Shown piece after piece: positions 1-64,000 of a stretch of DNA of 64,000 nucleotides. The notes below the pieces were generated by a model, which worked only from the letters and a program-made list of their open reading frames with translations, had not been told where the DNA came from and made no database searches. The translations under genes and the position numbers were made by a program. This DNA is from Fistulifera solaris (taxonomy: Eukaryota), in contig AP026135.1 in NCBI GenBank assembly GCA_030295235.1, forward strand, positions 434,001-498,000. Reading direction: 5' to 3'. Each line of letters opens with the position of its first letter. Within the stretch, counting starts at the first letter, position 1.

Positions 1-1469
1 AAATCGTCGCTGCACTTGCAGGTCTGTCTTCAACTTTTGGTATTGGGCATATTGCTCCGGAAGAATATCTAGATTTATCTCACAAGGAAGAACATCAGCC
101 GAGCAAGAAATGGGACCAGGTTGTGTTCTGTCGCTACATCTGGAACGGATCTCAGAGTTAAACCCCTTGCAAATGTACTGGTGGGGTATACTTTGCACAT
201 TCGCGGGGTCGGTCTTGCTAAAATATGGTTAGATGAATACAATAGCACACGGCTGGAAAGCGCGTTTACTTACACTTGACGCGCGGCAGATAGGGAATTT
301 CGCACATAAATACCTGGCTCCTGCTGCGACGACATCACCTCCATTGCGGCTGACACCCGCGAAAGAACTTTTTCTGCTGATAACTTCCTTGAATTTCCTT
401 GCAGAAGATCCGTTTCTGCTAGCAATAATGGAGGTTGATCGTCCCAGTACAACGAAAGACTTTTGAAGTACCCAATTTTGTTGTTTTTCACGATGTACTC
501 ATTTGGTCCAAGTTGTCCCTGCGCCGACGACATCGGTGACCCATCGTTCTCGTTCTTTTTGTCGTGGCTTCCAGCTTGCCATTTCTCATTTGCTGTTCGA
601 ACAGTGAAGGCATCTAGTGTAAACCCACAAGCAAAAGCACTATCGCCGCCCTCCGACGTAGCCGGAACTTCGCATCGAATGTGTGTATCGAAAATTGACG
701 CTTCCATATTTCGCAACACCTTTTCACGAAGCTTGACTTTCCAGTCACGTGGTACCTCCGGAAGTTGATCAACTTGTTCGAGCAACTCTTCGCTTTCTTC
801 GTTGTAAATGACAGTTGATTGCAGATCTTCCACTAAACTATTCATGGCATCCTCGAGATCTAACTCACTTTCCATTTTTCTATCTCGTACCATTCGACGC
901 TTTCGACTCTTTCGAAGCTCTTTCTCGACTTCTTTCACCGCTCGACTGATTCTCTTCATCGGAGGGCCTTCACCGGGTATCAGACCATTCCAGAAATTCC
1001 TTTCGAGTCGCGACAGCGCCAGTCGCTTTGCTCGAGTTTTCAACGTGCAAATTGGATCCTGTCTCGTGCCAGCTCCATACAGATTGTTGGCTGTGCTAGA
1101 AATTAGGGGGACACAAACCAAATGTATACCGTGAATTTCGAACCGCGTCGTTTCCTTTTCTAGATTCTTCCACGGCACATGCATTTTGACGGATTTCGCC
1201 GAGCACGATAAGACACCAAAGTCTGTCAGGCCAAAAGCTCCCAAGATGTGACCACCAATCATATCTCCGTCTAACTGTACATTTTCGAGCGCAATTTTAC
1301 CTCTCAATGCGGCAATTTTAAGATCATCTTTAGAAAGATTGAGAACATATTCTCCGAAAACCTCTTCAAGCGCTATCAGCAGCGGGCGCAATCAAATGAG
1401 AAACGGCTTTCAATCATCACTGCTCTCATCCAATCGAAACTTACCAGCAACAATAGCTTGTTTCGGCAT
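1..1469 (-). CDS. VPS13-family / chorein-N lipid transfer protein, 5' part (runs off window start)
   Basis: Exon 1 ATG at 1469 (MPKQAIVA), GTAAG...GATAG intron ~1444-1373, then ALEEVFGEYVLNLSKDDLKIAALRGKIALENVQL...HVPWKNL and LRNMEASIFDTHIRCE, typical of chorein-N. Probable second intron ~273-218. Confidence 0.8.
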
Positions 1470-2203
1470 TGTGAAGAAAGTACCGTATTAAGCGAATGAC
1501 TTCATATTATTCCACGATGCATGCGACTTCCAGGGGAGTCAATGAAGATCTCAAACAGCTCTGGATTATGCAGATTATTGACTTGTTTGAAAGGTTTCGT
1601 ATGGCTTGGTTACAAGCAACAAGGGCAAGGAGCAATGATGATGAACGGTTTGAAATACCTGGTACAGTACGCAAAGGAGTATAGTGCCACGTACACACGG
1701 TACTCGGGATGAATACCAGTTACGAAGCCGGACTCAGTATTTCGTTGTGTCTTTCCGGCACCAATTGTTCTTAAGAAGTTTGAAAAATGTATAGTGCAGC
1801 CAGAACTGTTACCAAATCCAGAATCCAGGGGCGTCGGCCGTCGGCCGTCGGCTATTACGTTTCATAATAATGATAATCTGAATTCTGTTTCCGTTGAAAG
1901 ACGTTCCTCGTACTCCAATTTTACGTTGCATTGGATTCTCTTGTAAGCAAAGACTGTTCATCATAGTAAAGAATGTACTCTCGCTCGCCTGCCTCATCAT
2001 CGCGCGTGGAAAACGCCCCAAAGCAAAAAATAAACGATCGACTTGTTGTTGCATCAAATCAAAGGTGATTGGTACAGAGGGAGATCAGAAAGGGAACTAC
2101 AATTGTGTTTCGCATTTGCTTGGAAGTATCCCAGATCTAAAGAGGCAAAAGCTGACGACACCACGGGCATTTCGAACACGACCATTGACAGTTCATTCTT
2201 ATC

Positions 2204-3456
2204 ATGAGAAGCGTTTCTTTCATTTTATTAGCTCTGGTAATTGTGTCAAGAGACACCCGAGCGGACGATGTGTATGGCAATCAAGATGGATACAATGACG
2301 ACGTAGATGGAAACATGGACGCTAGCGACTACCAGCAAGGATATTACAGCAACGGCAATCAGCAAAATTCCGGCGAATACATTCAATATTGGACTGAATA
2401 CGCAATTCTACCGAAACGCTGTATCCGATAGTAAGTCGACATACTTCATCTGCGGGTTCAAAAATCAAAACCATCTCACACCTTCTTTCCTTTTGTAGCA
2501 ATCACGAAGACGTAGTTGTGTTTTCAGTGTTTGATAAAGCATACAATCACTGCGGTGACGAGCCGGTGGGTACTTACATGGTTCCTGTTAGAAACTTTGT
2601 GCAAGGCTATTTGCAGCAGCAAAGCCAGGACTACCAAGACCAGGGTCTCGAATACGAAGAGCCCTCCGTTAGTCAATATGTGTATTGTGTACCACAGAAA
2701 ATTCAAAACAACAAATACATTTATCTGCAGCTTGGCTGCGCTGACGACACCAATCAGGCACTTGCAGTGAACATTTACTCGGACATTGATTGCAAAAAGC
2801 GCTCCACGTCGGATGGCTACGATGACGCCAACATTGACGTGTCACAACTCCAGGTGCCTTTCAAACAATGTCAAAACTGCGTTAATTGGTTTGATATGAA
2901 CCAGAATGTTGACGATCAGTATTACGAATTGCACAAAACCCAAGCACCTTTGTGTGCGACGGCCTGGACTTACAAGCAGACATGCGACGGAAAGTGCAAA
3001 CGCCTTGGTCAAGAAAACAGTACAAATGGCTGGCAAACGTCGGACCAAGTCTTGTTATCGATTATGGTTCTTTTCGCGGCTATCATGTTGGGTCTAATTG
3101 CCCACAAACGACAAATGATGTCAAACAAAGACACGCTTCTAGAGCAAGCCGCCATGAGTGCCGCTGGTCTGCAGCAACCTCACGTGATTGGCGTTTGCAT
3201 TCTTGTCACCTTAGTAGTGGCTGTTTTTGCACTTCTTGGCCTGAAGAACATTACGTGGACGCTCCTTCTTATCATCAACACTGCATTATTTGGCTACTTA
3301 ATGAAGTTAACACTTCAATCAAGCCCACCAGAGAATATAATCGGGCCGGATGGAACAATCATGCGGAACGATTCGGACGATAGTAGCGTTGACGACGATA
3401 GTAGCAAAAACGCTGGCGGTGCTACCGGTTTCTTCACCTTGCCGACTCTGACATAA
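2204..3456 (+). CDS. Secretory-pathway membrane protein: signal peptide, N/Q/D/Y-rich segment, Cys-rich lumenal domain, 3 C-terminal TM helices (possibly silicanin-like)
   Basis: ORFs 2204-2431 and 2518-3456 join in frame across a GTAAG...GTAG intron at 2431-2498 (KRCIRY-NHEDVVVF). Ten Cys residues; three hydrophobic helices near the C-terminus. Confidence 0.75.
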
Positions 3457-3570
3457 CATACCCTGTTCATTATCTTTTAGTAATTCCTACATCATCATAC
3501 TTCCAATCTTGTCTTTCTAAATCTTATACAAGGGTCTAAGCGTCGCTTTACATTACTTCGTCAGGTTAGA

Positions 3571-5545
3571 CTAGAGAATGAGAGACAAAGTTCCGAACAC
3601 GGATTGGTCTCCTCGTCGAACGCTAACGCCAAGTTGAATAGAACGCTTTCCGTCGCACTCTCGTACCGCAAATGTATTCGATCCGCTTGAAACGACCGCA
3701 GCGACATGAGAAAGAAACCGTGATGCACCAATAACCGCAATTCCGTGAAACTGTCCTCGTGCTGGTGAAAATGATCCCGACGTGACAATCCCAGATTCTC
3801 TTTGATCAAAGAACACTGTGTCATTTGGTCTAAGTACTCCTTTCCAAAAACAGTTATGTGGCAGAGAAGCAAAGCCGGCAAAGTTAACGATTGAATCAAA
3901 GCATTACAAGAAGCGAAGAACGCTTTGGCGTCTTCGACCGAGAGCTTCGGTGTCGTAACGAACGGTGGGGTAGGAGACCGCCGTGGACGCCGTGGGTGAC
4001 TCTGTGATGTCTCGTGAGTGCTATAATGAGATCCACTCGCAGCGAGAGCCTCCTCAAACGGTTTTCCGAAAGCGGCGTCTCGAACGACGACAACGTCTTC
4101 GTCACCAACGCCATCAATTAGCTCCGCCCATTGAACACTACGCAGAGGCGGTCCAATAGGATTGATGCGACCAGATCCACCTTCCAAGTACCTTCGCACA
4201 GTACACCAAATTCCGTCAGTTTGCCAATACTCGACACCCGAAGGAGTGTCCGGCCAGTCTCGCGGAAAAACGGGTACAGGGGGGTGAGCGTCTTGCAATA
4301 AATGGGACCATTCTGTTAACCCGATAGGAGCAGCACCGCCAGCCAGGACAAGCGATTGAAAGAGAGACTTAGCAGTGCCAGCCGAGCAGTAAATGTCAAA
4401 GCCAAGTACTCCAAGATTGCAAAAGACGGAATTGTCGTGTGTTGCTTTCCTCACAATAAGTAGATTAGCGTTTGCGTCGTTTAGTTGAATAGCATCAAGA
4501 TGTGATGGTGAATTATCACTGAAAAAGGTGTCTACCTCTTTCTGTGATTCAAGCGAAAACAACCCCTCAAATGCCTTTGCGATGCATATATCCGGTTGAA
4601 ATCCTCTTAGGCGCAAACAACAAAGCTGCTGCTCTGTATATACACATGCTTTCAAAGCAGCGATAGAATCAAGTTCTTTTAAAACGGATTGCTGAATGCA
4701 TGGATGCACCAGAAGAACAACAGAAGTATCGTCTACGCCTTCAAACAATTCTCCGTGCCTCGTCCATATCCATGTGACGGGACCCAAAGCTCGTTTCGGA
4801 AAAGAATCCACTTCATGCACGGTTCCACTACCAACAGAAACACCACGAGATGTTTGGATCGTAAAGGATGGAATGATTCGCAATAGGCATTGTGAGAGCA
4901 ATGGCACGTCAGAACACGTGCAACGAATGGGACGCTGACACCAGGTCGCTTCTTGAACCAAAGTCCGCTCCTGCGCCAATCGTAACGCAGCTTTGGCACC
5001 GCGATTGCTGTGCAGCATGGGAACACGCCAGTTCCACAAGTTGCACGTATGAAAGCGTTTGGCGTGCCAGATATGATTCGCGATCCAGTGAACCGGTGGT
5101 TCATCAGTCCGACTGGCTGGTGGAGTCGGTGCACATTCTCGCATGTGGAGGCGATGACAACGACGACGAGCTTTTCGACATTGACTTTCACTCGGTGGCT
5201 TTATTGCAGCTGCTGGAAAGCGATGACGAATCCGTCTCTTGTAACTGGGAAACTGTAAGTCGTTGTACGAAATATTGTTGCACGCACCGACGTCCTCCGT
5301 CGTACTTACCTAGTTGTTCGTCGACGCAAATGTCTCGATGACTTTTTCCCACCTCCACTCTCGAGTGCCTTTGCGCTAATGGAAGGAAGTTGCGTGTTTT
5401 GTTGTTCCACCTGGGCCCACAAAGCTTTGATTTCGGGTAAGCGCCGTGCTCCGAAGGTAGCCACAGAAACCGATCCTGACACATCAAAGAAAGACGGAAG
5501 ATTTTTCCATGAAGTGTGCTTCTTTCGTCCGACTGCTTTCATCAT
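3571..5545 (-). CDS. POP1: RNase P/MRP protein subunit POP1
   Basis: Motifs FGARRLPEIK, SSRHLRRRTT, HIWHAKRFH...W.VP...NRG, FPRDWPDT, and C-terminal GIVTSGSFS...G..HGIA. Intron ~5310-5255; frameshifts near 5.15 kb and 3.83 kb. Confidence 0.85.
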
Positions 5546-5993
5546 GATGTTTCGAGAGTTAGGGCGCTAGCAAGAATTTTTTGTTTTGTTCTATTGCTGT
5601 TTGGTACAAGTATCCAATTCATGACCCGACACCCGACTGCCCACTGCCCACGTATGGACGACGACGACGACCGACCAAGAGGCAGACGTGACGCGAAAGG
5701 GACTAATTTTGAACTTTGAACACGAACAAAGTAAGGGAAGAAGACACTCCGACTCCGACGGCGCAATGCGAATGAAAAAGTCATGGTCATAGTCACAGTC
5801 ATAACCCTATTACAATCCGTCAATCCCTGAATATCTGGAAACTGGAAACCTGTTTTCTGTTTTCTACTGCAACTAGAGTACATTATGATCAAGAGTCCAT
5901 CTGTCGATTTACTTGTTCGTGTACAAGCGATTTCTCTATGCGACATACAAGCGTGTCTGATGATTGGTGACTGGTCACCCCGTAATTTACGCA

Positions 5994-6009
5994 GGGGGGG
6001 GGGGGGGGG
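5994..6009 (+). repeat. Poly-G homopolymer (G16) between divergent genes
   Basis: Seen directly, between the POP1 start and the coiled-coil gene start. Confidence 0.9.
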
Positions 6010-6084
6010 AGAAAAAAACGTCCTTCCATTCACTTCCAACTATTCAAAACGAGAAAGAGAACGAGATATTGCAAGAAATAACAC

Positions 6085-7684
6085 ATGAGCATACCCGACG
6101 AAGAATCTACAAAGCCGGAGGAGGCGGCCAAAGTGGTTGAAGTTGTTTCCGTGGACGAGGCTGACCCGCCGTCCAACAGTACGCCTAGTTCGGCGGAAAC
6201 GCAGGACGGGGCGGTGGTCAACAAACGCGAGCGCATTCGCGCCAGGCTGCGCCAAAGTGAAATGCGTCTCACAAGTCTCGTTCGTACCACCAGTGGAGAT
6301 GGCGAAAACAGTTTCATCAACCAGATGCGCTCTGTACAGCAAAAGATGCAGGAAGTGGAAAAGAAAAGTCGGCACTCGAAAATGAACTCACTCGATTGCA
6401 GAATGCGACGGATGGAGACGAATTTCTCAAAGAAAAGATGGAAAGCATTCAGGAGGGTTTTATGAAACAAGTGAAACTCATTCAAAAACTGGAAGATGAG
6501 GTGCTGGCCAAAAACAACGAAATTGACCACCTTCGTCACGAACTGGTCGACAAGCTGCGCCGCATCGTTGAATTAGAGTTTGATTTGGAGACACACAGTG
6601 TTCACTATACTGAATATGCTCTCGAGCAATTCAAACTTGGTGAGGATGCCTTGAAGGAAATACAAGCGATGCAAAAGAAGGAATCGGTGACGGTGAGACG
6701 GGTCCAGACAAGAAGCTGCCACCGCGACGCGCTCAAAAGCTAATTTCCAAGCTATTGGCCGATTTGGATGATCTTGAATCACGCTACAAAGAAGAGAAGC
6801 TGGAGAATGCAGCTACAATTGGTAAAATGGAGCTTGAGGCGGAGGAATTAAAGACCAGAGTACATATTCTCGAGAGTCGGTTGGGAGAAGCTGACCGTTT
6901 CGCGGACGATGCCAGCGAAAGGAGCACGTCGTCGAATGATAAGTCGGATGTAACATATCTGCGCAAACGAGTGGAGACGCTGGAAGCGAAAAGGGCATTG
7001 TTTCGTGGGGAACTTCGCAAGCTTCATGGCGAAGTTGCTGACACCAAAAAGCAAAGTAAGGAGGCAGTCAAGAAAGCCGAGTCCGAGGTAGATCGTTTGT
7101 TCTTGGAAAATGAGGCCATGAAAAGTCGTATCAAGGCGCTGGAAACCGACATTATGGAAGGCGACCAATCGTCAGCACAGTATGCAGAGATTGAACAGAA
7201 AATTGAGGAAAAGTTCCGTACGATCAAGCAACTAGAAGCAGAACTTGAAATCAGAGATAGACAGATTGAGGCCCTAAAAAAAGATGCAACCAACCGTCGT
7301 ATTGAAGCCATCGCTTCCAGTAGTGATGGGGCTAAAGAAGACAGCAAGTTTTCCAAGCTTGATGCGGACCTATTAAAGGGCGACTTAGCGGAGCAGCAGG
7401 CTTCATCTATGGGAGCAGGAACGAATGCCGCTTACGTACAGGAGCTTCAAAGACAACTTCAATCGGCGCAGCAGCAGCTCGTGAAGAAGGATCAAGAACT
7501 AGTTATCGAGCGAGCCAAAGCGGCCTCTACGGCGGCTGGCCTACTTGCACGCATCACAGAGCTCACGGCCAGAAAACAGTCGTCTTCTGCCACTGAGTCG
7601 TCACCCAATGAAAAGGCATCGACGAAAGACGCCAAGAAAGACAGCGGTAAGAAGAAGAGAACTCCTTTGAGATTCTATCTATAA
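6085..7684 (+). CDS. Uncharacterised coiled-coil protein
   Basis: Consecutive E/K/Q-rich heptad ORFs 6085-6465, 6396-6743 and 6755-7684, joined across apparent frameshifts. Confidence 0.65.
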
Positions 7685-7742
7685 CATTTGGGACGGATAA
7701 GTAGTTAAGTTTATCAAATGGACTAGACATTTATCATCGAAA

Positions 7743-8609
7743 TTACATATCACCTTGCGACGAAAGCGATTTGGTAAGCTGCTCAATAGAAATGGTTTGC
7801 TTCTCATGAATTCGGCTGAGCTCTTCGAGTTTGGCTTCCGTCTCCTGCAATTCTTCTTCCAGCTCTTCGATCGTACTTTGTTTGACGGCCTTTGCCCGTA
7901 ATGACTTTAGAGTTTTCAAGTTCTCACGAATTCGGGCTTCGTATTCCACTTGCATCTCCTTCTTTTGCTCTTCCATGACTTCAATCTGTTTTCGAAGATC
8001 CAACTCCGTCTTGCAGCGTTCCTGAATAAGCTGGATAATTTCAGCCGACAGTTGCTCCACATTTTCTCTGGCATTTTGTTCCAATTCTTTCATTTGACCC
8101 ATGGTTGTTTCCATTTTCTTCACAGCCTTTTGAAGTTGCGCCTGAAGTTTCATAACATACTGACTATCCACTCCTCCTTTGGGGGCAACACCTTTGATGA
8201 GATTTGCATATTCGTGGATGGCCGCTTTGTCTTGCATATCCTGCTCAAGTGCTTGTAAGCGATCCTCAGCATGTGAAGTCATCCTCTTGATGCGTTCCGA
8301 CTCGATTTTATGAATGAGAGCCTCGGACATTTGCGTCAGACGCTCTTTCTCAAGCTCCGCTTCCAGCGCGTCGAGCTGATCTTTCTTCTCTTGGCGAGCC
8401 CGTTCTAGAACTGATATTTGATTATCACGATCTCTGACTTCACTTTCGAGAGCGGTACGCTCAGGATCCTCCTCAGGTTCATCTTCAAGTCGAATGGAAA
8501 TGTTATCGTCTTGGACGATCGGGGGTGGCGGAGGGGCCTTTCCAGGGGTAGACGATGATTGTAACCCTCCTTTCTCCTCCGGTTTTCCGAAGCCTCGAAA
8601 GAAACTCAT
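7743..8609 (-). CDS. Uncharacterised coiled-coil protein
   Basis: Uninterrupted 288-aa ORF from ATG to stop; E/Q/K-rich heptads after a Pro-rich N-terminus. Confidence 0.75.
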   Translation of the reverse strand: MSFFRGFGKPEEKGGLQSSSTPGKAPPPPPIVQDDNISIRLEDEPEEDPERTALESEVRDRDNQISVLERARQEKKDQLDALEAELEKERLTQMSEALIHKIESERIKRMTSHAEDRLQALEQDMQDKAAIHEYANLIKGVAPKGGVDSQYVMKLQAQLQKAVKKMETTMGQMKELEQNARENVEQLSAEIIQLIQERCKTELDLRKQIEVMEEQKKEMQVEYEARIRENLKTLKSLRAKAVKQSTIEELEEELQETEAKLEELSRIHEKQTISIEQLTKSLSSQGDM

Positions 8610-8992
8610 ATCTAAGCTTTTTAGATGTTAATTGATGAATATAATTAATAACGTAAGGCAATTTAGCCTAAACACGGTGGTTTGTTTCCACTTTCTTCTT
8701 GTCGTCCATTTTGCGGCTTTCGAGGTTAACGCATAACACGACCATGGTCGGCCATGACTTTACACCGGTATTGGACAATAATCTAGAAAGTACCCTACGT
8801 TGTCGCAAACTTCGTCCATTATTTTGGCAATGACCATTGTCGGTCATTCAATTATTTGTCCGTCTTGCTCGTCGTCCGTGTGTGACGATGGATGTCACTA
8901 AAGCAATGTATCCACTGCGTCGTTAGAGTTAGGTAAAAGCGAGAACTAGTTCTTGTTCTCCAAAGTACAAAGGAGAGCGCTTCGTGAAAACG

Positions 8993-11900
8993 TTATAGAT
9001 ACATACTAGCTAGATGAGGTAAATGGTTCTTGTCCATTTTCTTTACCTCGCCATACTCAGCGTTCCACTCCCAGACCCTTGCTAACTCCCGGCCATTCTC
9101 TGAAACACTACGCTTTAGTTTGCTCAACGCTTTCTCAAAATCCTCCATTGTAACTGGTCTGAGTCTTTGTAACGATCCCACAGAAGTATCCATACGGACT
9201 CCCTGCAACCCTTCGTCTAGCTGCTTGGCTTGTTCATGACTTATTTGGACGACGGCTTCCCTGCAAACCTCCTTGATGTCAGAGCCTGTGTAGCCTTCCA
9301 GTCTTTCCGCAATCTTTGTGAAGTTCACTGCTGGATCTATTCTGTTCTCAGCAAGGGTAACCTCCAAAATTTCGCTTCGAGTTTTGAGATCCGGAAGATC
9401 TACGAGGATGCGTCGTGGAAATCGTCGTAAGACCGCCTCGTCCAAATCAAATGGACGGTTGGTTGAGCCGATCACAACCACACGGTCGCCACTTCCATTC
9501 GTGCCAGAGTTCAACCCATCCCATTCACTCATCATTGTTGTCTTCACACTGGTCAGAGTGCCGTGTGCAGAATCATCCGACGATCCCTCGCGACTAGAAA
9601 GAAGTGAATCAACTTCATCGATGAAAATAACGCAGGGTGCCAGCCTTCGTGCGAGAGTAAAAACAGCTTTAGCATTCTTCTCGGACTCGCCTAGCCATTT
9701 GTTTTCGACGGAAGATGCATCAACGCTTAGAAAACTAGCCCCGCCTTCCGTCGCGACTGCTTTGGCTAGCATGGTTTTACCCGTTCCTGTGGAGAGCCCA
9801 ATAGTGAGATCAGTGCTATGGTAAGCAAGAATCATGATTCGAGCACTTACCCGGCGGGCCAAACAATAATACTCCTTTCACAGCTTCCCTCGCTATTCCC
9901 TCGCTGTACAAATGTGGATATTTGAGGGGATAAGTGATACTTTGGCGCAGTAGCTCCTTGACCTCTGAGAGACCTCCTATCATGTCATAAGTGACACCGA
10001 TATCCTGAGGAGAAACTACTTGAGAGATCAGTGCGCGCTCGTGCTTGTCTTGCGCAAGAGCTGTGATTTCTTCCCGTGTCCGATGTGCAACAGTACCAGC
10101 TCCCGACAACGACAATCCACCGGAGGGCGACGAGCTAATCCGGCATACTATTGTCAGCGCTGATTCTAAGGTTGATGGGTGTACAAATCTCACATCATCA
10201 GCTGGCGCCTCCGGATTGTTTTCAACCAGGCCATTTTCAGTTAGCATCAATTGACTGAGTGTGATATCGACGTCGAGGCTGTCCATCGATTCAACATTTC
10301 GGTGTGTGTCGTCCTCTTTCCTTCGGTTTTTGAAGCTTCAAGTTCAATAGCATGTTTGATCACTTTCGGAAGATCAGCGGTGATGTCACGCACGCTTAAC
10401 ATTTGTCTGAGTGACGATCCTGCTCCTCGCGTCCCTGTATGGTCCTGAATTGCAAGATTGTGTGCTTTAAGAGCTTCTATGAGCATTTTCCTGTTATTCC
10501 GAAAGATCACAGCACCGCGCTCACGCTGAATCCATGCAGTCCATGACTTCGCACGAACTGGGTCGATTGGAGCTTCCACAACAATTGGCCGGCAAACTGC
10601 TTCCAATCTCGCTAGATTTCTCTCAGCTTTGTTATCTTCTAATATCTCTGCTTCCTTACTATCCTCCGCCTTTTTGGCTTGCATTACAGCCGCTGCAGCC
10701 GCCATTGTGCGGGTCCGACGTTGGCGTGAATTACGACGATTGGCGGGATTTTCAGGGTCTTCACGAATAGCCTCGTCCTGATGATTTAAAATCTTTTGAA
10801 ACCAACCACTCATGGGGGCTCCTCCTGTTTTCTCGGGGAGTTTCCCCCGATTGATGTGATTTGGAGGCGGTGGAACATAAACACTCAGCATAACTCCTTG
10901 GCATTTTGGGTCTGAAAGTGCCGGTGCCGCTCGTGCGAGGTTTTCTGCAATTCCCTTTCGTAAGTTTTCGTTCCGAAGCACTTGGGAGAAGGCTTTGTGT
11001 AAATCTGGCGAAAAATTAGAGTCAAAGTCGTTTTCATCACCGTCATCATCGTTCAAACTAGCAAGTCGGTCCAGAAGCTCAGACATGGCTTGCTGAAGAG
11101 TCTCTTGAATCACATGAGGCGGTGGCGGAACAGGGAGAGAACTATCGGCATCAAATGGGCCACCAGAAAGACTGGCATTGAAGAACTGAGGAGGCGGAAG
11201 TGGAGCACCTCCATTCGTCTGCATCTGCTGCTGTAGAAGCGAAGCCCACCGTTCCAATTCAGCCTTTATCGGTGAATCATCGTCCTCGTTTTGCAAGCGC
11301 TCTCGCGCTTGCATGGCCATCATGTGAGGAAAAAGGTTCCCAGCCTGTGGTGGGGCAATGGCACCGAGAATACCAGGGGTTCCATCAGGATCGATGGTAC
11401 GAGCCAGAAATATGTTAAAGCGTCGAGATCCTTCCGGGTCATGCTGTCCCGAAGCGTTTTGATTGTTTGGAGAAAACCCAAACCATGGTGCTGCGCCAGG
11501 AGCGTTTCGCATGACGGAATCCTGTAATCCATTGTCAAAAATTTGATTATTTTGAACGGCAGGTTCTTCTGGGACACGCTGTGTATTCGAGTCAATACCT
11601 TTGCCAAGAATTATCAGGTTGACTCCGTCCGCTGCATTCGATTCATGTAACAGCGTCTCCACAGCGCTTGTGCTCTGAAACAAAAGACTGGATGAACCCA
11701 CCCGTACAAATACAACCAGCGGAAGCGGTTTATTCGCAGTAGCCTGGTACATATCTAACTCCCAATCCTTCATGTTCGTGCAGCTGTCCGATGCTCTTTC
11801 GTCGAATGGATCATCTAACCCCAAGCGAATGTCCTTACTCATGCACTGTGATATCGACCCACCCGTTATTCCCTCCAGTTTTCCTTCGCTTGCTAACTTC

Positions 11901-12989
11901 AAGAGCGATTGGATCAAAACACCCGGCTTCAAGTCTTGCTCAGGCACACCTTTATCTAGCAAGTGCTGACGCACCGAGGAGAGGACTTCGTCGTCTAAAA
12001 ATACCAAGCCAGCACCCAATGAATGTGCCTCAATAAAAAATCAATGTCAGCGAGTGCGTTGAACGTCAATATAAACACAGAGCGAAAGCTCTTACCAGCG
12101 CCAATGCCACAGTCTCCTGCATGGCTAGTGTAGCTCCTTGATCTGGATTCTGCGAATCGTACAGCCGCAAAGCACTCGCCTGGGCCAGGGACTTGCGCCA
12201 AGAAGGCTGCGTCGCCAGCGACAGAGCCGCCTGCAGTGCCTGTGAAGTCGACGGTTGCAAAAATCGTCGCTCGGTTGTCCAGAGACCGCGCCATTCCAAC
12301 AATAAGCACCCATAAAGTGTTCTTCGATCCAGACGTAACTTGGAGTCGCCATCAAGCTTTCGTGCATTCTCCTTCAAGACAGTCAAAGCTGTTGGAGGAC
12401 AAAACACGTAAGGATTCCACGCATCCACCATGGCTCTTTGAAATTGTTCGGCTTCCTGATTGGTCTTGGTACGATTCTTACGTCGATTATGAAGCTTTTG
12501 ACCCAAGCGGAGACCGACTCCTCCTCCCGATCGCCGCGCAGAAATCTCCCGAATTTGATTGGTTTCATCATCGAGTTCCGCATCTTGCACCAATTCCAAC
12601 TGCACTTGCACTTGCGGCTCCTGGTCATTCGGATAAAGCCGTCTCAATTCATCTTCAAAGTCAGAGTCGTCATCATCCGAATCATCCGAGCCTTCTCCAT
12701 CCGGATCACCGACTGCGTTGCTCTTTCGGTGATTCGAATGAGGTTTGACGCCCACTACTTGACTCTCGGCGTCGTCAGCCGATTCGGCAGGTTTATCGTC
12801 CTCGCGGACTTCATTATTTAGTTCGTAAGAAGCAGGATCGTTGCTGTCGTAGAACTGCGCTGCTACAATCCCATTACTCGCATCGGCGAAAGTTCGGTCA
12901 AAAGGGAGTGCCTTTCCCGAGGTCCTTGCCAATATCTCTCGTGTGAGAAGCACGACGAGACCCGACGCTAACGATAATTTATGCACCAT
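8993..12989 (-). CDS. AAA+ ATPase of the MSP1/ATAD1/spastin (meiotic) clade with long N-terminal extension
   Basis: [12 protein letters not shown]...[15 protein letters not shown] (Walker A split by intron ~9850-9788), KWLGESEK pore loop, IFIDEVD Walker [31 protein letters not shown]. Further intron ~12095-12030 and a frameshift ~10.29 kb. Hydrophobic N-terminus. Confidence 0.8.
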
Positions 12990-13593
12990 GATCTTGAACT
13001 CAACTATATGCTAAAGCTGATTCTTTTCTGTCTATAACGTCGTGGAGTTGGAAAGAAAACCAGCCTCGAACAAGTAATACGGATCACAATGGACGATTAT
13101 TCGTAAATAATATCGTCGAATCAATCCGGCAGTGATTCTTGCGTGAAACAAACAGGAGCAGAAGGCCGTTATCGCTTTTTAAAGTATCTGTCGGTGAAAA
13201 AGGAAGTTGATTTTTCAAAATAGATTGTATCCCTGGACTGTTTTTTTGTCGTTGATCGCAACCCTGTTTGAGTTCTTTTCATCGTTGTTCTGCTTTCTTC
13301 GTCCAGAAAGTTTTCTCGCGACGCGAATGTCGTACACTTTTGATACCGCTGCGAAAAAAGAAGTCTATAGCTCATTCAGTTAATCTGGTACGTCATTCGC
13401 CCGTTTCAACAGCGTCCAATATTCCACGTGGCGAATATTGACCGTTGAGACAATTCCTGTTTTTATAATAGCATTACGATGACCATCGTCATTCGAGACC
13501 GTTTTTTCTTACTTTTTCATCCCATCCAATCACTTATCGAAACAGTCGAGTTAAAGAAGTCCATCATCTAAATACCATCCATTGCAAAGAATC

Positions 13594-14216
13594 ATGAAAG
13601 TATTCTTCGTTTTCGCTGCCTTATTGTGCCTCGCAACCAATGTTGTTTCAGCTGGCGAGTGCGAAGGTACGTTTCGTCGAGACGAGCGACGTTTGGCTGT
13701 TCCGACGAGCTGTAAAGTCATTCCTTGTCTTCTATCAAACACGTCTCACTTGATAAATCATCAAATTATTCATGTCTTCGTCCTATTTAGTCTGTGTGAA
13801 GGTCATGGACGAGGTTCGTGCATCAATGAGCAAGGAGGACAGTAAGAAAAAAGCCGGAAATTGAAGCGGCGATCGGAAAGTATTGCGCGAATAAAGGAAA
13901 CAAACTTTCTTCCCGAGAAAAGAAGATTTGCTACTATATTGATCCGATTAAACGTGACGTCGCTCAACCCTTCTCGCTGGGAATGCCTTCTCTCAAGGTA
14001 TGTGAACGAATCAACAAATCCAATCCGGAAATATGCAGCGTCAAACTCCCCGTAAAAACAGAAAATATGGAAAAGCAAGATATTTCAAAGCTCCGAGTGA
14101 AGCAGCTGAAACAAATTCTGGCTGACCGAGGTGTAGAGTGCGTCGGATGTGTCGAGAAGGAGGAATTTGTCAAACGTGTTCAGGAGACCGAGCATCTGGC
14201 CGAGGACGAATTTTAG
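13594..14216 (+). CDS. MANF: MANF/ARMET/CDNF-family ER protein
   Basis: Signal peptide, then ECE|VCVK across intron 13667-13790; saposin-like Cys pattern (KYC, KICYYI, KVC, EIC); SAP-like KLRVKQLKQIL...CVGCVEKEEFV; KDEL-like C-terminus EDEF. Confidence 0.88.
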
Positions 14217-14884
14217 CTTTTTCGAAAAGAGTCATAGCATTCACCTTAACCAGAGAAGGATTAATTCTGATTTTGCGTCGTTTCTTGATATTCCTGTGGG
14301 AGGATAGAGACTCTCGTGTGTGACTCGACTCATCACATGATGATTCACGGGCTTTTTTTTTAATACAATCATGTCGACAAAGTTCACATGCTGCCATTCC
14401 TAGAGTGAGCTCTTGATTGGATTTCTGCACAACAGCTTTTGCGCTGGAGTCTCTAGCATTCATCTCCTTTCGCAGCTAATCGTAAGAAGATTTTCATTCT
14501 CTGGTACAAGTACAAAAGTACAAAGTAATAACTTCGTTGTTTTAGTTCTCGGGGCATATCATCATCGTACCGGCAATACTCACCCATACTCAGTTTATCT
14601 GAACGGTATTCCGTGATTTTTGGGAAGAACGCACAAAAATGTCCGCCAAGAACAAAAACACTCTTGTGCCAATGTCGTTCTTTCTAAGTAACACGTTTCA
14701 ACATTAATGAAAACCACGTTTCAAGTCGCGAGCACCGAGCAACTCAATACTTTGTAAGACGCAACAAAAGTGAAAGAAAAACTTGCATGACAACAAGGAG
14801 TGGTATATTGTTATCCTCGGTTCGGTGTCAATGGGTCGTCATGAAAGATTTTACGTGTAAAATAATCCTGCAGAGAAATATACA

Positions 14885-17800
14885 ATGAGTAGTGGCTCCG
14901 TGGATCAGCCAAATGAATATTCTGATTCGAACGGATCCGGTGAATCCGGTCGCTATTCCGACGAGGGGAGCTATTTTTCAGAAGAAGGCAGCTACGATGA
15001 GGAAAACAGCAGGGATGATGGAGACTCTCATTCAAGGAGTTTCGAGTCGAACGATGATGATGGACACTCTTCACACGAAGGAGAATCAGGGAGTCATAGT
15101 TTAGACGAGCATAGTGATCACTCTTACGACGAAAACGAAGATGGCTCTTATGCCGACGAGGACGCTTCCTATTATTCGGATGAGCGTGATTCGCGAGAAT
15201 ATTCAGAGGAAGGAAGCCCTGGTTCGAAATCTTTGAATGATCGACACGACAATAGTCATCACTCACGTGGGGAAGATGAGGAAGCTTCAAATTATTCCGA
15301 CGAACATGGTGAAAATGAAGAGGGCTCATATTATTCTGACGAGCGTGGAGAAGACGAGGAAGGTTCATATTATTCCGACGAATATGGTGAAAATGAAGAG
15401 GGCTCATATTATTCTGACGAGCGTGGGGAAGACGAGGAAGGTTCATATTATTCCGACGAACATGGTGAAAATGAAGAGGGCTCATATTATTCTGACGAGC
15501 GTGGGGAAGAGGAAGAAGACGCTTCAAATTATTCCGGCGAGGGAAATTCGAATCCAGACGATGAAGAGAGTGATCCGTCGCAAAGTGTTGACGATAGAGG
15601 ATCGTATGATACCAACTCCCAGACCATGGATTCTAGTCGTCTTGATGAAGAAAATAATGATAATGATGGGAGCTCGAACCAAGATGACGAAGCATCTGAT
15701 TATTCTGATCGTTCATCATCCAGAAGCAACCATTCCAGAGACGACGACGGGTCATACTCAGAGGAAAGGGGGAGAAAAACGGTCGTGACGATTTTTACAG
15801 TCACGATTATGACGATTCTAGTAGAGTGGAAAGCTCGTATCATTCAGACGAACATGATGGAGGCGACCACGAGGATGAGGACTATTCTGATGAAAATGAT
15901 GATTTCGATCCTTCTGAAGACGCTTCTCACGTTTCTCAAGAAGAAGAGAACGACAACCAATTCTACTCAGAAAATGATAGCGATGGTACTTCCCAATCTG
16001 AAAGTAGCGGGTACGGCCAAGGAGTTGCATCACAGTTTATGCCCGGCGAAGATCCGCTGCGCTATTCTGTCCATTCTAGTGAAAATACTGATAATGTGGA
16101 CTCGTTCGCCGCCGATTCATCATTGTCTACGTCGAAATCTGGGGTTGGAATAAGCCGAAGTAATCGAACTCACTCGGAGGATAAGGCAAAAACCGACGGG
16201 GACAGAGAGTCTTTTTCACGACCGACGCGGCTGGAACAACAAATATTTTCGAATAAAAATGATGGACCGACAGACAACTATACTATTGCCAGCCAGAGTA
16301 CAAACAAAAGCGATAAACGTACATACCTAGCTGGAAGCTTACTTGGGGAAAGTAACGGACCAGTTACATTAATGACGATGCTGTCCTCTGGAAAAGGCAC
16401 AGAACTTCCCGAGGGCGAAAGATCAGTCGACTCGAAAATTAGCAATGCTTCGGCTTCAAGTCGAAGAAGTCGTATGCAGGGATTAGTCAAGAGTGCTGTT
16501 GAACGACCAACAGGGGCGGTTGGGTACACTCGAGACCAGATTAAGAAGCTAGTTGAGCTGCCTCGAAATACAATAGTTTCAGAAGACGAAGCGCACCGTA
16601 CTGATGAAAATCACCCAAAAAAGAACAGAAAGCGAAGTCGAATAAAAGTTAAAAGTGAAGCTCTTCTAGATTTTGCCTCGAAAGTCAATGAGGCAATGAT
16701 TGAACTTGATAAACACATTAAAGCCAAAAAGAGGAATACGGAGAATAAAGCTGAAGAAGCACAAAATTCCGAAGAGGACGAGGATGAAGATGGCGAGGCT
16801 CTATCTACTAAAAGTCTTACAAGGCTTTGAGAAAATTGTGGGGATCTTGCTACGGCTTTCAGACGAATATGAGCTGCTTTGTACATTCGCTAAGAGTTCT
16901 GATCGCGCTACCATCGATGGATTGAAAACGTTGTTGGGCTACACGAAGTTGCTTGACGATATTTTTGGTCAATTAGAGCAAATTTTATTACAAGGGTTAA
17001 AAACTGAAATGAGCGAAGAGATGGAGGATTTCTTGTACGGGGTCAACTTGACCGTGGAGCAAGTGGGAGACCTTTGCTATCGTGTTGCCGAGAAACTACA
17101 GTGGAATGCACGTGCGAACACTTCCTATCTTACCCTCTTGGAGCTTCTTGCTCGGGACACACTTGAAATTACCTGTATTTATGACGACGTGGATACTCCC
17201 CCATACACTATTACTCAAGAAATTCAGTCAGCGTGGGAAGCTACGGGACATGACGAAGAAGCGACCACTCTTCTCCATAGCCCAGACCTGACGACGTTTC
17301 GGCAGATCTGCTATGAGGTTTTACTAAGTTGCGACCAATGGTGCCCCGACACTGAAGCTCTAATGGATATTTGTGCAATAGAGGACGACGAAAACGACGA
17401 AACTCCGGCTCAACCGAATGATGATGAAATGGTGCCTCCCCCCGAAGCAGCATTGCAAGTTTTAGAAAAGATCAATGGAGAATTCCTCACAAGAATACCA
17501 ATCATGGCGAGCGTCTTACGACGGATTCTTCCTCCTGAGGTAGTGACTGATACGAGAATGAAAGATAGTTTTCCTAAAATACGGAACCCTGATGCCCCAG
17601 CTGGTCTCTCTCCATCGACTTTGGTCTCAGTGACCTCCATTCCCGAAGATCCGGACGATGAGGAGTCTTTAGGCGTTGCAGGTGTGGGCAAAACTACAAT
17701 TGCTGCCATGGTCGCGAACCATCCCGACGTGCGCCGCTTTTTTCATGATGGAATAGCCTGGGTCTACATCGGGCCAACTGAACTGAATTACACCCGCTAT

Positions 17801-20800
17801 GTTCAGTGTTTACAGGATTTAATCGGTCAACTGGAGGTAGAACCTGAGGAAGAGCCCCTGTTCCCTGAATTGCTTCACACACCCGGGGAATCAAAAGCAA
17901 AGAGAAGGAGACGCGAAGAGGGATTCATGGTCTTTGTAAAAGAGACTATGGTAGAGTTTCTGGAGCAAAGAAACGTTCTGATCATTCTTGATGATATTTG
18001 CTTTGACCCGGATTTAGATTGGTTCGATTTTACGCCACAAGTTCCGTCCGAGGAAGAGGAAGGATCATGCGTAACACTTGCAACAAGTCGGCGCCGCAAT
18101 TTACTTCCAGCTGCTGACACTGTTGAGGTAGAAATGTTAGAACACAACGAAGCAGTTAAGTTGCTTGTACGAGAATCAGGCGCCTTAATGAAGGTGATAA
18201 AACCAGAATCAGCTGAGATCAACTCCGTCGTAGTGGAATGCGCATACCATGCTCTAGCTGTCAAGTCACTGGGGCGATGGTTGAATTTAAAACATGCGCC
18301 GGGAGGAACGCCTATAAGCTCTGCTGAGGAAATTCAGCGTGATGTGGTCCAATGCATGCAAACGGTAACCCGTAGCTCTACTGAAGAGGATGCTGACATG
18401 ATGTTCGAAATTTTAGACATGAGTCTATCACCAGCAATTGACGGTCACCCAACAATCATCATCAAATTTTGTTTTGCCGCATTTGTTAAGGTGTTTTGCG
18501 ATCGAAGCTTTATATCAGACTTTGCATTAGCAGATTCTACTCCCATCGTCCCGTTATCCATTACCGAACAACTATTTGACGCTTTGATAGATTTGGAGGA
18601 AGAATACTTGAGAAACGAAGGAAGCCTCGCAAATACTGACAAGCGCGATGCAGCCGGACTCATACCCGAAGCCCTCTCGTCACTAGGAATCTTTAAGGTC
18701 ATTATCACTTTCGTAGAAGAGGGCGAGGAAGGAGAAGAACAAGAAGAGAAGTATTACCAGATCATGCACAAGATACAAGAAGAATACGGAGAATATTTGT
18801 ACGAAGAAGAAAAGGCTCTTTCGGACCTTGTCAAAGATGGCGAGCGTCGATGGAACAGAGCCTTCGCGGAGACATACTTGTCTAAGCCAATAGATTGGGA
18901 CACCGAAGCACCAGATGCGGGGCTTGATTACGCTCTCGAAACAATTCCTTCCCATATGTTCAGAGGTGGAATGCTCACCGAAGCTGCCCAGCTTCTCTGC
19001 AATTCAAAATTTGTACGTGGGAGACTTTTCGCGCTCGGTCGCGAGAACGGAACTAGACGCCAAATTAAAGATTGCGAGTCTTTGTTTGAGCTGATGGTAC
19101 AACAAAAAGGTTCAGGGAAGAATAAATTTGATCCAAAGGGAATGCTCAAAAAGCTTATTCAATACTTGGCGATTTGTTGTATATGGACGAGGACGATTTG
19201 ATTAAAGAAGAAGGGTCACCGGAAGCTGTTGAGGTTGGGCGGAGTCATTTCGACATTGGCTTTTCGTTGGCAGAGAAGAGGTGTTGGGAAGCTGCAGTAT
19301 CACACTGGGATAAGAGTCAAGAGCTTCTCGTGTCCGCCCTCGGATTAGTCGAACTTGTCGCTGCAGTTTTGTTCAATGTAGGCGTAGTGTACGCTGAAAT
19401 GAGTGAGTACGAGCAAGCACTAGGATCCTTAAAGCAGTGCTTGAAAATCAGAGGAGCTATTCATGGCGAAGAGCACATTTTGTATGCACAAACGATACAA
19501 AAGATTGGCGATGTGTTTCTAAGCATGAGCGATTATCACGAGGCCATGGAAAGTTATAACTGGGCGCTCGATGTGATGCACATCGAGCCTAGTCATTATC
19601 GCATAGACATTGGAGACATTCTTGAAAATATGGGCAAGATTCACTACAGTAAAGGAGAAATTGAAGAAGCCTTACAATGCTTTCAGGATGCTTTACGTTC
19701 GCAGCAAGTTGACCTGGGAGATGACCATCCAGAATTAGCAACCACTTTCCATCATATTGGAAACTGCCTCTCAGACCAGGGCAAAACAGATGAAGCGATC
19801 GCCCATTTTGAGGAAGCTATAAGGCTAAAAAGTTTAGATCCAGAGGGCGGAGGAGAGCGAGATGCTGAGATTCTTACCCTTGAAGGCATGCTCCACAACC
19901 TGCGCGGTCGGCAAGGTCATGGCCTTGAATGCTATGAAAAAGCACTTCATGTATTGGTCACAAAGGTTCCTCACCGGAAAGAGAAGGTAGCATCCCTTCT
20001 CCACCTTATCGGCTGTGTTTATCTAATGAGCGGAGAGCACAAGAAGGCAATGAAACTTTTCGAAGAAAGCCTTCATGCGCGTCGAAAAGTACTTGGTTTT
20101 GTTCATTTGGATGTCGCTAGTACTCTTTTCAACATGGCATTTTTGCATCAGTGCCGCAATCGGCTTGACAGGGCTCTTAAATGCCTTGAGGAAGCCCTAA
20201 AAATCCGTCAGCTCCGACTACCAGATAGTGAAAAGGTTGCAGTTACGCACGAGAAAATTGGAAGCTTGGCACGCTTGGTGGGAAAAAACCAAGAAAGCCG
20301 AAATTGCTTTTGGGGAGGCCTTACGGATTCGAAAGATTGTGCATGGGGAGAATCATGTACGTTTGCACGCACGTTTGCATTTCATTTGCGGATATGCACC
20401 TATACTCACGATTGTTTCATTTCATAGGAGGCTGTAGCTACAGTGTTGCAAGAGCTTGGCGACTTAATGGACGATTTGGGCGAGTACGATTCCGCAATGA
20501 AGAATTATGTTCAAGCTCTGGAAATCCGTGAAAGCCGCCTTGGACCCGACGATCTTGCAGTCGCAGAGACATATTACAGCATGGGTTACACTTTACAAAA
20601 GAATCAAGCATCTGACCGTGCTCTCCAATGTTTTGAAGAGTCTTTGAGCATTCGCAAGTTTCAGCTGGGGGATGATTCAAAGGAAGTGGGAGACACGCTT
20701 AACATGATGGGATATTTACAAGCCCAAAGAAGTGAACTAGACGATGCAATATCATTACTTTGGGAATCTCTTCGTATAAGAAAGCAACACGAAGATCACA

Positions 20801-21573
20801 TCAAGGTATCAGAGACACTCAAGAACATTGGCAATGTACACAGAGAGAAAGCAGAGTACGATTTAGCAGTCGAATGTTACGAAGAATGCCTTCGAATTCG
20901 ACGGGCTGAGCTGGGCGATAACCACGAGAAGCTGGCGGACGCCTTAATTGCAATGGGAAACGTTCAAAGTGATATGAACGCCACAAGCGATGCTATGGAA
21001 TCATACAAAGAAGGTACGTTGTGATAAATATTGCTGTTGGCGTTGCAAATGCTAACTAACTCTCTTGTCATTTTTAGCTTTGACCATTCGAATCCGGATC
21101 TTTGGCGAACAAGACGAAAGTGTGGCTGCCGTCTTGCAGTACATGGGTACCTTGGAATTTCGCGCAGCAGAGCTTGACCGCGCTTACCAGCTTTTGGACG
21201 AATTCATTCGCATTCGACAAGAGAACGGAACGGAACCCGACGGTGACTACGTAAACGTCCTTTTATGATCGGCAATATCCACAAGATGCAGGGCAACGAA
21301 GAAGAAGCTCAAAAGTGCTGGACCGAGGCGTACGGTGTCTTCCAAGAGTTGGGTTTGGCAGAAGGCAACCCTCAAATCGCGGAAGTAATGGGAACTTTAG
21401 TAAAAGAGGCCGGTAAGGGCAAGAAAAAGCGACGAACAAAGATGAAGTCTCATTCCTCTTCCAATACGGACGATGAATTGCAGAGCCAAAAGGCATCGGG
21501 TATGTTTGGTTTACTGGCAGGCAAAATCAAAGGTGGCGGAAGAAGAAACAAGGGTGGGCACCAACTATCCTAA
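14885..21573 (+). CDS. Large NLR-like STAND protein: acidic low-complexity N-terminus, NB-ARC-type NTPase, TPR array
   Basis: P-loop GVAGVGKTT (17672-17698), RRFFHDGIAWV, Walker B VLIILDD, LATSRR, MHK at 18764, then many TPR repeats. ORFs join across homopolymer frameshifts (~15770, ~16730, ~19150, ~20285, ~21262) and introns ~20358-20427 and ~21014-21078. Confidence 0.75.
15271..15535 (+). repeat. Coding tandem repeat, 39-bp unit (EGSYYSDE[R/H/Y]GE[D/N]E) with a 78-bp higher-order period, ~6.5 copies
   Basis: Near-identical repeats of gaagagggctcatattattctgacgagcgtgg alternating with gaggaaggttcatattattccgacgaa. Confidence 0.92.
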
Positions 21574-21676
21574 TAGCGGCAAAAATCCGACTAAAAGCAG
21601 AAAGTCACTGTACTGATGATAGAATATGCAATACCATTAGCTGACAACGTCTCTCTATAACGTTGTTTTTTGGACA

Positions 21677-23363
21677 CTAGACAAACCTACCACCTGAAGA
21701 GGAAAGTAGTCGAGCCCAAGCACCTTTTCTTGAACTCTGCTCCCACTCCATCCGACTAAAACTCCATTTTTCAAAAGATTTCTCAATACACAACTGCTTT
21801 GCCCCCAACCATGCGTCTATTGTCGCCGTCTCGGAAGTTTCAATCTCAATTTCGTGTTGACACCCCACCAGGCACCGCAGCTCTTGTTGGAGCCGTTCTT
21901 TCAAATTGCTCAATTGCGACAAACCACCGACCAACCGAATCGATCGATACAAGGCGGCTCGATACAGTATGGGGCAATCTTCAATCGACTGGTGAATCGT
22001 TTCGGGCAAGTTGGCCCACTCGACCGGCAGTCCCGCGTCGGACGGACGAAAAAGCGTTTCGGGAATCGCAAATCGTTCGACCGATAGGTTTAAAATTTGC
22101 TGCTGGGCCTCGGCTTCCCACCGTGTCCGTTCCTCTTCTTGGCGTTGTACGAGAAGCCGTGCTTTGATCTGTTCGAGCGATTCTTCTTCTTCTTCTTCTT
22201 CTTCTTCTTCTTCTTCTTCTTCTTCTTCTTCTTCTTCTTCTTCTTCTTCTTCTTCTTCTTCGTCGTCGTCGTCTGGTGAGTCGTTGACTTCCCCGAGATT
22301 CTCGTCAAAATCTTCATCTTCCTCCTCCACGTCTTGTTCGTTGAAATCATCATCGTCCTCACTATCGTCGTCATCATTATCGTCCTCTAGTACTTTCCCC
22401 ATGGCTTTCATGGCGGCTTCTCGACGCAAATACGGCGGCAATTGGACGCGTCCCCGAAAGGTCGTTTGATAATCCGGTAACACGAACTCGCGATCGTACG
22501 GACGTCTACCGGCCGGTAGTTTTGGGCTATCTTCATGTCTTGATCCCACTGCAACGACACAAAGGCGGTTTCTTCCAACACTTGTTGCAGTAAAAACTCT
22601 TGATCCATGAGATTCCATTGTCGATAACTCGCTTGATATTTCCATATCTGCTGCAAATGTCGACCACCCACCGCCATGCGACGAATGGACGATTCCTGGA
22701 TCAACTGGTGTTGAAAGGTCGGCACGACCGTCGTTTGACTCCATCCCAGATCGACGACACAACTGGTTTGATAGGTCGAATGCGGCTGTAGCGCAGCACA
22801 TAGCGGTGCTACGACGAATCCAACATGACCAAATTGAAAGTCGTCCATCCAAATGGTGGTTATTTGGTCCAAGAGGACGCGAGGACAAAAGGGTGGGACC
22901 GTGAGTAGAATAGCACAATGTTGTGGAGCAATCTTTGCTTCGAGATTCTTTTCCAACCCAATGCTTGGGCCGTCGCTCCAGGTATCACAACTTGCAAGAC
23001 ATCCAAGACTCTTTTCCAAACTTGGATTTGATTGCCTAAATTTACAATCAGAGAGCGTTCCGTCGATCGCGTCAGGTGCAACAAGTGCGTGGGATTTTGG
23101 ACGTCTGTCACCAGATCGCCGGCCAAAATGGTCCATTGTTGCGGCAATCGGGCCGTAATGTTCGGCATTCGACGGGGTTCTGTATCGGTCGTCCATCCGA
23201 ATTTGATCGAATCACCGCCATTGTCTAAAATTAAAATGCGAGTGGGTGCCGTTGTAGGAATAGTGCTTGTTGTGCTTGTTGTGGTTGTTGTCGGTGCTGT
23301 CTTGGTTTTTGCTGCCGTCGTTGCGCGCTTTCGCTTTTTCACAGGCGGTTCGGCTTGTACCAT
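21677..23363 (-). CDS. ARP6: Actin-related protein 6 (SWR1 complex)
   Basis: ILILDNGGDSIKFG, VVDLGWSQTTVVP, SYRQWNLMDQ, REFVLPDY, ERFAIPETLFRPSD, LVGGLSQLSNLKERL. Frameshifts near 22.95 kb and 22.51 kb. Confidence 0.85.
22181..22261 (-). repeat. (GAA)~27 microsatellite encoding poly-Glu in ARP6
   Basis: Perfect TTC run on the + strand, followed by a short GTC run (poly-Asp). Confidence 0.95.
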
Positions 23364-23820
23364 GGTAGGGGACGTGTGAAGGAGAACGAATGAATTATCG
23401 AATGTTTTGAAAGGCGAAGAAATGCAACAAAGGTATCTTGACCTTCGGTATTTTGTGTTTATGCGGATCATCGCGACGATTTTGGCGGGGGTGCCGTAGA
23501 AAGAACCGGTACGAGGTACGAGCATAAACAGTTTTCATGAAGAAGAGGCTCTGACACTTTACTACGGAGAACGGAGTACAAGTACTGGTACCGGTACATC
23601 ATTGATAGTTGTATGGTGCATGGTGCTACCCTTGTTCGTGACTGCAAGCAAAACAATCACGCTTGACGCCACTTTCCTTGTTTTTCCGTATTACCAGGTA
23701 CCGTACCGGAGTACTCCATATGAAACGGGTGTGACTTTGTAACGATTATTTTTTCTCCACACAGAATGACATTATTTATTTTTTCTTTCCTTCTATTTGT
23801 TCGTCTCTTTGTCGCCTCCC

Positions 23821-25098
23821 ATGAAAGGCTCATTCTTCGTTCTTTTCTTATTTGTTTCAAATGTCTTCTCACAAGAGTGTAACAATCTGCAACGCATGGA
23901 ATACAATGTCGGCGATGGACCCCAAGAAACGTTCGTGTACGTGGAAGCATGGGATCGCCAAAATGCTTCTTCCTTTTAGGACGTCATGTCAAATTCGTTA
24001 ATTTATTGACCGTTCCAGTCGAATTGTATTGGGAACAAGAGAAGAAAACGTCATTGGTCAAAGTGTTACGGCCCTTATCGACGGCCGGTATCACGGCCTT
24101 TGTCGATCACGTCTTTTCGTTTCGACTGCGCGAGGTGGTCTTGGAACGATTTCGTGTCCGAGCGGATGCCAGTAACGTCTTTTCAATTCCCCTCAAAGTT
24201 GTAGATCGCATGACTCATTATTATCAGTTGCCCGAGCGGAACACCACACAACAAGAAGAATCCTATCAATGGTTGACCAAAACACTCTTGTACAATGACT
24301 ATTATTACAATGCGACAGGACGATCGTTCTTGTCACGCTATGGAAGATTACCGCCCCGGCATTTTATGTGGCCAGCAGACTTCTTGGGACAAGAGCATGT
24401 GGTGCAAAATCTGACATTGACGGTCCTTTCCTGTGCTCCCCGCGTGTTCGAAATTCGCGACTTTTTGTCCTCGACCGAAGTAGAGCACCTGTGGCAATTC
24501 GCTCAACAAAAAAAACTCACGCAAAGTCAAATTGGAGACGAGAATACCGACGACTATGCTTCCAAAGGTACGCGTTCATCGTACAACAGTTGGATCGGAC
24601 GCCACGAGTCGGCCCTGGTGGAAACTATTTATCGTCGTGCGTACAATGTGTTGCAATTGCCGCACACCCCCGATGTCACGGAACCACTGCAAGTGGTACG
24701 CTACCGCTTCCGGGAAGCTTATAGAGTACACGCCGATTTCGGCTACCCCGATCCGTCCCATGCGGAACAACCGACCCGCTTTGCGACGCTCTTGTTGTAT
24801 TTGAATTCGGTAACAATGGGCGGCGAAACATCGTTTCCGCTAGGTTCCCATGGCGATTTGCGTGTGCGTCCGGAAGCGGGAAAGGCGGTGTTATTTTATT
24901 TGCAGGTAAGACTTTCTTGGACGTTGTTGGATTGTTTGTTTTTTTTCGACAAATGACTGAACCCTGTTTCGACAGACTCCCGATGGCAATATGGACGAAA
25001 AGTCCTTGCACGAAGCCTTGCCTGTCATCAAAGGGGAAAAGTGGCTCGCCAATTTGTGGTTTTGGGAACCCGTGAAAGATGTGGAGAGCTTGCAATAG
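23821..25098 (+). CDS. Secreted prolyl 4-hydroxylase alpha-like protein (paralog A) with N-terminal VHL-beta-like domain
   Basis: Signal peptide; LSCAPRVFEIRDFLS..EVEH, EPLQVVRY, HxD (VHAD), RFATLLLYLN, GGETSFP, SLHEALPVIKGEKWLANLW. Frameshift in T-run ~23975; intron 24906-24976. Confidence 0.85.
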
Positions 25099-25580
25099 AG
25101 AGATTGGTAACGAATAGGAACAATTGTACTGTGCACACTAATGCAATGCCACTTACAGTAAAGTGTTCCGTAGCGAAGACACACGACGGGTTACAGATTA
25201 GACCATACAAAGTACATACAAAAACGCCAAAGACACGTCCGTGGGTCGATCCGTGAAAGATCTGTGAGGTTGCGACCAACTTCTCCCACAAACAGAACTT
25301 CGAAGATCTGACGCGAAACGTCGTGGAATTCTCTCGCCTATATCTCTCATCGTGGCGTTAGTGTTGTTGTTTGGCTCGACCCGATCGAATCCGTTCTTGA
25401 CTGTTCTTGTCATTGAACGAGGGTTTTCATCTAATTGATTGGACTTTATACAATGTCAGAAGACAATGACAAGACTAACGATGCCTACGTTGAGTTGGAA
25501 CAGGAGGCAACGAAATTGACGTGCGATGTGTTGTGTTCCTTGATTGCTTCATCAGGCGGAGGTAATGGGAGAACGGTTCC

Positions 25581-26484
25581 ATGGACTCTTCCGATGCTTG
25601 TAAAACGACGAAGACATCGAAACGATCGTGTCCGAAGCAACTGCAGTTGCCTTTGTTTCTGAGCAGTAAGTCTTATTTGACAAAGAGTATCCCCAAGAAA
25701 AAGACACACACACTCATTCACTCTTCTTGCGCAGAAACCTATCATATGATTGATAAATGTGACCAGGATGTCGCCTGCTGGAGTGAAAGTGGGGATAATT
25801 TCGTGGTCAAAGACGTCGATAAGTTTTCCTGTGTAAGTCTGGAGGACGCATGACTTTGTTGTTGTTGGAGAGAAAAGAATCTAAGCTCACTTTGTCTTGA
25901 TGATTCAGACGGTTCTGCCTCTGTATTTTAAACACTCCAATTTTTCGAGTTTTGCTCGTCAACTCAATTTTTATGGCTTTCGAAAGCTCCGCTCTGAAGC
26001 CATTCTAACGTCGGAACTGGACCCACGAACAGCGGATTATATTCGTTTCTATCACGAACATTTTCAGAGAGGCAAACCTCAACTCCTTTCGAATATCAAA
26101 CGAGCCACCAAGGCCGAACAACACTCCAAAGATGACCTAGAATCATTAAAACAAGAAGTTTTCAATTTGCGAGAAGAGTTACAGGGCGTCAAATCGGAGT
26201 ACAATCGCAAGATTACCGAATTGTCGTATGAATGCAATCGGCGGATCTCTTCCATGAACGCCGAATACGACAAGCTCGCGCTCTTTGTACAGCAATCCCT
26301 CGGTGCCGTAGCATCGTCGCGGCAGCAGGTACCGGATTTACTACATTCGCTCAGTCATGCCGCCGCCTTGACTCTGCAAACACAGATTCCTCCCGGAGAG
26401 AAGAAAAGACCCGCTAGCCAACACCCATCGGATGTGTCCAACAAGAAACCGCCTACAGCTGATTCGGATCAAATGTATAATTAA
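25581..26484 (+). CDS. Heat shock transcription factor (HSF DNA-binding domain plus coiled coil)
   Basis: PLFLS|KTYHMID...WSESGDNFVVKD...|LPLYFKHSNFSSFARQLNFYGFRK...FYHEHFQRGKPQLL..IKR. Introns ~25666-25734 and ~25833-25908. Confidence 0.9.
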
Positions 26485-26519
26485 TAAAAGTGATATAAAC
26501 TTAGCTTACTCTATGTGGG

Positions 26520-29191
26520 TCATAGTGCTCCGGCTCCCTTGCTTCTAAAGAAAGCTTGGAGTTCCTCGACGTGTTTTTGGACTGGTTTGGCATCAAAGGA
26601 AGTGGGAGATCGCTTTAGCCATCCCGGAAGACCGTTTTGAATGCGTTGGTCGGTCAAATAGCGGGTATCCAGAAGGAGAATGGAGGCAAAGTCGTTGGCG
26701 TGTCGGATAGCTCGACCGACCGTTTGGTTGACCGCACGTAAACAGAGATTTTGGTAGTAGGTCTGTCCGGTAATGACGGGTGATCCTCCACCGGTCATTT
26801 GAAAGGAATCCATCAGTGACATCTTTTCTTTCAACACGGGGTCGGTGAGATCCGGATACGGAAGTCCCACGACCACGACGCAGCGAGCCATTTCGTTGCT
26901 AAAATTGATACCTTCTGAAAGCTTACCACCAATGACAGAAAAGAGCAACGCTCCTTTGGAAGAAGCAGCATCACGAGAAAAAGCAAGTAACGTCGAGTCC
27001 ACTTGGTTTTGCAGTTTGGGTTCTCGGTGCAAATGTTTCAACTGTTCCAGCTTGTCCCAGACATGGGTCTTTCTCCATCGACTCACCAGCTGCGCCTCAT
27101 ATTGGTAGCTCGAAACAAAGACAACAACGCCATTCGGAACATTTCCAACAATCTTGATCAAAGCTTCGGCCAGTTCATCAATGATGGTCTCTTTTCCTCG
27201 TACCGTATGTCGAAAGTCCAGAGTTGCCCCAGTGGGCCCAGTGCCCCAGCATTGCAACAAGACATTCGAGTCAGGTACCACATGGTCGCACGAAAAGGCC
27301 GTGAACGACGCCGAAACAAATTGTTGAGAGACTGTCTTTGCAGAGCTCATTTCCGTATCCGCCGTATAAGCCTGTCGAAGGATGGATGGGTGATCGGGAC
27401 CTAACAACTCCGATGCTAAATGTGCAAAGGGGCGCATGGTACCACCCACGAGGGCTACGGCATGAGCCTCACGCAAAAGGTCTTGAAAGAAATACGAAGG
27501 TTTCAACAAGACATATCGCAGCGCCGGATGACGTTGCTGAGTGGATTGTCGAGAACCGGATTCGATTACGGTCGACTTGGGCCAATCGGTCACAATCTTT
27601 CCAGAATCACCAGGAAGTGTCAACTTTTCAATAAAAGCTTGCACCAATGACATGGCTGACACGTGTTTGGAGAGCTCCTGAACTTCTGTCTCTTCCTCTG
27701 ACTCACGTTTCGGAAGAAAGCCCATAAGCTTTTGCGAAAGACGAGATCGCTCCATGTAACGAAGTAGCTTGAACAGATTTATATTGGCTAGTTTCCAATC
27801 AAACAAGAGCTCCGCCACGGTCCGCATCGTAGTGTCATCGCTTGTCTTCTTGTTTTCACCCTGCAGATGTTTTTCCAACGCTTGCACAATTTTCCGGAGT
27901 TGCCCCAAGAATTGAATGTTTCGCGCCGAAAACCGGTCCGCGTAGCGTAGCACATAGTTCTGCAGTTGCATATGGGCCGTCTGCACGACAGGAAGCGACA
28001 GTCGACACGAATGCAATCCCCGTAACGCTTCCGGTAAATTGTGCGCTTCGTCAATGAGGACCAACGATTGTTGCAGGGCAAGACCCACGGCCGCGCGAAC
28101 CGACGACGACAATAACAAATTGTACGGCACCGTGACGACTTCGGCCGCCGGTAACGCCACGCGACTGGCGTAATACGCACACGTGTCTACCGTAGCCCCC
28201 ATGTGCGCGGCTTCTTCAATGTCAGTGGGATGTACTAGAGTATGCAAGGCCAGTGTCTCCACAGCATCACGGGACGACAACAGAGGACAGCCACTGGTCG
28301 ATGATCGTTTCGTTTCGGCCGTCGAACCTTTTGTAAATCCAAGCACGCTTCTGTGAGTGCCGCTTCCGGTTTGTGGTTCAGCTGGGTGTTCCCACACAGT
28401 GCTTTCCGACCCCCAAGGCCACGACACGTAACTCGGATCCCCACACCGTACGACGCAATTCATTGACGAATTGCGTCAATTGCGAATGCGTCCGTGCCGC
28501 GTAAATGATTTTCCGAATGCCCGATCCTGCTACTACTTGAGCTACCGCGGGTGTGGCGGCGAAAGAGCCATCGAGGTAGGGGCCATACAACAACGAAGCC
28601 GCTGGCGACAGTGTCATCGTCGGCTCTTTTTTTCAAAAAGGCATCGTCGTTTTCGTCTTCATCTTCCGAACGGTAATCCAATTTGACTTGCTCCGTTGTT
28701 GGCGGAGTACTCGACGTTCGAGGACGCTTCTTCGTGGATTGTTGTTGTTTCGCCCGAATCACGGCCGTCCGTAATTGCTGTTGCAAGGAGGGCCAGGGCC
28801 GCAATTGTTCGAGGTGTTGTCGTAGTTTCGTGCGCGCTGCTTGTGCCATCTGGATGACTTGTTCTTGTTCCTGCTGTCGATCCCGCGTCAATGGCGGAAC
28901 CCATTCATCCAACCAATCAATACCGGTCGTTTCATCATCCTTCGTCGCAGGATGGAGCAAAAGATCTTGTTGTTCCTGATAACGCAACCATGAGACAGCC
29001 GCACACGCTAAACTGAGTGATTTACCCGTTCCAGTGGGACTTTCTAACATGTAAAGGGGAGCCTGTTGTTGGGAAAAGTCGCGCTGTCGCAGGGACTGCA
29101 ACAAAGCATCCATGAGCGCGACTTGTTGCGGATACGCTTCGAAGGGAAAGGCTACCGATGAACCCGTCGGAAATTCGTCTGGGGCGATCAT
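26520..29191 (-). CDS. CHL1: DDX11/CHL1 XPD-family DNA helicase
   Basis: FPFEAYPQQ, ESPTGTGKSLSL, YAARTHSQLTQF, VALG.RK.LC, CAYYASR, IDEAHNL, GGKLSEGINF, VGLPYP, RAVNQTVGRAIRHANDFA. Several frameshifts at 28.3-28.65 kb. Confidence 0.87.
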
Positions 29192-29517
29192 TTGGTTCGT
29201 GTTTATGGGGTCCTTTCTTCTTCTAGAGTAGAGAAAAGTCAGTTTGCATGGAGACCAGTTGTTTTCCGTGTTGTCATTACGGAGTATTTTTTTCTCGTTT
29301 CGTCTTTTTGGGATGAAATAATAAATAATGCACTTGGGCGGTATAAATTTGACTTTCCCAATGTCGTCCGGTACCCGAACGGAATTATTGAAAGAAAAGT
29401 CTAGTTGTAGCTAGTACCGGTACGACCTACAACTCTAAGGCGTTCCCTGTTCATTTGTGGATACAAGACTGAACATTTGTTTCATTTAAATTAGAAGTAT
29501 CAAGATAAACTACATTC

Positions 29518-31223
29518 TCACTCATAAATCGGATCCCATACCCACAAATTCATGAGCCACTGGTTATGTCGATGTGAGAAGCAGAACCAATTTTTCGTAC
29601 AACAAAGCACAACACAACGTACCTTTTCTCCTTCCGTCACGGGCAAGGCGGCATGATGACTGAAATCATCCAAATTGCCATCGGGAAGTTGCGAATAAAA
29701 CAAGACCGCTTTGCCTTTTTCGGGTTTGACATTCAGCGGCAAAAGGTTTCAGCGTTCACCCAACGGGGAAAGGACGTTTCACCACCCACCATGCCTTCGT
29801 TTAAATATAACAACAAAGTGGCGAACCGAGCGCCTTGATAGTCGTCTTCAATACGGGAAAACCCAAAATCGTGGTGGGCTGATTCAAAGAACGTGTCAGG
29901 ACATTTGGACTCAAACCACCACCACCATCATTATCATCATCATCACAACAAAACGTACCGGTATATTCCTGCGCGTGCGCATAATGCACCAATTGCAAAC
30001 TTTCCGCCACCGACTTGCGCGTCGGCAATTCGGGATGTTCATCCGGATTTCGATACCGCATCAACGACTCGTCGATGCGTAATAAATCAGCGGCCCGACG
30101 ATAAATGGCATCGACAATTGGTGATCGTTCGCGTTCGACCCACGAATTGAACGATGTCCGCGTCCGGCGGGTATCTTCCGTCACGACCTTTTCTCCCGCG
30201 TTCACATCACCCGTGGAACTCAATTTGAGATCAATGCCCTGCGCCAATTTGAGAATGTGTTCCACTTCCGGCTCCGATAAGAAATGGGGAATTTCAAACG
30301 CCCGGGGGGCACACGATAACGTTTTCAGGGTCATATTGAAGACGCCGGGTTCGCGATATTCTTTCATTACAGGTTCTGTCAATTGACGATGGTTTCCAGT
30401 AACAGCAATGGGACTCAACAACTCCGGCGGCGGCTCTGTCACAAACCGCGTTTCTTGGGTGGTTACCCAATGTTCTTGTCCGAAATAATCCGCTCTCCAC
30501 ATAAAATGACGCGGCGGTTCTCGCAAGTAATTGGCCAAATACGATCGTCCCGTGAAAGCCAAATACTGTTCATGAAAGTGAATAGTGTCGCGCCAATGTT
30601 GGTATTTGGCGCGTTCCGCGTCATTCAATGATGTTGCTAAATTCTGTTGTGTTTGTGTTGCGTCGCCTTTGACAAAATACGGATCGTACAATTGAATATT
30701 GTCGGGATACTCTTGAACGACGAATGTATGAATCACTTCATCGGGATTGTTGGGAGGCGTGAAAACAAATTTGTGACCAGGAAAGGACGCTGTCCCCGAA
30801 GCCGTAAACGGAGCATGTTCGCGCATCAAATGTTTCTTGCCACCCGGTTCGACCCTTTTTCGCACAAAAAGAGAGTGAGTGAGGTCATCCTATTTGTCAT
30901 TGTCACAAAGCAACAAGTTTTTCTACCGAACGAAGAACGTACCAATAGAGCGCCAAACGACGATTGCTCGCATTGATGAACTTGGCAGAAAAGCCTCGGT
31001 GTTTCGGAGCAACTTTGGTCGACGCGGGAGGCTGGCCTTGATAAAAGGAAGCAATGTCCGGTTCGACATAGACATAGGTCGATTGTTCTCCTTCACCAAT
31101 GTTGTAAATCATTTCCCGTAAGGCCGGATCGTGTTCTTCCGTTGCGGAACATACCGGCGCTTCGGCTCTCGAAACGGAGATGAGAAGAAACGGTGCAACG
31201 AACCAAGTCAATAAGGTCTTCAT
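29518..31223 (-). CDS. Secreted prolyl 4-hydroxylase alpha-like protein (paralog B) with N-terminal VHL-beta-like domain
   Basis: Signal peptide; LSCAPRAFEIPHFLS, ESLQLVHY, AHHDF, RFATLLLYLN, GGETSFP, HHAALPVTEGEK|WLMNLW. Introns ~30942-30855, ~29959-29879 and ~29622-29560; frameshift ~29740. Confidence 0.87.
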
Positions 31224-31594
31224 GGTCAGTCATTATAACTGTATTTGCGTTTTTCCAGCGAACGAAAACGTCCGCTTTTGTTTTTGTTTGTCATCGTCGG
31301 GCTTCGGATTACGTTTCTGTCCTTTCGGTTTTCATGTTTAAGGAAATGGCTAAGTCCAAAAATTGAGAAGATTGCTTACTTATCCAAAAATCACCCCCTA
31401 TATGCTATGCGACATTCACCCCCTGCATTTCACCGGACAAGAAATAATAATAATACTCCGTACCAGTAATAAGTAATAAGTACTACAATAAAAGGACCGC
31501 AAAAAATAAAAAAAAACGAAAAAAAACACTAAGAATCACGCAACATATTCAATGAAAACAAAAGGAATGTTCCCAAACAACAACAACAATATCC

Positions 31595-32899
31595 ATGGGT
31601 CGCTTTGCGTTAAATGACGACAACGACGACTGCTGTTGGGAATTTGTAGCAAATTCGGGCGAAGAAGGAGCTTTGGTGGTGAAAGAAACGACACGGAGTG
31701 ATGAAAAACCACACAAGAAGAAGACTGTAGACGACCCATCCGATTCTTTTGCCGTGATTGTCCCTCATTCTCCACCCAAAACAATTTTCAGCCAATTGAG
31801 AAAAGTCTCTTTATTTGTTATTCTCTTGAGTTATTTGTTGCAACGCTATCTACCACCGGCTCCTCCGTTGAGTGAGACGACATCATTATCCACGACTTGG
31901 ACGGAATTTTTGGCCCATCATTTCTTTCAACTCGGGCAATCCCTGACCGTGTTGACGGTGCAAATTCCATTGCATGTTTCACAGTGGATCGTTTCTACAA
32001 TAACAATGGATTTACAGCTCGCGTACGAACGATATCACGAATCGCAGTGTCGTTTTCGTCCCTTGACTCGGTTATTGCCCGTCGCCGGACAACCGCTCGC
32101 GGTGCAAATGGTCATGGATACCATCGAAACATGGTCGCACACGAAACCGCTTTTTGTGTTGTTGACAGGATTTCCGCACACCGGTCAAACGACCCTGGTG
32201 CAGGCCATTGTAGAAGAATTGTGGAGTGATTGTGTCGATGGCGAACAACGCCTTTTTCTCGCAACAAACTGGAACCAACAATGGTCCCAGATGACCCATC
32301 ACGCCCAAGTGTATCCATCGGGTGCAATGATTTTTATCCCCCAGGTACAAGTAGAAGATACCACTGACCTGTTACTTTTGCTCCGGGCGGACGACGCGTG
32401 GACGTCCCATACTCTGGTCCTGGTGGGGAGTCACACGATCGGTCGATCAGCGATTGCCCGGGCGTTGCGACAAGATCAATTTCATTACAACAATACAGTA
32501 TTGTGGAACGAATTATTAAGGCGTCAGGGCAATTGGGATGCGGTGATTCCCTTTCAACCCTTGACGCGGGATACGCTGCGAGACGTTGTGTCGTTGAAGA
32601 TATCGCGACTGGCGGATCATCCTGTCATGTTGACGGATCGTTTCTTGAATGTATGGTTGGATCAGGCCGAATATTTGGAATGGAAACGTCGTGATACACC
32701 AGACGACGAAGCGGTGCCGTTCCTGACGGTGGCCTTGCAGGGTGCCCAAATGTTGGACGACAGTCCGTTGTGGAAACGATTTCTCGCGGGCTGGAAGCGA
32801 TGCTCGAAAGAAACTGTGTATCAGATGGATTATTGGGACGGTGATATTGTGTTGCAATCGGATGAGGGTCAACCTGGTTGTTCCTTTCCTCTGTTGTGA
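31595..32899 (+). CDS. Membrane-anchored torsin-like AAA+ protein with degenerate Walker A
   Basis: Intact 434-aa ORF; hydrophobic VSLFVILLSYLL; VAGQPLAV...KPLFVLLTGFPHTGQTT and DAVIPFQPLTR resemble torsin/ClpB-D2 signatures. Confidence 0.6.
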   Translation: MGRFALNDDNDDCCWEFVANSGEEGALVVKETTRSDEKPHKKKTVDDPSDSFAVIVPHSPPKTIFSQLRKVSLFVILLSYLLQRYLPPAPPLSETTSLSTTWTEFLAHHFFQLGQSLTVLTVQIPLHVSQWIVSTITMDLQLAYERYHESQCRFRPLTRLLPVAGQPLAVQMVMDTIETWSHTKPLFVLLTGFPHTGQTTLVQAIVEELWSDCVDGEQRLFLATNWNQQWSQMTHHAQVYPSGAMIFIPQVQVEDTTDLLLLLRADDAWTSHTLVLVGSHTIGRSAIARALRQDQFHYNNTVLWNELLRRQGNWDAVIPFQPLTRDTLRDVVSLKISRLADHPVMLTDRFLNVWLDQAEYLEWKRRDTPDDEAVPFLTVALQGAQMLDDSPLWKRFLAGWKRCSKETVYQMDYWDGDIVLQSDEGQPGCSFPLL

Positions 32900-33145
32900 C
32901 ACTATAGCCATACCTGGTACCGGTAGCTCGCAAGAACGTTGTTGATACAGCTCGATGAGAGGGAAACATGATTATGTCTCAACGCGACACGTCAACGTCA
33001 GCTAGCGCCGAGTCAGATTGCAAAAAAACCTCTCTTTACTACTCCGTAGACTATTTCATTATTTCACATCCTTTCATTCTTCTCCTTGTCGAGTCAAAGA
33101 ACATTACTATTTCCTTCCTCCCCATTACATCCGTTCAGACTAATA

Positions 33146-33886
33146 ATGGTCTCATTAACACCCATCGAACGCAGTCAAGAAGTCGCCACCGACGCTACCC
33201 ACGAAGGACTATTCAATGGCTTCTTCACACTCGTACCGTCGACGGCCGCCGTTTATTGGGCCAGTCAAACGATTCCGGCCTTTCGAGCTCGTACCAACTT
33301 ACAATCCCGGACGGCCATGGCCATTATGCCCGCCTTGTTCGTATTTGCGTTAACGTCGGAACACAAATTAACGCACCGCATGAAACAAGTCGCGTACGAA
33401 TCACAACACTCACGTGAAACGGTGCAATGGGCCGAACAACAAATCAAGTCACAACCAACAACAACAACAACTGTCAGTGTCACAGAATTGTACGAACGCT
33501 CCATTGCGGAATCGGGCGTTTGTATTGTTCCAACCTTGCGATGGCATCATCGTGTCTTGAATTATGCCAACGAACATCCCATCCAAGTCTTATCCAGTGT
33601 GGCGTTACCGACCATTGGATACATCTTTTATGGGCGTTCTGGAAAAGAACACTTGGCATTGAGTAGTAAAATCATGCATACCCGAGTCTTTGGACAATTC
33701 GCCACGTTAGTGCTGTTGCTATCGGTCATGGGTTTAAAAGAATTCATGGATCGGAATGGGAAATTCATTACGGAACAAGAAGCACAAGAACGCGTCCAAG
33801 ACATGCACCGGATTCGGGCCGAATTGTTGCAGCATTTGCAAGAAAAGAAAGAAACAAAATCTTCCGCCGATGCAATAGAAGAATAG
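33146..33886 (+). CDS. HIG1-domain mitochondrial protein (Rcf2-like respiratory supercomplex factor)
   Basis: C-terminal EHPIQVL...SSKIMHTRVFGQFATLVLLL HIG1 signature; two further N-terminal TM segments. Confidence 0.75.
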   Translation: MVSLTPIERSQEVATDATHEGLFNGFFTLVPSTAAVYWASQTIPAFRARTNLQSRTAMAIMPALFVFALTSEHKLTHRMKQVAYESQHSRETVQWAEQQIKSQPTTTTTVSVTELYERSIAESGVCIVPTLRWHHRVLNYANEHPIQVLSSVALPTIGYIFYGRSGKEHLALSSKIMHTRVFGQFATLVLLLSVMGLKEFMDRNGKFITEQEAQERVQDMHRIRAELLQHLQEKKETKSSADAIEE

Positions 33887-33935
33887 AATGTCATTGGTAA
33901 CAAAAAAGTAAACGTTTTTTTAACAACTACTACAC

Positions 33936-35298
33936 TTATTGATTTTGGAAATACGCCGCAAAACGACGATGCGCTTCTTGTAACGTTTCGGCATTTTTGC
34001 AATAGGCAAATCGCAACAAATTTTGGGCCAACGGTACATTCTCGGGACTGTAAAATGCCGATGGTGGAATCGCCGTGACACCGACCGTTTGCGTCATCCA
34101 TCGACTGAGGGCCCAATCGCGGGGCATGGGCGTGACCGGCATGGCGGGAGTTTTTTCCATCGAAGGATACGGAAACTCAATCGCCGATGTATCGGCCATG
34201 ATGAAAAAAGCCACCCGCGGGGACAATCGGTGTCATACCGGCCGCTTGCAAAGCTTCTACTAACAATTGTTGTTTTTGATGATAATCGTCGGCCAAATAA
34301 TCATATTAGGACGGCAAGCCCTGATACGGTTGTCGGGCTTGCACTAGTGCTTGCGCAATGGCATCTTGATTGACGGTCGGTGCCGAAAAGGTCACCCATT
34401 GTTGGACGGCGGTCACAGCTTGGACCAAATGGGGTGGTCCAACAGCCCAACCGACTTTCCATCCAGTACAACTGAAGGTTTTGCCGGCCGAACTGAGCGT
34501 CAAGGTTTGATCCCATAACAGGGATGCCATAGGAACGTGGGGTTCTTTGGTTTTATCAAAGACCAAGTATTCGTAAACTTCATCCGCTATGACTGTGATC
34601 CGAGGATGTTTTCGTACAATTTCGGCAATTCCTTCCAACTCTGTTTGCGAAAAGATTTTGCCCGTCGGATTGTGCGGTGTATTCAAAATAAAGGCTTTCG
34701 TCTGCGGCGTAATCGCTCGTTCGAATTCCTCCAAATCGAGTTGGAAGTAATCACTGGCACCGGAGGCGTCCGACGAAGGCCGCAAGGGCACATAGACGGC
34801 TTTCCCACCAGCCATTTGAACTTGACTGCTATAAATATCAAACGCCGGTTCCAATAAAATCACTTCATCTCTGGCTTGAATCAATCCCATCAAGGCACAA
34901 TACAAGGCGTGCGTACATCCGACGGCGGTTGCGATGTGTGTTTCCGCAACTATATCGGTTCTTTGTAATTTGGAATTGTAATCGTCGGCCAAAACGTGGG
35001 CGAGGGGCATATGCGCGGCACTCCGGGCGTATTGATTCGCGTTTCTTTGATAGACGGCGGCGTGCATCGCGTTTTGGACAAAAGCTGGTGGATCTTCCTC
35101 GGGATACCCTTGTCCTAAATTGATGGCTTGATGTTGTGCCGCCAAGGGGGAAAATTCGTGCCAAACGGTCGGACGATCCAAACCTTGCAAACGATCAGCC
35201 AACACGAGCGATGAAAACAAACGACAACCACGACGACTCCTCGTCTGGTGTATCGTGCTACGACTACTCAAAGCCAAGACCGCTTTTCGTAAATTCAT
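33936..35298 (-). CDS. Kynurenine aminotransferase / glutamine transaminase (class I PLP aminotransferase), probable mitochondrial presequence
   Basis: AINLGQGYP, NQYARSAA, ILNTPHNPTGK, DEVYE, SAGKTFSCTGWKVGW, VTAIPPSAFY...LRFAYCK. Frameshifts at ~34.2-34.3 kb. Confidence 0.88.
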
Positions 35299-35343
35299 TG
35301 GTGTAATAATAACAAGAAGTAATGAAAATAATAATAAAAGAGA

Positions 35344-35382
35344 GAATGAATGAATGAATGAATGAATGAATGAATGAATGAA
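35344..35382 (+). repeat. (GAAT)9 microsatellite upstream of the aminotransferase gene
   Basis: Seen directly. Confidence 0.95.
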
Positions 35383-35648
35383 AAAACGAAACGAGATTGT
35401 TTTGCGATGCAACATGGACACATGGATTGGAACAAAAATGACAGCACCGACGCAGTACAGTATCACGTATAGTAGAATCAGTTCGATGCATCGTTCAGTT
35501 TACCATTATTTCACTCTCTACTGGTACAGTACTTGTACTGTGCCCGACGACGACCTCCTTCGTCCCCCTCACAACATCGTCACAACGTGTACGAAACCCA
35601 AAAAACAACATTATCTATCTTTAGACTCTTATAGTGCCATTAAAAGAC

Positions 35649-36832
35649 TCAAGGCCAAAAATGAGCCGCCACACCGACGTGACGTAACGTATGAAAGAGT
35701 TGCAAGCTCTCTTCGATCGTCCCTTGCATCGAAGATTTCCAATCGGGCGCAATCTCTTCCATGTGCACATGATGTTCGAAATAAAAATGATCAATCTTGT
35801 CCGAAAAGTTTGTGGCAATCTGGTTGGCGAGAGGCAATTCCACGGACGGTGTATCGACATCCAATTTGACCACAATCAAATCATCTTCATTGAATCGACT
35901 GAGAATCCAGTGGAGGGGATTGAATTTGTCACCAGGTTCCGGATTGACGGCAACATTGTTCCAATGATACGACGCCATCAAATGCTCTGGCACTTTCGCA
36001 AAGACATCGATTGGATCTTTCAAACTGATTTCGAATGCATAAATGTGATCAAAGAAAAACCCAAATTGGTGATACAGATCCACAATGTACATGGCGGGAC
36101 TTTCGGTGCCGGCATGAAAATCCAACGACGCGCCCATATCAACAAAAACAGTTCGGGTATGATTCTTTAATTGCCGACACAGGGTGGGGAAATCGTGGAC
36201 CATATAGTTCATATTGAGTTTGTAAGTGTCGTGATCAAAACAAAAGAAGGATGCCGCATCGGTGTCAACAAGGGTTCGACGTAACCCGCTCTCGTGTACG
36301 ACAATTGTTGACTGGGGAAGATGGCCGGTAAGCCATCAGGATGCAATTCGAGACTTGCACAGACCTGCTCTTGCGGCACCGTTTGCATTTGCAGACGAAG
36401 ATCTGGAACGGGAGGAAAGTCTGCTATGCGTTGCGAATAATCGCGCAACTCGTGAAGAAATTGTTGTAATTCCTCATAGTAGGGTGTGGAAGTGGGATCT
36501 TTCCAAATGGCGCATCCGGAAGGATTCGAAGGCCGATTCCACCACCACGTTCCAGATTCGGTGGTGGGTGTATTGTAGAACAGCTCAGCGACGTGATTGA
36601 GGACGTATTTCTCGACAATGGCGGGAACGTAGTCGCTGTACGGCTCGCGCTTGTTGATATTGTCGCCGTAGGAAGAATTGTGATACGTCAATTTCTTGCC
36701 ATTGTTATTTTGTCGTAAAGAAGGTGTCGATGAATGAGAGCATCCGAGAAGAGCAGTTTGTGCTTCCAAGTAAAGGCTGACGAGGTCGAATGCTATCACA
36801 ATAGGAAATGCATACTTTATTAACTGATGCAT
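35649..36832 (-). CDS. Type II membrane FkbM-like SAM methyltransferase-fold protein
   Basis: N-terminal anchor; GYVEPL..PMRHP, VFVDMGAS, FDHIYAFE, IVVKLDVDTPSVE, IDHFYFEHH. Frameshift ~36245. Start codon uncertain. Confidence 0.6.
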
Positions 36833-37471
36833 GATGAAGTCCGTCAATCAGTTTCCTATTGACAGTCAATGAAAGGAGAGCCATGGAATTACTGTCTTGT
36901 AAAAAGGCAAAGCCGTGGTTGGATTGGCGCATCGATGAAGCCGGAACGCTGCCGAGCGTCGGCCACGTCACGAAACGTGTCAATGCCGAAGTACGAAACA
37001 AGAAAATCGACCGAAGAATTTGCTCCCGTCATACTAGAGTGTAAAAAACAGAACGCGTGACAGGACTGCAGGATTGGAGGCTTTATACTGAGATCTAATA
37101 TTATATCGTTGGAAAACCGTATATAGACGTTATATTTCCTTAAGTGACTTCACTTTTGGTTGGGGTCGTCCTTCGGACTTCGGACGCGTGTTTTTACGTT
37201 CTGTCGGTAGCGATGCGACTTGAACCGTTGAGTGCCGCTCACGCGAGCGACATCAAGCGGAGCGTTTGATTTCTTCACAACGAAAGAATGTGTTCCATGC
37301 CATTGCAACACAATCCAAATCATTCTAATCGACGATTGAAACAGATCAAGGACTCGAATTGGGCACACCTGTAACAGACGTGTTGGTTTGCAACGAAGCA
37401 GTGGCCCTCGTTCGGGGAAAGTAGAATTTTCGATATTCGATTCGTTCTGCGAGCTCCAGAATCGATAAAGA

Positions 37472-38704
37472 ATGAACAACAATCACCACAAAAATGAAAG
37501 GCAAGAACCTCCTCAACCTCGTGGTCATCGTCGAGTGCGTCCGTCACTTCCTCCCTCAGTCGTTTCTCTGCCGGGAAGGATCTCGCAACCGTCAGATAGT
37601 CAGGCTATTGTGTATCCGTATTCACAACAATCTCCCGAATCTAAACGGTCGGCCTCCAATAATCAATCTACAATGCAACAAGCGGCCAGTCCGTGGCCAA
37701 CAGAATCGCATTCTAAGCCGTTCGACTATTCACGTCAGCCTCCATCGTCAGTAGTGCCGAATCTGGAGCGAATACATCCGCTCAAAAAGGTCGACCCGAC
37801 CGTCGCACGACAGAATTTATCCATTGACACATCTTACGTGGAAGGAGATGAGTTCACTGCGCTACTTCATGGTATGCAGGATGAAAGCTACGGTGCCGTT
37901 GAATCGGGTAGTAGACGAAAATCGGACATGCCACAAACGAGTGAGTTGGTCAAGAAAGCAACGAGTCTTGCTGGGGAATCAAAACGACCACCGAAACGAC
38001 CCATGATGGCCGTTCCAACAACTCCCGACGTCTCACCTCGACGCAGCCATCGCCGTCACAATTCGGACAATTCACGAACTGCCTATCTCCCGGTGCGAGC
38101 TCGGTCGCTCACCAATTATGAAGGTTCTTCCTTGCGACCACTTCCACGGACACTTTCTTCTTCCTCGTTGAATAATCCTCCCGCGTCCCGCCATCATCGT
38201 CGTCGATCCTCCAATTCGGTATTTTCCTCGGTTGGGTCGGTTATGACGGACGCCAGCATGATGACACTGGTCACGGATATTGAGAAATCCTCGCTGTTTG
38301 CGGGATACGACAGGTTCACTGGTCAAGCGCTGTTCAAATTACCCATCAGCTCGGTGCAAATTTCCGTGGAGGAACATCCGAATGGTGAATTCTATCAAGT
38401 ACGAGAAAACGATCAAACCTTTGAGAACTATCATCACCAGGGAGAAGACTTGGTTGACGCGCGAATCAACCATAGTTCGGGACCTCGCTATGCGTTGCCT
38501 CCGACCCGTTACGTCATTCATGCTCCTCCCGATCTCTATCGGCGCATGGTGGATGAAGTATGTCGCAGTTCCAGTTTACCCTGTGGAATTTTCTTTTGTG
38601 GTCACCATGAAGATGTTGCCAAGCCGAGCTTGATGATCGCCGTTCTTGTGCTCCTAATCGTCTTCGGCTGGATGGGACTGGTGGCTTATATTTATCGCGG
38701 CTAA
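37472..38704 (+). CDS. Uncharacterised tail-anchored protein with disordered Ser/Arg-rich N-terminus
   Basis: Intact 410-aa ORF; C-terminal PCGIFFCGHHED followed by a TM helix. Confidence 0.75.
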   Translation: MNNNHHKNERQEPPQPRGHRRVRPSLPPSVVSLPGRISQPSDSQAIVYPYSQQSPESKRSASNNQSTMQQAASPWPTESHSKPFDYSRQPPSSVVPNLERIHPLKKVDPTVARQNLSIDTSYVEGDEFTALLHGMQDESYGAVESGSRRKSDMPQTSELVKKATSLAGESKRPPKRPMMAVPTTPDVSPRRSHRRHNSDNSRTAYLPVRARSLTNYEGSSLRPLPRTLSSSSLNNPPASRHHRRRSSNSVFSSVGSVMTDASMMTLVTDIEKSSLFAGYDRFTGQALFKLPISSVQISVEEHPNGEFYQVRENDQTFENYHHQGEDLVDARINHSSGPRYALPPTRYVIHAPPDLYRRMVDEVCRSSSLPCGIFFCGHHEDVAKPSLMIAVLVLLIVFGWMGLVAYIYRG

Positions 38705-39028
38705 CGGCAGTTGGCGCTTTGTATTATTACCAGTGAACTTGTAATTGCTGCGCTATTGTATCGACTATCGACTCGTGCTTTGTCGAAATCTAAAATCTGT
38801 ACCATTGTGAACGAGAAGACCAGATTTACTGTAAAACCAATTTTGATGTATAAAAAGAATCCTAAAGATATACAATAAGTCGTTCTATATCATTCTTAAG
38901 CGACCCCCTATTATCCCAGGGGAAGTTCGTACACGATTCTCAAATCATTTTTCCTGAAACGAAAATGACTAAAGCCGGTAAATCACAAACTAGCCTCACG
39001 TCATTTCCGTTCCCTAATCCCTTTACTT

Positions 39029-40197
39029 TCAACCCGAAGGAGCAATACCATTGTCGACTCTCGTCCAGTCAAAGTCCATTACACCCTGACTCACAGTATA
39101 TCCTTGCATGCGGAACAAGTCGCGGAACATACCTCGGAGATACGCCACGTTGGGCTTGGCCTCGAACTTGAGAGATCGGCAGTACGCGAGGTACTCGGCA
39201 AACTGATTGGGGCAACCTTGGCATAAGGCCGGGATGGTCATCGATTGTTTCTTTTCCAAAATCAATTTGTATTTCCGGTTGGCCGATTTCGCCTGAATTC
39301 CCTGCCACGGGAGTCCTCCTTTCAAGAAGTACACGAGTACGTAACCAATCGTTTCCAAATCATCCCGTCGGGACTGTTCGACACCCAAGTGATTGTTGAT
39401 CGACGCGTAACGGGGCGTCCCGGTCAACGAACGACCTTCCCTCTGCGGAATGTGCTGCAGCGTACGGGGGTGACGGTACCGCTTCGCCAAGCCAAAGTCA
39501 ATGCAAAACACCATATTGTCGTTGCCTTTTCCCGTCACGTCCGTCACAAAGTTTGCCGGTTTAATATCTCGGTGAATGAGATGGCGCGAATGCATCAATT
39601 CCACGCGCTCCAACATTTGATCGGCAATGAGTAGTACCGTTTTGAGAGAAAAGCGACGTCCGCACTTGTTGAACTGATCCTCGAGCGAAGGACCGAGAAG
39701 GTCCATGACCATGAGGTTGTACGAGTCTTGCGTTCCGAAATAGTGCACTTTGGCAAAGCCTGGAGCATTCTGCAGCTCGCGGTATACTTTATACTCGTGA
39801 CGGAGCTGCGGGCATCGTGAGCCGTGCTTTTCAAATTTCACAGCAACCTAATGAATCAAGCCATGTGTTAGATTAGAATGAACATTCATATATAAATAAC
39901 AACGGCGTTATCCAAGCCTTATCAACATTCGTTTTCCTGACTTCCAGCCAAAGTCACGTATACTTTGTACTAAGACCGACACGGCCCCGCAACACAAAAT
40001 TTCATCGTACCTTCTCGCCATTCGCACCGACCCCGAGGTAGATATCACCAAAGGAGCCTCCACCCACTCGCTTGGTGATACGATATTTCTAAACAGAGAC
40101 AAAAACAACGAAAAATCAAGAGGGGTGAGTTACGTGATTCCCATGGTCATCGCACGTAAAACGCTACGTGAATTCGTACCGAGATGGCGGTCTGCAT
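39029..40197 (-). CDS. Casein kinase 1
   Basis: Exons MQTAIS (40197-40180), KYRITKRVGGGSFGDIYLG..EK (~40088-40011), then VAVKFE...LLGPSLED, HRDIKPANF, IDFGLAK, SLTGTPRYASIN, SRRDDLE, LPWQG. Confidence 0.92.
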
Positions 40198-40937
40198 CGC
40201 AAAAGGAACGTTCGCCGTTTTTTTGAGCCCACGACGAGGAAGAGACGAGAGAGAGAGCAGCGGAGACGGCGAAAGCCGAACCGGCGACCTTATGGCGACC
40301 GACTGGTCTACACGAATAGTGATACTACCCGTTGATTTGGTACTCGTTTGTTAGGAACGTGGTGCTGTCATTGTCATTCTCTTCAACTAATTAGGCTATG
40401 TGGAACGATAGAATGACGTCCCCGAAGTACTCTTTTGTATGCGGTCGAAAATTTGAAGACAGTTTCTTGTTTTGGGTTCCGCAGTTTTTGTGGAACTCTC
40501 CGAGTGCCGGGTTCAAGGTTACAGGACTTCGAGGGTGATTGTCCACTCCGCAAACTCGATGTACTGTACACGGAAAGGAACTCGACTTGGATGGTGGTGC
40601 ACAAAAGACGGGCAATGGACAAACGATGATGGAATGTCTCAATGTCCGGGTCCCCCTTTCTGCCACCGTCACACATTTTTCACACAACATCATCATCAAT
40701 CATCATCATCGCAGTCAGATTATCGTCCCTTGACAGTTAGTTGGCAGTTGTTGATTTCATTCTTTCCTTTGACATCGTTTTGTAAACCGCTCGTTGAACA
40801 TCCCAAGAAAAAAATAAGTCTACCAGTCAATCCTACGGAAATTGAGGCACTTGCTAGGGTGACGTTTTTCATAGGGTTGGAATTTCCGAAACGACGTAAT
40901 TGATTTTTTCAGCTCCTTATAAAGCTTTTTCTCGGCA

Positions 40938-42842
40938 ATGTGTGCAACCCGTTTCTTCAACAAAAATAATACCCTTTCGGTCCTAATGCCGCTTCTATTC
41001 TTGTCACTGGTACAGCGGATCCACGGCTTTTCTCCAGTCCTATCCGGGCAGATTCGAACACGGCCTCATCGATGGATCCGCTTGGCGAGTTCGACCGTGA
41101 ACGACCTTTCGAGTGAAGAAAAGTCCGCGCTCGAAGAAAAAATCAAATCAACAGGAGATCAAATAAGGGCACTGAAAGAATCGGGGGCAAATAAAGATAC
41201 ATTCGCGCCATTGGTACAAGAACTCTTGAAACTCAAGGCCCAACTCGATCCTGCGCTGGCCAAACCTACCCAAACCAAAAAGACACAGCAACAGAAGAAG
41301 CAACACTCGAACGAAGAGGAATCGGATTTTATTACGGCGCGCTCGGTGGATTACTCAAAGTGGTACAATGATCTCATTCGCGTGGCGGGTTTGGCGGAAA
41401 CATCGCCGGTACGTGGATGCATGGTCATCAAACCGTGGGGAATGTCATTATGGGATCGGGTTCGCAACGAACTCGATGCCAAGATTCAGAATCGGGGTGT
41501 GGAGAATGCTTATTTCCCGCTCCTGATTCCCAAATCGTTCTTGTCCAAAGAAGCCGAGCACGTCGATGGCTTTGCCACCGAATGTGCGGTGGTGACACAC
41601 CACCGCTTGACGGCGGATCCGGACGGCAGTGGTCTGATTGCGGATCCCGAGGCCAAATTGGAAGATCCATTGATCATTCGTCCGACATCCGAGACCATGA
41701 TTTGGTACATGTTCCGCAAGTGGATCAATAGTCACCGGGATTTGCCGCTCAAGATCAACCAGTGGGCTAACGTGATGCGCTGGGAAATGCGAACCCGTCC
41801 CTTCCTCAGAACATCTGAATTTTTGTGGCAAGAGGGACACACGGCCCACGCCACAGCAGAAGATGCGGTCGAAGAAGCAAGGGCCATGTTGGATGTATAT
41901 GCCGATCTCTGTCAGGATCTTCTGTCGATCCCTGTCGTCAAAGGCGTCAAGAGTCCGTCCGAACGATTTGCGGGAGCGTCAGATACATACACAATTGAAG
42001 CCCTCATGCAGAATGGCTGGGCGCTACAATCCGGCACTTCGCACTTTTTGGGCCAATCATTTGGCAATGCGTTTGATGTTACTTTTCAGGATCAGAATGG
42101 AGAACAACAACCTGTTTGGGGAACGTCATGGGGCGTATCGACCCGCTTGTTGGGTGCTCTCATCATGACCCACTCCGACGATGCAGGGCTTGTCTTGCCA
42201 CCAAAGGTAGCACCTGTGCAAGTCGTAATTGTTACTATCCCACCGAAGAAATCAGACGGTCCAGAGGTACAGCAAAGACTCAATGCAGCAGTTGACGATT
42301 TGGTTGAGAAATTGAAAGCGAAAGGTATCCGGGTGAAAGTTGACGATCGCGACTATGTGCGAAGCGGTGCAAAGTACTTTGAGTGGGAACGAAAGGGTGT
42401 TCCTCTCAGGATTGAAATCGGTCCACGCGATGTTCAAAATGAAGTATGCGTGTTCAAATACAGAGTGGGCGATGTCGAAAGAAAAAGCGTATCGTGGGTA
42501 GATGCCGCGCAGATGGTTGAAAGTGGTTTGAAAGAATTTCAGAGTGCTCTCCTGGAAAGAGCGAACGAACGTCTGCAAGATGGTATTCGTCAAGGGGCGA
42601 CGTATGCGGAAATGAAAAGCTTATTGGAAAATGATGAGGCTTCGGAGTACAACGGTCCTGGACTTTTCCTCGTCCCATGGAAGTGCGATGCTGACAATGA
42701 AAGAAAAATCAAAGAAGAATGCAAGGCAACGATTCGATGCTATCCACTTAAAGAGAATCAGGAGGGCATGCATGAGGGCCAAAAATGCTTCTATAGTGGC
42801 GAAGAAGCAACTCATATGGCTCTATTCGGTCGCGCTTTTTAA
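40938..42842 (+). CDS. proS: Proline--tRNA ligase (archaeal/eukaryotic-type, organelle-targeted, WHEP-like N-terminal segment)
   Basis: YSKWY, PVRGCMVIKPWG, IRPTSET, RDLPLKINQWANVMRWE, FLWQEGHTAH, LQSGTSHFLGQ, SWGVSTR, KATIRCYP, FGRAF. Signal peptide with IHG-FSP; the real start may be 40986. Confidence 0.93.
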   Translation: MCATRFFNKNNTLSVLMPLLFLSLVQRIHGFSPVLSGQIRTRPHRWIRLASSTVNDLSSEEKSALEEKIKSTGDQIRALKESGANKDTFAPLVQELLKLKAQLDPALAKPTQTKKTQQQKKQHSNEEESDFITARSVDYSKWYNDLIRVAGLAETSPVRGCMVIKPWGMSLWDRVRNELDAKIQNRGVENAYFPLLIPKSFLSKEAEHVDGFATECAVVTHHRLTADPDGSGLIADPEAKLEDPLIIRPTSETMIWYMFRKWINSHRDLPLKINQWANVMRWEMRTRPFLRTSEFLWQEGHTAHATAEDAVEEARAMLDVYADLCQDLLSIPVVKGVKSPSERFAGASDTYTIEALMQNGWALQSGTSHFLGQSFGNAFDVTFQDQNGEQQPVWGTSWGVSTRLLGALIMTHSDDAGLVLPPKVAPVQVVIVTIPPKKSDGPEVQQRLNAAVDDLVEKLKAKGIRVKVDDRDYVRSGAKYFEWERKGVPLRIEIGPRDVQNEVCVFKYRVGDVERKSVSWVDAAQMVESGLKEFQSALLERANERLQDGIRQGATYAEMKSLLENDEASEYNGPGLFLVPWKCDADNERKIKEECKATIRCYPLKENQEGMHEGQKCFYSGEEATHMALFGRAF

Positions 42843-42882
42843 ATATCATAAAAAATGCTTTTAACATCCAGACAAGACTGCT

Positions 42883-44476
42883 TTACATCTCGCATTCCCA
42901 GCCGTGTTTATGTCTTAGTGTCCTAAGTCGCAGCCAGTAGCGATCGATTACGCTTGAAACATCATCGTTTGCGGACGACGATTCTCCATTAACACTGCTG
43001 GAAAGTTGAGGAACGCTGTTTTCGGCACTTTGGCAGGTTGCAGCCATCTCATTTCGCGGCAAATGAGGATCTAATTTTTCAATTGTAGCGGCTAAAAGAC
43101 TGTCGCTATCGGCTTTCCAAAATGAAATCAATGTCTCCTGTCTATCTATTGTATCTTGCATAAATTTCACGAGCTCGAGTAACGACTTTATAATTTTTTC
43201 GAAATCCGGCTGAATGGGGGATTCAGATCCACTTTTCGCCGACCCAAAAATCGAACCAAGAGTAGGAACAGTGTCTTTTGCGGGTGGAATGATCGGTGCA
43301 CGTTCGTTCGGTGCCGCATTTGAAGCACCGGCTAAAGTTTCCTGGGGGCTGCTTTTTCAACCTCTTCAGTGCATAAATTCATTTGCTGATATTTTTCAGA
43401 CAACTTGCTGATTCTCTTGTCAGTATGGTCAAAAGTGAATTGCCTATGTTGCTCCTTGTCGTGAAGATCTGATAGAGGCGGTTTGGGTGAGCTCGCATAC
43501 GGAGCTGGCTTGGTGTCTCTTTGGGGCTCAGTAAGATCCTTTTTGGGTATTTGTGGATTGTTGATTTCTTTAACAAAATCTAGTGATTGAATCAGCTCGT
43601 CGCGCTGTTTCTGCACTTGCTCCATGAGCGATCTCAACGATTCGTCGCGTTCTATGCTCGCGAACGTTTCGGAAAGTGTTGGTTTGCTGTCGCTTGGTAA
43701 GGAAGATTTTAGAGAAAATTTCGATCGCGCGTTTGGTGAGGCAAGATCTGGCGTTTCCAAGGATGTCGAGAGAGGGGCTTTGTGGTTCCTTGGAGAAACA
43801 AAGATTCGGCCCCCGATGTCTCGGGGGATGTGTCTGTAGCTTTCTTCTTTGTGAATGAGATTTTCGGTGACTGGTTAAACTTGTGCTCTCGCGTCAAGAT
43901 GAGATTTGTTTCGACTTTACATGGAGATTGGTGACGTTGGTTGTAAGAAAGTGGCGAAGTCTCCGTCCACCGCGATTCGTCGACTCGACGCGAATATCGT
44001 TCATGCTTCAAAGACGATGGATATAAGTACTGATCCTTGTTGTCTGTGAGAATCGGTGTTTTTACCGGCGTAGGTGGCTCTGGTGTTCGATGCAAGGAAT
44101 AAAATGGTGGACTCTTTCCTAAGGGTGTATGCATTGTGTCGTGTCGATGCTGCCGATAATGAGTCTCTTCCGATACTTTTCTGTTTTGCTGCCTGCGCGC
44201 TTCTTCTATTACAATCCGAAACGCTAAATCTTCTTCTGGACTATCGAGTATATCTATCGTAGGTTCACCTTGAAAGCTTGTTCTGTTCATTGTGTACGGT
44301 TGGCGTTCCGAATCCATTCTTGAGCTTCCTGTACTACCGGGAGGGTCTAACTTTGGCGATGCTAGTCGACTAGACCCTAACTTGTTGTCGTTTTCTGGAA
44401 GAATGTGCGGCCTGCTTTCTTTTCTGCCGCTGTTTGTATGGCGCGCGGCTGCAACAAATGACGCGGAATCCTTCAT
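42883..44476 (-). CDS. Uncharacterised, largely disordered protein
   Basis: Consecutive S/P/T-rich ORFs 43709-44476, 43332-43760 and 42883-43170 on the same strand, with apparent frameshifts between them. Confidence 0.5.
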
Positions 44477-44932
44477 CGTCGAATGGTTTTATGAGGTTCG
44501 CCCCGCCTAGTCTACGAAACTTTTACTGCTGAATACCTTTTGCGCAAGTCCAGAGTCCAGACCCGGTAGATATTCACGAATGGGGATTCAGTGTTATGAA
44601 AATGAATGAAATAGTCAAGTTCTTGAATGAAATGGTTTTGTTGGCATCGATCTCATTTTTTGACGTTTATGGGCTCTCTTTGTCGATGCGACATGGGTAA
44701 CGGGCGGTCTATAGCGTGCTCATGCGGCATTTTCATTTTTTTTTCATTAAGGTTCATTCGTCTCTATTAACCTACTAAAAACTTCTTACGTTGACATCTT
44801 TACACTCGTTGTACCAGGTAACCTTTGGGGTCGCTGGTCACAAATTTAAAAACATTCATTCAACTAACATTCTCAACCTGAAGCAACAAGGCTGACAGCG
44901 GTCGATCTCTTTTACAAGCGCAATTTGCTGTT

Positions 44933-46125
44933 TCAGAGGTTTCTCAACTTCCTTATCTTTTGATTGAACATGAATTGAAACTGATATTGCAGATCCTTCA
45001 ACGACGGTGTCGATATGGTTCCATCATATTCGATAAGCCCGTGCTCCGCTAGTTCATAAATACCCAGAACGTATTCTTTTGGATACTCATGAAGAACAAC
45101 TCCGTGGGCTCTTAACACTGCAGCAATTATGGGAAAGCTACTCCCGCTTGTGATGAGCACGTCGCTTTCTGTCATGTAATACAGTGAGTCTCGCACATCC
45201 AAGGTCGGGTAGGAACAATTGCCTCCAAAATACTGTTGGCAGAGATCGGGGAGAAAAGGGAAGTTTTCAAAAATTTCGCCGTCCCCGTAAAGGAAAACAT
45301 GGACGGGGATACGTCCGATTGACAAAACAGACGCAATCTGCGAAGCAATGTTATCAAAGTGCTCTTTTCTTGCATTCAAAACAATATCTCCTTGTCGCAC
45401 GTGCCACACGATGGTTAAAATCGGTTCATATTTTGGAAGTTCGCCAAGATCGTGAAGACTTCGTGAAGGAATGTATTTTGACCGTGTGAAAGCTTCCCGC
45501 ATACGCCATTTGACGCGATCAAAGGACCCGATCCGTGGTGGGTGCATGGTGCAGTAGCAAATTTCGGCGCTATCACAGCACCACTCCAATCGCGTCGAAA
45601 ACAAAGCGTTACATGAGTTCCTCTCCTCCTGGGATTGATTGACAACCACATCCCACCGGTCCAACACGGTCGTTACTGGGTTGCCGTTGGACAGCGCCGC
45701 AAGCTCCGACTTGGTGAACTCAGTCTCATTAAGTGGGAGGAATTCCATTAACCAATCGTAAGATCCATGCGTGCCGTTTTCCAACCAGATGTGGTCATCC
45801 AAGACAAAACAGAGTTTGTTTCCTCGGCCATTATCATACCAAAAATCACTTCCGTAACTTTGTGTCCCAGACCGGCAGCGAACGTTTGATCCATGGTGGC
45901 AAAGCGAAGACAATTCATGTCAATCGGACTCTTGCTGACGCTGAAACTGTATGCGTCCTCTACGCCTGTGATGAAATCGATTTTCTCATTGTTGCTCTTT
46001 TCTGCACAAATGGTGTTGATGCTCTCAACGAATTTGTTACGCACGACCGTTTCGTAGAATATGGAAGAGCACGCCAGGAAAACGCAAACGATCACAGCCG
46101 TAGATTGGTGGCATCGTGTCGACAT
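44933..46125 (-). CDS. Type II membrane glycosyltransferase-like protein (fucosyltransferase GT-B superfamily-like)
   Basis: N-terminal TM anchor; AGLGHK, IVWHVRQGDI (compare HVRRGD), SDVLITSGSSF. Frameshift ~45810. Confidence 0.55.
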
Positions 46126-47245
46126 CTCTACAGGATTGTTTACCAGCTTATCGTAGCTAACACAAGCACAAGAATAAGGTTCGAAAATTCAAAATCTTTG
46201 TGGCTTTATGATGTGGGGGAAAAAAAAGGGAGGAGGCCGGAAATTAAGCCACAAAGAAGCCAAGAGGAAAAGAAAGCGCATCGCGCGTAGGCGCGAGTAT
46301 CCAGTAGTCGAGAGGCAATAATACGGAGTATACACAGTAAGTTGGTAGAGCAGTGGTGATCGAAACGTACTTTATACCTTATTCCGAAATCGACTCGTGA
46401 CTCCAAAGTCCTTTTCTAACATCCTGCACTCTTCAGGAAGATGCGGGGAGTACCAGGTATGCCCAGCAAGGTGCGGGAAGCAGAGGTGCGTTCCCGTGTC
46501 TCCCAGAGGTCATTATTGTATCTTGTACCCCTGAGCCCCTGAGTATCATTTATATCCACTACAACCACTCATCATAGTAGTATGGTAGCATTCAGCATTG
46601 CTATTGACCAAGATGATTTAATTTGATACTCCGTATTTCCGCAACCAAAATGGTACAGTGATTCAGGAAACGGAGCTTCTGAGGACTGAGGACCAGAAGC
46701 CGAAGAAAAATGCAAATGAACGTCAAATTTGCATTCTGACTTGAGGAAATTAGGAATAAATATCAGTATAGTCTTAAAAGTAGTTGTAGCTTGGAAAAAT
46801 AATTACTACGTACATTGGCTCTCGTCTTTCATCGAATTCTGATGAAAGATGAAAGTGTGCAGCTTTCATTCGATGAAAGTTGAGTACTAGGTACTTTTAT
46901 CAAAACTGTCATTTGTCAAAGCTCACAGCTCACAGCACCAACATACTTCACTTAAGAGAAAAATATTTATACCCCTTTGGTCCCAATAATTGTTTTGTTC
47001 CAGTAAATGCAGAATGCGTCCTGAATCCTGAATAATCTGGCACTCAATGCTATTTCCTCCGTATTTCTATCTTCTATCTTTACTTGTGACTTGGTGTGTC
47101 ATTTCCCGCATCTTCTATTAACCCTTTCACTACCTGATACCGAGAATTTCGTTCATGTCCTCGCTCGCTGGCTCTTTTATGAAAAAAAAACTGTCGGCCT
47201 AAATAAAACGCCAGGCCCACCCGGTACCTGGTAGAATCGAACTCC

Positions 47246-47386
47246 GGAAAGGACGTTAAATTCTGCCTCCAGTACCGGGTACCGTACCGTACCCGGTACC
47301 GTACCGGAAGGGACGTCCACGACGAGGCAGAATTTTAACGCCGTTCCCTAGCGTCCATGACGACGCAGAATTTTAACGCCGTTTCC
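47246..47386. repeat. Composite intergenic repeat: ~24-bp imperfect inverted repeat around a GTACC-repeat palindrome, plus a ~35-bp direct repeat
   Basis: GGAAAGGACGTTAAATTCTGCCTC (47246-69) pairs with GAGGCAGAATTTTAACGCCGTTCC (47324-47); inner GTACCGGGTAC pairs with GTACCCGGTAC; 47314-47347 is repeated at 47352-47386. Confidence 0.85.
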
Positions 47387-47922
47387 TGTGATCTTGCAAC
47401 TTTCCTCTTGCATTGATGATAAATTGACGCCTCATCTTAACCTCTTACCCTCACGTACCTGTACTTGTACCTCCCAAACCTCCTCACAAAAAAAAGTATG
47501 AGAGGAGACCCGTGAAAAAAGGTGAAGAAGAAAGGAAGAAGAAAGTTATGACAAGTAGTGCATAGATAGCTAAGGACGAGGAACGAGGACTAGCTAAACA
47601 ACTTTCTATTGTAGGTGACAAAAAATTATTAAAGAAAAAGGTACCTTACTAGGTACCGGTAGTCCATGAAAATGAAACCTAGCGGCAGAACACTCCCTCG
47701 TAACCGTGACCGACGAATGATAGGTAGTCTGCCTTTCAACCGTCCCATAATTCTCGTCGACTAGCCTTTTGCGTACATGTCGAGCAACGTTAAACCCCTG
47801 CATTAAATACTCCGTACCTAGTACTCCGTACTTCATTATTTACTTTGCTGACATTATCTTCTTTATTACAGTAGACCCCCGCATTAATTCTCTTGTAAAT
47901 AATAATAATTTGTACGCGAAAC

Positions 47923-48564
47923 ATGCTGGGAGTTGCTGCCAGAATCGGGCATCTTGCTGCTTCGTCACGCGGCCTCCCGCGATGGACAGCCGCGGCGTTT
48001 TCTACGAACCTTCGCACTCCCGAGGACATGGCGGTGTTGCATCACGGGTTACGTCCCCGCTATGAGGCACCCAAATTCAAGTCTCCGCGGAAACGAGCCT
48101 CCAAATTACTGCAGGAACTGCAAGGTGAAGTGATTGAAAGCAACAAGGCCAACAAACCCGATGTCTGGGGGACACACTTTCGCGTGGGGGATGCCATTGA
48201 GCTCGTCATCGGACGTGAAAATGCCGAAAAGAACGAAATTGAAAAGATCCGCGGGGTTGTTCTCGGAGTCAGCCGCAAAGGACTCGATCACTCGGTGTTG
48301 TTGCGAGATGTCGTGTTTGGGCAACCCGTCGAACGCCGCATTTTGCTACATTCACCTCTCTTGCAGTCGGTCAAACTATTAGAACAAAACTTTGTTTACA
48401 AGGGTAAGCGAAAGGTGAAGAGAGCGAAGCTCTATTTTTGCGAGATCGCAATCCTGAGCGTAAGTACATTTCCAAATGTCGCGTACTTGTTTCATGCTTG
48501 TTTTTGGAAACACGCACTCACGGATTTCCCTCGCAAATTAGTTACTCGGGTTACGAAATGGTAA
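47923..48564 (+). CDS. Mitochondrial ribosomal protein bL19
   Basis: Arg-rich presequence; FRVGDAIEL, IRGVVLG..RKGLD.SVLLR, VERRILLHSP, KVKRAKLYFLRD. Frameshift in T-run ~48437; intron ~48460-48541. Confidence 0.87.
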   Translation: MLGVAARIGHLAASSRGLPRWTAAAFSTNLRTPEDMAVLHHGLRPRYEAPKFKSPRKRASKLLQELQGEVIESNKANKPDVWGTHFRVGDAIELVIGRENAEKNEIEKIRGVVLGVSRKGLDHSVLLRDVVFGQPVERRILLHSPLLQSVKLLEQNFVYKGKRKVKRAKLYFCEIAILSVSTFPNVAYLFHACFWKHALTDFPRKLVTRVTKW

Positions 48565-48827
48565 TATTATACATACGACACAAGTAAGGAGTAATTGATA
48601 ATGTTACTGAATCGAATATTAGTCAAAATGAACAAATTTCGTAGATAGATATTTCGAATCCCTGTGCAACAGCATTCGTATCTATCACGACAGATTTCAA
48701 AACGATTTGATCGAATCGTATGCCAGTAAGGTGCTTGCCGTGAAAAATCGGTCTAGTATCACGGCGAACGCTGCAAATTATTATTAAATGCGTTACATAC
48801 AATTAGCGATAGCAATGAGGAGGCATT

Positions 48828-49990
48828 TCAGTTGCCTGCCTCGACGGGTTTAAGAGCCGCTGGAACGTCCACAACCGATGATGATGTTTGATCGGATGAA
48901 GCCGCATTCAGCGGCAGCTGGTCCTCTGGCAGTTGCGACAAAAACGCCGCTTTCACAAGCTCTTGCAGTTCCGCTTCGGTCCGGCCCGCAGAATCAATGG
49001 CGGGATGGACATGCAGATGCAATTTTCCACGTCCCGGTTGCACGGGAAACAACGAGACACTAGGCATCACAGCGTGGGCGTGAGATATGGTAATGGGAAT
49101 GATGGGGACACCGGCCTTGGTCGCCATCGAAAAAAGACCCCTTTGAAATCCATCAGTCGACCGTCCTGAGACCGTTTCCCTTCCGGAAATGCCATGATGG
49201 GTACTCCATTTTGAGCCAATTCAGTCCGTCTTTGAATGTACGAAGCTGTGATCTTTTGTCTTCGCGATCAATGATAATGTGATCGCCCTGTTGACAACAA
49301 TGAGTAAAGTGAATGAATTTACAAACACAAATACAATTCCAACTTACTCCGGTGAGTTGTTGACCTATGCAAGGAACATTTTTGAGTTCTCCTTTGGCGA
49401 TGAACTTGAAGACAGGGTCAAGGACGGTGCAAAGAATGGGAATGTCCAACCAAGACGCATGGTTGGCGACGTAAAGACACGGCCCCTGACCCTGCCGTAG
49501 CGACTCAATTTCTCCCGAGTAGGTTGGGATACTATTGGTTAAAGCGAGCCACGATTTCGCCCAGATTTTACCCGTCCTAAGTGTCGAACATGAGAAGTCA
49601 TGTTTCATCTTAAGAGAAATCACAAAGATCAGAAACTTACTTATCGTAAATGGCTCGTTGCGGATCAAAGTCTTCATTCATGTTGTGTGCCATTTTCACC
49701 ATGCTCATGGCTAGGGTCCATATGGGAGCTAACGTCAGAGACACCACAGCACACCACAAGCCAAAGGCATTGACCACTTTTATCGAGCTTTTGTCTTTAT
49801 TGAGAGTAATGATCGGATTGATTTCTTCCAGAGAAAGAAAATAACTATGCTTCCGGTGATCGTCCTGCTCTACAACGCTGTGAATTCGAGTGATCGAGCT
49901 GGAGACAGTCGGCCGTTGTGGAAGAAAAGCATCGGCTTGAAAGACGTAGAATAAAACGGTTGCAATCGGCAACTTTCCGACTTGTCTCAT
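48828..49990 (-). CDS. Plastid 1-acyl-sn-glycerol-3-phosphate acyltransferase (LPAAT)
   Basis: Bipartite signal with ADA-FLP; YVANHASWLDIP, FKFIAKGEL, FPEG.RS.DGR, VPIIPITI. Introns ~49640-49578 and ~49348-49289; small frameshifts. Confidence 0.87.
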
Positions 49991-50546
49991 TCTCGTAAAA
50001 TAGTTTCTTTACAAGATGATAGGATTGACAGTAGTTGAAAAGAATAGCCGATTGAACGGAGACGATTTCTTTTCAATCGAAAGGTTTGGTAAAGCAAAAG
50101 TGATTCGGCAGATTCTCACACACCCCGTTTTGGCAAAGAGGTTGAGGCAATACTGGTAAGTTGAAGCCTGTGATGTGCGTGTGGCGTGAAACGAGATGCG
50201 AGTGGATGGCATGTGCATCCCGAGGCACGTACAGATTCGTTGCAGTGTGTATCATGCCAAAAGTAGGTGAGAGGGTCCACGTCATGCAATTTTTTTGTGA
50301 CGAACATTTCTGAGTTTATGTTTGCTCTAGTTGTGATCGATACCGAACGGTTAAAGACGTTTAGCATCACAGTTGCGTCCCACGTCACACAAACACCGCA
50401 AAAGAAAGGTTTCCCGTTTCTTCGTCTTGCGTCTTGCGTCATTCGTTTGCTGCCCCGTTATTGTCGTTTACCTTTCTCTTCTTTCTATGAAGCAAAAGTG
50501 TAATTCATTTCATCGAACACACACGACAAACAAACTATACAAAAGC

Positions 50547-51257
50547 ATGATTAAGCTTCTCAAATTGCTAACACCCGTTCTGTGCTTTCTTTCTTTGACG
50601 GCGGACGCTTTCGTGAACCGGCTTCACTCCCCACGTCGCTACACCCAATTCTCAGCTGTCAGCACCGAACAGTCCTTGTCCTTGTCACTCCGCAAACCTT
50701 TGGGCTTAATTCTGGAAGAAGTCGAAGAAGGAAAAGCCGCGGGTGTGTATGTAGCGGGTCTCGCGGAGGCGGGTTCGGCTTTGGAGTATGCCAGCCAACT
50801 TCAGGGCGCCAAAGTAACATCCGTCCAAGGAACGGATGTGTCGAACATGGACTTTGATGCCGTCATGGACCAACTCGTGAACGCTCCCAATACGGTCGAT
50901 CTGCAATTCTTCGTATCAACGAGTTTTACGAAAGACGAATACGCCGTGGGTACTCCGGTGACGATCAAGTTTCTCAGTGAAGGGCGCGAACTGGAAATGA
51001 AAGCTTCCGTAGGAGATAATTTGAGAAAAGTGATGCTCAACAATGGCGTAGAGGTATATCAGGGGGTGAAACAGAAGCTAGGTAATTGTGGTGGAGGTGG
51101 AACTTGTACTTTTTGTGCGGTGAATATCCTTGATAGTGAAGGATGGGTGGACCGATCTGAGTATGAGGATCAAAAGTTAGCAAAGTTTCCTGGCGCAAGA
51201 TTGGCTTGCCTCAACAGTATACAAGGACCGGCGACAATTCAAAAGACAAAAAGATAG
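50547..51257 (+). CDS. Plastid-targeted PDZ plus 2Fe-2S ferredoxin domain protein
   Basis: Signal peptide with ADA-FVN; LRKPLGLILEE PDZ loop; NCGGGGTCTFC...RLAC 2Fe-2S ligands. Confidence 0.85.
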   Translation: MIKLLKLLTPVLCFLSLTADAFVNRLHSPRRYTQFSAVSTEQSLSLSLRKPLGLILEEVEEGKAAGVYVAGLAEAGSALEYASQLQGAKVTSVQGTDVSNMDFDAVMDQLVNAPNTVDLQFFVSTSFTKDEYAVGTPVTIKFLSEGRELEMKASVGDNLRKVMLNNGVEVYQGVKQKLGNCGGGGTCTFCAVNILDSEGWVDRSEYEDQKLAKFPGARLACLNSIQGPATIQKTKR

Positions 51258-51297
51258 CTATATATAGTGAATGTATTCTTCAAGTAATAGTGAGCTC

Positions 51298-54200
51298 TTA
51301 CGATGATTCTACTACGAAGCCTTCAATGATGCGATCGAGTGTCGGCTCGCGACCCCGGCGGCTTTTCTTAAGATGCTTTTTCAAGATGGCTAGTTTCTCT
51401 CTTGTAGTTTCGAGTTCTTGTACTAGTGCTGATGCCGCCTGGCTGTTCATCGACACGTCGCGTGACGTAGCTGTGAAAGTTGACCAGTGTTGAAATGCCA
51501 AAGCAAGTCTCATCTGTCTGTCTCCATTCATCACCTTGCACGCCAACTGGATTGCCAGTTTCTGTGCATTATCGTCGCGTGAAGAAGAAGTACCTATACC
51601 CATCTCGCCTAACGACGCTACATCTCGTTCTTCCTCATCTTGAAGACGTGCGCTCATTGATTCAAGCTTGCGTTCAAGGATATCACGTTCTGTCTCGTGA
51701 TGATGAACGAGGTCTTCCAGGTCAGCAAAAGCTGCTCCTTCGCGCGAAGGGCGTCATTCGCTGCCTTCAAATCTGAAAGCAAACTGTCTATCTGGCCTTC
51801 GAGGGACGTGACAACTTTTGAAGAATTTCAGGATCGGGGCGGTTGATGTGATTGTTAATATTTTTGCAAGGGCTCATCAGATCTTCTGTGATAACAGCCT
51901 TCATTTTTCTAAAGTCTCAAGGATCGGGGAAGAGGCTTCTTTGCTTTTGTTGTTCTTCCTGCATGGAGTCTTGGCTTCTGAGCGACTTTGACGATGCTTC
52001 TTCCACTCCTGAAGCAATTCGAGCTTCTCGTTGAGATATGATATGGCTTTTGGTATAATCAATGAAAGACTATCCATGCTTTCTCTGACGTTTTCTAGTT
52101 TTGTTTGTCGTGTAGAGGACGTTGCTAGATCTAAAGCAATCAAGTCATCAGATTCCTTCGTTGACGACAATTCACAAACAATGTTCGAATGTCGCAAGAT
52201 GTCCTGGAATACAGAATCTGCTTCTTGAATAACATCTTCTATGAATTGCAACAGCTGTTCTTCAAACGTGTCAGGGGCGCTAGCCAATTCGTTTGTCTGG
52301 TACGCAGCTACGGAGTCAAGCTTTGCTTTTGTTTTCCGGAGTTCCGCTTTTAGTTTGTTAATTTCCGCCTGAGCTTGCACTGACGCCGCAGCCTTCAATT
52401 CATTTTGAACAGCTGATTCTTGTAACATGGCATATTCTGCTTTCATTCTAGAGATCGTGGCTGTTAACAACTTGACTTGAGTTCGAAACTGATCCAGTTC
52501 CATCTGCTTATTTTCGAGCTCTGTGACTGACTTCCTCGCCTGCAATGCAGCTTCTTCTTTTGATTCGCGGGCTTGTATAAGCTCTGTCTTGGAAGAATCC
52601 ATTAACGCCTTCATATTGTCGTGACGACTTTTTAGAGACTTATACATCATTTCCGACTCATGAAGGTCATTGCGGGTTTTTCGGAGATCACCCCGCAAGC
52701 AAGATATTTCATGCGTTAAGGACGCGCGTTCTTCCTCCAATAGGGAACACCTTGACTCAATCTCTTGAACTTCTTGGCTTCTGTAATTTCCACTCGTCTC
52801 AGCCGAAGACTCAAACTTTTTCAACGTATCCTGATACTTCTCCACTTGTTGGGAAAGAGTGGATATGGTTGCATCCGATCCTGCTACTTGTCTTTCCAAT
52901 TGTTCTATTTTCGCTTCGCGTTCTGAGGCTAAGCGTTGGACATCAAATAGGGCAGCTGACACCGTTTTATGTTCTTTCTTCATTTCTTCTATCTCATCGT
53001 AGTAACGTGACAAAGTTGAGTCCTTATTTGATTCGCTTTCGCTGAGCTTTTCAATAAGGCTTCTTTGAGATTGACCTTCCATTTCCAGTTCCGTTACGCG
53101 GCGACGTAACACGTTACATTCGCTTTTTAGAGTTGTCGATCGGTTCTCATAGCGGGAAATTTCTTGATTCATCTCAGTAACCACTGTATCCTGTGCTTTT
53201 TTATACTCTTCGTACTCGAGGCTCTTTGCAGAGAGGGCCCTTTCAGTATGTCTTGTTTTGATCAAGCTAGCATCGATTTCTTGTTTCAAATTTTGAACTT
53301 CTGTCGACAGGCGTAATATTTCGTTCTCTGCGGACGTCTTCTTCTTTTCCGTTTCAGAAACAGATTGCTTCAAAAATTCAATCTCTTCTTTGTACTGCTG
53401 TTCGCGAAGGTTCTGCTTGACCGTGACTGCATTGATTTGCTGACGCAGCCCAGTAATGGATTCAGATAGCGACTCATTGATTCGACGCTGGTTATGTAGC
53501 TCGCCGTGGGTAGCCGCTAGTTCATCTTCGAGACCCTTCGTTTTTTTGCTCAAGTGATTCTTTCAAAAGAAACGAGTTGGACTTCTCCGAATTTAATTTC
53601 GAAAGGTGTTCGTTCAGTTTATCGTTGGCCTCAACTAATTTTTCGATTTCTGAGGAGAGCAACGCTATGTCTTCGACCAGCCGGTTCACTTGTTTTTGAC
53701 GCCTAGCAGAATCGCCCATTGCCTCTGACGCCCGCCGTTCAAGCACTCTCATATCCTCTTGAAAGGATACGCACATCTTTTCAGTTCATCCCTTGATAAA
53801 CCCGAATAGTCATCGTTTAAAGAATCGGTAGAGAGGTTATGTTGCTCCATTCTTTCGATCTCAAGTTCATGACGCAATTGGCACAAATCATCCTCTGCTT
53901 CACGGAGTGATTTCATAAGTTTCACTTTTTCGCCGAGGAGCTGATCTTTCTCCCGTTTAACGACTGAGATATCAACGTTTCGTTTATGGATCTCGCATTG
54001 AAGTATTTTAAGCTGCTCTGTGCAATCGGCGAGTCTTGCTTCGCACTCTGCGACTTCTGCTTTCGCTCTCTGAGCTTCGGCATTTCGACTCTCTTCCAAA
54101 GCAGATTTTTGCATCACGTCACATCGGAGCTTCTCTACAGTGGTCTCAAGTTGTCTCACATCAGACAGAGCACATGCAAGCTGATCTTCTTGGTCTTGTA

Positions 54201-57200
54201 ACTCATGTCGTAGCCTCTCGGTCTCGCTGACGGACGCACGCAGCTTATCAAGCTCGCACTCTTTTTCAGAAAGTAGAGCAATTTGCTTCCTTGAAACTAC
54301 TTCCATATCCGCTTCGTAGCGCTGTTTTTGCTCCAAGAACATTTCGTTCTGCTCTTTCAATTCTTTCTTCAATTTATTCGCCTCCAACTCTGCATCTTTC
54401 AACGATTCGGATAGTACCTTGCAATTCTCCTTTGCGGATTCAATGTTTGTCTCTAGTTTCTGGCGCTCTACATAGTGCGCCGCCCTCCAGCTCTGAAATT
54501 CATTCTCTGTGTGTGCATTCTTCTTTCGTAAGCATTTTAGCTCATCTTCGAGTGAACTGTTCACTTCCTTGATAGTGGATAGCTGCTCTTCTAAACGCGA
54601 CTTTTCCTGAAGCAACCCATAGCACTTCGCTTCGACTGAAGATAGAGCTTCTTGAGATACAGCGATCGTTTGTTCTGACACCTTCGCTTTGGCAAGTGCT
54701 TCCTCTCGCTCTCGCTGTAACTCTAAGCGCAGTCGGGAGCATCGATCTTCTGATTCAGATGCACTTTTGCGAATTGACCTGAGAATGGTCTCCATTGTCG
54801 CTTTTTGAGAACGAAGAGAGGAGCATTCTTCGGTCAGCTCCACGATTTTGGAATTCATTTCTTCTCTGGTAGTAGTATAAGATTCGTTCGTTTTCGAGAA
54901 GTGGGCACTCAAATCAGAGTACTGTGAATATGCTGCTTCCAAGCTTGATTTGCAGCTAGTCAGTTCCTCCCGGGCTCGAAACAATGAGTCTCGGACATCC
55001 TGCAACTCATCGTCCCGCTTCAAAACCTCCATTCGTTTTTCAGAGAGCTGTAACTCTGTAGCCTCTAAAGCTTTGCGAAGCTCTTCGATTTGATCTGCTA
55101 ACTCCTCGTTTAGACGTCGAAGAGACACTATTTCTTGCTGGGAAATTGACTTCGATGACTCAAGAGATGTGCATCTTTGTGCGATCTCTGCGACCTCTCG
55201 TCTAGCTTCCGCAAGATTAGCTTCACAATGTGCCTTCTCTTTTCCAAGCAGTACTTCAAAGCGTTCTTCTTCCTCCTTACGAACCATAGCCTCTCGAGTT
55301 GGCCAGGAGAGTAGTTCCCCTTCGAGATGCCTTACCTTTACCAACGTAGCAGCAAGTTTCTCCTCGCACTCGATCTTCTTCGTCATCATCTCGTTCAACT
55401 TGTTTTCTAAGTCATGAAGCCGCCTTGCAGTTGCAGTTGCTTCTTCGGACTGAGATATGATCATCTCGCTTTGCTTCTTAGTTTTCTCAGACAGTTCATT
55501 CAACTCTTGTTGATACTTTTCTTGATTCACTGAAGCGGTATCACGCAAAATGATCAGTTCCTTATGAAGAGCATTTAGCGAATCCTGCTGCTGCAAATTC
55601 TCTGCTTCTGCTAACTCAAGGTTCTTTCCAAGATCTTTGATCGTCTGTTCATTGCTTTGCATATTCTTCCTTAAACGGCTTGTCTCGTCATTTCGTTCGT
55701 CCAACAGAGACGTTCGAGTCTCGAGCTGATTCTCTAAGGCTTCGATTCTGGATTGGTAAGTAGCTTCGGCTCTCTCCCTGTCCTCTCTTAACGAAGCAAG
55801 TAGATCATGCAGATTGTTCTTCAGCGCCTCTTTGTCCTCACAAGTTCGTCGCTTCTCTGCTTCGTGGGATCCCTGCATACTACGTATTTCCAAAGCCATC
55901 CGGGACCTTTCTTCGTCAAACGCTCTGATCTTACTTGACAGGGAGGTCATTCAAGCGTGCAACTTCTCGCTTGTGTATATTCTCTTGCTCTTCCATCTTT
56001 ATGTTCATTAGAAGTAGCTGGCGTTCGCTTGCCTCTAACCTAGCTTGGTAGATCTCTACATCTCGCTGCAATAAAGAATCCGATGCCTCGAAATCCTTAA
56101 CTTTTGTGTTTTCAAATGAGGAGAGGTGGAGTGTAGATGCCTCGTGATCTCGACGTTCACTTCTTGGTGCTACTCCCTCCAGTAGTTCCATCTGCTGTCT
56201 CATTCGATCATTTTGAGCACGAACATCCTCAAAAGCCAAATCCCACTGTTCGATCTCATTTGTCTGCTGTTTTTGAAGAGTGTTCCGGTACGCTACTAGA
56301 GAAGCCTCGGCCATTTGCTTCTCTCGGCGCGATATCATCAATTCCTCTTCCATTCGCTGTCGCTCCGCGATAATAAGATTACTTTGCTGATCCATCAATT
56401 CCTTTTGTTGGAGCAAAGTAATCCGTGCTTGACTTAATTCCTGTAGCAAGTCATACTTTTGCTCGAATCCCGACCGGAACTCGTTACTGCCGTCCGATCG
56501 CGACGATTCGAAAGTGCTGCCATGAATCGATCCGACACCTCGTATTGGCACGACGCCTGCGACCGTATCCAGAATCTTTTGCAGGGCAGCTCGTTTATTT
56601 TTGCCAAATACGACTCGACTTTGCTGTGGAAGTGCCTTGACATTAGCAGGCGAAAGAAGATTATCCGCTCCGTTGCTTTCGAAAGCGGTTTTGCGAGGTT
56701 CACTTTCGACGGCTCTCAGCGACATCATCGATGGATTTGGAGTGACCTGAATAGTGCGACCGATTCTACCCGTCGTTTTAGGAGGGGAATTCATGATCGA
56801 CTTATTACACGGACGTCGGAATGTCATTTCTCGTGTAGTAGTCTGTTCTTGTAGTAGCTCAAGAGTCTGTTCATAGGATGATACCGGTTGTCCATTCACT
56901 GCAATGACCTCATCTCCGGGCTGAATTACTCCCGACTTTCTTGCCGCTCCTGGATTCTGAAAACCACCGTCAACAAATTTTTGCACGCGAATGGCAGAGT
57001 GACTGTCTTCGTCCAACTCTAAACCAATGGGCCCCGGAGAGAAGACGACGGAGTACGAAACATAATCAGGAGAATGATTGTGATCTCGTCTGGGTGCTTT
57101 CCGATGCGAGAGTTTCGCTTTCACTTTCTTTTTCGGAGTGACAGAGTTATGCGAGATCAACGTTCCGAAACGACGGCCGTCTTGACGTCGAGGAGGCTGA

Positions 57201-57294
57201 TTAGGCAAAAGAGACAAATATATTAGTTGACGTTCTCTCGCCGTATTGATACAGATTCGCGCCAAATGATACTTACAGTCTTAGAGCCAAGCAT
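51298..57294 (-). CDS. Giant (~1,900 aa) coiled-coil protein with N-terminal PDZ domain
   Basis: Exon MLGSKT (57294-57277), intron to ~57197, then PGPIGLEL...GVIQPGDEVIAVNG (PDZ). Heptad-rich ORFs 55931-57265, 53749-55950, 53522-53776, 51901-53553 and 51298-51657 join across frameshifts. Confidence 0.7.
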
Positions 57295-57823
57295 CACTTT
57301 CGCTTTGAAAAAGAGTTCGCAGCTATAACTGAACGATAAATAACTAAGTATTCAATAAAGTAAAGGGAATGGTTTTGCCACCATGAGGGGCAAAGTGCAG
57401 AGCAATCAAAAGATCAAAAGAAAAAACGACGAGGGAAGACAGTGTCGTTTCGTGAGACCCATAAAACGAGCCCTAGGGTAAAATCTTCAGATTTGAATAT
57501 GAGTATTTCGCCGGCATAGGCATGCCTTCCTAAGTACTTCGTGACACCGCGTGCCCTTATGCTAAATGAACTGTGAATTTTGAAAATTCGTAATTCCACT
57601 TTTAGGCTGCTGAATACCGGACGACAGTCAGTTAGGAAACCGGATTATCTTCGCAAATTCCCTAACCCTAATAAAAATACTCCGGCGTTAAAACTATTCC
57701 GCTCTCTCTCGAGATTTCCGACTTGCTAAGGTTACCCACTAAAAAAACCTTGAATTTCACAAAAGGTGTAACACTTTCATCAACCAATACTAGTTACTCG
57801 ACTATTTTCTGTAAACACCGCAT

Positions 57824-60800
57824 TTAACGCGCAGAAAATCCACAATTTTGAGCCCCGAATATGTTGTCTGGGTCGAGAGCCCGTTTGAGGTTTTGCTTTG
57901 CATCGATCCACTGTGGCGAGTCAATGTCACCGAGAAAAGCGGAACGCGTCTTGCCGATCCCATGATGGTGACTGAGCGAGCCACCAAGTCGCAGAATCTC
58001 TTCCCGGGCAGCATGCTCGATATCCAAGAATACGCGACTCGGGTTTGTAACGTTTGCACTGCTCATCGAGAAGTAAAAATACAAACAAGCACCCTCGTGG
58101 TACAACTGTGTCACACGACATCCAATAAAAGGAGATCCAGGTAGACATCGTTGTGCATGCTCCCTTCGTATGCGATCTTTTACAGAATCGACCACAGTTT
58201 TGATTTTCGACCACGGCACAAAGCTCTCAAATGAGTCTCCCAGAAAATTGTACGTGAGAGCAAAATCGCGAAGATAAGCGATGAGAAAGGTAAAATTGTA
58301 GCCTTGTTCTCCCACAGCTGCGCCCAAATTAAAACCACCATGGCGACTTATCAGTTTCTTTAACATTTGCTTTTGTGAATCGACTTCTTCGCGTGATCCT
58401 TCATAAAGGATGGTTGTACATACAGTCGACATGGAGTCAAAGTCTTGTCTCCATTTCAAGTAAAGTTCACCTGCACTTTGCCGTAAAGATTGTAGCACGG
58501 AATCCGGATTGGCTCGTAAAGCCCGTCCTAATCGAAAGTGATCGTTGTCCAAAAGACGAATACTGGCCGGGCAACGAGACCCCAATCTTTGTACGTCGCG
58601 AACAAAAGAAAGTCCGTGATCAAAAGAAGGTAGCAAGACACTGTCGTAATCTTGCACCTTTGATAGCGGCCAAATCCGTATTACGGCACTAGTAATGATT
58701 CCAAGACACCCCTCTGAACCGAGGACGACGCCAAGAAGTTCCAAGCCAGTAGCTTCACGTCCCCATACCGGAAAATCACCCCCTCGGCTACTATGGGCCA
58801 TGATTCCTTCCGGACCCGCAACACGAACCGAAATAACAATGTCTTCAATATTCCCATACTTGGTTCTCTTCATGCCACTAGCTTTCGTGGCGATCCAGCC
58901 TCCAAGCGTGCTAAACTCGTAGCTGTCTGGTTGATGACCTATTGTATATCCAAACCGCTTCATCTCTTGGACAAGTTCTCTACCAGTAATTCCACACTCG
59001 ACATGTGCGACTTCATTTTCCTCGTCAACAGCCAAAATTTTTCGCATTTCGGTCATGTCCACAGATATTATTGGTCTAGGGTCGACGTCGATACTTGGGC
59101 ACTTTGTTGCTTGAGACACATTTGTACCCCCCACCAAAAGGAATCAAACACCAATTTTGGGATTGTGCCATGCGAATAAGTTCTACCACTTGACCTTCGG
59201 AGGAAGGCCACACAACAGCATCAGGGACTCGGCCAACAGAGCCATTGCGTACGTCCCAAATGTCTGCCAATGAGTGACCAGTTCCATGTCGAATAAGCTC
59301 GTTGTCTTCGTACGAAACTTTCCAGGAGATTTTCTCCAAGAATACTTTGTTTTCTGAAGAAAGGGTAGACAAAGGAGATCTACTGGCTGCCGCAACATAT
59401 TGGAATGCTTCATTATAAAGATCAATTGATAACCCCGTTTCTCTCTGGAGAAAAGGAACAAGGTCACTGAGCTGTTTGCCTGCAGAGGAATATTTATTCC
59501 CATCCATCGTAACGTAAGCGCCGCCGCTTTCATGTGGCTTGATGACGAAAAATGAATCGCTAAATCCCCAAAAGCCCAGTCGCTCTCCCGAGGAAAGACT
59601 TGCGTTATTTATCTTCGGGAATTCCGTGAGCAACGGAGAAGCGTTGTCATCTTTCTGAAACTTATCGCGTAACTCGTGTGATATTGCAGCTTTCACCAAT
59701 ACTATTGGACACCTCTTCTTTGTTAATATAAATTGAAGAACATGGCAGGCTTCGGGGTTTGGAAAGCCGTTAGCTTTGAGCTGCGCTAGAGCATCTTTCA
59801 CACACTCCGTTGCCTCGTCAAATTGATGCAGCAAAGCCAGTGTCACAGCGGAAACAGAAGCTTTATCGAATATTGTTTTGTCCACAGTGTTCTCAACGTG
59901 AAAAAAGAGCCACTGGGCCCATAGTGGTCTTGATTCAATAAACAATGGTGCAAGGTACGCACTAGCCTGAAGTGCTACGGTCCAAAGTTCGTCCTGATCA
60001 GAAGGAATCGAAGAAATATAACCTTCCTCCCGTAACCACAGCCTACAACCCAGCTCGGAGAGAGCTTCCTTGACAACTGACGGTGTAAGGCCGAGAAGAT
60101 GAGCAAGGGCTGATATATGGTATGAAGATACCATCACCTGAGATGCCTGTCGTCGTTGAATTTCGATCACTAAATCATCAATATTATTATTCTCTGCGCT
60201 GGGAAGTGTGACTGCGTCGCAAGCAGAGAGCCACGCCTGCCGAGTCGAATTTCTCCGCTAAAGGCCGCCTGTGTAACCGGTGCATAGGGCGTGGGGCGTT
60301 AGCGACGACGATGACACATTGGCACATGCAACGAGACTTACAAATGCCCACGAGAGCAAACCCTTGGTACTTATGTCATCAGCCGACGAATTCCGGATAT
60401 CCTCGACTAATGATGGTTGCTCCGGTATCTTTTCATAGGACATTGTTATCGGGATAATGCAGTATTTGTGACTGTTTGTCGATAGGCAGCGGAGTACACC
60501 AGTTTTTGGACGCACAAACCGCCTGTCTCGGCTTCTAGTGCCCTCAAGAAAGACTTCAATAACTGCACTTGCTGGTAGCTCATTTAAACTTGCTTCGAGT
60601 GAAGGGTCAATGCGACCACGATTTCGTTTGACGAAGACCGCACCCAGAAGTTTTGCCATGATCCCAAACACGGGAAGCCGCTCAAAACTATCTGCTGAAA
60701 TGATAAAAGGTAAATCAATACCTAATTCTGGGAGTGCAAAGCACACATAACTCAGTAACAAGAAGTCGAAAAATGATCGGTGTGTCGAAGCAAGGATTAT

Positions 60801-63800
60801 CCTTGTGTTCTTATTCATTTTCAGGTCACGGAGAACGTCGCAAAAACTCCCCAAATCAACAATCACGCTACTGAATATAGAACATAGAAGTCTGTTCAAC
60901 AAAGCTCCCACAACCCTGACAGCAATCGGTCCCTTTGGCTGCATGAAAGCCCACAACCAAGCTTGAATCCAAGAGCACTGCTCATTCCCTGCGACTTGGA
61001 TGTCTGCAACCTTCGGCATCACACTGTTTACCCGTTCCCGCTGTAAGAAGCGCGATGCACTTGATAGGCAGATCATCATATAACGTTCACCATCGAAATC
61101 CGGAGGAGCAATCAAGTCGGAAGAAAAATAGAACGATGAATTCATGAAAGGAAAGAAAAGAACGGGTAGATCGAGAAAACGACTAAATCTTCTGCCTTGG
61201 TCCATGCAGTAGCCACAAGAAGTATAGAAAGCAAGCAGTGCGCTGAAAGGGTTTTCCACAAAAAGTTGGTGCAGTTGTTTAAAGCGTGACACCGTTAAGT
61301 TTCTCGGTAGAACACGCGTCGCAACCCAAAGGCCTAAATACGCAGTTAAGCGACTGAAGTATCCAAGGATCACACCAGTCTGAGTAATTGCGACAGCAAA
61401 TTGAAGCCAGGTAAACTGAGACTTAGTATTGGACGACACATCCCAAGCGGCAACATGTATCGTGTATCTAGGCTTCGATCTTTCAGCATAGATTGAAACC
61501 TTCTCAAAGTCTTCATCCGACGACGAGGATCGATCTTCTTCTGATTCGGAGGATGACAGTCGGTGGCGAATAGTTTTGTTAGCAATAAATCGAGCAAGAA
61601 CATCGACCGGGATGCAGGGCACTGCATGGTCACCGAAGGACCAAATATTCCACTGATACGAGAAATAGAGACACGGGGCGGCAGTTATTGTTGAGGGCCT
61701 GGATCCAGCCCATCCTTTCAAAGATTCACAGACTGCAGGACCGACAATGCTCGGACGTATAATTATCGTGTTTAAAGAGATATTCTGGAGGAGATGCTCA
61801 ACTACGCACTTGCTAAGTTGGTAGGCGTTGGAGAAACCCAAATCATTCATAGCTTTTGTCGCATAGTATTGGGTTCCACACATCGACTTGTAAACGTCGA
61901 CAGGGTCGTAAGGTTTCATGTCAAACAGATTGTTGCCCAATGGACTATCTATCGATCCTTTTGATCACCATGAACGAAAGCAGTGCTGATATGAACAAAA
62001 TTGACTTCTTGGTATGGCAGTTCAGCTGCTAGGCGTTGGACGTTCAACGCCGAAGAAATATTGGATTCAGCCGCCTCCTGCAATGACTGAGTAAAGCTGA
62101 CAGTTGCAGCACAATTGTAAACATGCGTAATGAACGGTTCTTCTTTTAGCTGTTCAAGGCTTTCCGCGGCCAGACCAGCGTTTGCCTGGCTTATGTCACC
62201 CGGCATGACAACAATGGCTGAGAAAAGGTCATCTTTGGGCACGCACGAAAAGATTGGATTTTCGAGCAAGCGATGTATCCTCTCGTCGGAGGAAAGGCCC
62301 CCTTCGGCCGAACTATGACATAGATTCGTTTAATAGAGTATTGTCGTCGGCGGCAGAGCAATTCACGGAGAATCGTCGAACCAACGAAACCGGTAACACC
62401 TGTTAATAAAACGGAACGTTCCGTGTCGCCGGTATCGAAATCAGAATGAGTTTCATCGACGACGTCGACGAAGTTTAGATCATCCAAATTTTTAGTCACT
62501 GTTGAAGGATGCTTGGACCCCAAATCGAACAAATATGAATATTTTGCGAAAGCGTTGGAACTTTCGAGGTAAAAGGAGGCCATTTTCAAACGTAAAAACT
62601 GCGTCGCGAGGATCGCAGTAGCAATGACACACACCATGACAGAGAATAGTATGGTGCAAACTTTTACCAGGAAAGTGCTGAAGCCATAGAATATGGAGAA
62701 AATGAATGAAAAGGCAACCCATGAGCGAAATGAAAAAGCAACGTTTTTGGCTTTCATAGTCTTCATTCCTACCCCGGCCCCGAAATTGCTTATGGATTGT
62801 GGTAGATTGTTGATCCAGTGTGATGATATTCGATGTGCCCCATTGGACACGGGCAAATACATAATTCGTTTCATAACACTGTAAGCGCGCGGGCATTTCT
62901 CGGACTCCCCCTATGCAACGGAGCTGCGATGCACCTTGCGTGGCATCAATTCCATGGTTCGTCAAATATACACAAAGATCCTGCACATTGTTAGCAAGTA
63001 CAGGGAAAAGCCAACATGCGTGAAAGTAGGAAGGATCCAGAAAGCGTGGGACTCTCACATCTGCTTGATGCCGGAGAACGTCGGCCAAACGTCCACAATG
63101 CCGTCGACGCGCCGAAATGAGTTCAGCTGTGCCTTTTCCCTGCTTCATACGGCGAATCAATAAAGCAAGCAAGCTAGAACACGGCATAAATCTGATCTGG
63201 GCCATGTAGTCACCTCTCACTTCAGTCGAGCTTTTGAAGCCACGAGTAAGGGCTGTAGCGAAAGTATCGAAGTCCAAGCGAACGCTTCGAAAGAATGAAA
63301 CCAACAGTCCATAAATGACGGGATGGTCCGTAACTAGTCGAATAAGTAATGCTTTGCAGACTTTGGAGAAGAAAACTGCATAGGACTGGCGATCGGGGTA
63401 GCAAGCTGAAAACAGACGCTTCATAGATTCATGCGTTTCTTTGTCGCGCACGATAGCCACGCCACCGCCCAACGCTGTCGCCGTTTTAATGAAACCGAAA
63501 GAGAAAAGAACAATATCCGAATATGGACTCCCGAGGTAAGTGCCGGTATCGTTTTCAGTCTCTGGAAGCCCACCAAAGCACTCCGCACAGTCTTCAATTA
63601 ATTCCACACCGCGACTTCTACAAACCGTGTGTATCCTTTGCATATCTTCCGAGCTCGCCGTTAGCATTCCAAAGACATGAACGACAATAATGGCGACCGT
63701 TTTGTCTGTTATCGCGTGTTCCACTGCATTCATATCCACCAATATGAAAGGCCTGTCTCCGTTGTGTTCTGGGATATCAACAGGGACGACTTCTAATCGA

Positions 63801-64000
63801 TGATGTCGTAAGACCTCTTCGATTCCGGGAACTGTAATAGGCGGACAAATGATAATTTGCGATCCCGAAGGAAATCGTTTTGTGCGTAAGTACAGATCGA
63901 GAAGAGTCCTAGCAGAAAATCCAGGTATTACTCCAACATTCTTCCCCACACTTTGCTGCCATAAATCAATGATTTCTTGTTCGTAGTAACTAGTATTCGG
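57824..64000 (-). CDS. Multidomain fusion: DegT/DnrJ-type PLP aminotransferase, TM hairpin, fatty acyl-CoA reductase, DHAP acyltransferase (GNPAT-like), alkyl-DHAP synthase (AGPS); 5' end lies beyond the window
   Basis: DegT: IEDCAE, SFGFIKTATALGGG. FAR: LLTGVTGFVG, VYNCAATVSF, HISTAFV, NAYQLSK, IIRPSIV. GNPAT: THRSFFDF, FLEGTRSR, IPITMSYE. AGPS: WGFSD, PDAVVWP, PFGGGTNV, GHQPDSYEFSTLGGW, GMKRTKYGNIED, SHHHGIGK. Domain junctions fall inside ORFs; breaks are short indels and one intron (~60340-60270). Confidence 0.8.

Follow-up and report, generated by a model that had tools for sequence, protein, structure and literature searches.

The question raised by this locus is whether several lipid-enzyme domains, spread over overlapping frames of a diatom contig, belong to one protein and, if so, what an aminotransferase does among them. 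The window (the whole analysed stretch of 64,000 nt) contains, at positions 57824-64000 of the minus strand, six overlapping frames with modules of a DegT-like aminotransferase, a FAR, a DHAPAT-type acyltransferase and an AGPS. Five 1-nt indels, of which four fall in runs of G or A, and a single GT-AG intron of 73 nt connect these frames, and the locus is very probably a single nuclear diatom gene encoding a multi-module ether-lipid fusion protein of ~2220 aa. The gene starts beyond position 64000, so that the window covers residues 187-2220 of the 2220-aa model P0001 (the 3' 92% of the gene), and residues 1-186, including the ACBP domain, lie outside it. The layout of P0001 is ACBP, DegT-like aminotransferase, hydrophobic hairpin, FAR, DHAPAT-type acyltransferase and AGPS. 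The sequence-only reading had proposed a four-domain fusion in a single gene; the single gene stands, while the count has to be raised to at least five modules (ACBP-DegT-FAR-AT-AGPS) plus the membrane hairpin.

The Pfam matches, all on the minus strand, follow this layout from piece to piece. DegT_DnrJ_EryC1 is matched in piece 62492-64000 (4e-21), and NAD_binding_4 is distributed over three consecutive pieces, with profile positions 1-34 in 62191-62910, 32-145 in 61949-62329 and 168-258 in 60258-61964, the last of which also contains Acyltransferase (5e-19). Piece 59076-60257 matches positions 1-37 of FAD_binding_4, and piece 57824-59143 matches its positions 42-135 and FAD-oxidase_C (1e-31). 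Hence all five profiles suggested earlier for an HMM scan are matched, and the modules lie on one strand where the sequence-only reading had placed them, nearly to the base. The catalytic motifs that it had called intact (GVTGFVGS, YQLSK, HRSFFD, EGTRSR and SHHHG) are all present. Rfam and tandem-repeat searches yielded no match.

The breaks were placed by tracing P0001, the 2220-aa model, through the window. At 62907..62911 there are five G where the open reading needs four, at 62298..62302 five G where it needs six, at 61959..61962 four A where it needs five, and at 59127..59132 six G where it needs five. The remaining break (60237..60238) falls outside any long run, at a Lys codon present as 'AG', one base short. 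The intron (60269..60341, GTAAGT...CAG) follows codon 1406. All four homopolymer repairs, the intron and the further indel proposed from the sequence were thus recovered along P0001. The reading ends at the stop codon TAA (57824..57826), the protein end being ...GFSAR, without a PTS1.

Most likely the five breaks are assembly errors rather than mutations, since all of them are single bases, four in runs of 4-6, and since the Arp6 gene of this window carries two frameshifts of the same kind: its parts occupy three frames and overlap in the DNA, while their protein coordinates follow on without a gap. Moreover, the alignment with P0002 (86% identical) is uninterrupted over positions 1-1408, which span the first three breaks. 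Other genes of the window likewise run on across overlapping frames. That the frameshifts are real mutations in a pseudogene, with no full-length protein made, is highly improbable. It would account for five breaks within 6.2 kb of the sequence as given and for the one at 60237-60238 outside a long homopolymer; besides, the window DNA does not spell out P0001 letter by letter, although P0001 is designated its own protein; P0001 may be a gene model that was corrected against the genome, in which case its intactness is no independent proof. Against decay, however, the segments hold 2034 codons with no in-frame stop in any of them, all residues invariant across diatoms are retained, the five breaks, four of which lie in runs of G or A, include both +1 and -1 shifts, the same sites are read through in close relatives, and the conserved Arp6 and other genes of the window show the same behaviour.

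The fusion is real and conserved across diatoms. The search for the same architecture among relatives, also suggested earlier, found DegT, FAR, acyltransferase and AGPS in one chain in 43 of the 120 listed relatives, 34 of them with ACBP, the named species belonging to Bacillariophyceae and Thalassiosirophyceae. These 43 orthologues are 36-46% identical, and no module varies among them in its catalytic residues. Some relatives are automatically named 'alkylglycerone-phosphate synthase' in public sources. In 66 of the 120 the AGPS part is missing, and diatom AGPS in published datasets are proteins of ~554-564 aa (supplement of PMC13012113), as would be expected if separate neighbouring genes had been merged in the long database models. 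Such merging is still less probable than a pseudogene, as three of the four domain junctions lie within single ORFs of the window, in agreement with the sequence-only reading, and the gap that remains is the GT-AG intron, which at 73 nt is shorter than an intergenic region could be. The shorter forms are truncated gene calls, most of which stop at intron sites: similarity to P0001 is lost at positions 1400-1412, i.e. at the intron site, in 40 of the 66 and at ~1357 in 20, and the five inspected members of the 1400-1412 class (P0002, P0003, P0005, P0007, P0017) run into a 'V...' tail that corresponds to the GT donor. The split AGPS models in the supplement of PMC13012113, in turn, start from a Met that lies inside a segment which is conserved in the consensus of the fusions, and P0087, one of the 43 and an MMETSP transcript labelled 'type:complete', covers all domains, with all six Pfam domains matched.

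No paper turned up in the literature search that deals with the fusion in diatoms, with diatom alkyl ether lipids or with a DegT aminotransferase linked to lipids, passages of PMC8511707 and PMC4690255 likewise yielding nothing relevant. The main text of a 2026 eukaryote-wide survey of FAR, GNPAT and AGPS (PMC13012113) describes these enzymes as 'patchy' within SAR; diatom AGPS enters its dataset only as split ~560-aa models, and the survey does not describe the fusion gene. By the same dataset, an orthologue is present in Phaeodactylum, a transformable diatom. The earlier statement that no characterised protein is known to have such an architecture thus holds for the literature found, though the architecture itself recurs in the 43 relatives, and is uncharacterised rather than unseen.

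The ACBP domain (PF00887, residues 18-96, 2.8e-17) was found in P0001 outside the window, and is therefore a feature of the model, not of the window DNA. Between DegT and FAR, a hydrophobic stretch at 62584..62721 (minus strand, residues 613-658) reaches a Kyte-Doolittle peak of 2.67 in a 19-residue window, and of the 38 orthologues whose FAR motif was located, 37 have a window of at least 1.89 in the same place; judging from this profile, it is likely a membrane hairpin. The FAR module occupies 61584..62406 on the minus strand (residues 718-992), with GxTGxxG at 62377-62400 and YxxxK at residues 913-917. In P0001, PF07993 is matched as a whole (1.4e-42, profile positions 1-258), and G720, T722, G723, G726, Y913 and K917 are invariant in the 43 orthologues. 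Neither P0001 nor any of four orthologues gave a match to the Sterile domain PF03015 at E<=0.001; the FAR of the bacterial locus L086 has this domain.

FAR is followed by the acyltransferase in one reading frame, ORF 60258-61964 containing both the end of NAD_binding_4 and the Acyltransferase domain. The latter (PF01553, 5e-19; 60438..60815, minus strand, residues 1249-1374) belongs to the GPAT/DHAPAT family, with HxxxxD and EGTRSR, and H1260, D1265, E1339, G1340, R1342, S1343 and R1344 are invariant in the 43 orthologues. Its best NCBIfam match is PlsB (2e-15), far below the cut-off. We consider it a putative DHAPAT, with DHAP rather than G3P as its presumed acceptor, because of its context, the fusion to FAR and AGPS. 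A profile of the diatom acyltransferase region matches the FAR-AT gene of the bacterial locus L025 at 1e-58, and does not match the PlsC-type acyltransferase adjoining it.

The AGPS module, identified by PDB and Pfam matches, extends over 57827..59576 of the minus strand (residues ~1638-2220), with FAD_binding_4 at 58799-59225, FAD-oxidase_C at 57854-58660 and the HHH triplet at 57962-57970. The PDB search returned AGPS at 1.4e-111 (guinea pig, residues 237-656) and at 2.5e-65, the next family being D-lactate dehydrogenase at 3.4e-18; the upstream piece aligns with residues 94-240, the N-terminal region of AGPS. Aligned with 4bby, the module keeps the Tyr of the C-L-Y-F-Y-F stretch, the position occupied by Phe in the mutant entry 4bca, and SLSHHHG is identical. 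By the guinea-pig structures, the Tyr and the HHH loop are catalytic in AGPS. By sequence the module is an AGPS, and exchange of acyl for alkyl is its predicted reaction. The PTS1 pattern [SAC][KRH][LM] is found in none of the 43 full-length orthologues (in five of them the C-terminus is incomplete), the window protein ending in -SAR.

The DegT-like PLP aminotransferase (PF01041, 4e-21) lies at 62833..64000 of the minus strand (residues 187-575), the domain start being beyond 64000. Its Pfam score is 76 bits with a cut-off of 19.8, the C-terminal half being unmatched by the profile. The PLP lysine K358 (63485-63487, minus strand) and D323 are invariant in the 43 orthologues and align with Lys and Asp of 7n63 and QdtB. 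The domain matches 36 solved sugar aminotransferases, the best at 3.7e-9, and every solved relative is an aminotransferase or dehydratase of sugars or cyclitols. Its eight NCBIfam matches score 20-53 bits against cut-offs of 375-650, the highest being 53 against 423, so that it falls in none of the named sugar-aminotransferase equivalogs (PseC, ArnB, WecE, DesI and others), and an ESM Atlas search with the DegT part returned generic bacterial DegT clusters only. The domain is in an uncharacterised subfamily, which is new here.

Members of this subfamily that stand alone carry the PTS1 pattern [SAC][KRH][LM] at their ends in 24 of 92 cases; members sampled for their names include those of the invertebrates Nematostella, Octopus, Saccoglossus and Strigamia. 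In the tree the diatom DegT domains are sister to the main PTS1 clade (support 96). Glycerol-3-phosphate dehydrogenase/oxidase produces DHAP, and two subfamily members (P0148 and P0200) are fused to this enzyme; another member (P0187) is fused to ACBP. Three proteins with DegT and FAD_binding_4 (P0156, P0214, P0223) were considered as AGPS fusions and dropped as an ether-lipid link because their FAD part is of the lactone-oxidase/DprE1 type.

In one bacterial locus (L025), genes for AGPS, FAR-AT, DegT and an AGPAT-like acyltransferase, in this order, form an operon with abutting or overlapping starts and stops, whose DegT is 33% identical to the window domain over the full length. In L086, DegT adjoins a HAD-IB phosphatase, an AGPS-like gene and FAR, while in L095-L097 a PF01553 acyltransferase directly abuts it. 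Such acyltransferase adjacency is seen in 4 of the 9 bacterial loci of the DegT subfamily, and AGPS or FAR within 10 kb in only 2 of the 9. The subfamily was found at E<=1e-40 in at least 0 of 301 genomes of Acidobacteriota, at least 3 of 301 of Gemmatimonadota and at least 5 of 301 of Myxococcota, these being lower bounds since only the six best candidates were scored per genome. In the five DegT-positive genomes of Myxococcota no strong match to AGPS is seen: the top ones are at 1e-61 to 1e-62 with 32-34% identity, matches of 1e-148 or better being found in 32 of the 301 Myxococcota genomes. This result and the 2 of 9 loci with AGPS or FAR speak against a DegT role confined to ether lipids.

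In ether-lipid synthesis FAR produces the fatty alcohol, GNPAT produces acyl-DHAP, and AGPS exchanges acyl for alkyl. Following these established roles, ACBP would pass acyl-CoA both to FAR, yielding the fatty alcohol, and to the acyltransferase, yielding acyl-DHAP, and AGPS would replace acyl with alkyl to give 1-O-alkyl-DHAP, all steps proceeding on one membrane-anchored polypeptide. The 'pathway order' noted by the sequence-only reading leaves the aminotransferase unexplained, as this enzyme has no place in the textbook pathway, and its conservation makes it a real puzzle. With a probability somewhat below even, as far as residues and context can tell, DegT may transaminate the glycerone backbone at its C2 ketone, with DHAP, acyl-DHAP or alkyl-DHAP as substrate; this would yield a 2-amino (serinol-phosphate) precursor of lipids, instead of or beside the usual reduced alkyl-glycerol-3-phosphate. 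More tentatively still, DegT and its stand-alone relatives could be an unrecognised family of (acyl/alkyl-)DHAP aminotransferases that draws the keto intermediate off the DHAP lipid pathway to feed 2-amino (serinol-backbone) lipids, diatoms making 1-O-alkyl-2-amino lipids, a class not yet described, with one megaenzyme. The relatives under such a reading are PTS1-tagged proteins of cnidarians, molluscs, hemichordates, arthropods and echinoderms, as well as bacterial genes adjoining acyltransferases, AGPS or FAR.

It has a nearly even chance, on the other hand, that the protein makes ordinary alkyl-DHAP and that DegT does something other than glycerone amination, serving as a dimerisation scaffold, a sugar head-group aminotransferase or an enzyme for the fatty aldehyde that the reductase leaves. 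The sugar and cyclitol chemistry of the solved relatives is consistent with this, as are the lactone-oxidase/DprE1-type fusions (P0223), which suggest sugar-like substrates, and the presence of the subfamily in Myxococcota without AGPS. Aldehydes are aminated by reductase and transaminase pairs in polyketide alkaloid pathways, a precedent for the fatty-aldehyde role. A mere scaffold, however, is argued against by the PLP Lys and Asp being invariant over the 43 orthologues, and the fusions to glycerol-3-phosphate dehydrogenase/oxidase, the PF01553 neighbours in 4 of 9 bacterial loci, the AGPS/FAR-AT/DegT operon, the neighbouring HAD-IB phosphatase and the PTS1 tails point to glycerone-phosphate lipid chemistry rather than to nucleotide sugars.

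Diatoms are major primary producers whose lipid pathways are heavily studied, and yet the fusion gene is absent from the literature found. With acyl-CoA and DHAP converted to alkyl-DHAP in one polypeptide, as predicted, it would lend itself to testing substrate channelling and offer ether-lipid engineering a compact part. The PTS1-bearing invertebrate relatives, together with the bacterial operons containing AGPS, FAR-AT and acyltransferases, would indicate that the DHAP lipid pathway has an amination branch so far unrecognised. Serinolipids of marine animals are ether-linked. These 'serinolipids' are reported to contain serinol, and, if the glycerone amination proposed here is true, the same chemistry could underlie them.

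In animals FAR1, GNPAT and AGPS are separate proteins, two of which are imported into the peroxisomal matrix via targeting signals. The same three chemistries are predicted for the diatom protein, which differs in uniting them in one membrane-anchored chain that also includes an aminotransferase; the diatom orthologues have no PTS1, in contrast to animal GNPAT and AGPS and to the stand-alone DegT relatives. The closest eukaryotic precedent, rightly pointed to by the sequence-only reading, is the bifunctional FAR-GNPAT protein FARAT of Tetrahymena thermophila (1,140 residues), also present in Dictyostelium (PMC13012113). In both proteins one polypeptide has FAR on the N-terminal side of a DHAPAT-type acyltransferase and provides the two precursors for AGPS, whereas the diatom protein, about twice as long and without a PTS1, adds ACBP, DegT and the hydrophobic hairpin upstream and AGPS downstream.

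Bacterial pairs of AGPS and FAR-AT genes, such as MXAN_1676/1675 of Myxococcus xanthus (PMC13012113) and those of many MAG loci, are homologous to the diatom modules at 27-47% identity and likewise physically linked, but AGPS and FAR-AT are encoded apart there, the AGPS gene usually coming first. L025, the only one of the 80 such loci examined that contains DegT, shares with the diatom gene the same DegT subfamily, and also holds a second acyltransferase. The reaction type proposed for DegT, PLP-dependent amination of the DHAP C2 ketone, is that of RtxA's N-terminal domain from Bradyrhizobium elkanii, a DHAP aminotransferase forming serinol phosphate (PMC3222319); the likeness is one of reaction, and RtxA yields a soluble toxin precursor, not a lipid. 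With the DegT/DnrJ/EryC1/StrS sugar aminotransferases (QdtB, PseC, ArnB, 2-deoxy-scyllo-inosose aminotransferase) the diatom domain shares the fold family and the aligned PLP Lys and Asp, while its matches to solved members are at 4e-9 or weaker, and its context, unlike theirs, is that of lipid synthesis.

Within the window, the gene occupies positions 57824-64000 of the minus strand, where six overlapping frames (stop-to-stop ORFs) form a chain. In these ORFs, Pfam identifies DegT_DnrJ_EryC1 (62492-64000), the start of NAD_binding_4, which is the FAR (fatty acyl-CoA reductase) domain (62191-62910), its middle part (61949-62329), its end together with Acyltransferase (60258-61964), the start of FAD_binding_4 (59076-60257), and the remainder of the latter with FAD-oxidase_C (57824-59143), all on the minus strand. 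The profile coordinates stay consecutive over the frame changes. The GC content of the window is 0.43-0.50 without a compositional break, no tandem repeats were found in 56000-64000, and Rfam yielded no matches in the window.

The search for longer relatives retrieved P0001, a protein of 2220 aa that is 99% identical to the query and marked as the window's own protein. The breaks were placed by walking P0001 along the window DNA; its residues 187-2220 are exactly readable, down to the stop codon TAA at 57826-57824, once five 1-nt changes and one intron are allowed. On the minus strand, relative to P0001, the G5 run at 62907-62911 has one G too many, that at 62298-62302 (also G5) lacks one G, the A4 run at 61959-61962 lacks one A, one base is missing at 60237-60238, and the G6 run at 59127-59132 has one G too many; the intron to be removed (73 nt, GTAAGT...CAG) lies at 60341-60269. 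Single-nucleotide changes and a GT-AG intron had been proposed in the sequence-only reading, and the walk places them as described there. The window sequence as given does not spell P0001, which must therefore stem from another sequence version or be a gene model to which corrections were made against the genome.

We do not think that the five frame breaks are real, because all of them are single-base, four of the five fall within runs of 4-6 nt, and both insertions and deletions occur; the segments contain no internal stops over 2034 codons; P0002, an 86% identical relative, aligns uninterrupted along P0001 positions 1-1408; and other genes of the window have the same defect. In particular, the Actin-family Pfam profile is spread over three overlapping ORFs at 21680-23534. 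Compared with P0256, the closest Arp6 relative (79% identical), this Arp6-like gene (21680-23363, minus strand) falls into three pieces, one each in frames -3, -2 and -1, contiguous in protein coordinates (1-134, 130-279, 277-529) and overlapping in DNA, with 1-nt frameshifts near 22947-22962 and 22510-22519. The rate of two frameshifts per 1.7 kb in this conserved gene equals that of the fusion gene. The frame also changes along other ORF chains, at 14861-21021, 26523-29410 and 35649-36847.

The plus-strand chain at 14861-21021 comprises five overlapping or abutting ORFs with NB-ARC (16700-19198) and many TPR repeats (19132-20424, 20428-21021), and resembles a single large gene of the STAND type, interrupted by frame changes and by one stop. 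At 26523-29410 (minus strand) there is an XPD/Rad3-type helicase (DEAD_2, Helicase_C_2), whose N-terminal part (28463-29410) is encoded in another frame that overlaps the rest. At 49156-49677 (minus strand) a second fragment of a PF01553 acyltransferase covers no more than positions 8-71 of the 132-position profile; here, too, a frame break or an intron has probably interrupted a gene. The longest homopolymer of the window is 16 G at 5994-6009, and 9-nt A or T runs occur at 14353, 31508, 44736 and 47182. Ordinary eukaryotic neighbours are a class I/II aminotransferase (34309-35499, minus), prolyl-tRNA synthetase with a WHEP domain (40923-42839, plus), a Vps4-like AAA ATPase (8996-9877, minus), and a VPS13 N-terminal region that continues past the window edge (273-1391, minus).

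In the full protein, Pfam finds an acyl-CoA-binding domain (ACBP) at residues 18-96, DegT at 186-384 (to about 575 by alignment with a bacterial homologue), NAD_binding_4 at 718-992, Acyltransferase at 1249-1374, FAD_binding_4 at 1755-1896 and FAD-oxidase_C at 1943-2211. Thus all four modules of the fusion first proposed (aminotransferase, FAR, acyltransferase and alkylglycerone-phosphate synthase, AGPS) are present, but that description was incomplete, as ACBP lies beyond position 64000 and could not be seen. Residues 613-658 are strongly hydrophobic, as is the case in 37 of 38 orthologues with a locatable FAR motif, and this conserved hairpin suggests a membrane-anchored enzyme. A C-terminal peroxisomal signal (PTS1) was found in none of 43 orthologues, five of which are cut short C-terminally.

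The C-terminal module is, judging by similarity, an AGPS. It matches residues 237-656 of guinea-pig AGPS with E 1.4e-111 (3.4e-18 for D-lactate dehydrogenase), retaining the active-site Tyr and HHH, and the piece upstream aligns to AGPS residues 94-240. The acyltransferase (AT) falls in the PlsB/GPAT branch, and the profile built from it matches the bacterial FAR-AT gene, not the adjoining PlsC-type gene; from the context, it presumably prefers DHAP. The DegT domain has weak matches to 36 solved sugar aminotransferases (best 3.7e-9); these align its PLP Lys and Asp, and no NCBIfam equivalog comes near its cut-off.

Of 132 relatives found, the 120 listed were classed by P0001 domains: ACBP-DegT-FAR-AT-AGPS (34), DegT-FAR-AT-AGPS (9), ACBP-DegT-FAR-AT (52), DegT-FAR-AT (13), FAR-AT-AGPS (6), AT-AGPS (5) and FAR-AT (1). 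AGPS is absent from 66 of the listed forms; in 40 of these the similarity breaks off at P0001 positions 1400-1412, the site of the intron, while 20 end at about 1357 and six elsewhere. The five inspected relatives of the 1400-1412 class continue into 'V...', the GT donor. Gene callers have therefore truncated most short forms at introns, and these do not represent another architecture. The named sources (Nitzschia inconspicua, Seminavis robusta, Cyclostephanos, Stephanodiscus, Discostella, Thalassiosira exigua, Skeletonema marinoi, Nitzschia sp. Nitz4) represent two diatom classes. Moreover, P0087, an MMETSP transcript ORF marked complete, has all six domains; together with the shared architecture, it bears out a genuine single gene. 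Across 43 aligned full-length orthologues, which share 36-46% identity with P0001, invariant residues are K358 and D323 in DegT, G720, T722, G723, G726, Y913 and K917 in FAR, H1260, D1265, E1339, G1340, R1342, S1343 and R1344 in Acyltransferase, and long stretches in AGPS.

The main interest lies in the conserved aminotransferase and its wider, partly peroxisomal family. The full-library search with the DegT part yielded 3203 relatives at E<=1e-3, of which 165 reach E<=1e-30. Classed with five profiles built from the diatom protein, the best 150 include 58 diatom-type fusions and 92 proteins without any other of these domains (median length 414 aa). PTS1-like [SAC][KRH][LM] ends occur in 24 of these 92, with about 0.2 expected by chance. 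Ten PTS1-ended relatives were checked for source names, and those named come from Nematostella, Octopus bimaculoides, Saccoglossus and Strigamia; Lytechinus pictus and Diadema antillarum are further named sources of relatives. The Strigamia record is titled DegT family protein, and the other five named records 'uncharacterized' or 'predicted'. SKL, AKL or SRL ends are seen in stand-alone DegT-like proteins of Nematostella, Octopus, Saccoglossus, Strigamia and Lytechinus (examples within P0143-P0225 are P0162, P0164, P0212, P0160 and P0179). These proteins look like an unnoticed peroxisomal aminotransferase family of invertebrate animals. In a FastTree phylogeny of 155 DegT domains (eight of 163 rows removed for odd envelope length; single outgroup row), the diatom domains group together in a single clade (support 100), whose sister (support 96) consists of 23 rows, 16 of them PTS1-tagged, animals included.

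Other fusions in the DegT subfamily are with glycerol-3-phosphate dehydrogenase/oxidase (P0148 and P0200, 1000 aa, encoded on contigs of metagenomes or genomes; NCBIfam E 1e-73 to 1e-74, which does not reach the equivalog cut-off), with ACBP (P0187), and with Exo_endo_phos (P0199, one cluster member named as Terriglobia bacterium). AGPS is followed by FAR-AT in many of the 80 bacterial AGPS loci fetched, and the DegT subfamily is present at only one, L025, from a Gemmatimonadaceae MAG contig. Its tight plus-strand operon, with abutting or overlapping starts and stops, encodes AGPS (67-1866), FAR-AT (1867-4011), DegT (4008-5204; 33% identical to the diatom domain over full length) and an AGPAT-like acyltransferase (5201-5995). 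Genome searches gave eight further DegT loci. DegT is abutted by a PF01553 acyltransferase in L095, L096 and L097; upstream of it are a HAD-IB phosphatase in L086 (with an AGPS-like gene and FAR convergent on DegT), a GNAT-domain gene in L087, a GMC oxidoreductase close by in L098, and inositol-monophosphatase-family and Exo_endo_phos genes in L099; L094 has no telling neighbours.

The thread in these contexts, in our reading, is an enzyme that makes or carries the glycerone-phosphate backbone, an acyltransferase, and a phosphatase class acting on amino-alcohol phosphates. To our knowledge, the ether-lipid pathway contains no ketone other than the one at C2 of DHAP and of the acyl and alkyl derivatives of DHAP. 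According to the accessible text of PMC3222319, RtxA is a precedent for the amination of DHAP to serinol phosphate. From these three points we tentatively propose, at somewhat below even chances, that the DegT domain aminates the C2 ketone of DHAP or acyl-/alkyl-DHAP. AGPS or FAR is nearby at only two of the nine bacterial DegT loci, and a strong AGPS match is lacking in all five Myxococcota genomes that have DegT (32 of 301 genomes across the phylum have one), which is evidence against an ether-specific role; hence the substrate could be DHAP or acyl-DHAP rather than alkyl-DHAP. The serinolipids of didemnid tunicates are ether-linked. That these lipids contain serinol is documented in the available parts of PMC7344992 and PMC6264260.

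The literature search found no paper describing the ACBP-DegT-FAR-AT-AGPS architecture. In the accessible text of PMC13012113 (2026), FARAT, the known FAR-GNPAT fusion, is described in Ciliophora, Amoebozoa and Discoba, with the three enzymes 'patchy' in SAR, and the main text never uses the word diatom; the searched diatom names occur only in files 1, 5 and 12 among the 12 of its 15 supplementary files covered. Its AGPS dataset (supplementary file 5) contains proteins from Phaeodactylum, Fragilariopsis and Pseudo-nitzschia that are 554-564 aa long and begin 'MKG(T/N)RY...'; this first Met is internal in the fused protein, where it belongs to the N-terminal region of AGPS. Such starts point to split models, and the reference gene models of these three diatoms appear to split this gene. 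In the available text of PMC9244630, cryptophyte FAR and AGPS, expressed in Phaeodactylum, are handled as separate proteins. The original observation is correct: the fusion is not new as sequence, yet it is real, conserved and uncharacterised, and is best regarded as the FARAT idea extended to cover the entire front part of ether-lipid synthesis.

Follow-up and report, generated by a model that had tools for sequence, protein, structure and literature searches.

What would an aminotransferase contribute to a protein that builds ether lipids? The question is raised by a gene at the end of the window, a 64,000-nucleotide stretch of Fistulifera solaris DNA (contig AP026135.1, positions 434,001 to 498,000). 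As commonly held, the ether-lipid route passes from alkyl-DHAP to alkyl-glycerol-3-phosphate by reduction. In this diatom gene, a conserved aminotransferase shares one polypeptide with three enzymes that make alkyl-DHAP. Together, this fusion and the mostly peroxisome-signalled orthologues of invertebrates point to a second fate of the ketone, or of DHAP, in the organelle where ether-lipid synthesis starts. The most probable answer, to which we assign a likelihood of roughly 55%, is that the PLP domain transaminates the C2 ketone of the DHAP skeleton to give a serinol-phosphate-type amine.

The gene lies on the minus strand, spans 57824 to past 64000, and encodes P0166, a protein of 2220 residues with the domain order ACBP, PLP, membrane hairpin, FAR, GNPAT, AGPS. 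Its principal features within the window are:

62788..64000, minus strand: DegT-like PLP aminotransferase domain (P0166 residues 187 to ~590, the C-terminal limit being an estimate taken from stand-alone relatives), continuing past the window end
62593..62724, minus strand: hydrophobic linker between PLP and FAR (P0166 612-655), in one open frame
61590..62415, minus strand: FAR domain (NAD_binding_4, PF07993; Pfam on three frame pieces, limits approximate)
62409-62377, minus strand: TGxxGFxG motif of FAR
61823-61809, minus strand: YxxxK motif of FAR
60438..60815, minus strand: PF01553 acyltransferase, GNPAT/DHAPAT-like (Pfam E 5e-19), with HxxxxD at 60782-60765
60269..60341, minus strand: 73-nt GT..AG intron (junction GTAAGT...TTTAG, from mapping of P0166)
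57824..59600, minus strand: AGPS domain, FAD_binding_4 and FAD-oxidase_C (Pfam E 5.8e-24 and 1.2e-31)
57970-57953, minus strand: HHHGIG of the AGPS domain
57826-57824, minus strand: stop codon of the gene

The first-pass annotation had placed the PLP domain on an ether-lipid enzyme, and P0166 and the stop-free frame at 62191-62874 bear this out. That frame carries the PLP tail (CPRAYSVMKRIMYLPV), the hydrophobic linker and the Rossmann start of FAR with its GxxGxxG. Because a single open frame thus covers both PLP and FAR sequence, the possibility that the PLP domain is a separate gene was rejected. The linker probably forms one or two membrane helices; 19-residue windows of P0166 above a Kyte-Doolittle value of 1.9 start only at 625-637, besides one at 1216. 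The same annotation had seen no reductase domain in the part of the gene inside the window. A FAR-type NAD(P)H reductase does in fact lie just downstream of the PLP domain, though of a kind other than acyl/alkyl-DHAP reductase. FAR and PF01553 share one polypeptide in which Pfam and a motif search find TGxxGxxG, YxxxK and HxxxxD intact; we take these to be the catalytic motifs of the two domains. The intron at 60269-60341 is the sole real one that the P0166 mapping reveals in the window part of the gene, and beyond 64000 lie the ~186 N-terminal residues of the protein, the ACBP domain among them.

P0166 is the protein recorded for the window; it is intact and identical letter for letter to every window piece. 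A 2287-residue transcript product marked 'type:complete' likewise has all of the domains, and F. solaris GAX11233.1 (P0151, 2218 residues) is collinear with P0166. The PLP domain is 82-83% identical to a Fistulifera solaris protein, and a cluster mate in F. solaris is named alkyldihydroxyacetonephosphate synthase. A comparable arrangement is found in FARAT (Tetrahymena TtFARAT, M. xanthus MXAN_1675), which is described as also combining FAR and a DHAP-acyltransferase-like PF01553 domain in one ether-lipid polypeptide (PMC13012113). Unlike FARAT, the diatom protein has an N-terminal ACBP and PLP region, a membrane hairpin, and a C-terminal AGPS. The terms aminotransferase, DegT and diatom do not occur in the main text of PMC13012113.

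The PLP domain itself had been recognized by six DegT/DnrJ/EryC1-like motifs, all of which are present in the sequence:

63691-63668, minus strand: IIVVHVFG
63598-63581, minus strand: IEDCAE, with the PLP-binding Asp
63502-63482, minus strand: SFGFIKT, with the Schiff-base Lys codon at 63487-63485
63469-63449, minus strand: GGGVAIV
63013-62999, minus strand: WLFPV
62865-62848, minus strand: IMYLPV

Pfam, the predicted fold, and the conserved Lys and Asp agree on a DegT-type domain. PF01041 (DegT_DnrJ_EryC1) matches the frame 62492-64000 with E 4e-21 and 76.1 bits against a gathering threshold of 19.8; the match spans profile positions 65-200 of 360 only, and the C-terminal half of the domain has no match to the profile. 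An AlphaFold model of the 365-residue PLP piece has a pLDDT of 93, and the top 50 listed Foldseek matches to it are all DegT-family chains, with probability 1.0 and TM 0.54-0.64. In an alignment with the sugar aminotransferase 7n63, SFGFIK and IEDCAE fall on its FSF..GK and IEDCAQ stretches, which places the lysine presumed in the first reading to form the Schiff base in the PLP lysine region of that structure. All 59 fused and all 79 stand-alone relatives (138 in total) keep this Lys and the Asp of EDCAE, and both are again invariant, as Lys172 and Asp137, in the 82-sequence alignment A2. In addition, Arg31, Arg253, Arg270, and Arg284 show at least 85% conservation. We infer that the domain is an active transaminase.

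Is the copy in the window functional? It carries five one-base indels in ~6.2 kb:

62908, minus strand: indel in the G5 run 62906..62911, splitting the PLP domain between frames at P0166 residues 550|551
62299, minus strand: indel in a G run, breaking the FAR domain
61958, minus strand: indel in an A run, breaking the FAR domain
~60237, minus strand: one-base indel, upstream of the AGPS domain coordinates
59126, minus strand: indel in a G6 run, in the AGPS domain

The first of these explains why IMYLPV stands in a different frame from the other motifs. Such a density of frame breaks could mean that the copy is decaying, and thus that it is a pseudogene or its PLP domain a non-catalytic scaffold. 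This explanation is highly improbable, given that four of the five indels fall in homopolymer runs four to six bases long (G5, G5, A4, and G6 in the mapping of P0166), that the gene pieces contain no in-frame stops, that breaks of the same kind hit other genes of the window, that an intact protein equal to all pieces is on record, and that the catalytic Lys and Asp do not vary among the relatives. The five breaks are probably one-base errors of the assembly rather than signs of gene decay. Introns do not account for the frame changes at five of the six junctions, because the gap there is only -1, +1 or +2 nt.

The PLP domain is a member of a DegT subfamily that is uncharacterised. Sugar/inosose aminotransferases are the only enzymes retrieved with Pfam, NCBIfam, and structure searches (PseC, QdtB, perosamine synthase, ArnB, BtrR, NtdA/KabA); the domain reaches none of the NCBIfam equivalogs (best 53 bits versus a cut-off of 423, all cut-offs being at least 370), and a search of the ESM Atlas yields generic DegT clusters only. 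The named DegT-family matches in the PDB are sugar, sugar-phosphate, inosose or secondary-metabolite aminotransferases. 7n63, considered as a possible DHAP transaminase, is the sugar aminotransferase HCAN_0200. The diatom domain shares with the DegT/DnrJ/EryC1/StrS sugar and inosose enzymes (perosamine synthase, QdtB, HCAN_0200, WecE, ArnB, BtrR, NtdA/KabA) fold-type I, the Asp of EDxAxxxG, and the Lys of SF..K, but differs in its low identity to solved structures (17-21%), a TM of ~0.6, and extra helices past the Lys strand. The partners differ as well: this subfamily keeps company with glycerolipid enzymes, not nucleotide-sugar enzymes. That the closest solved structures are sugar aminotransferases, distant as they are, is a point against a DHAP substrate.

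Among eukaryotes, the fusion of PLP to FAR extends beyond this species. It occurs in 54 of the best 150 relatives, 10 of which also have AGPS, and among long relatives PF01041 and PF07993 occur together in 51 of 52, with AGPS domains in 21; named carriers include Cylindrotheca, Amphora, and Skeletonema. All fused copies form a single clade (support 100), whose sister (support 95) is a clade of 24 proteins. A C-terminal PTS1 is present in 18 of these 24 by a strict pattern and 19 by a loose one, compared with none of the 66 other short relatives. The animal orthologues are stand-alone PLP proteins annotated as "uncharacterized", and 40 of 48 named invertebrate ones end in -SKL or -AKL; the bearers of the signal are echinoderms, amphioxus, molluscs, annelids, and rotifers, while three tunicate models are without it. 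The C-terminal extensions of the sea-urchin type (P0070) look low-complexity and gave no solved relative in the structure search. P0166 ends in -SAR, which does not fit the PTS1 pattern [SAC][KRH][LM], and this counts against the DHAP assignment.

In bacteria, the fusion or operon partners of the subfamily include GlpD/GlpO-type glycerol-3-phosphate oxidases, PlsC-type acyltransferases, and DprE1-like oxidases. Among 117 mid-length relatives, the partner is a DprE1/alditol-oxidase-like flavoenzyme in 89, AcylT (PF01553) in 18, GlpD/GlpO in 6, and a CDP-alcohol phosphatidyltransferase in one (P0397). By analogy with DprE1, the commonest partner might act on a lipid-linked sugar instead of a glycerol. 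The fusions of PLP to FAD_binding_4 were rejected as PLP-AGPS proteins: their flavin domain scores best against DprE1, galactonolactone dehydrogenase, and alditol oxidases (E 1e-13 to 1e-22), and AGPS reaches only 1e-7. Operons of AcylT, PLP, and GlpD-like genes are found in Rhodothermales, Gemmatimonadota, Actinomycetes, Gaiellales, and Dormiibacterota MAGs. Three chosen queries gave 103 unique bacterial loci that contain the complete PLP gene; 5 of them have a GlpD-like neighbour, and at 94 neither a GlpD-like gene nor an acyltransferase or FAD-oxidase gene lies within 1.5 kb. This scarcity of glycerolipid-type neighbours, like the prevalence of the DprE1-like partner, weighs against the DHAP reading. 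No relative turned up when loci were searched with the PLP-GlpO protein P0058, and a search with the PLP gene of locus L019 found few close relatives and no conserved context. FAR is absent from the bacterial modules and fusions, which have GlpD-like oxidases and PF01553 acyltransferases.

Thus, a DHAP source or DHAP-using enzymes accompany the PLP domain in the GlpD/GlpO fusions, beside the GlpD-like neighbours, and in the diatom fusion to GNPAT and AGPS. The GlpD/GlpO fusions and operons, the AcylT-PLP fusions, and the peroxisomal signals of animals connect this group with the chemistry of DHAP and with acyl transfer in glycerolipid synthesis. In the proposed reaction, a glycerone-phosphate (DHAP) skeleton, as DHAP, acyl-DHAP or alkyl-DHAP, would accept at its C2 carbonyl an amino group from glutamate or a similar donor. 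The product would be a 2-amino-2-deoxyglycerol-3-phosphate (serinol-phosphate) backbone, made in place of the glycerol-3-phosphate that NADPH-dependent reduction normally yields. Two versions can be distinguished, each tentative and about as likely as the other. In one, the domain would perform the last step of an assembly line, converting 1-O-alkyl- or 1-acyl-DHAP to the alkyl- or acyl-serinol phosphate; this is the alkyl-serinol idea of the first-pass annotation, and it is plausible. In the other, free DHAP would be converted to serinol phosphate, which would then serve as backbone or head group. Judged by the GlpD fusions and by Cj1437 and RtxA, which are known to transaminate DHAP, the simplest candidate substrate is free DHAP.

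A broader extrapolation is rather doubtful: diatoms might divert alkyl- or acyl-DHAP to an undescribed class of 2-amino glycerol ether lipids, as might most marine invertebrate phyla, which are included on account of their peroxisome-targeted orthologues, and the same PLP family might point to a bacterial route that runs from glycerol-3-phosphate via DHAP to aminolipids based on serinol phosphate. The lipids of diatoms and invertebrates would be 1-O-alkyl-serinol phosphate and its N-acylated, ceramide-like derivatives; the bacterial pathway would be encoded by the AcylT/PLP/GlpD modules. A second fate of the ketone or of DHAP, if real, would predict a new lipid backbone midway between glycerolipids and sphingolipids, and a family that numbers thousands of members across bacteria, diatoms, and animals would gain a function. 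The uncharacterised invertebrate and bacterial relatives hint at an unknown nitrogen-containing lipid pathway. Literature searches found no paper on this DegT subfamily or its predicted lipids and, in the literature that could be searched, no serinol-type or amino-ether lipid from diatoms.

Other substrates have to be weighed against DHAP. The domain might be an ordinary keto-sugar aminotransferase acting on an NDP-sugar, a sugar-phosphate or a lipid-linked sugar, the fusion reflecting co-regulation or a glycolipid step. All of the family and structure matches are of this kind, and the commonest bacterial partner resembles DprE1, which oxidises lipid-linked ribose; however, every match is distant, with NCBIfam scores of around 50 bits or less under cut-offs of at least 370, no nucleotide-sugar genes were seen beside the bacterial genes at the 24 loci examined, animal orthologues carry peroxisomal signals, and GlpD-type partners yield DHAP rather than a keto-sugar. 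A keto-sugar substrate is thus unlikely. Even less likely is transamination of a fatty aldehyde, made by FAR or by an acyl-CoA-fed half-reaction, to give long-chain primary amines. Reductase-plus-transaminase pairs do make amines from thioesters in natural-product pathways, every eukaryotic fusion among the best 150 relatives pairs PLP with FAR, and the ACBP domain adjoins the PLP domain, with P0099 being a PLP-ACBP protein that lacks FAR. Yet FAR is missing from the bacterial modules, the animal orthologues stand alone, and several conserved arginines would be better explained by a substrate with a phosphate group than by a bare aldehyde.

Cj1436 and Cj1437 of C. jejuni are both DegT-type. 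Cj1436, in the same capsule cluster as Cj1437, is described as a PLP decarboxylase of L-serine phosphate (PMC11800397), and by analogy the diatom domain might run another reaction on a small phosphorylated amine, such as decarboxylation of phosphoserine to phosphoethanolamine for the head group of ether phospholipids. The CDP-alcohol phosphatidyltransferase fusion would fit such a role, but GlpD-like and DprE1-like partners convert alcohols to ketones, an oxidise-then-transaminate pairing with no place in a decarboxylase pathway, and a decarboxylase is very unlikely.

For transamination of the DHAP skeleton, there are two described precedents: Cj1437 converts DHAP to (S)-serinol-P (PMC11800397), and the N-terminal domain of B. 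elkanii RtxA also makes serinol phosphate from DHAP (PMC3222319). They catalyse the reaction proposed for the diatom domain, and they differ from it in that they are not lipid enzymes but soluble proteins of bacteria, serving the synthesis of a capsule amide and of rhizobitoxine. The acyl/alkyl-DHAP reductase (DHRS7B/PexRAP) is described as acting on the same C2 ketone directly after GNPAT and AGPS (PMC7517302, PMC13200781). It is an NADPH reductase that yields a hydroxyl, whereas the PLP domain would give an amine.

Serinol-based lipids themselves have natural examples. The didemniserinolipids are ether-linked, and the Gemella enzyme of N-acyl serinol synthesis has an aminotransferase domain. 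The bacterial N-acyl serinols (Gemella nas; PMC13012048, PMC10666787) and the didemniserinolipids of tunicates (PMC7344992) resemble the predicted products in being serinol-based. Finally, the DegT gene reported in work on horizontal gene transfer in dinoflagellates (PMC2064935) falls outside the subfamily and is of the classical WecE type.

The ether-lipid enzyme is encoded by a single long gene on the minus strand, which extends from 57824 to the end of the window at 64000 and is spread over several reading frames. P0166, the 2220-aa protein of this gene, matches each frame piece letter for letter; its residues 187-2220 lie inside the window and residues 1-186 beyond 64000, where the counterpart in relatives is occupied by an ACBP domain. 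The domains found with Pfam, and the intron and five one-base discrepancies obtained by mapping P0166, are as follows.

62492-64000 (-), piece with DegT_DnrJ_EryC1, the PLP domain (E 4e-21)
62191-62874, 61949-62269 and start of 60258-61940 (-), NAD_binding_4, fatty acyl-CoA reductase (FAR) type
60258-61940 (-), piece with acyltransferase PF01553 (AcylT; E 5e-19)
59076-60170 and 57824-59137 (-), FAD_binding_4 and FAD-oxidase_C, alkyl-DHAP synthase (AGPS) type
60269-60341 (-), intron, 73 nt, GT..AG
62908 (-), one-base discrepancy, G5 run
62299 (-), one-base discrepancy, G5 run
61958 (-), one-base discrepancy, A4 run
about 60237 (-), one-base discrepancy, AA pair
59126 (-), one-base discrepancy, G6 run

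All six motifs quoted for the PLP domain in the first-pass annotation are present where it placed them, IMYLPV alone being in a different frame. A single open frame, 62191-62874, links the C-terminal tail of the PLP domain, CPRAYSVMKRIMYLPV, to the nucleotide-binding motif of FAR by way of about 45 residues that are strongly hydrophobic. Because this frame is continuous, the PLP domain belongs to the ether-lipid enzyme, as had been observed, and is not a separate gene. The one-base indels are probably assembly errors. An NB-ARC/TPR gene (16700-21024, +) and an actin-like gene (21677-23196, -) are likewise split over overlapping frames, suggesting that such errors occur throughout this stretch of the assembly.

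The nearest named relative is F. solaris GAX11233.1 (P0151, 2218 aa), annotated as alkyldihydroxyacetonephosphate synthase, which is collinear with the window protein throughout and 82-83% identical to it over the PLP domain. Among the best 150 relatives, whose architectures were confirmed with Pfam, 54 are fused to FAR, most in the order ACBP-PLP-FAR-AcylT, and 88 consist of the PLP domain alone; the remainder are PLP-FAD_binding_4 (3), PLP-GlpO, with a glycerol-3-phosphate oxidase type partner (2), PLP-ACBP or ACBP-PLP (2), and PLP-Exo_endo_phos (1). Restricting the search by length yielded 52 long relatives, among them proteins of Cylindrotheca fusiformis, Amphora coffeaeformis, and Skeletonema marinoi as well as an MMETSP transcript of 2287 aa that is marked complete; 51 of the 52 contain both PF01041 and PF07993. 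AGPS is also present in 10 of the 54 FAR-fused proteins and in 21 of the long relatives, a count that is a lower bound because many models of 1300-1600 aa end within the acyltransferase domain, at ...KTGFLR.

An exhaustive phmmer search with the PLP domain returned 3204 relatives at E <= 0.001 and 169 at E <= 1e-30. In an alignment of 152 PLP domains, 59/59 fused and 79/79 stand-alone proteins retain both the EDCAE Asp and the Schiff-base Lys, which is residue 172 of the 365-aa piece in the window; Ser167, His108, Trp330, and arginines 31, 253, 270, and 284 are also conserved, and a second alignment of 82 sequences gives the same picture. An AlphaFold model built on that alignment (mean pLDDT 93) matches structures of the DegT family only, with probability 1.0, TM about 0.6, and 17-21% identity: Fic25, GDP-perosamine synthase, HCAN_0200, QdtB, WecE, ArnB, KabA, NtdA, and BtrR. 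By sequence, the domain matches solved structures weakly (best E 3.7e-9), and none of the NCBIfam equivalogs is approached. The C-terminal half is divergent, with extra helices after the Lys strand according to Pfam and the model. Given the conserved Lys and Asp, the DegT-only fold matches, and the weak sequence matches, the PLP domain is a genuine DegT superfamily member that forms a subfamily of its own.

A FastTree phylogeny of 158 PLP domains, with four further DegT proteins as the root, places every fused eukaryotic domain in one clade (62 rows, four short ones being fragments; support 100) and a group of stand-alone PLP domains as its sister (24 rows, support 95). Support in this tree is of the SH-like kind alone, many of its forks are open, and it drew several composition warnings. 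A strict PTS1 tripeptide ends 18 of the 24 sister proteins (19 counting -SQL) and all 7 of a nearby clade that includes a PLP-ACBP protein; among the other short, bacterial-type relatives there is none (0/66). Named members are invertebrates (echinoderms, amphioxus, tunicates, hemichordates, molluscs, annelids, nemerteans, a soft coral, a centipede, and bdelloid rotifers), nearly all annotated "uncharacterized protein". The terminus is -SKL or -AKL in 40 of 48 named animal proteins; the three tunicate models lack it. Since GNPAT and AGPS are peroxisomal enzymes, this places the eukaryotic branch in the compartment that processes DHAP, acyl-DHAP, and alkyl-DHAP. The sea-urchin orthologues (P0068, P0070, P0091, P0220, and P0235) are 680-810 aa long. 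P0068 and P0070 carry a Ser/Pro-rich low-complexity stretch of 250-350 residues after the main PLP body, which in P0070 precedes the final conserved ...YIPV... segment and -SKL.

Among 117 relatives of 550-1750 aa, 89 are PLP-FAD_binding_4, 18 AcylT(PF01553)-PLP, 6 PLP-GlpD/GlpO (DAO plus alpha-glycerophosphate-oxidase C-domain), 1 PLP-CDP-alcohol phosphatidyltransferase, and 3 of other architectures. The bacterial FAD_binding_4 partner was rejected as AGPS, since its nearest matches are DprE1, galactonolactone dehydrogenase, and alditol oxidases. The fusion partners recur as separate neighboring genes at bacterial loci.

L019, Rhodothermales: Exo_endo_phos / AcylT / PLP / GlpD-like
L039, Gemmatimonadota: PLP / GlpD-like, convergent AcylT
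L025, Cyanobacterium: PLP, convergent AcylT
L116, Actinomycetes: AcylT-PLP fusion / GlpD-like
L120, Gaiellales: AcylT / PLP / GlpD-like, stops and starts overlapping
L121, Dormiibacterota: PLP / GlpD-like
L129, Gemmatimonadales: AcylT / PLP / SDR
L006, Nitrospirales: FAD_binding_4 / PLP

Among 103 unique loci whose PLP gene is full-length, a partner is fused or within 1.5 kb at only 9 (AcylT 6, GlpD-like 5, FAD_binding_4 1) and at none of the other 94; as the loci stem from three selected queries, these fractions are not a population estimate. In Pedobacter (L058, L066, L070), a stand-alone PLP gene lies downstream of genes for a LysR regulator and for a PLP enzyme of the PALP family (beta-replacement type), a context that differs from the GlpD/AcylT modules. 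P0203 (1338 aa) joins PLP, GlpD-like, and Omp85 in one protein of the same PLP subfamily. The eukaryotic P0440 and P0441 (about 1700 aa) combine PLP with ionotropic-glutamate-receptor-type domains and are possibly merged gene models.

Joining an FAD oxidase, which converts a secondary alcohol to a ketone, to a PLP transaminase is the standard way to install an amine; where that oxidase is GlpD/GlpO, the ketone formed is DHAP. Acyltransferases of PF01553 use acceptors of the glycerol-phosphate type; GNPAT, the version in the diatom gene, acts on DHAP, and CDP-alcohol transferases attach small phospho-alcohols. Considered together with the peroxisomal orthologues of animals and the fusion to GNPAT and AGPS in diatoms, these bacterial partners make the C2 carbonyl of glycerone-phosphate skeletons the most economical substrate to propose for the whole group, and the product would be a serinol-phosphate skeleton; we put the probability of this reading at about 0.55. 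Transamination of DHAP has precedents in Cj1437 (PMC11800397) and RtxA (PMC3222319). The diatom, invertebrate-peroxisome, and bacterial-operon contexts converge on DHAP-derived amines.

The interpretation in the first-pass annotation, that the domain aminates alkyl- or acyl-DHAP, is partly supported. In that version the transaminase would be last in line, as a single assembly line requires, since the AGPS mechanism needs the ketone; it also accounts for the presence of the PLP domain on a lipid enzyme that is anchored in the membrane. Alternatively, and about as probably, free DHAP may be the substrate, and serinol phosphate would then be used as backbone or head group, as suggested by direct PLP-GlpD fusions that lack an acyltransferase, by the one fusion to a CDP-alcohol transferase, and by the animal proteins, which are soluble. 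A keto-sugar or lipid-linked sugar is an unlikely substrate, kept alive by the many DprE1-like partners, and amination of a fatty aldehyde is less probable again. We give slightly less credence to other PLP chemistry, such as phosphoserine decarboxylation, and least to a decaying window copy or a scaffold; against decay, other window genes are frame-broken in the same way. The rest of the probability is given to no named reading.

Full-text literature searches for the PLP subfamily, peroxisomal DegT proteins, and serinol-type phospholipids or ether lipids returned nothing on the subfamily, which belongs to a large, uncharacterised family. Didemniserinolipids are reported to be ether-linked, and the Gemella N-acyl serinol synthase to have an aminotransferase domain. 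Natural serinol lipids include the N-acyl serinols of gut bacteria (PMC13012048, PMC10666787) and the didemniserinolipids of tunicates (PMC7344992). FAR-GNPAT fusions (FARAT) are known from ciliates, amoebozoans, discobids, some fungi, and myxobacteria (PMC13012113), in a study whose main text does not mention aminotransferase, DegT, or diatoms; a cryptophyte peroxisome study (PMC9244630) takes up FAR and AGPS but not the PLP domain. The six-part ether-lipid enzyme carrying the PLP domain is unprecedented.

A PDZ-domain protein gene (55931-57265, -), whose Q/E-rich C-terminal half resembles a coiled coil by eye, lies immediately downstream of the ether-lipid gene, and a class I/II aminotransferase (34306-35466, -; Aminotran_1_2, E 2e-39) lies 27 kb from the PLP domain. 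Ordinary eukaryotic genes in the window encode a VPS13 N-terminal region (270-1391, -), an XPD/Rad3-type helicase (26520-28463, -; DEAD_2 and Helicase_C_2), and a prolyl-tRNA synthetase with a WHEP domain (40938-42842, +).
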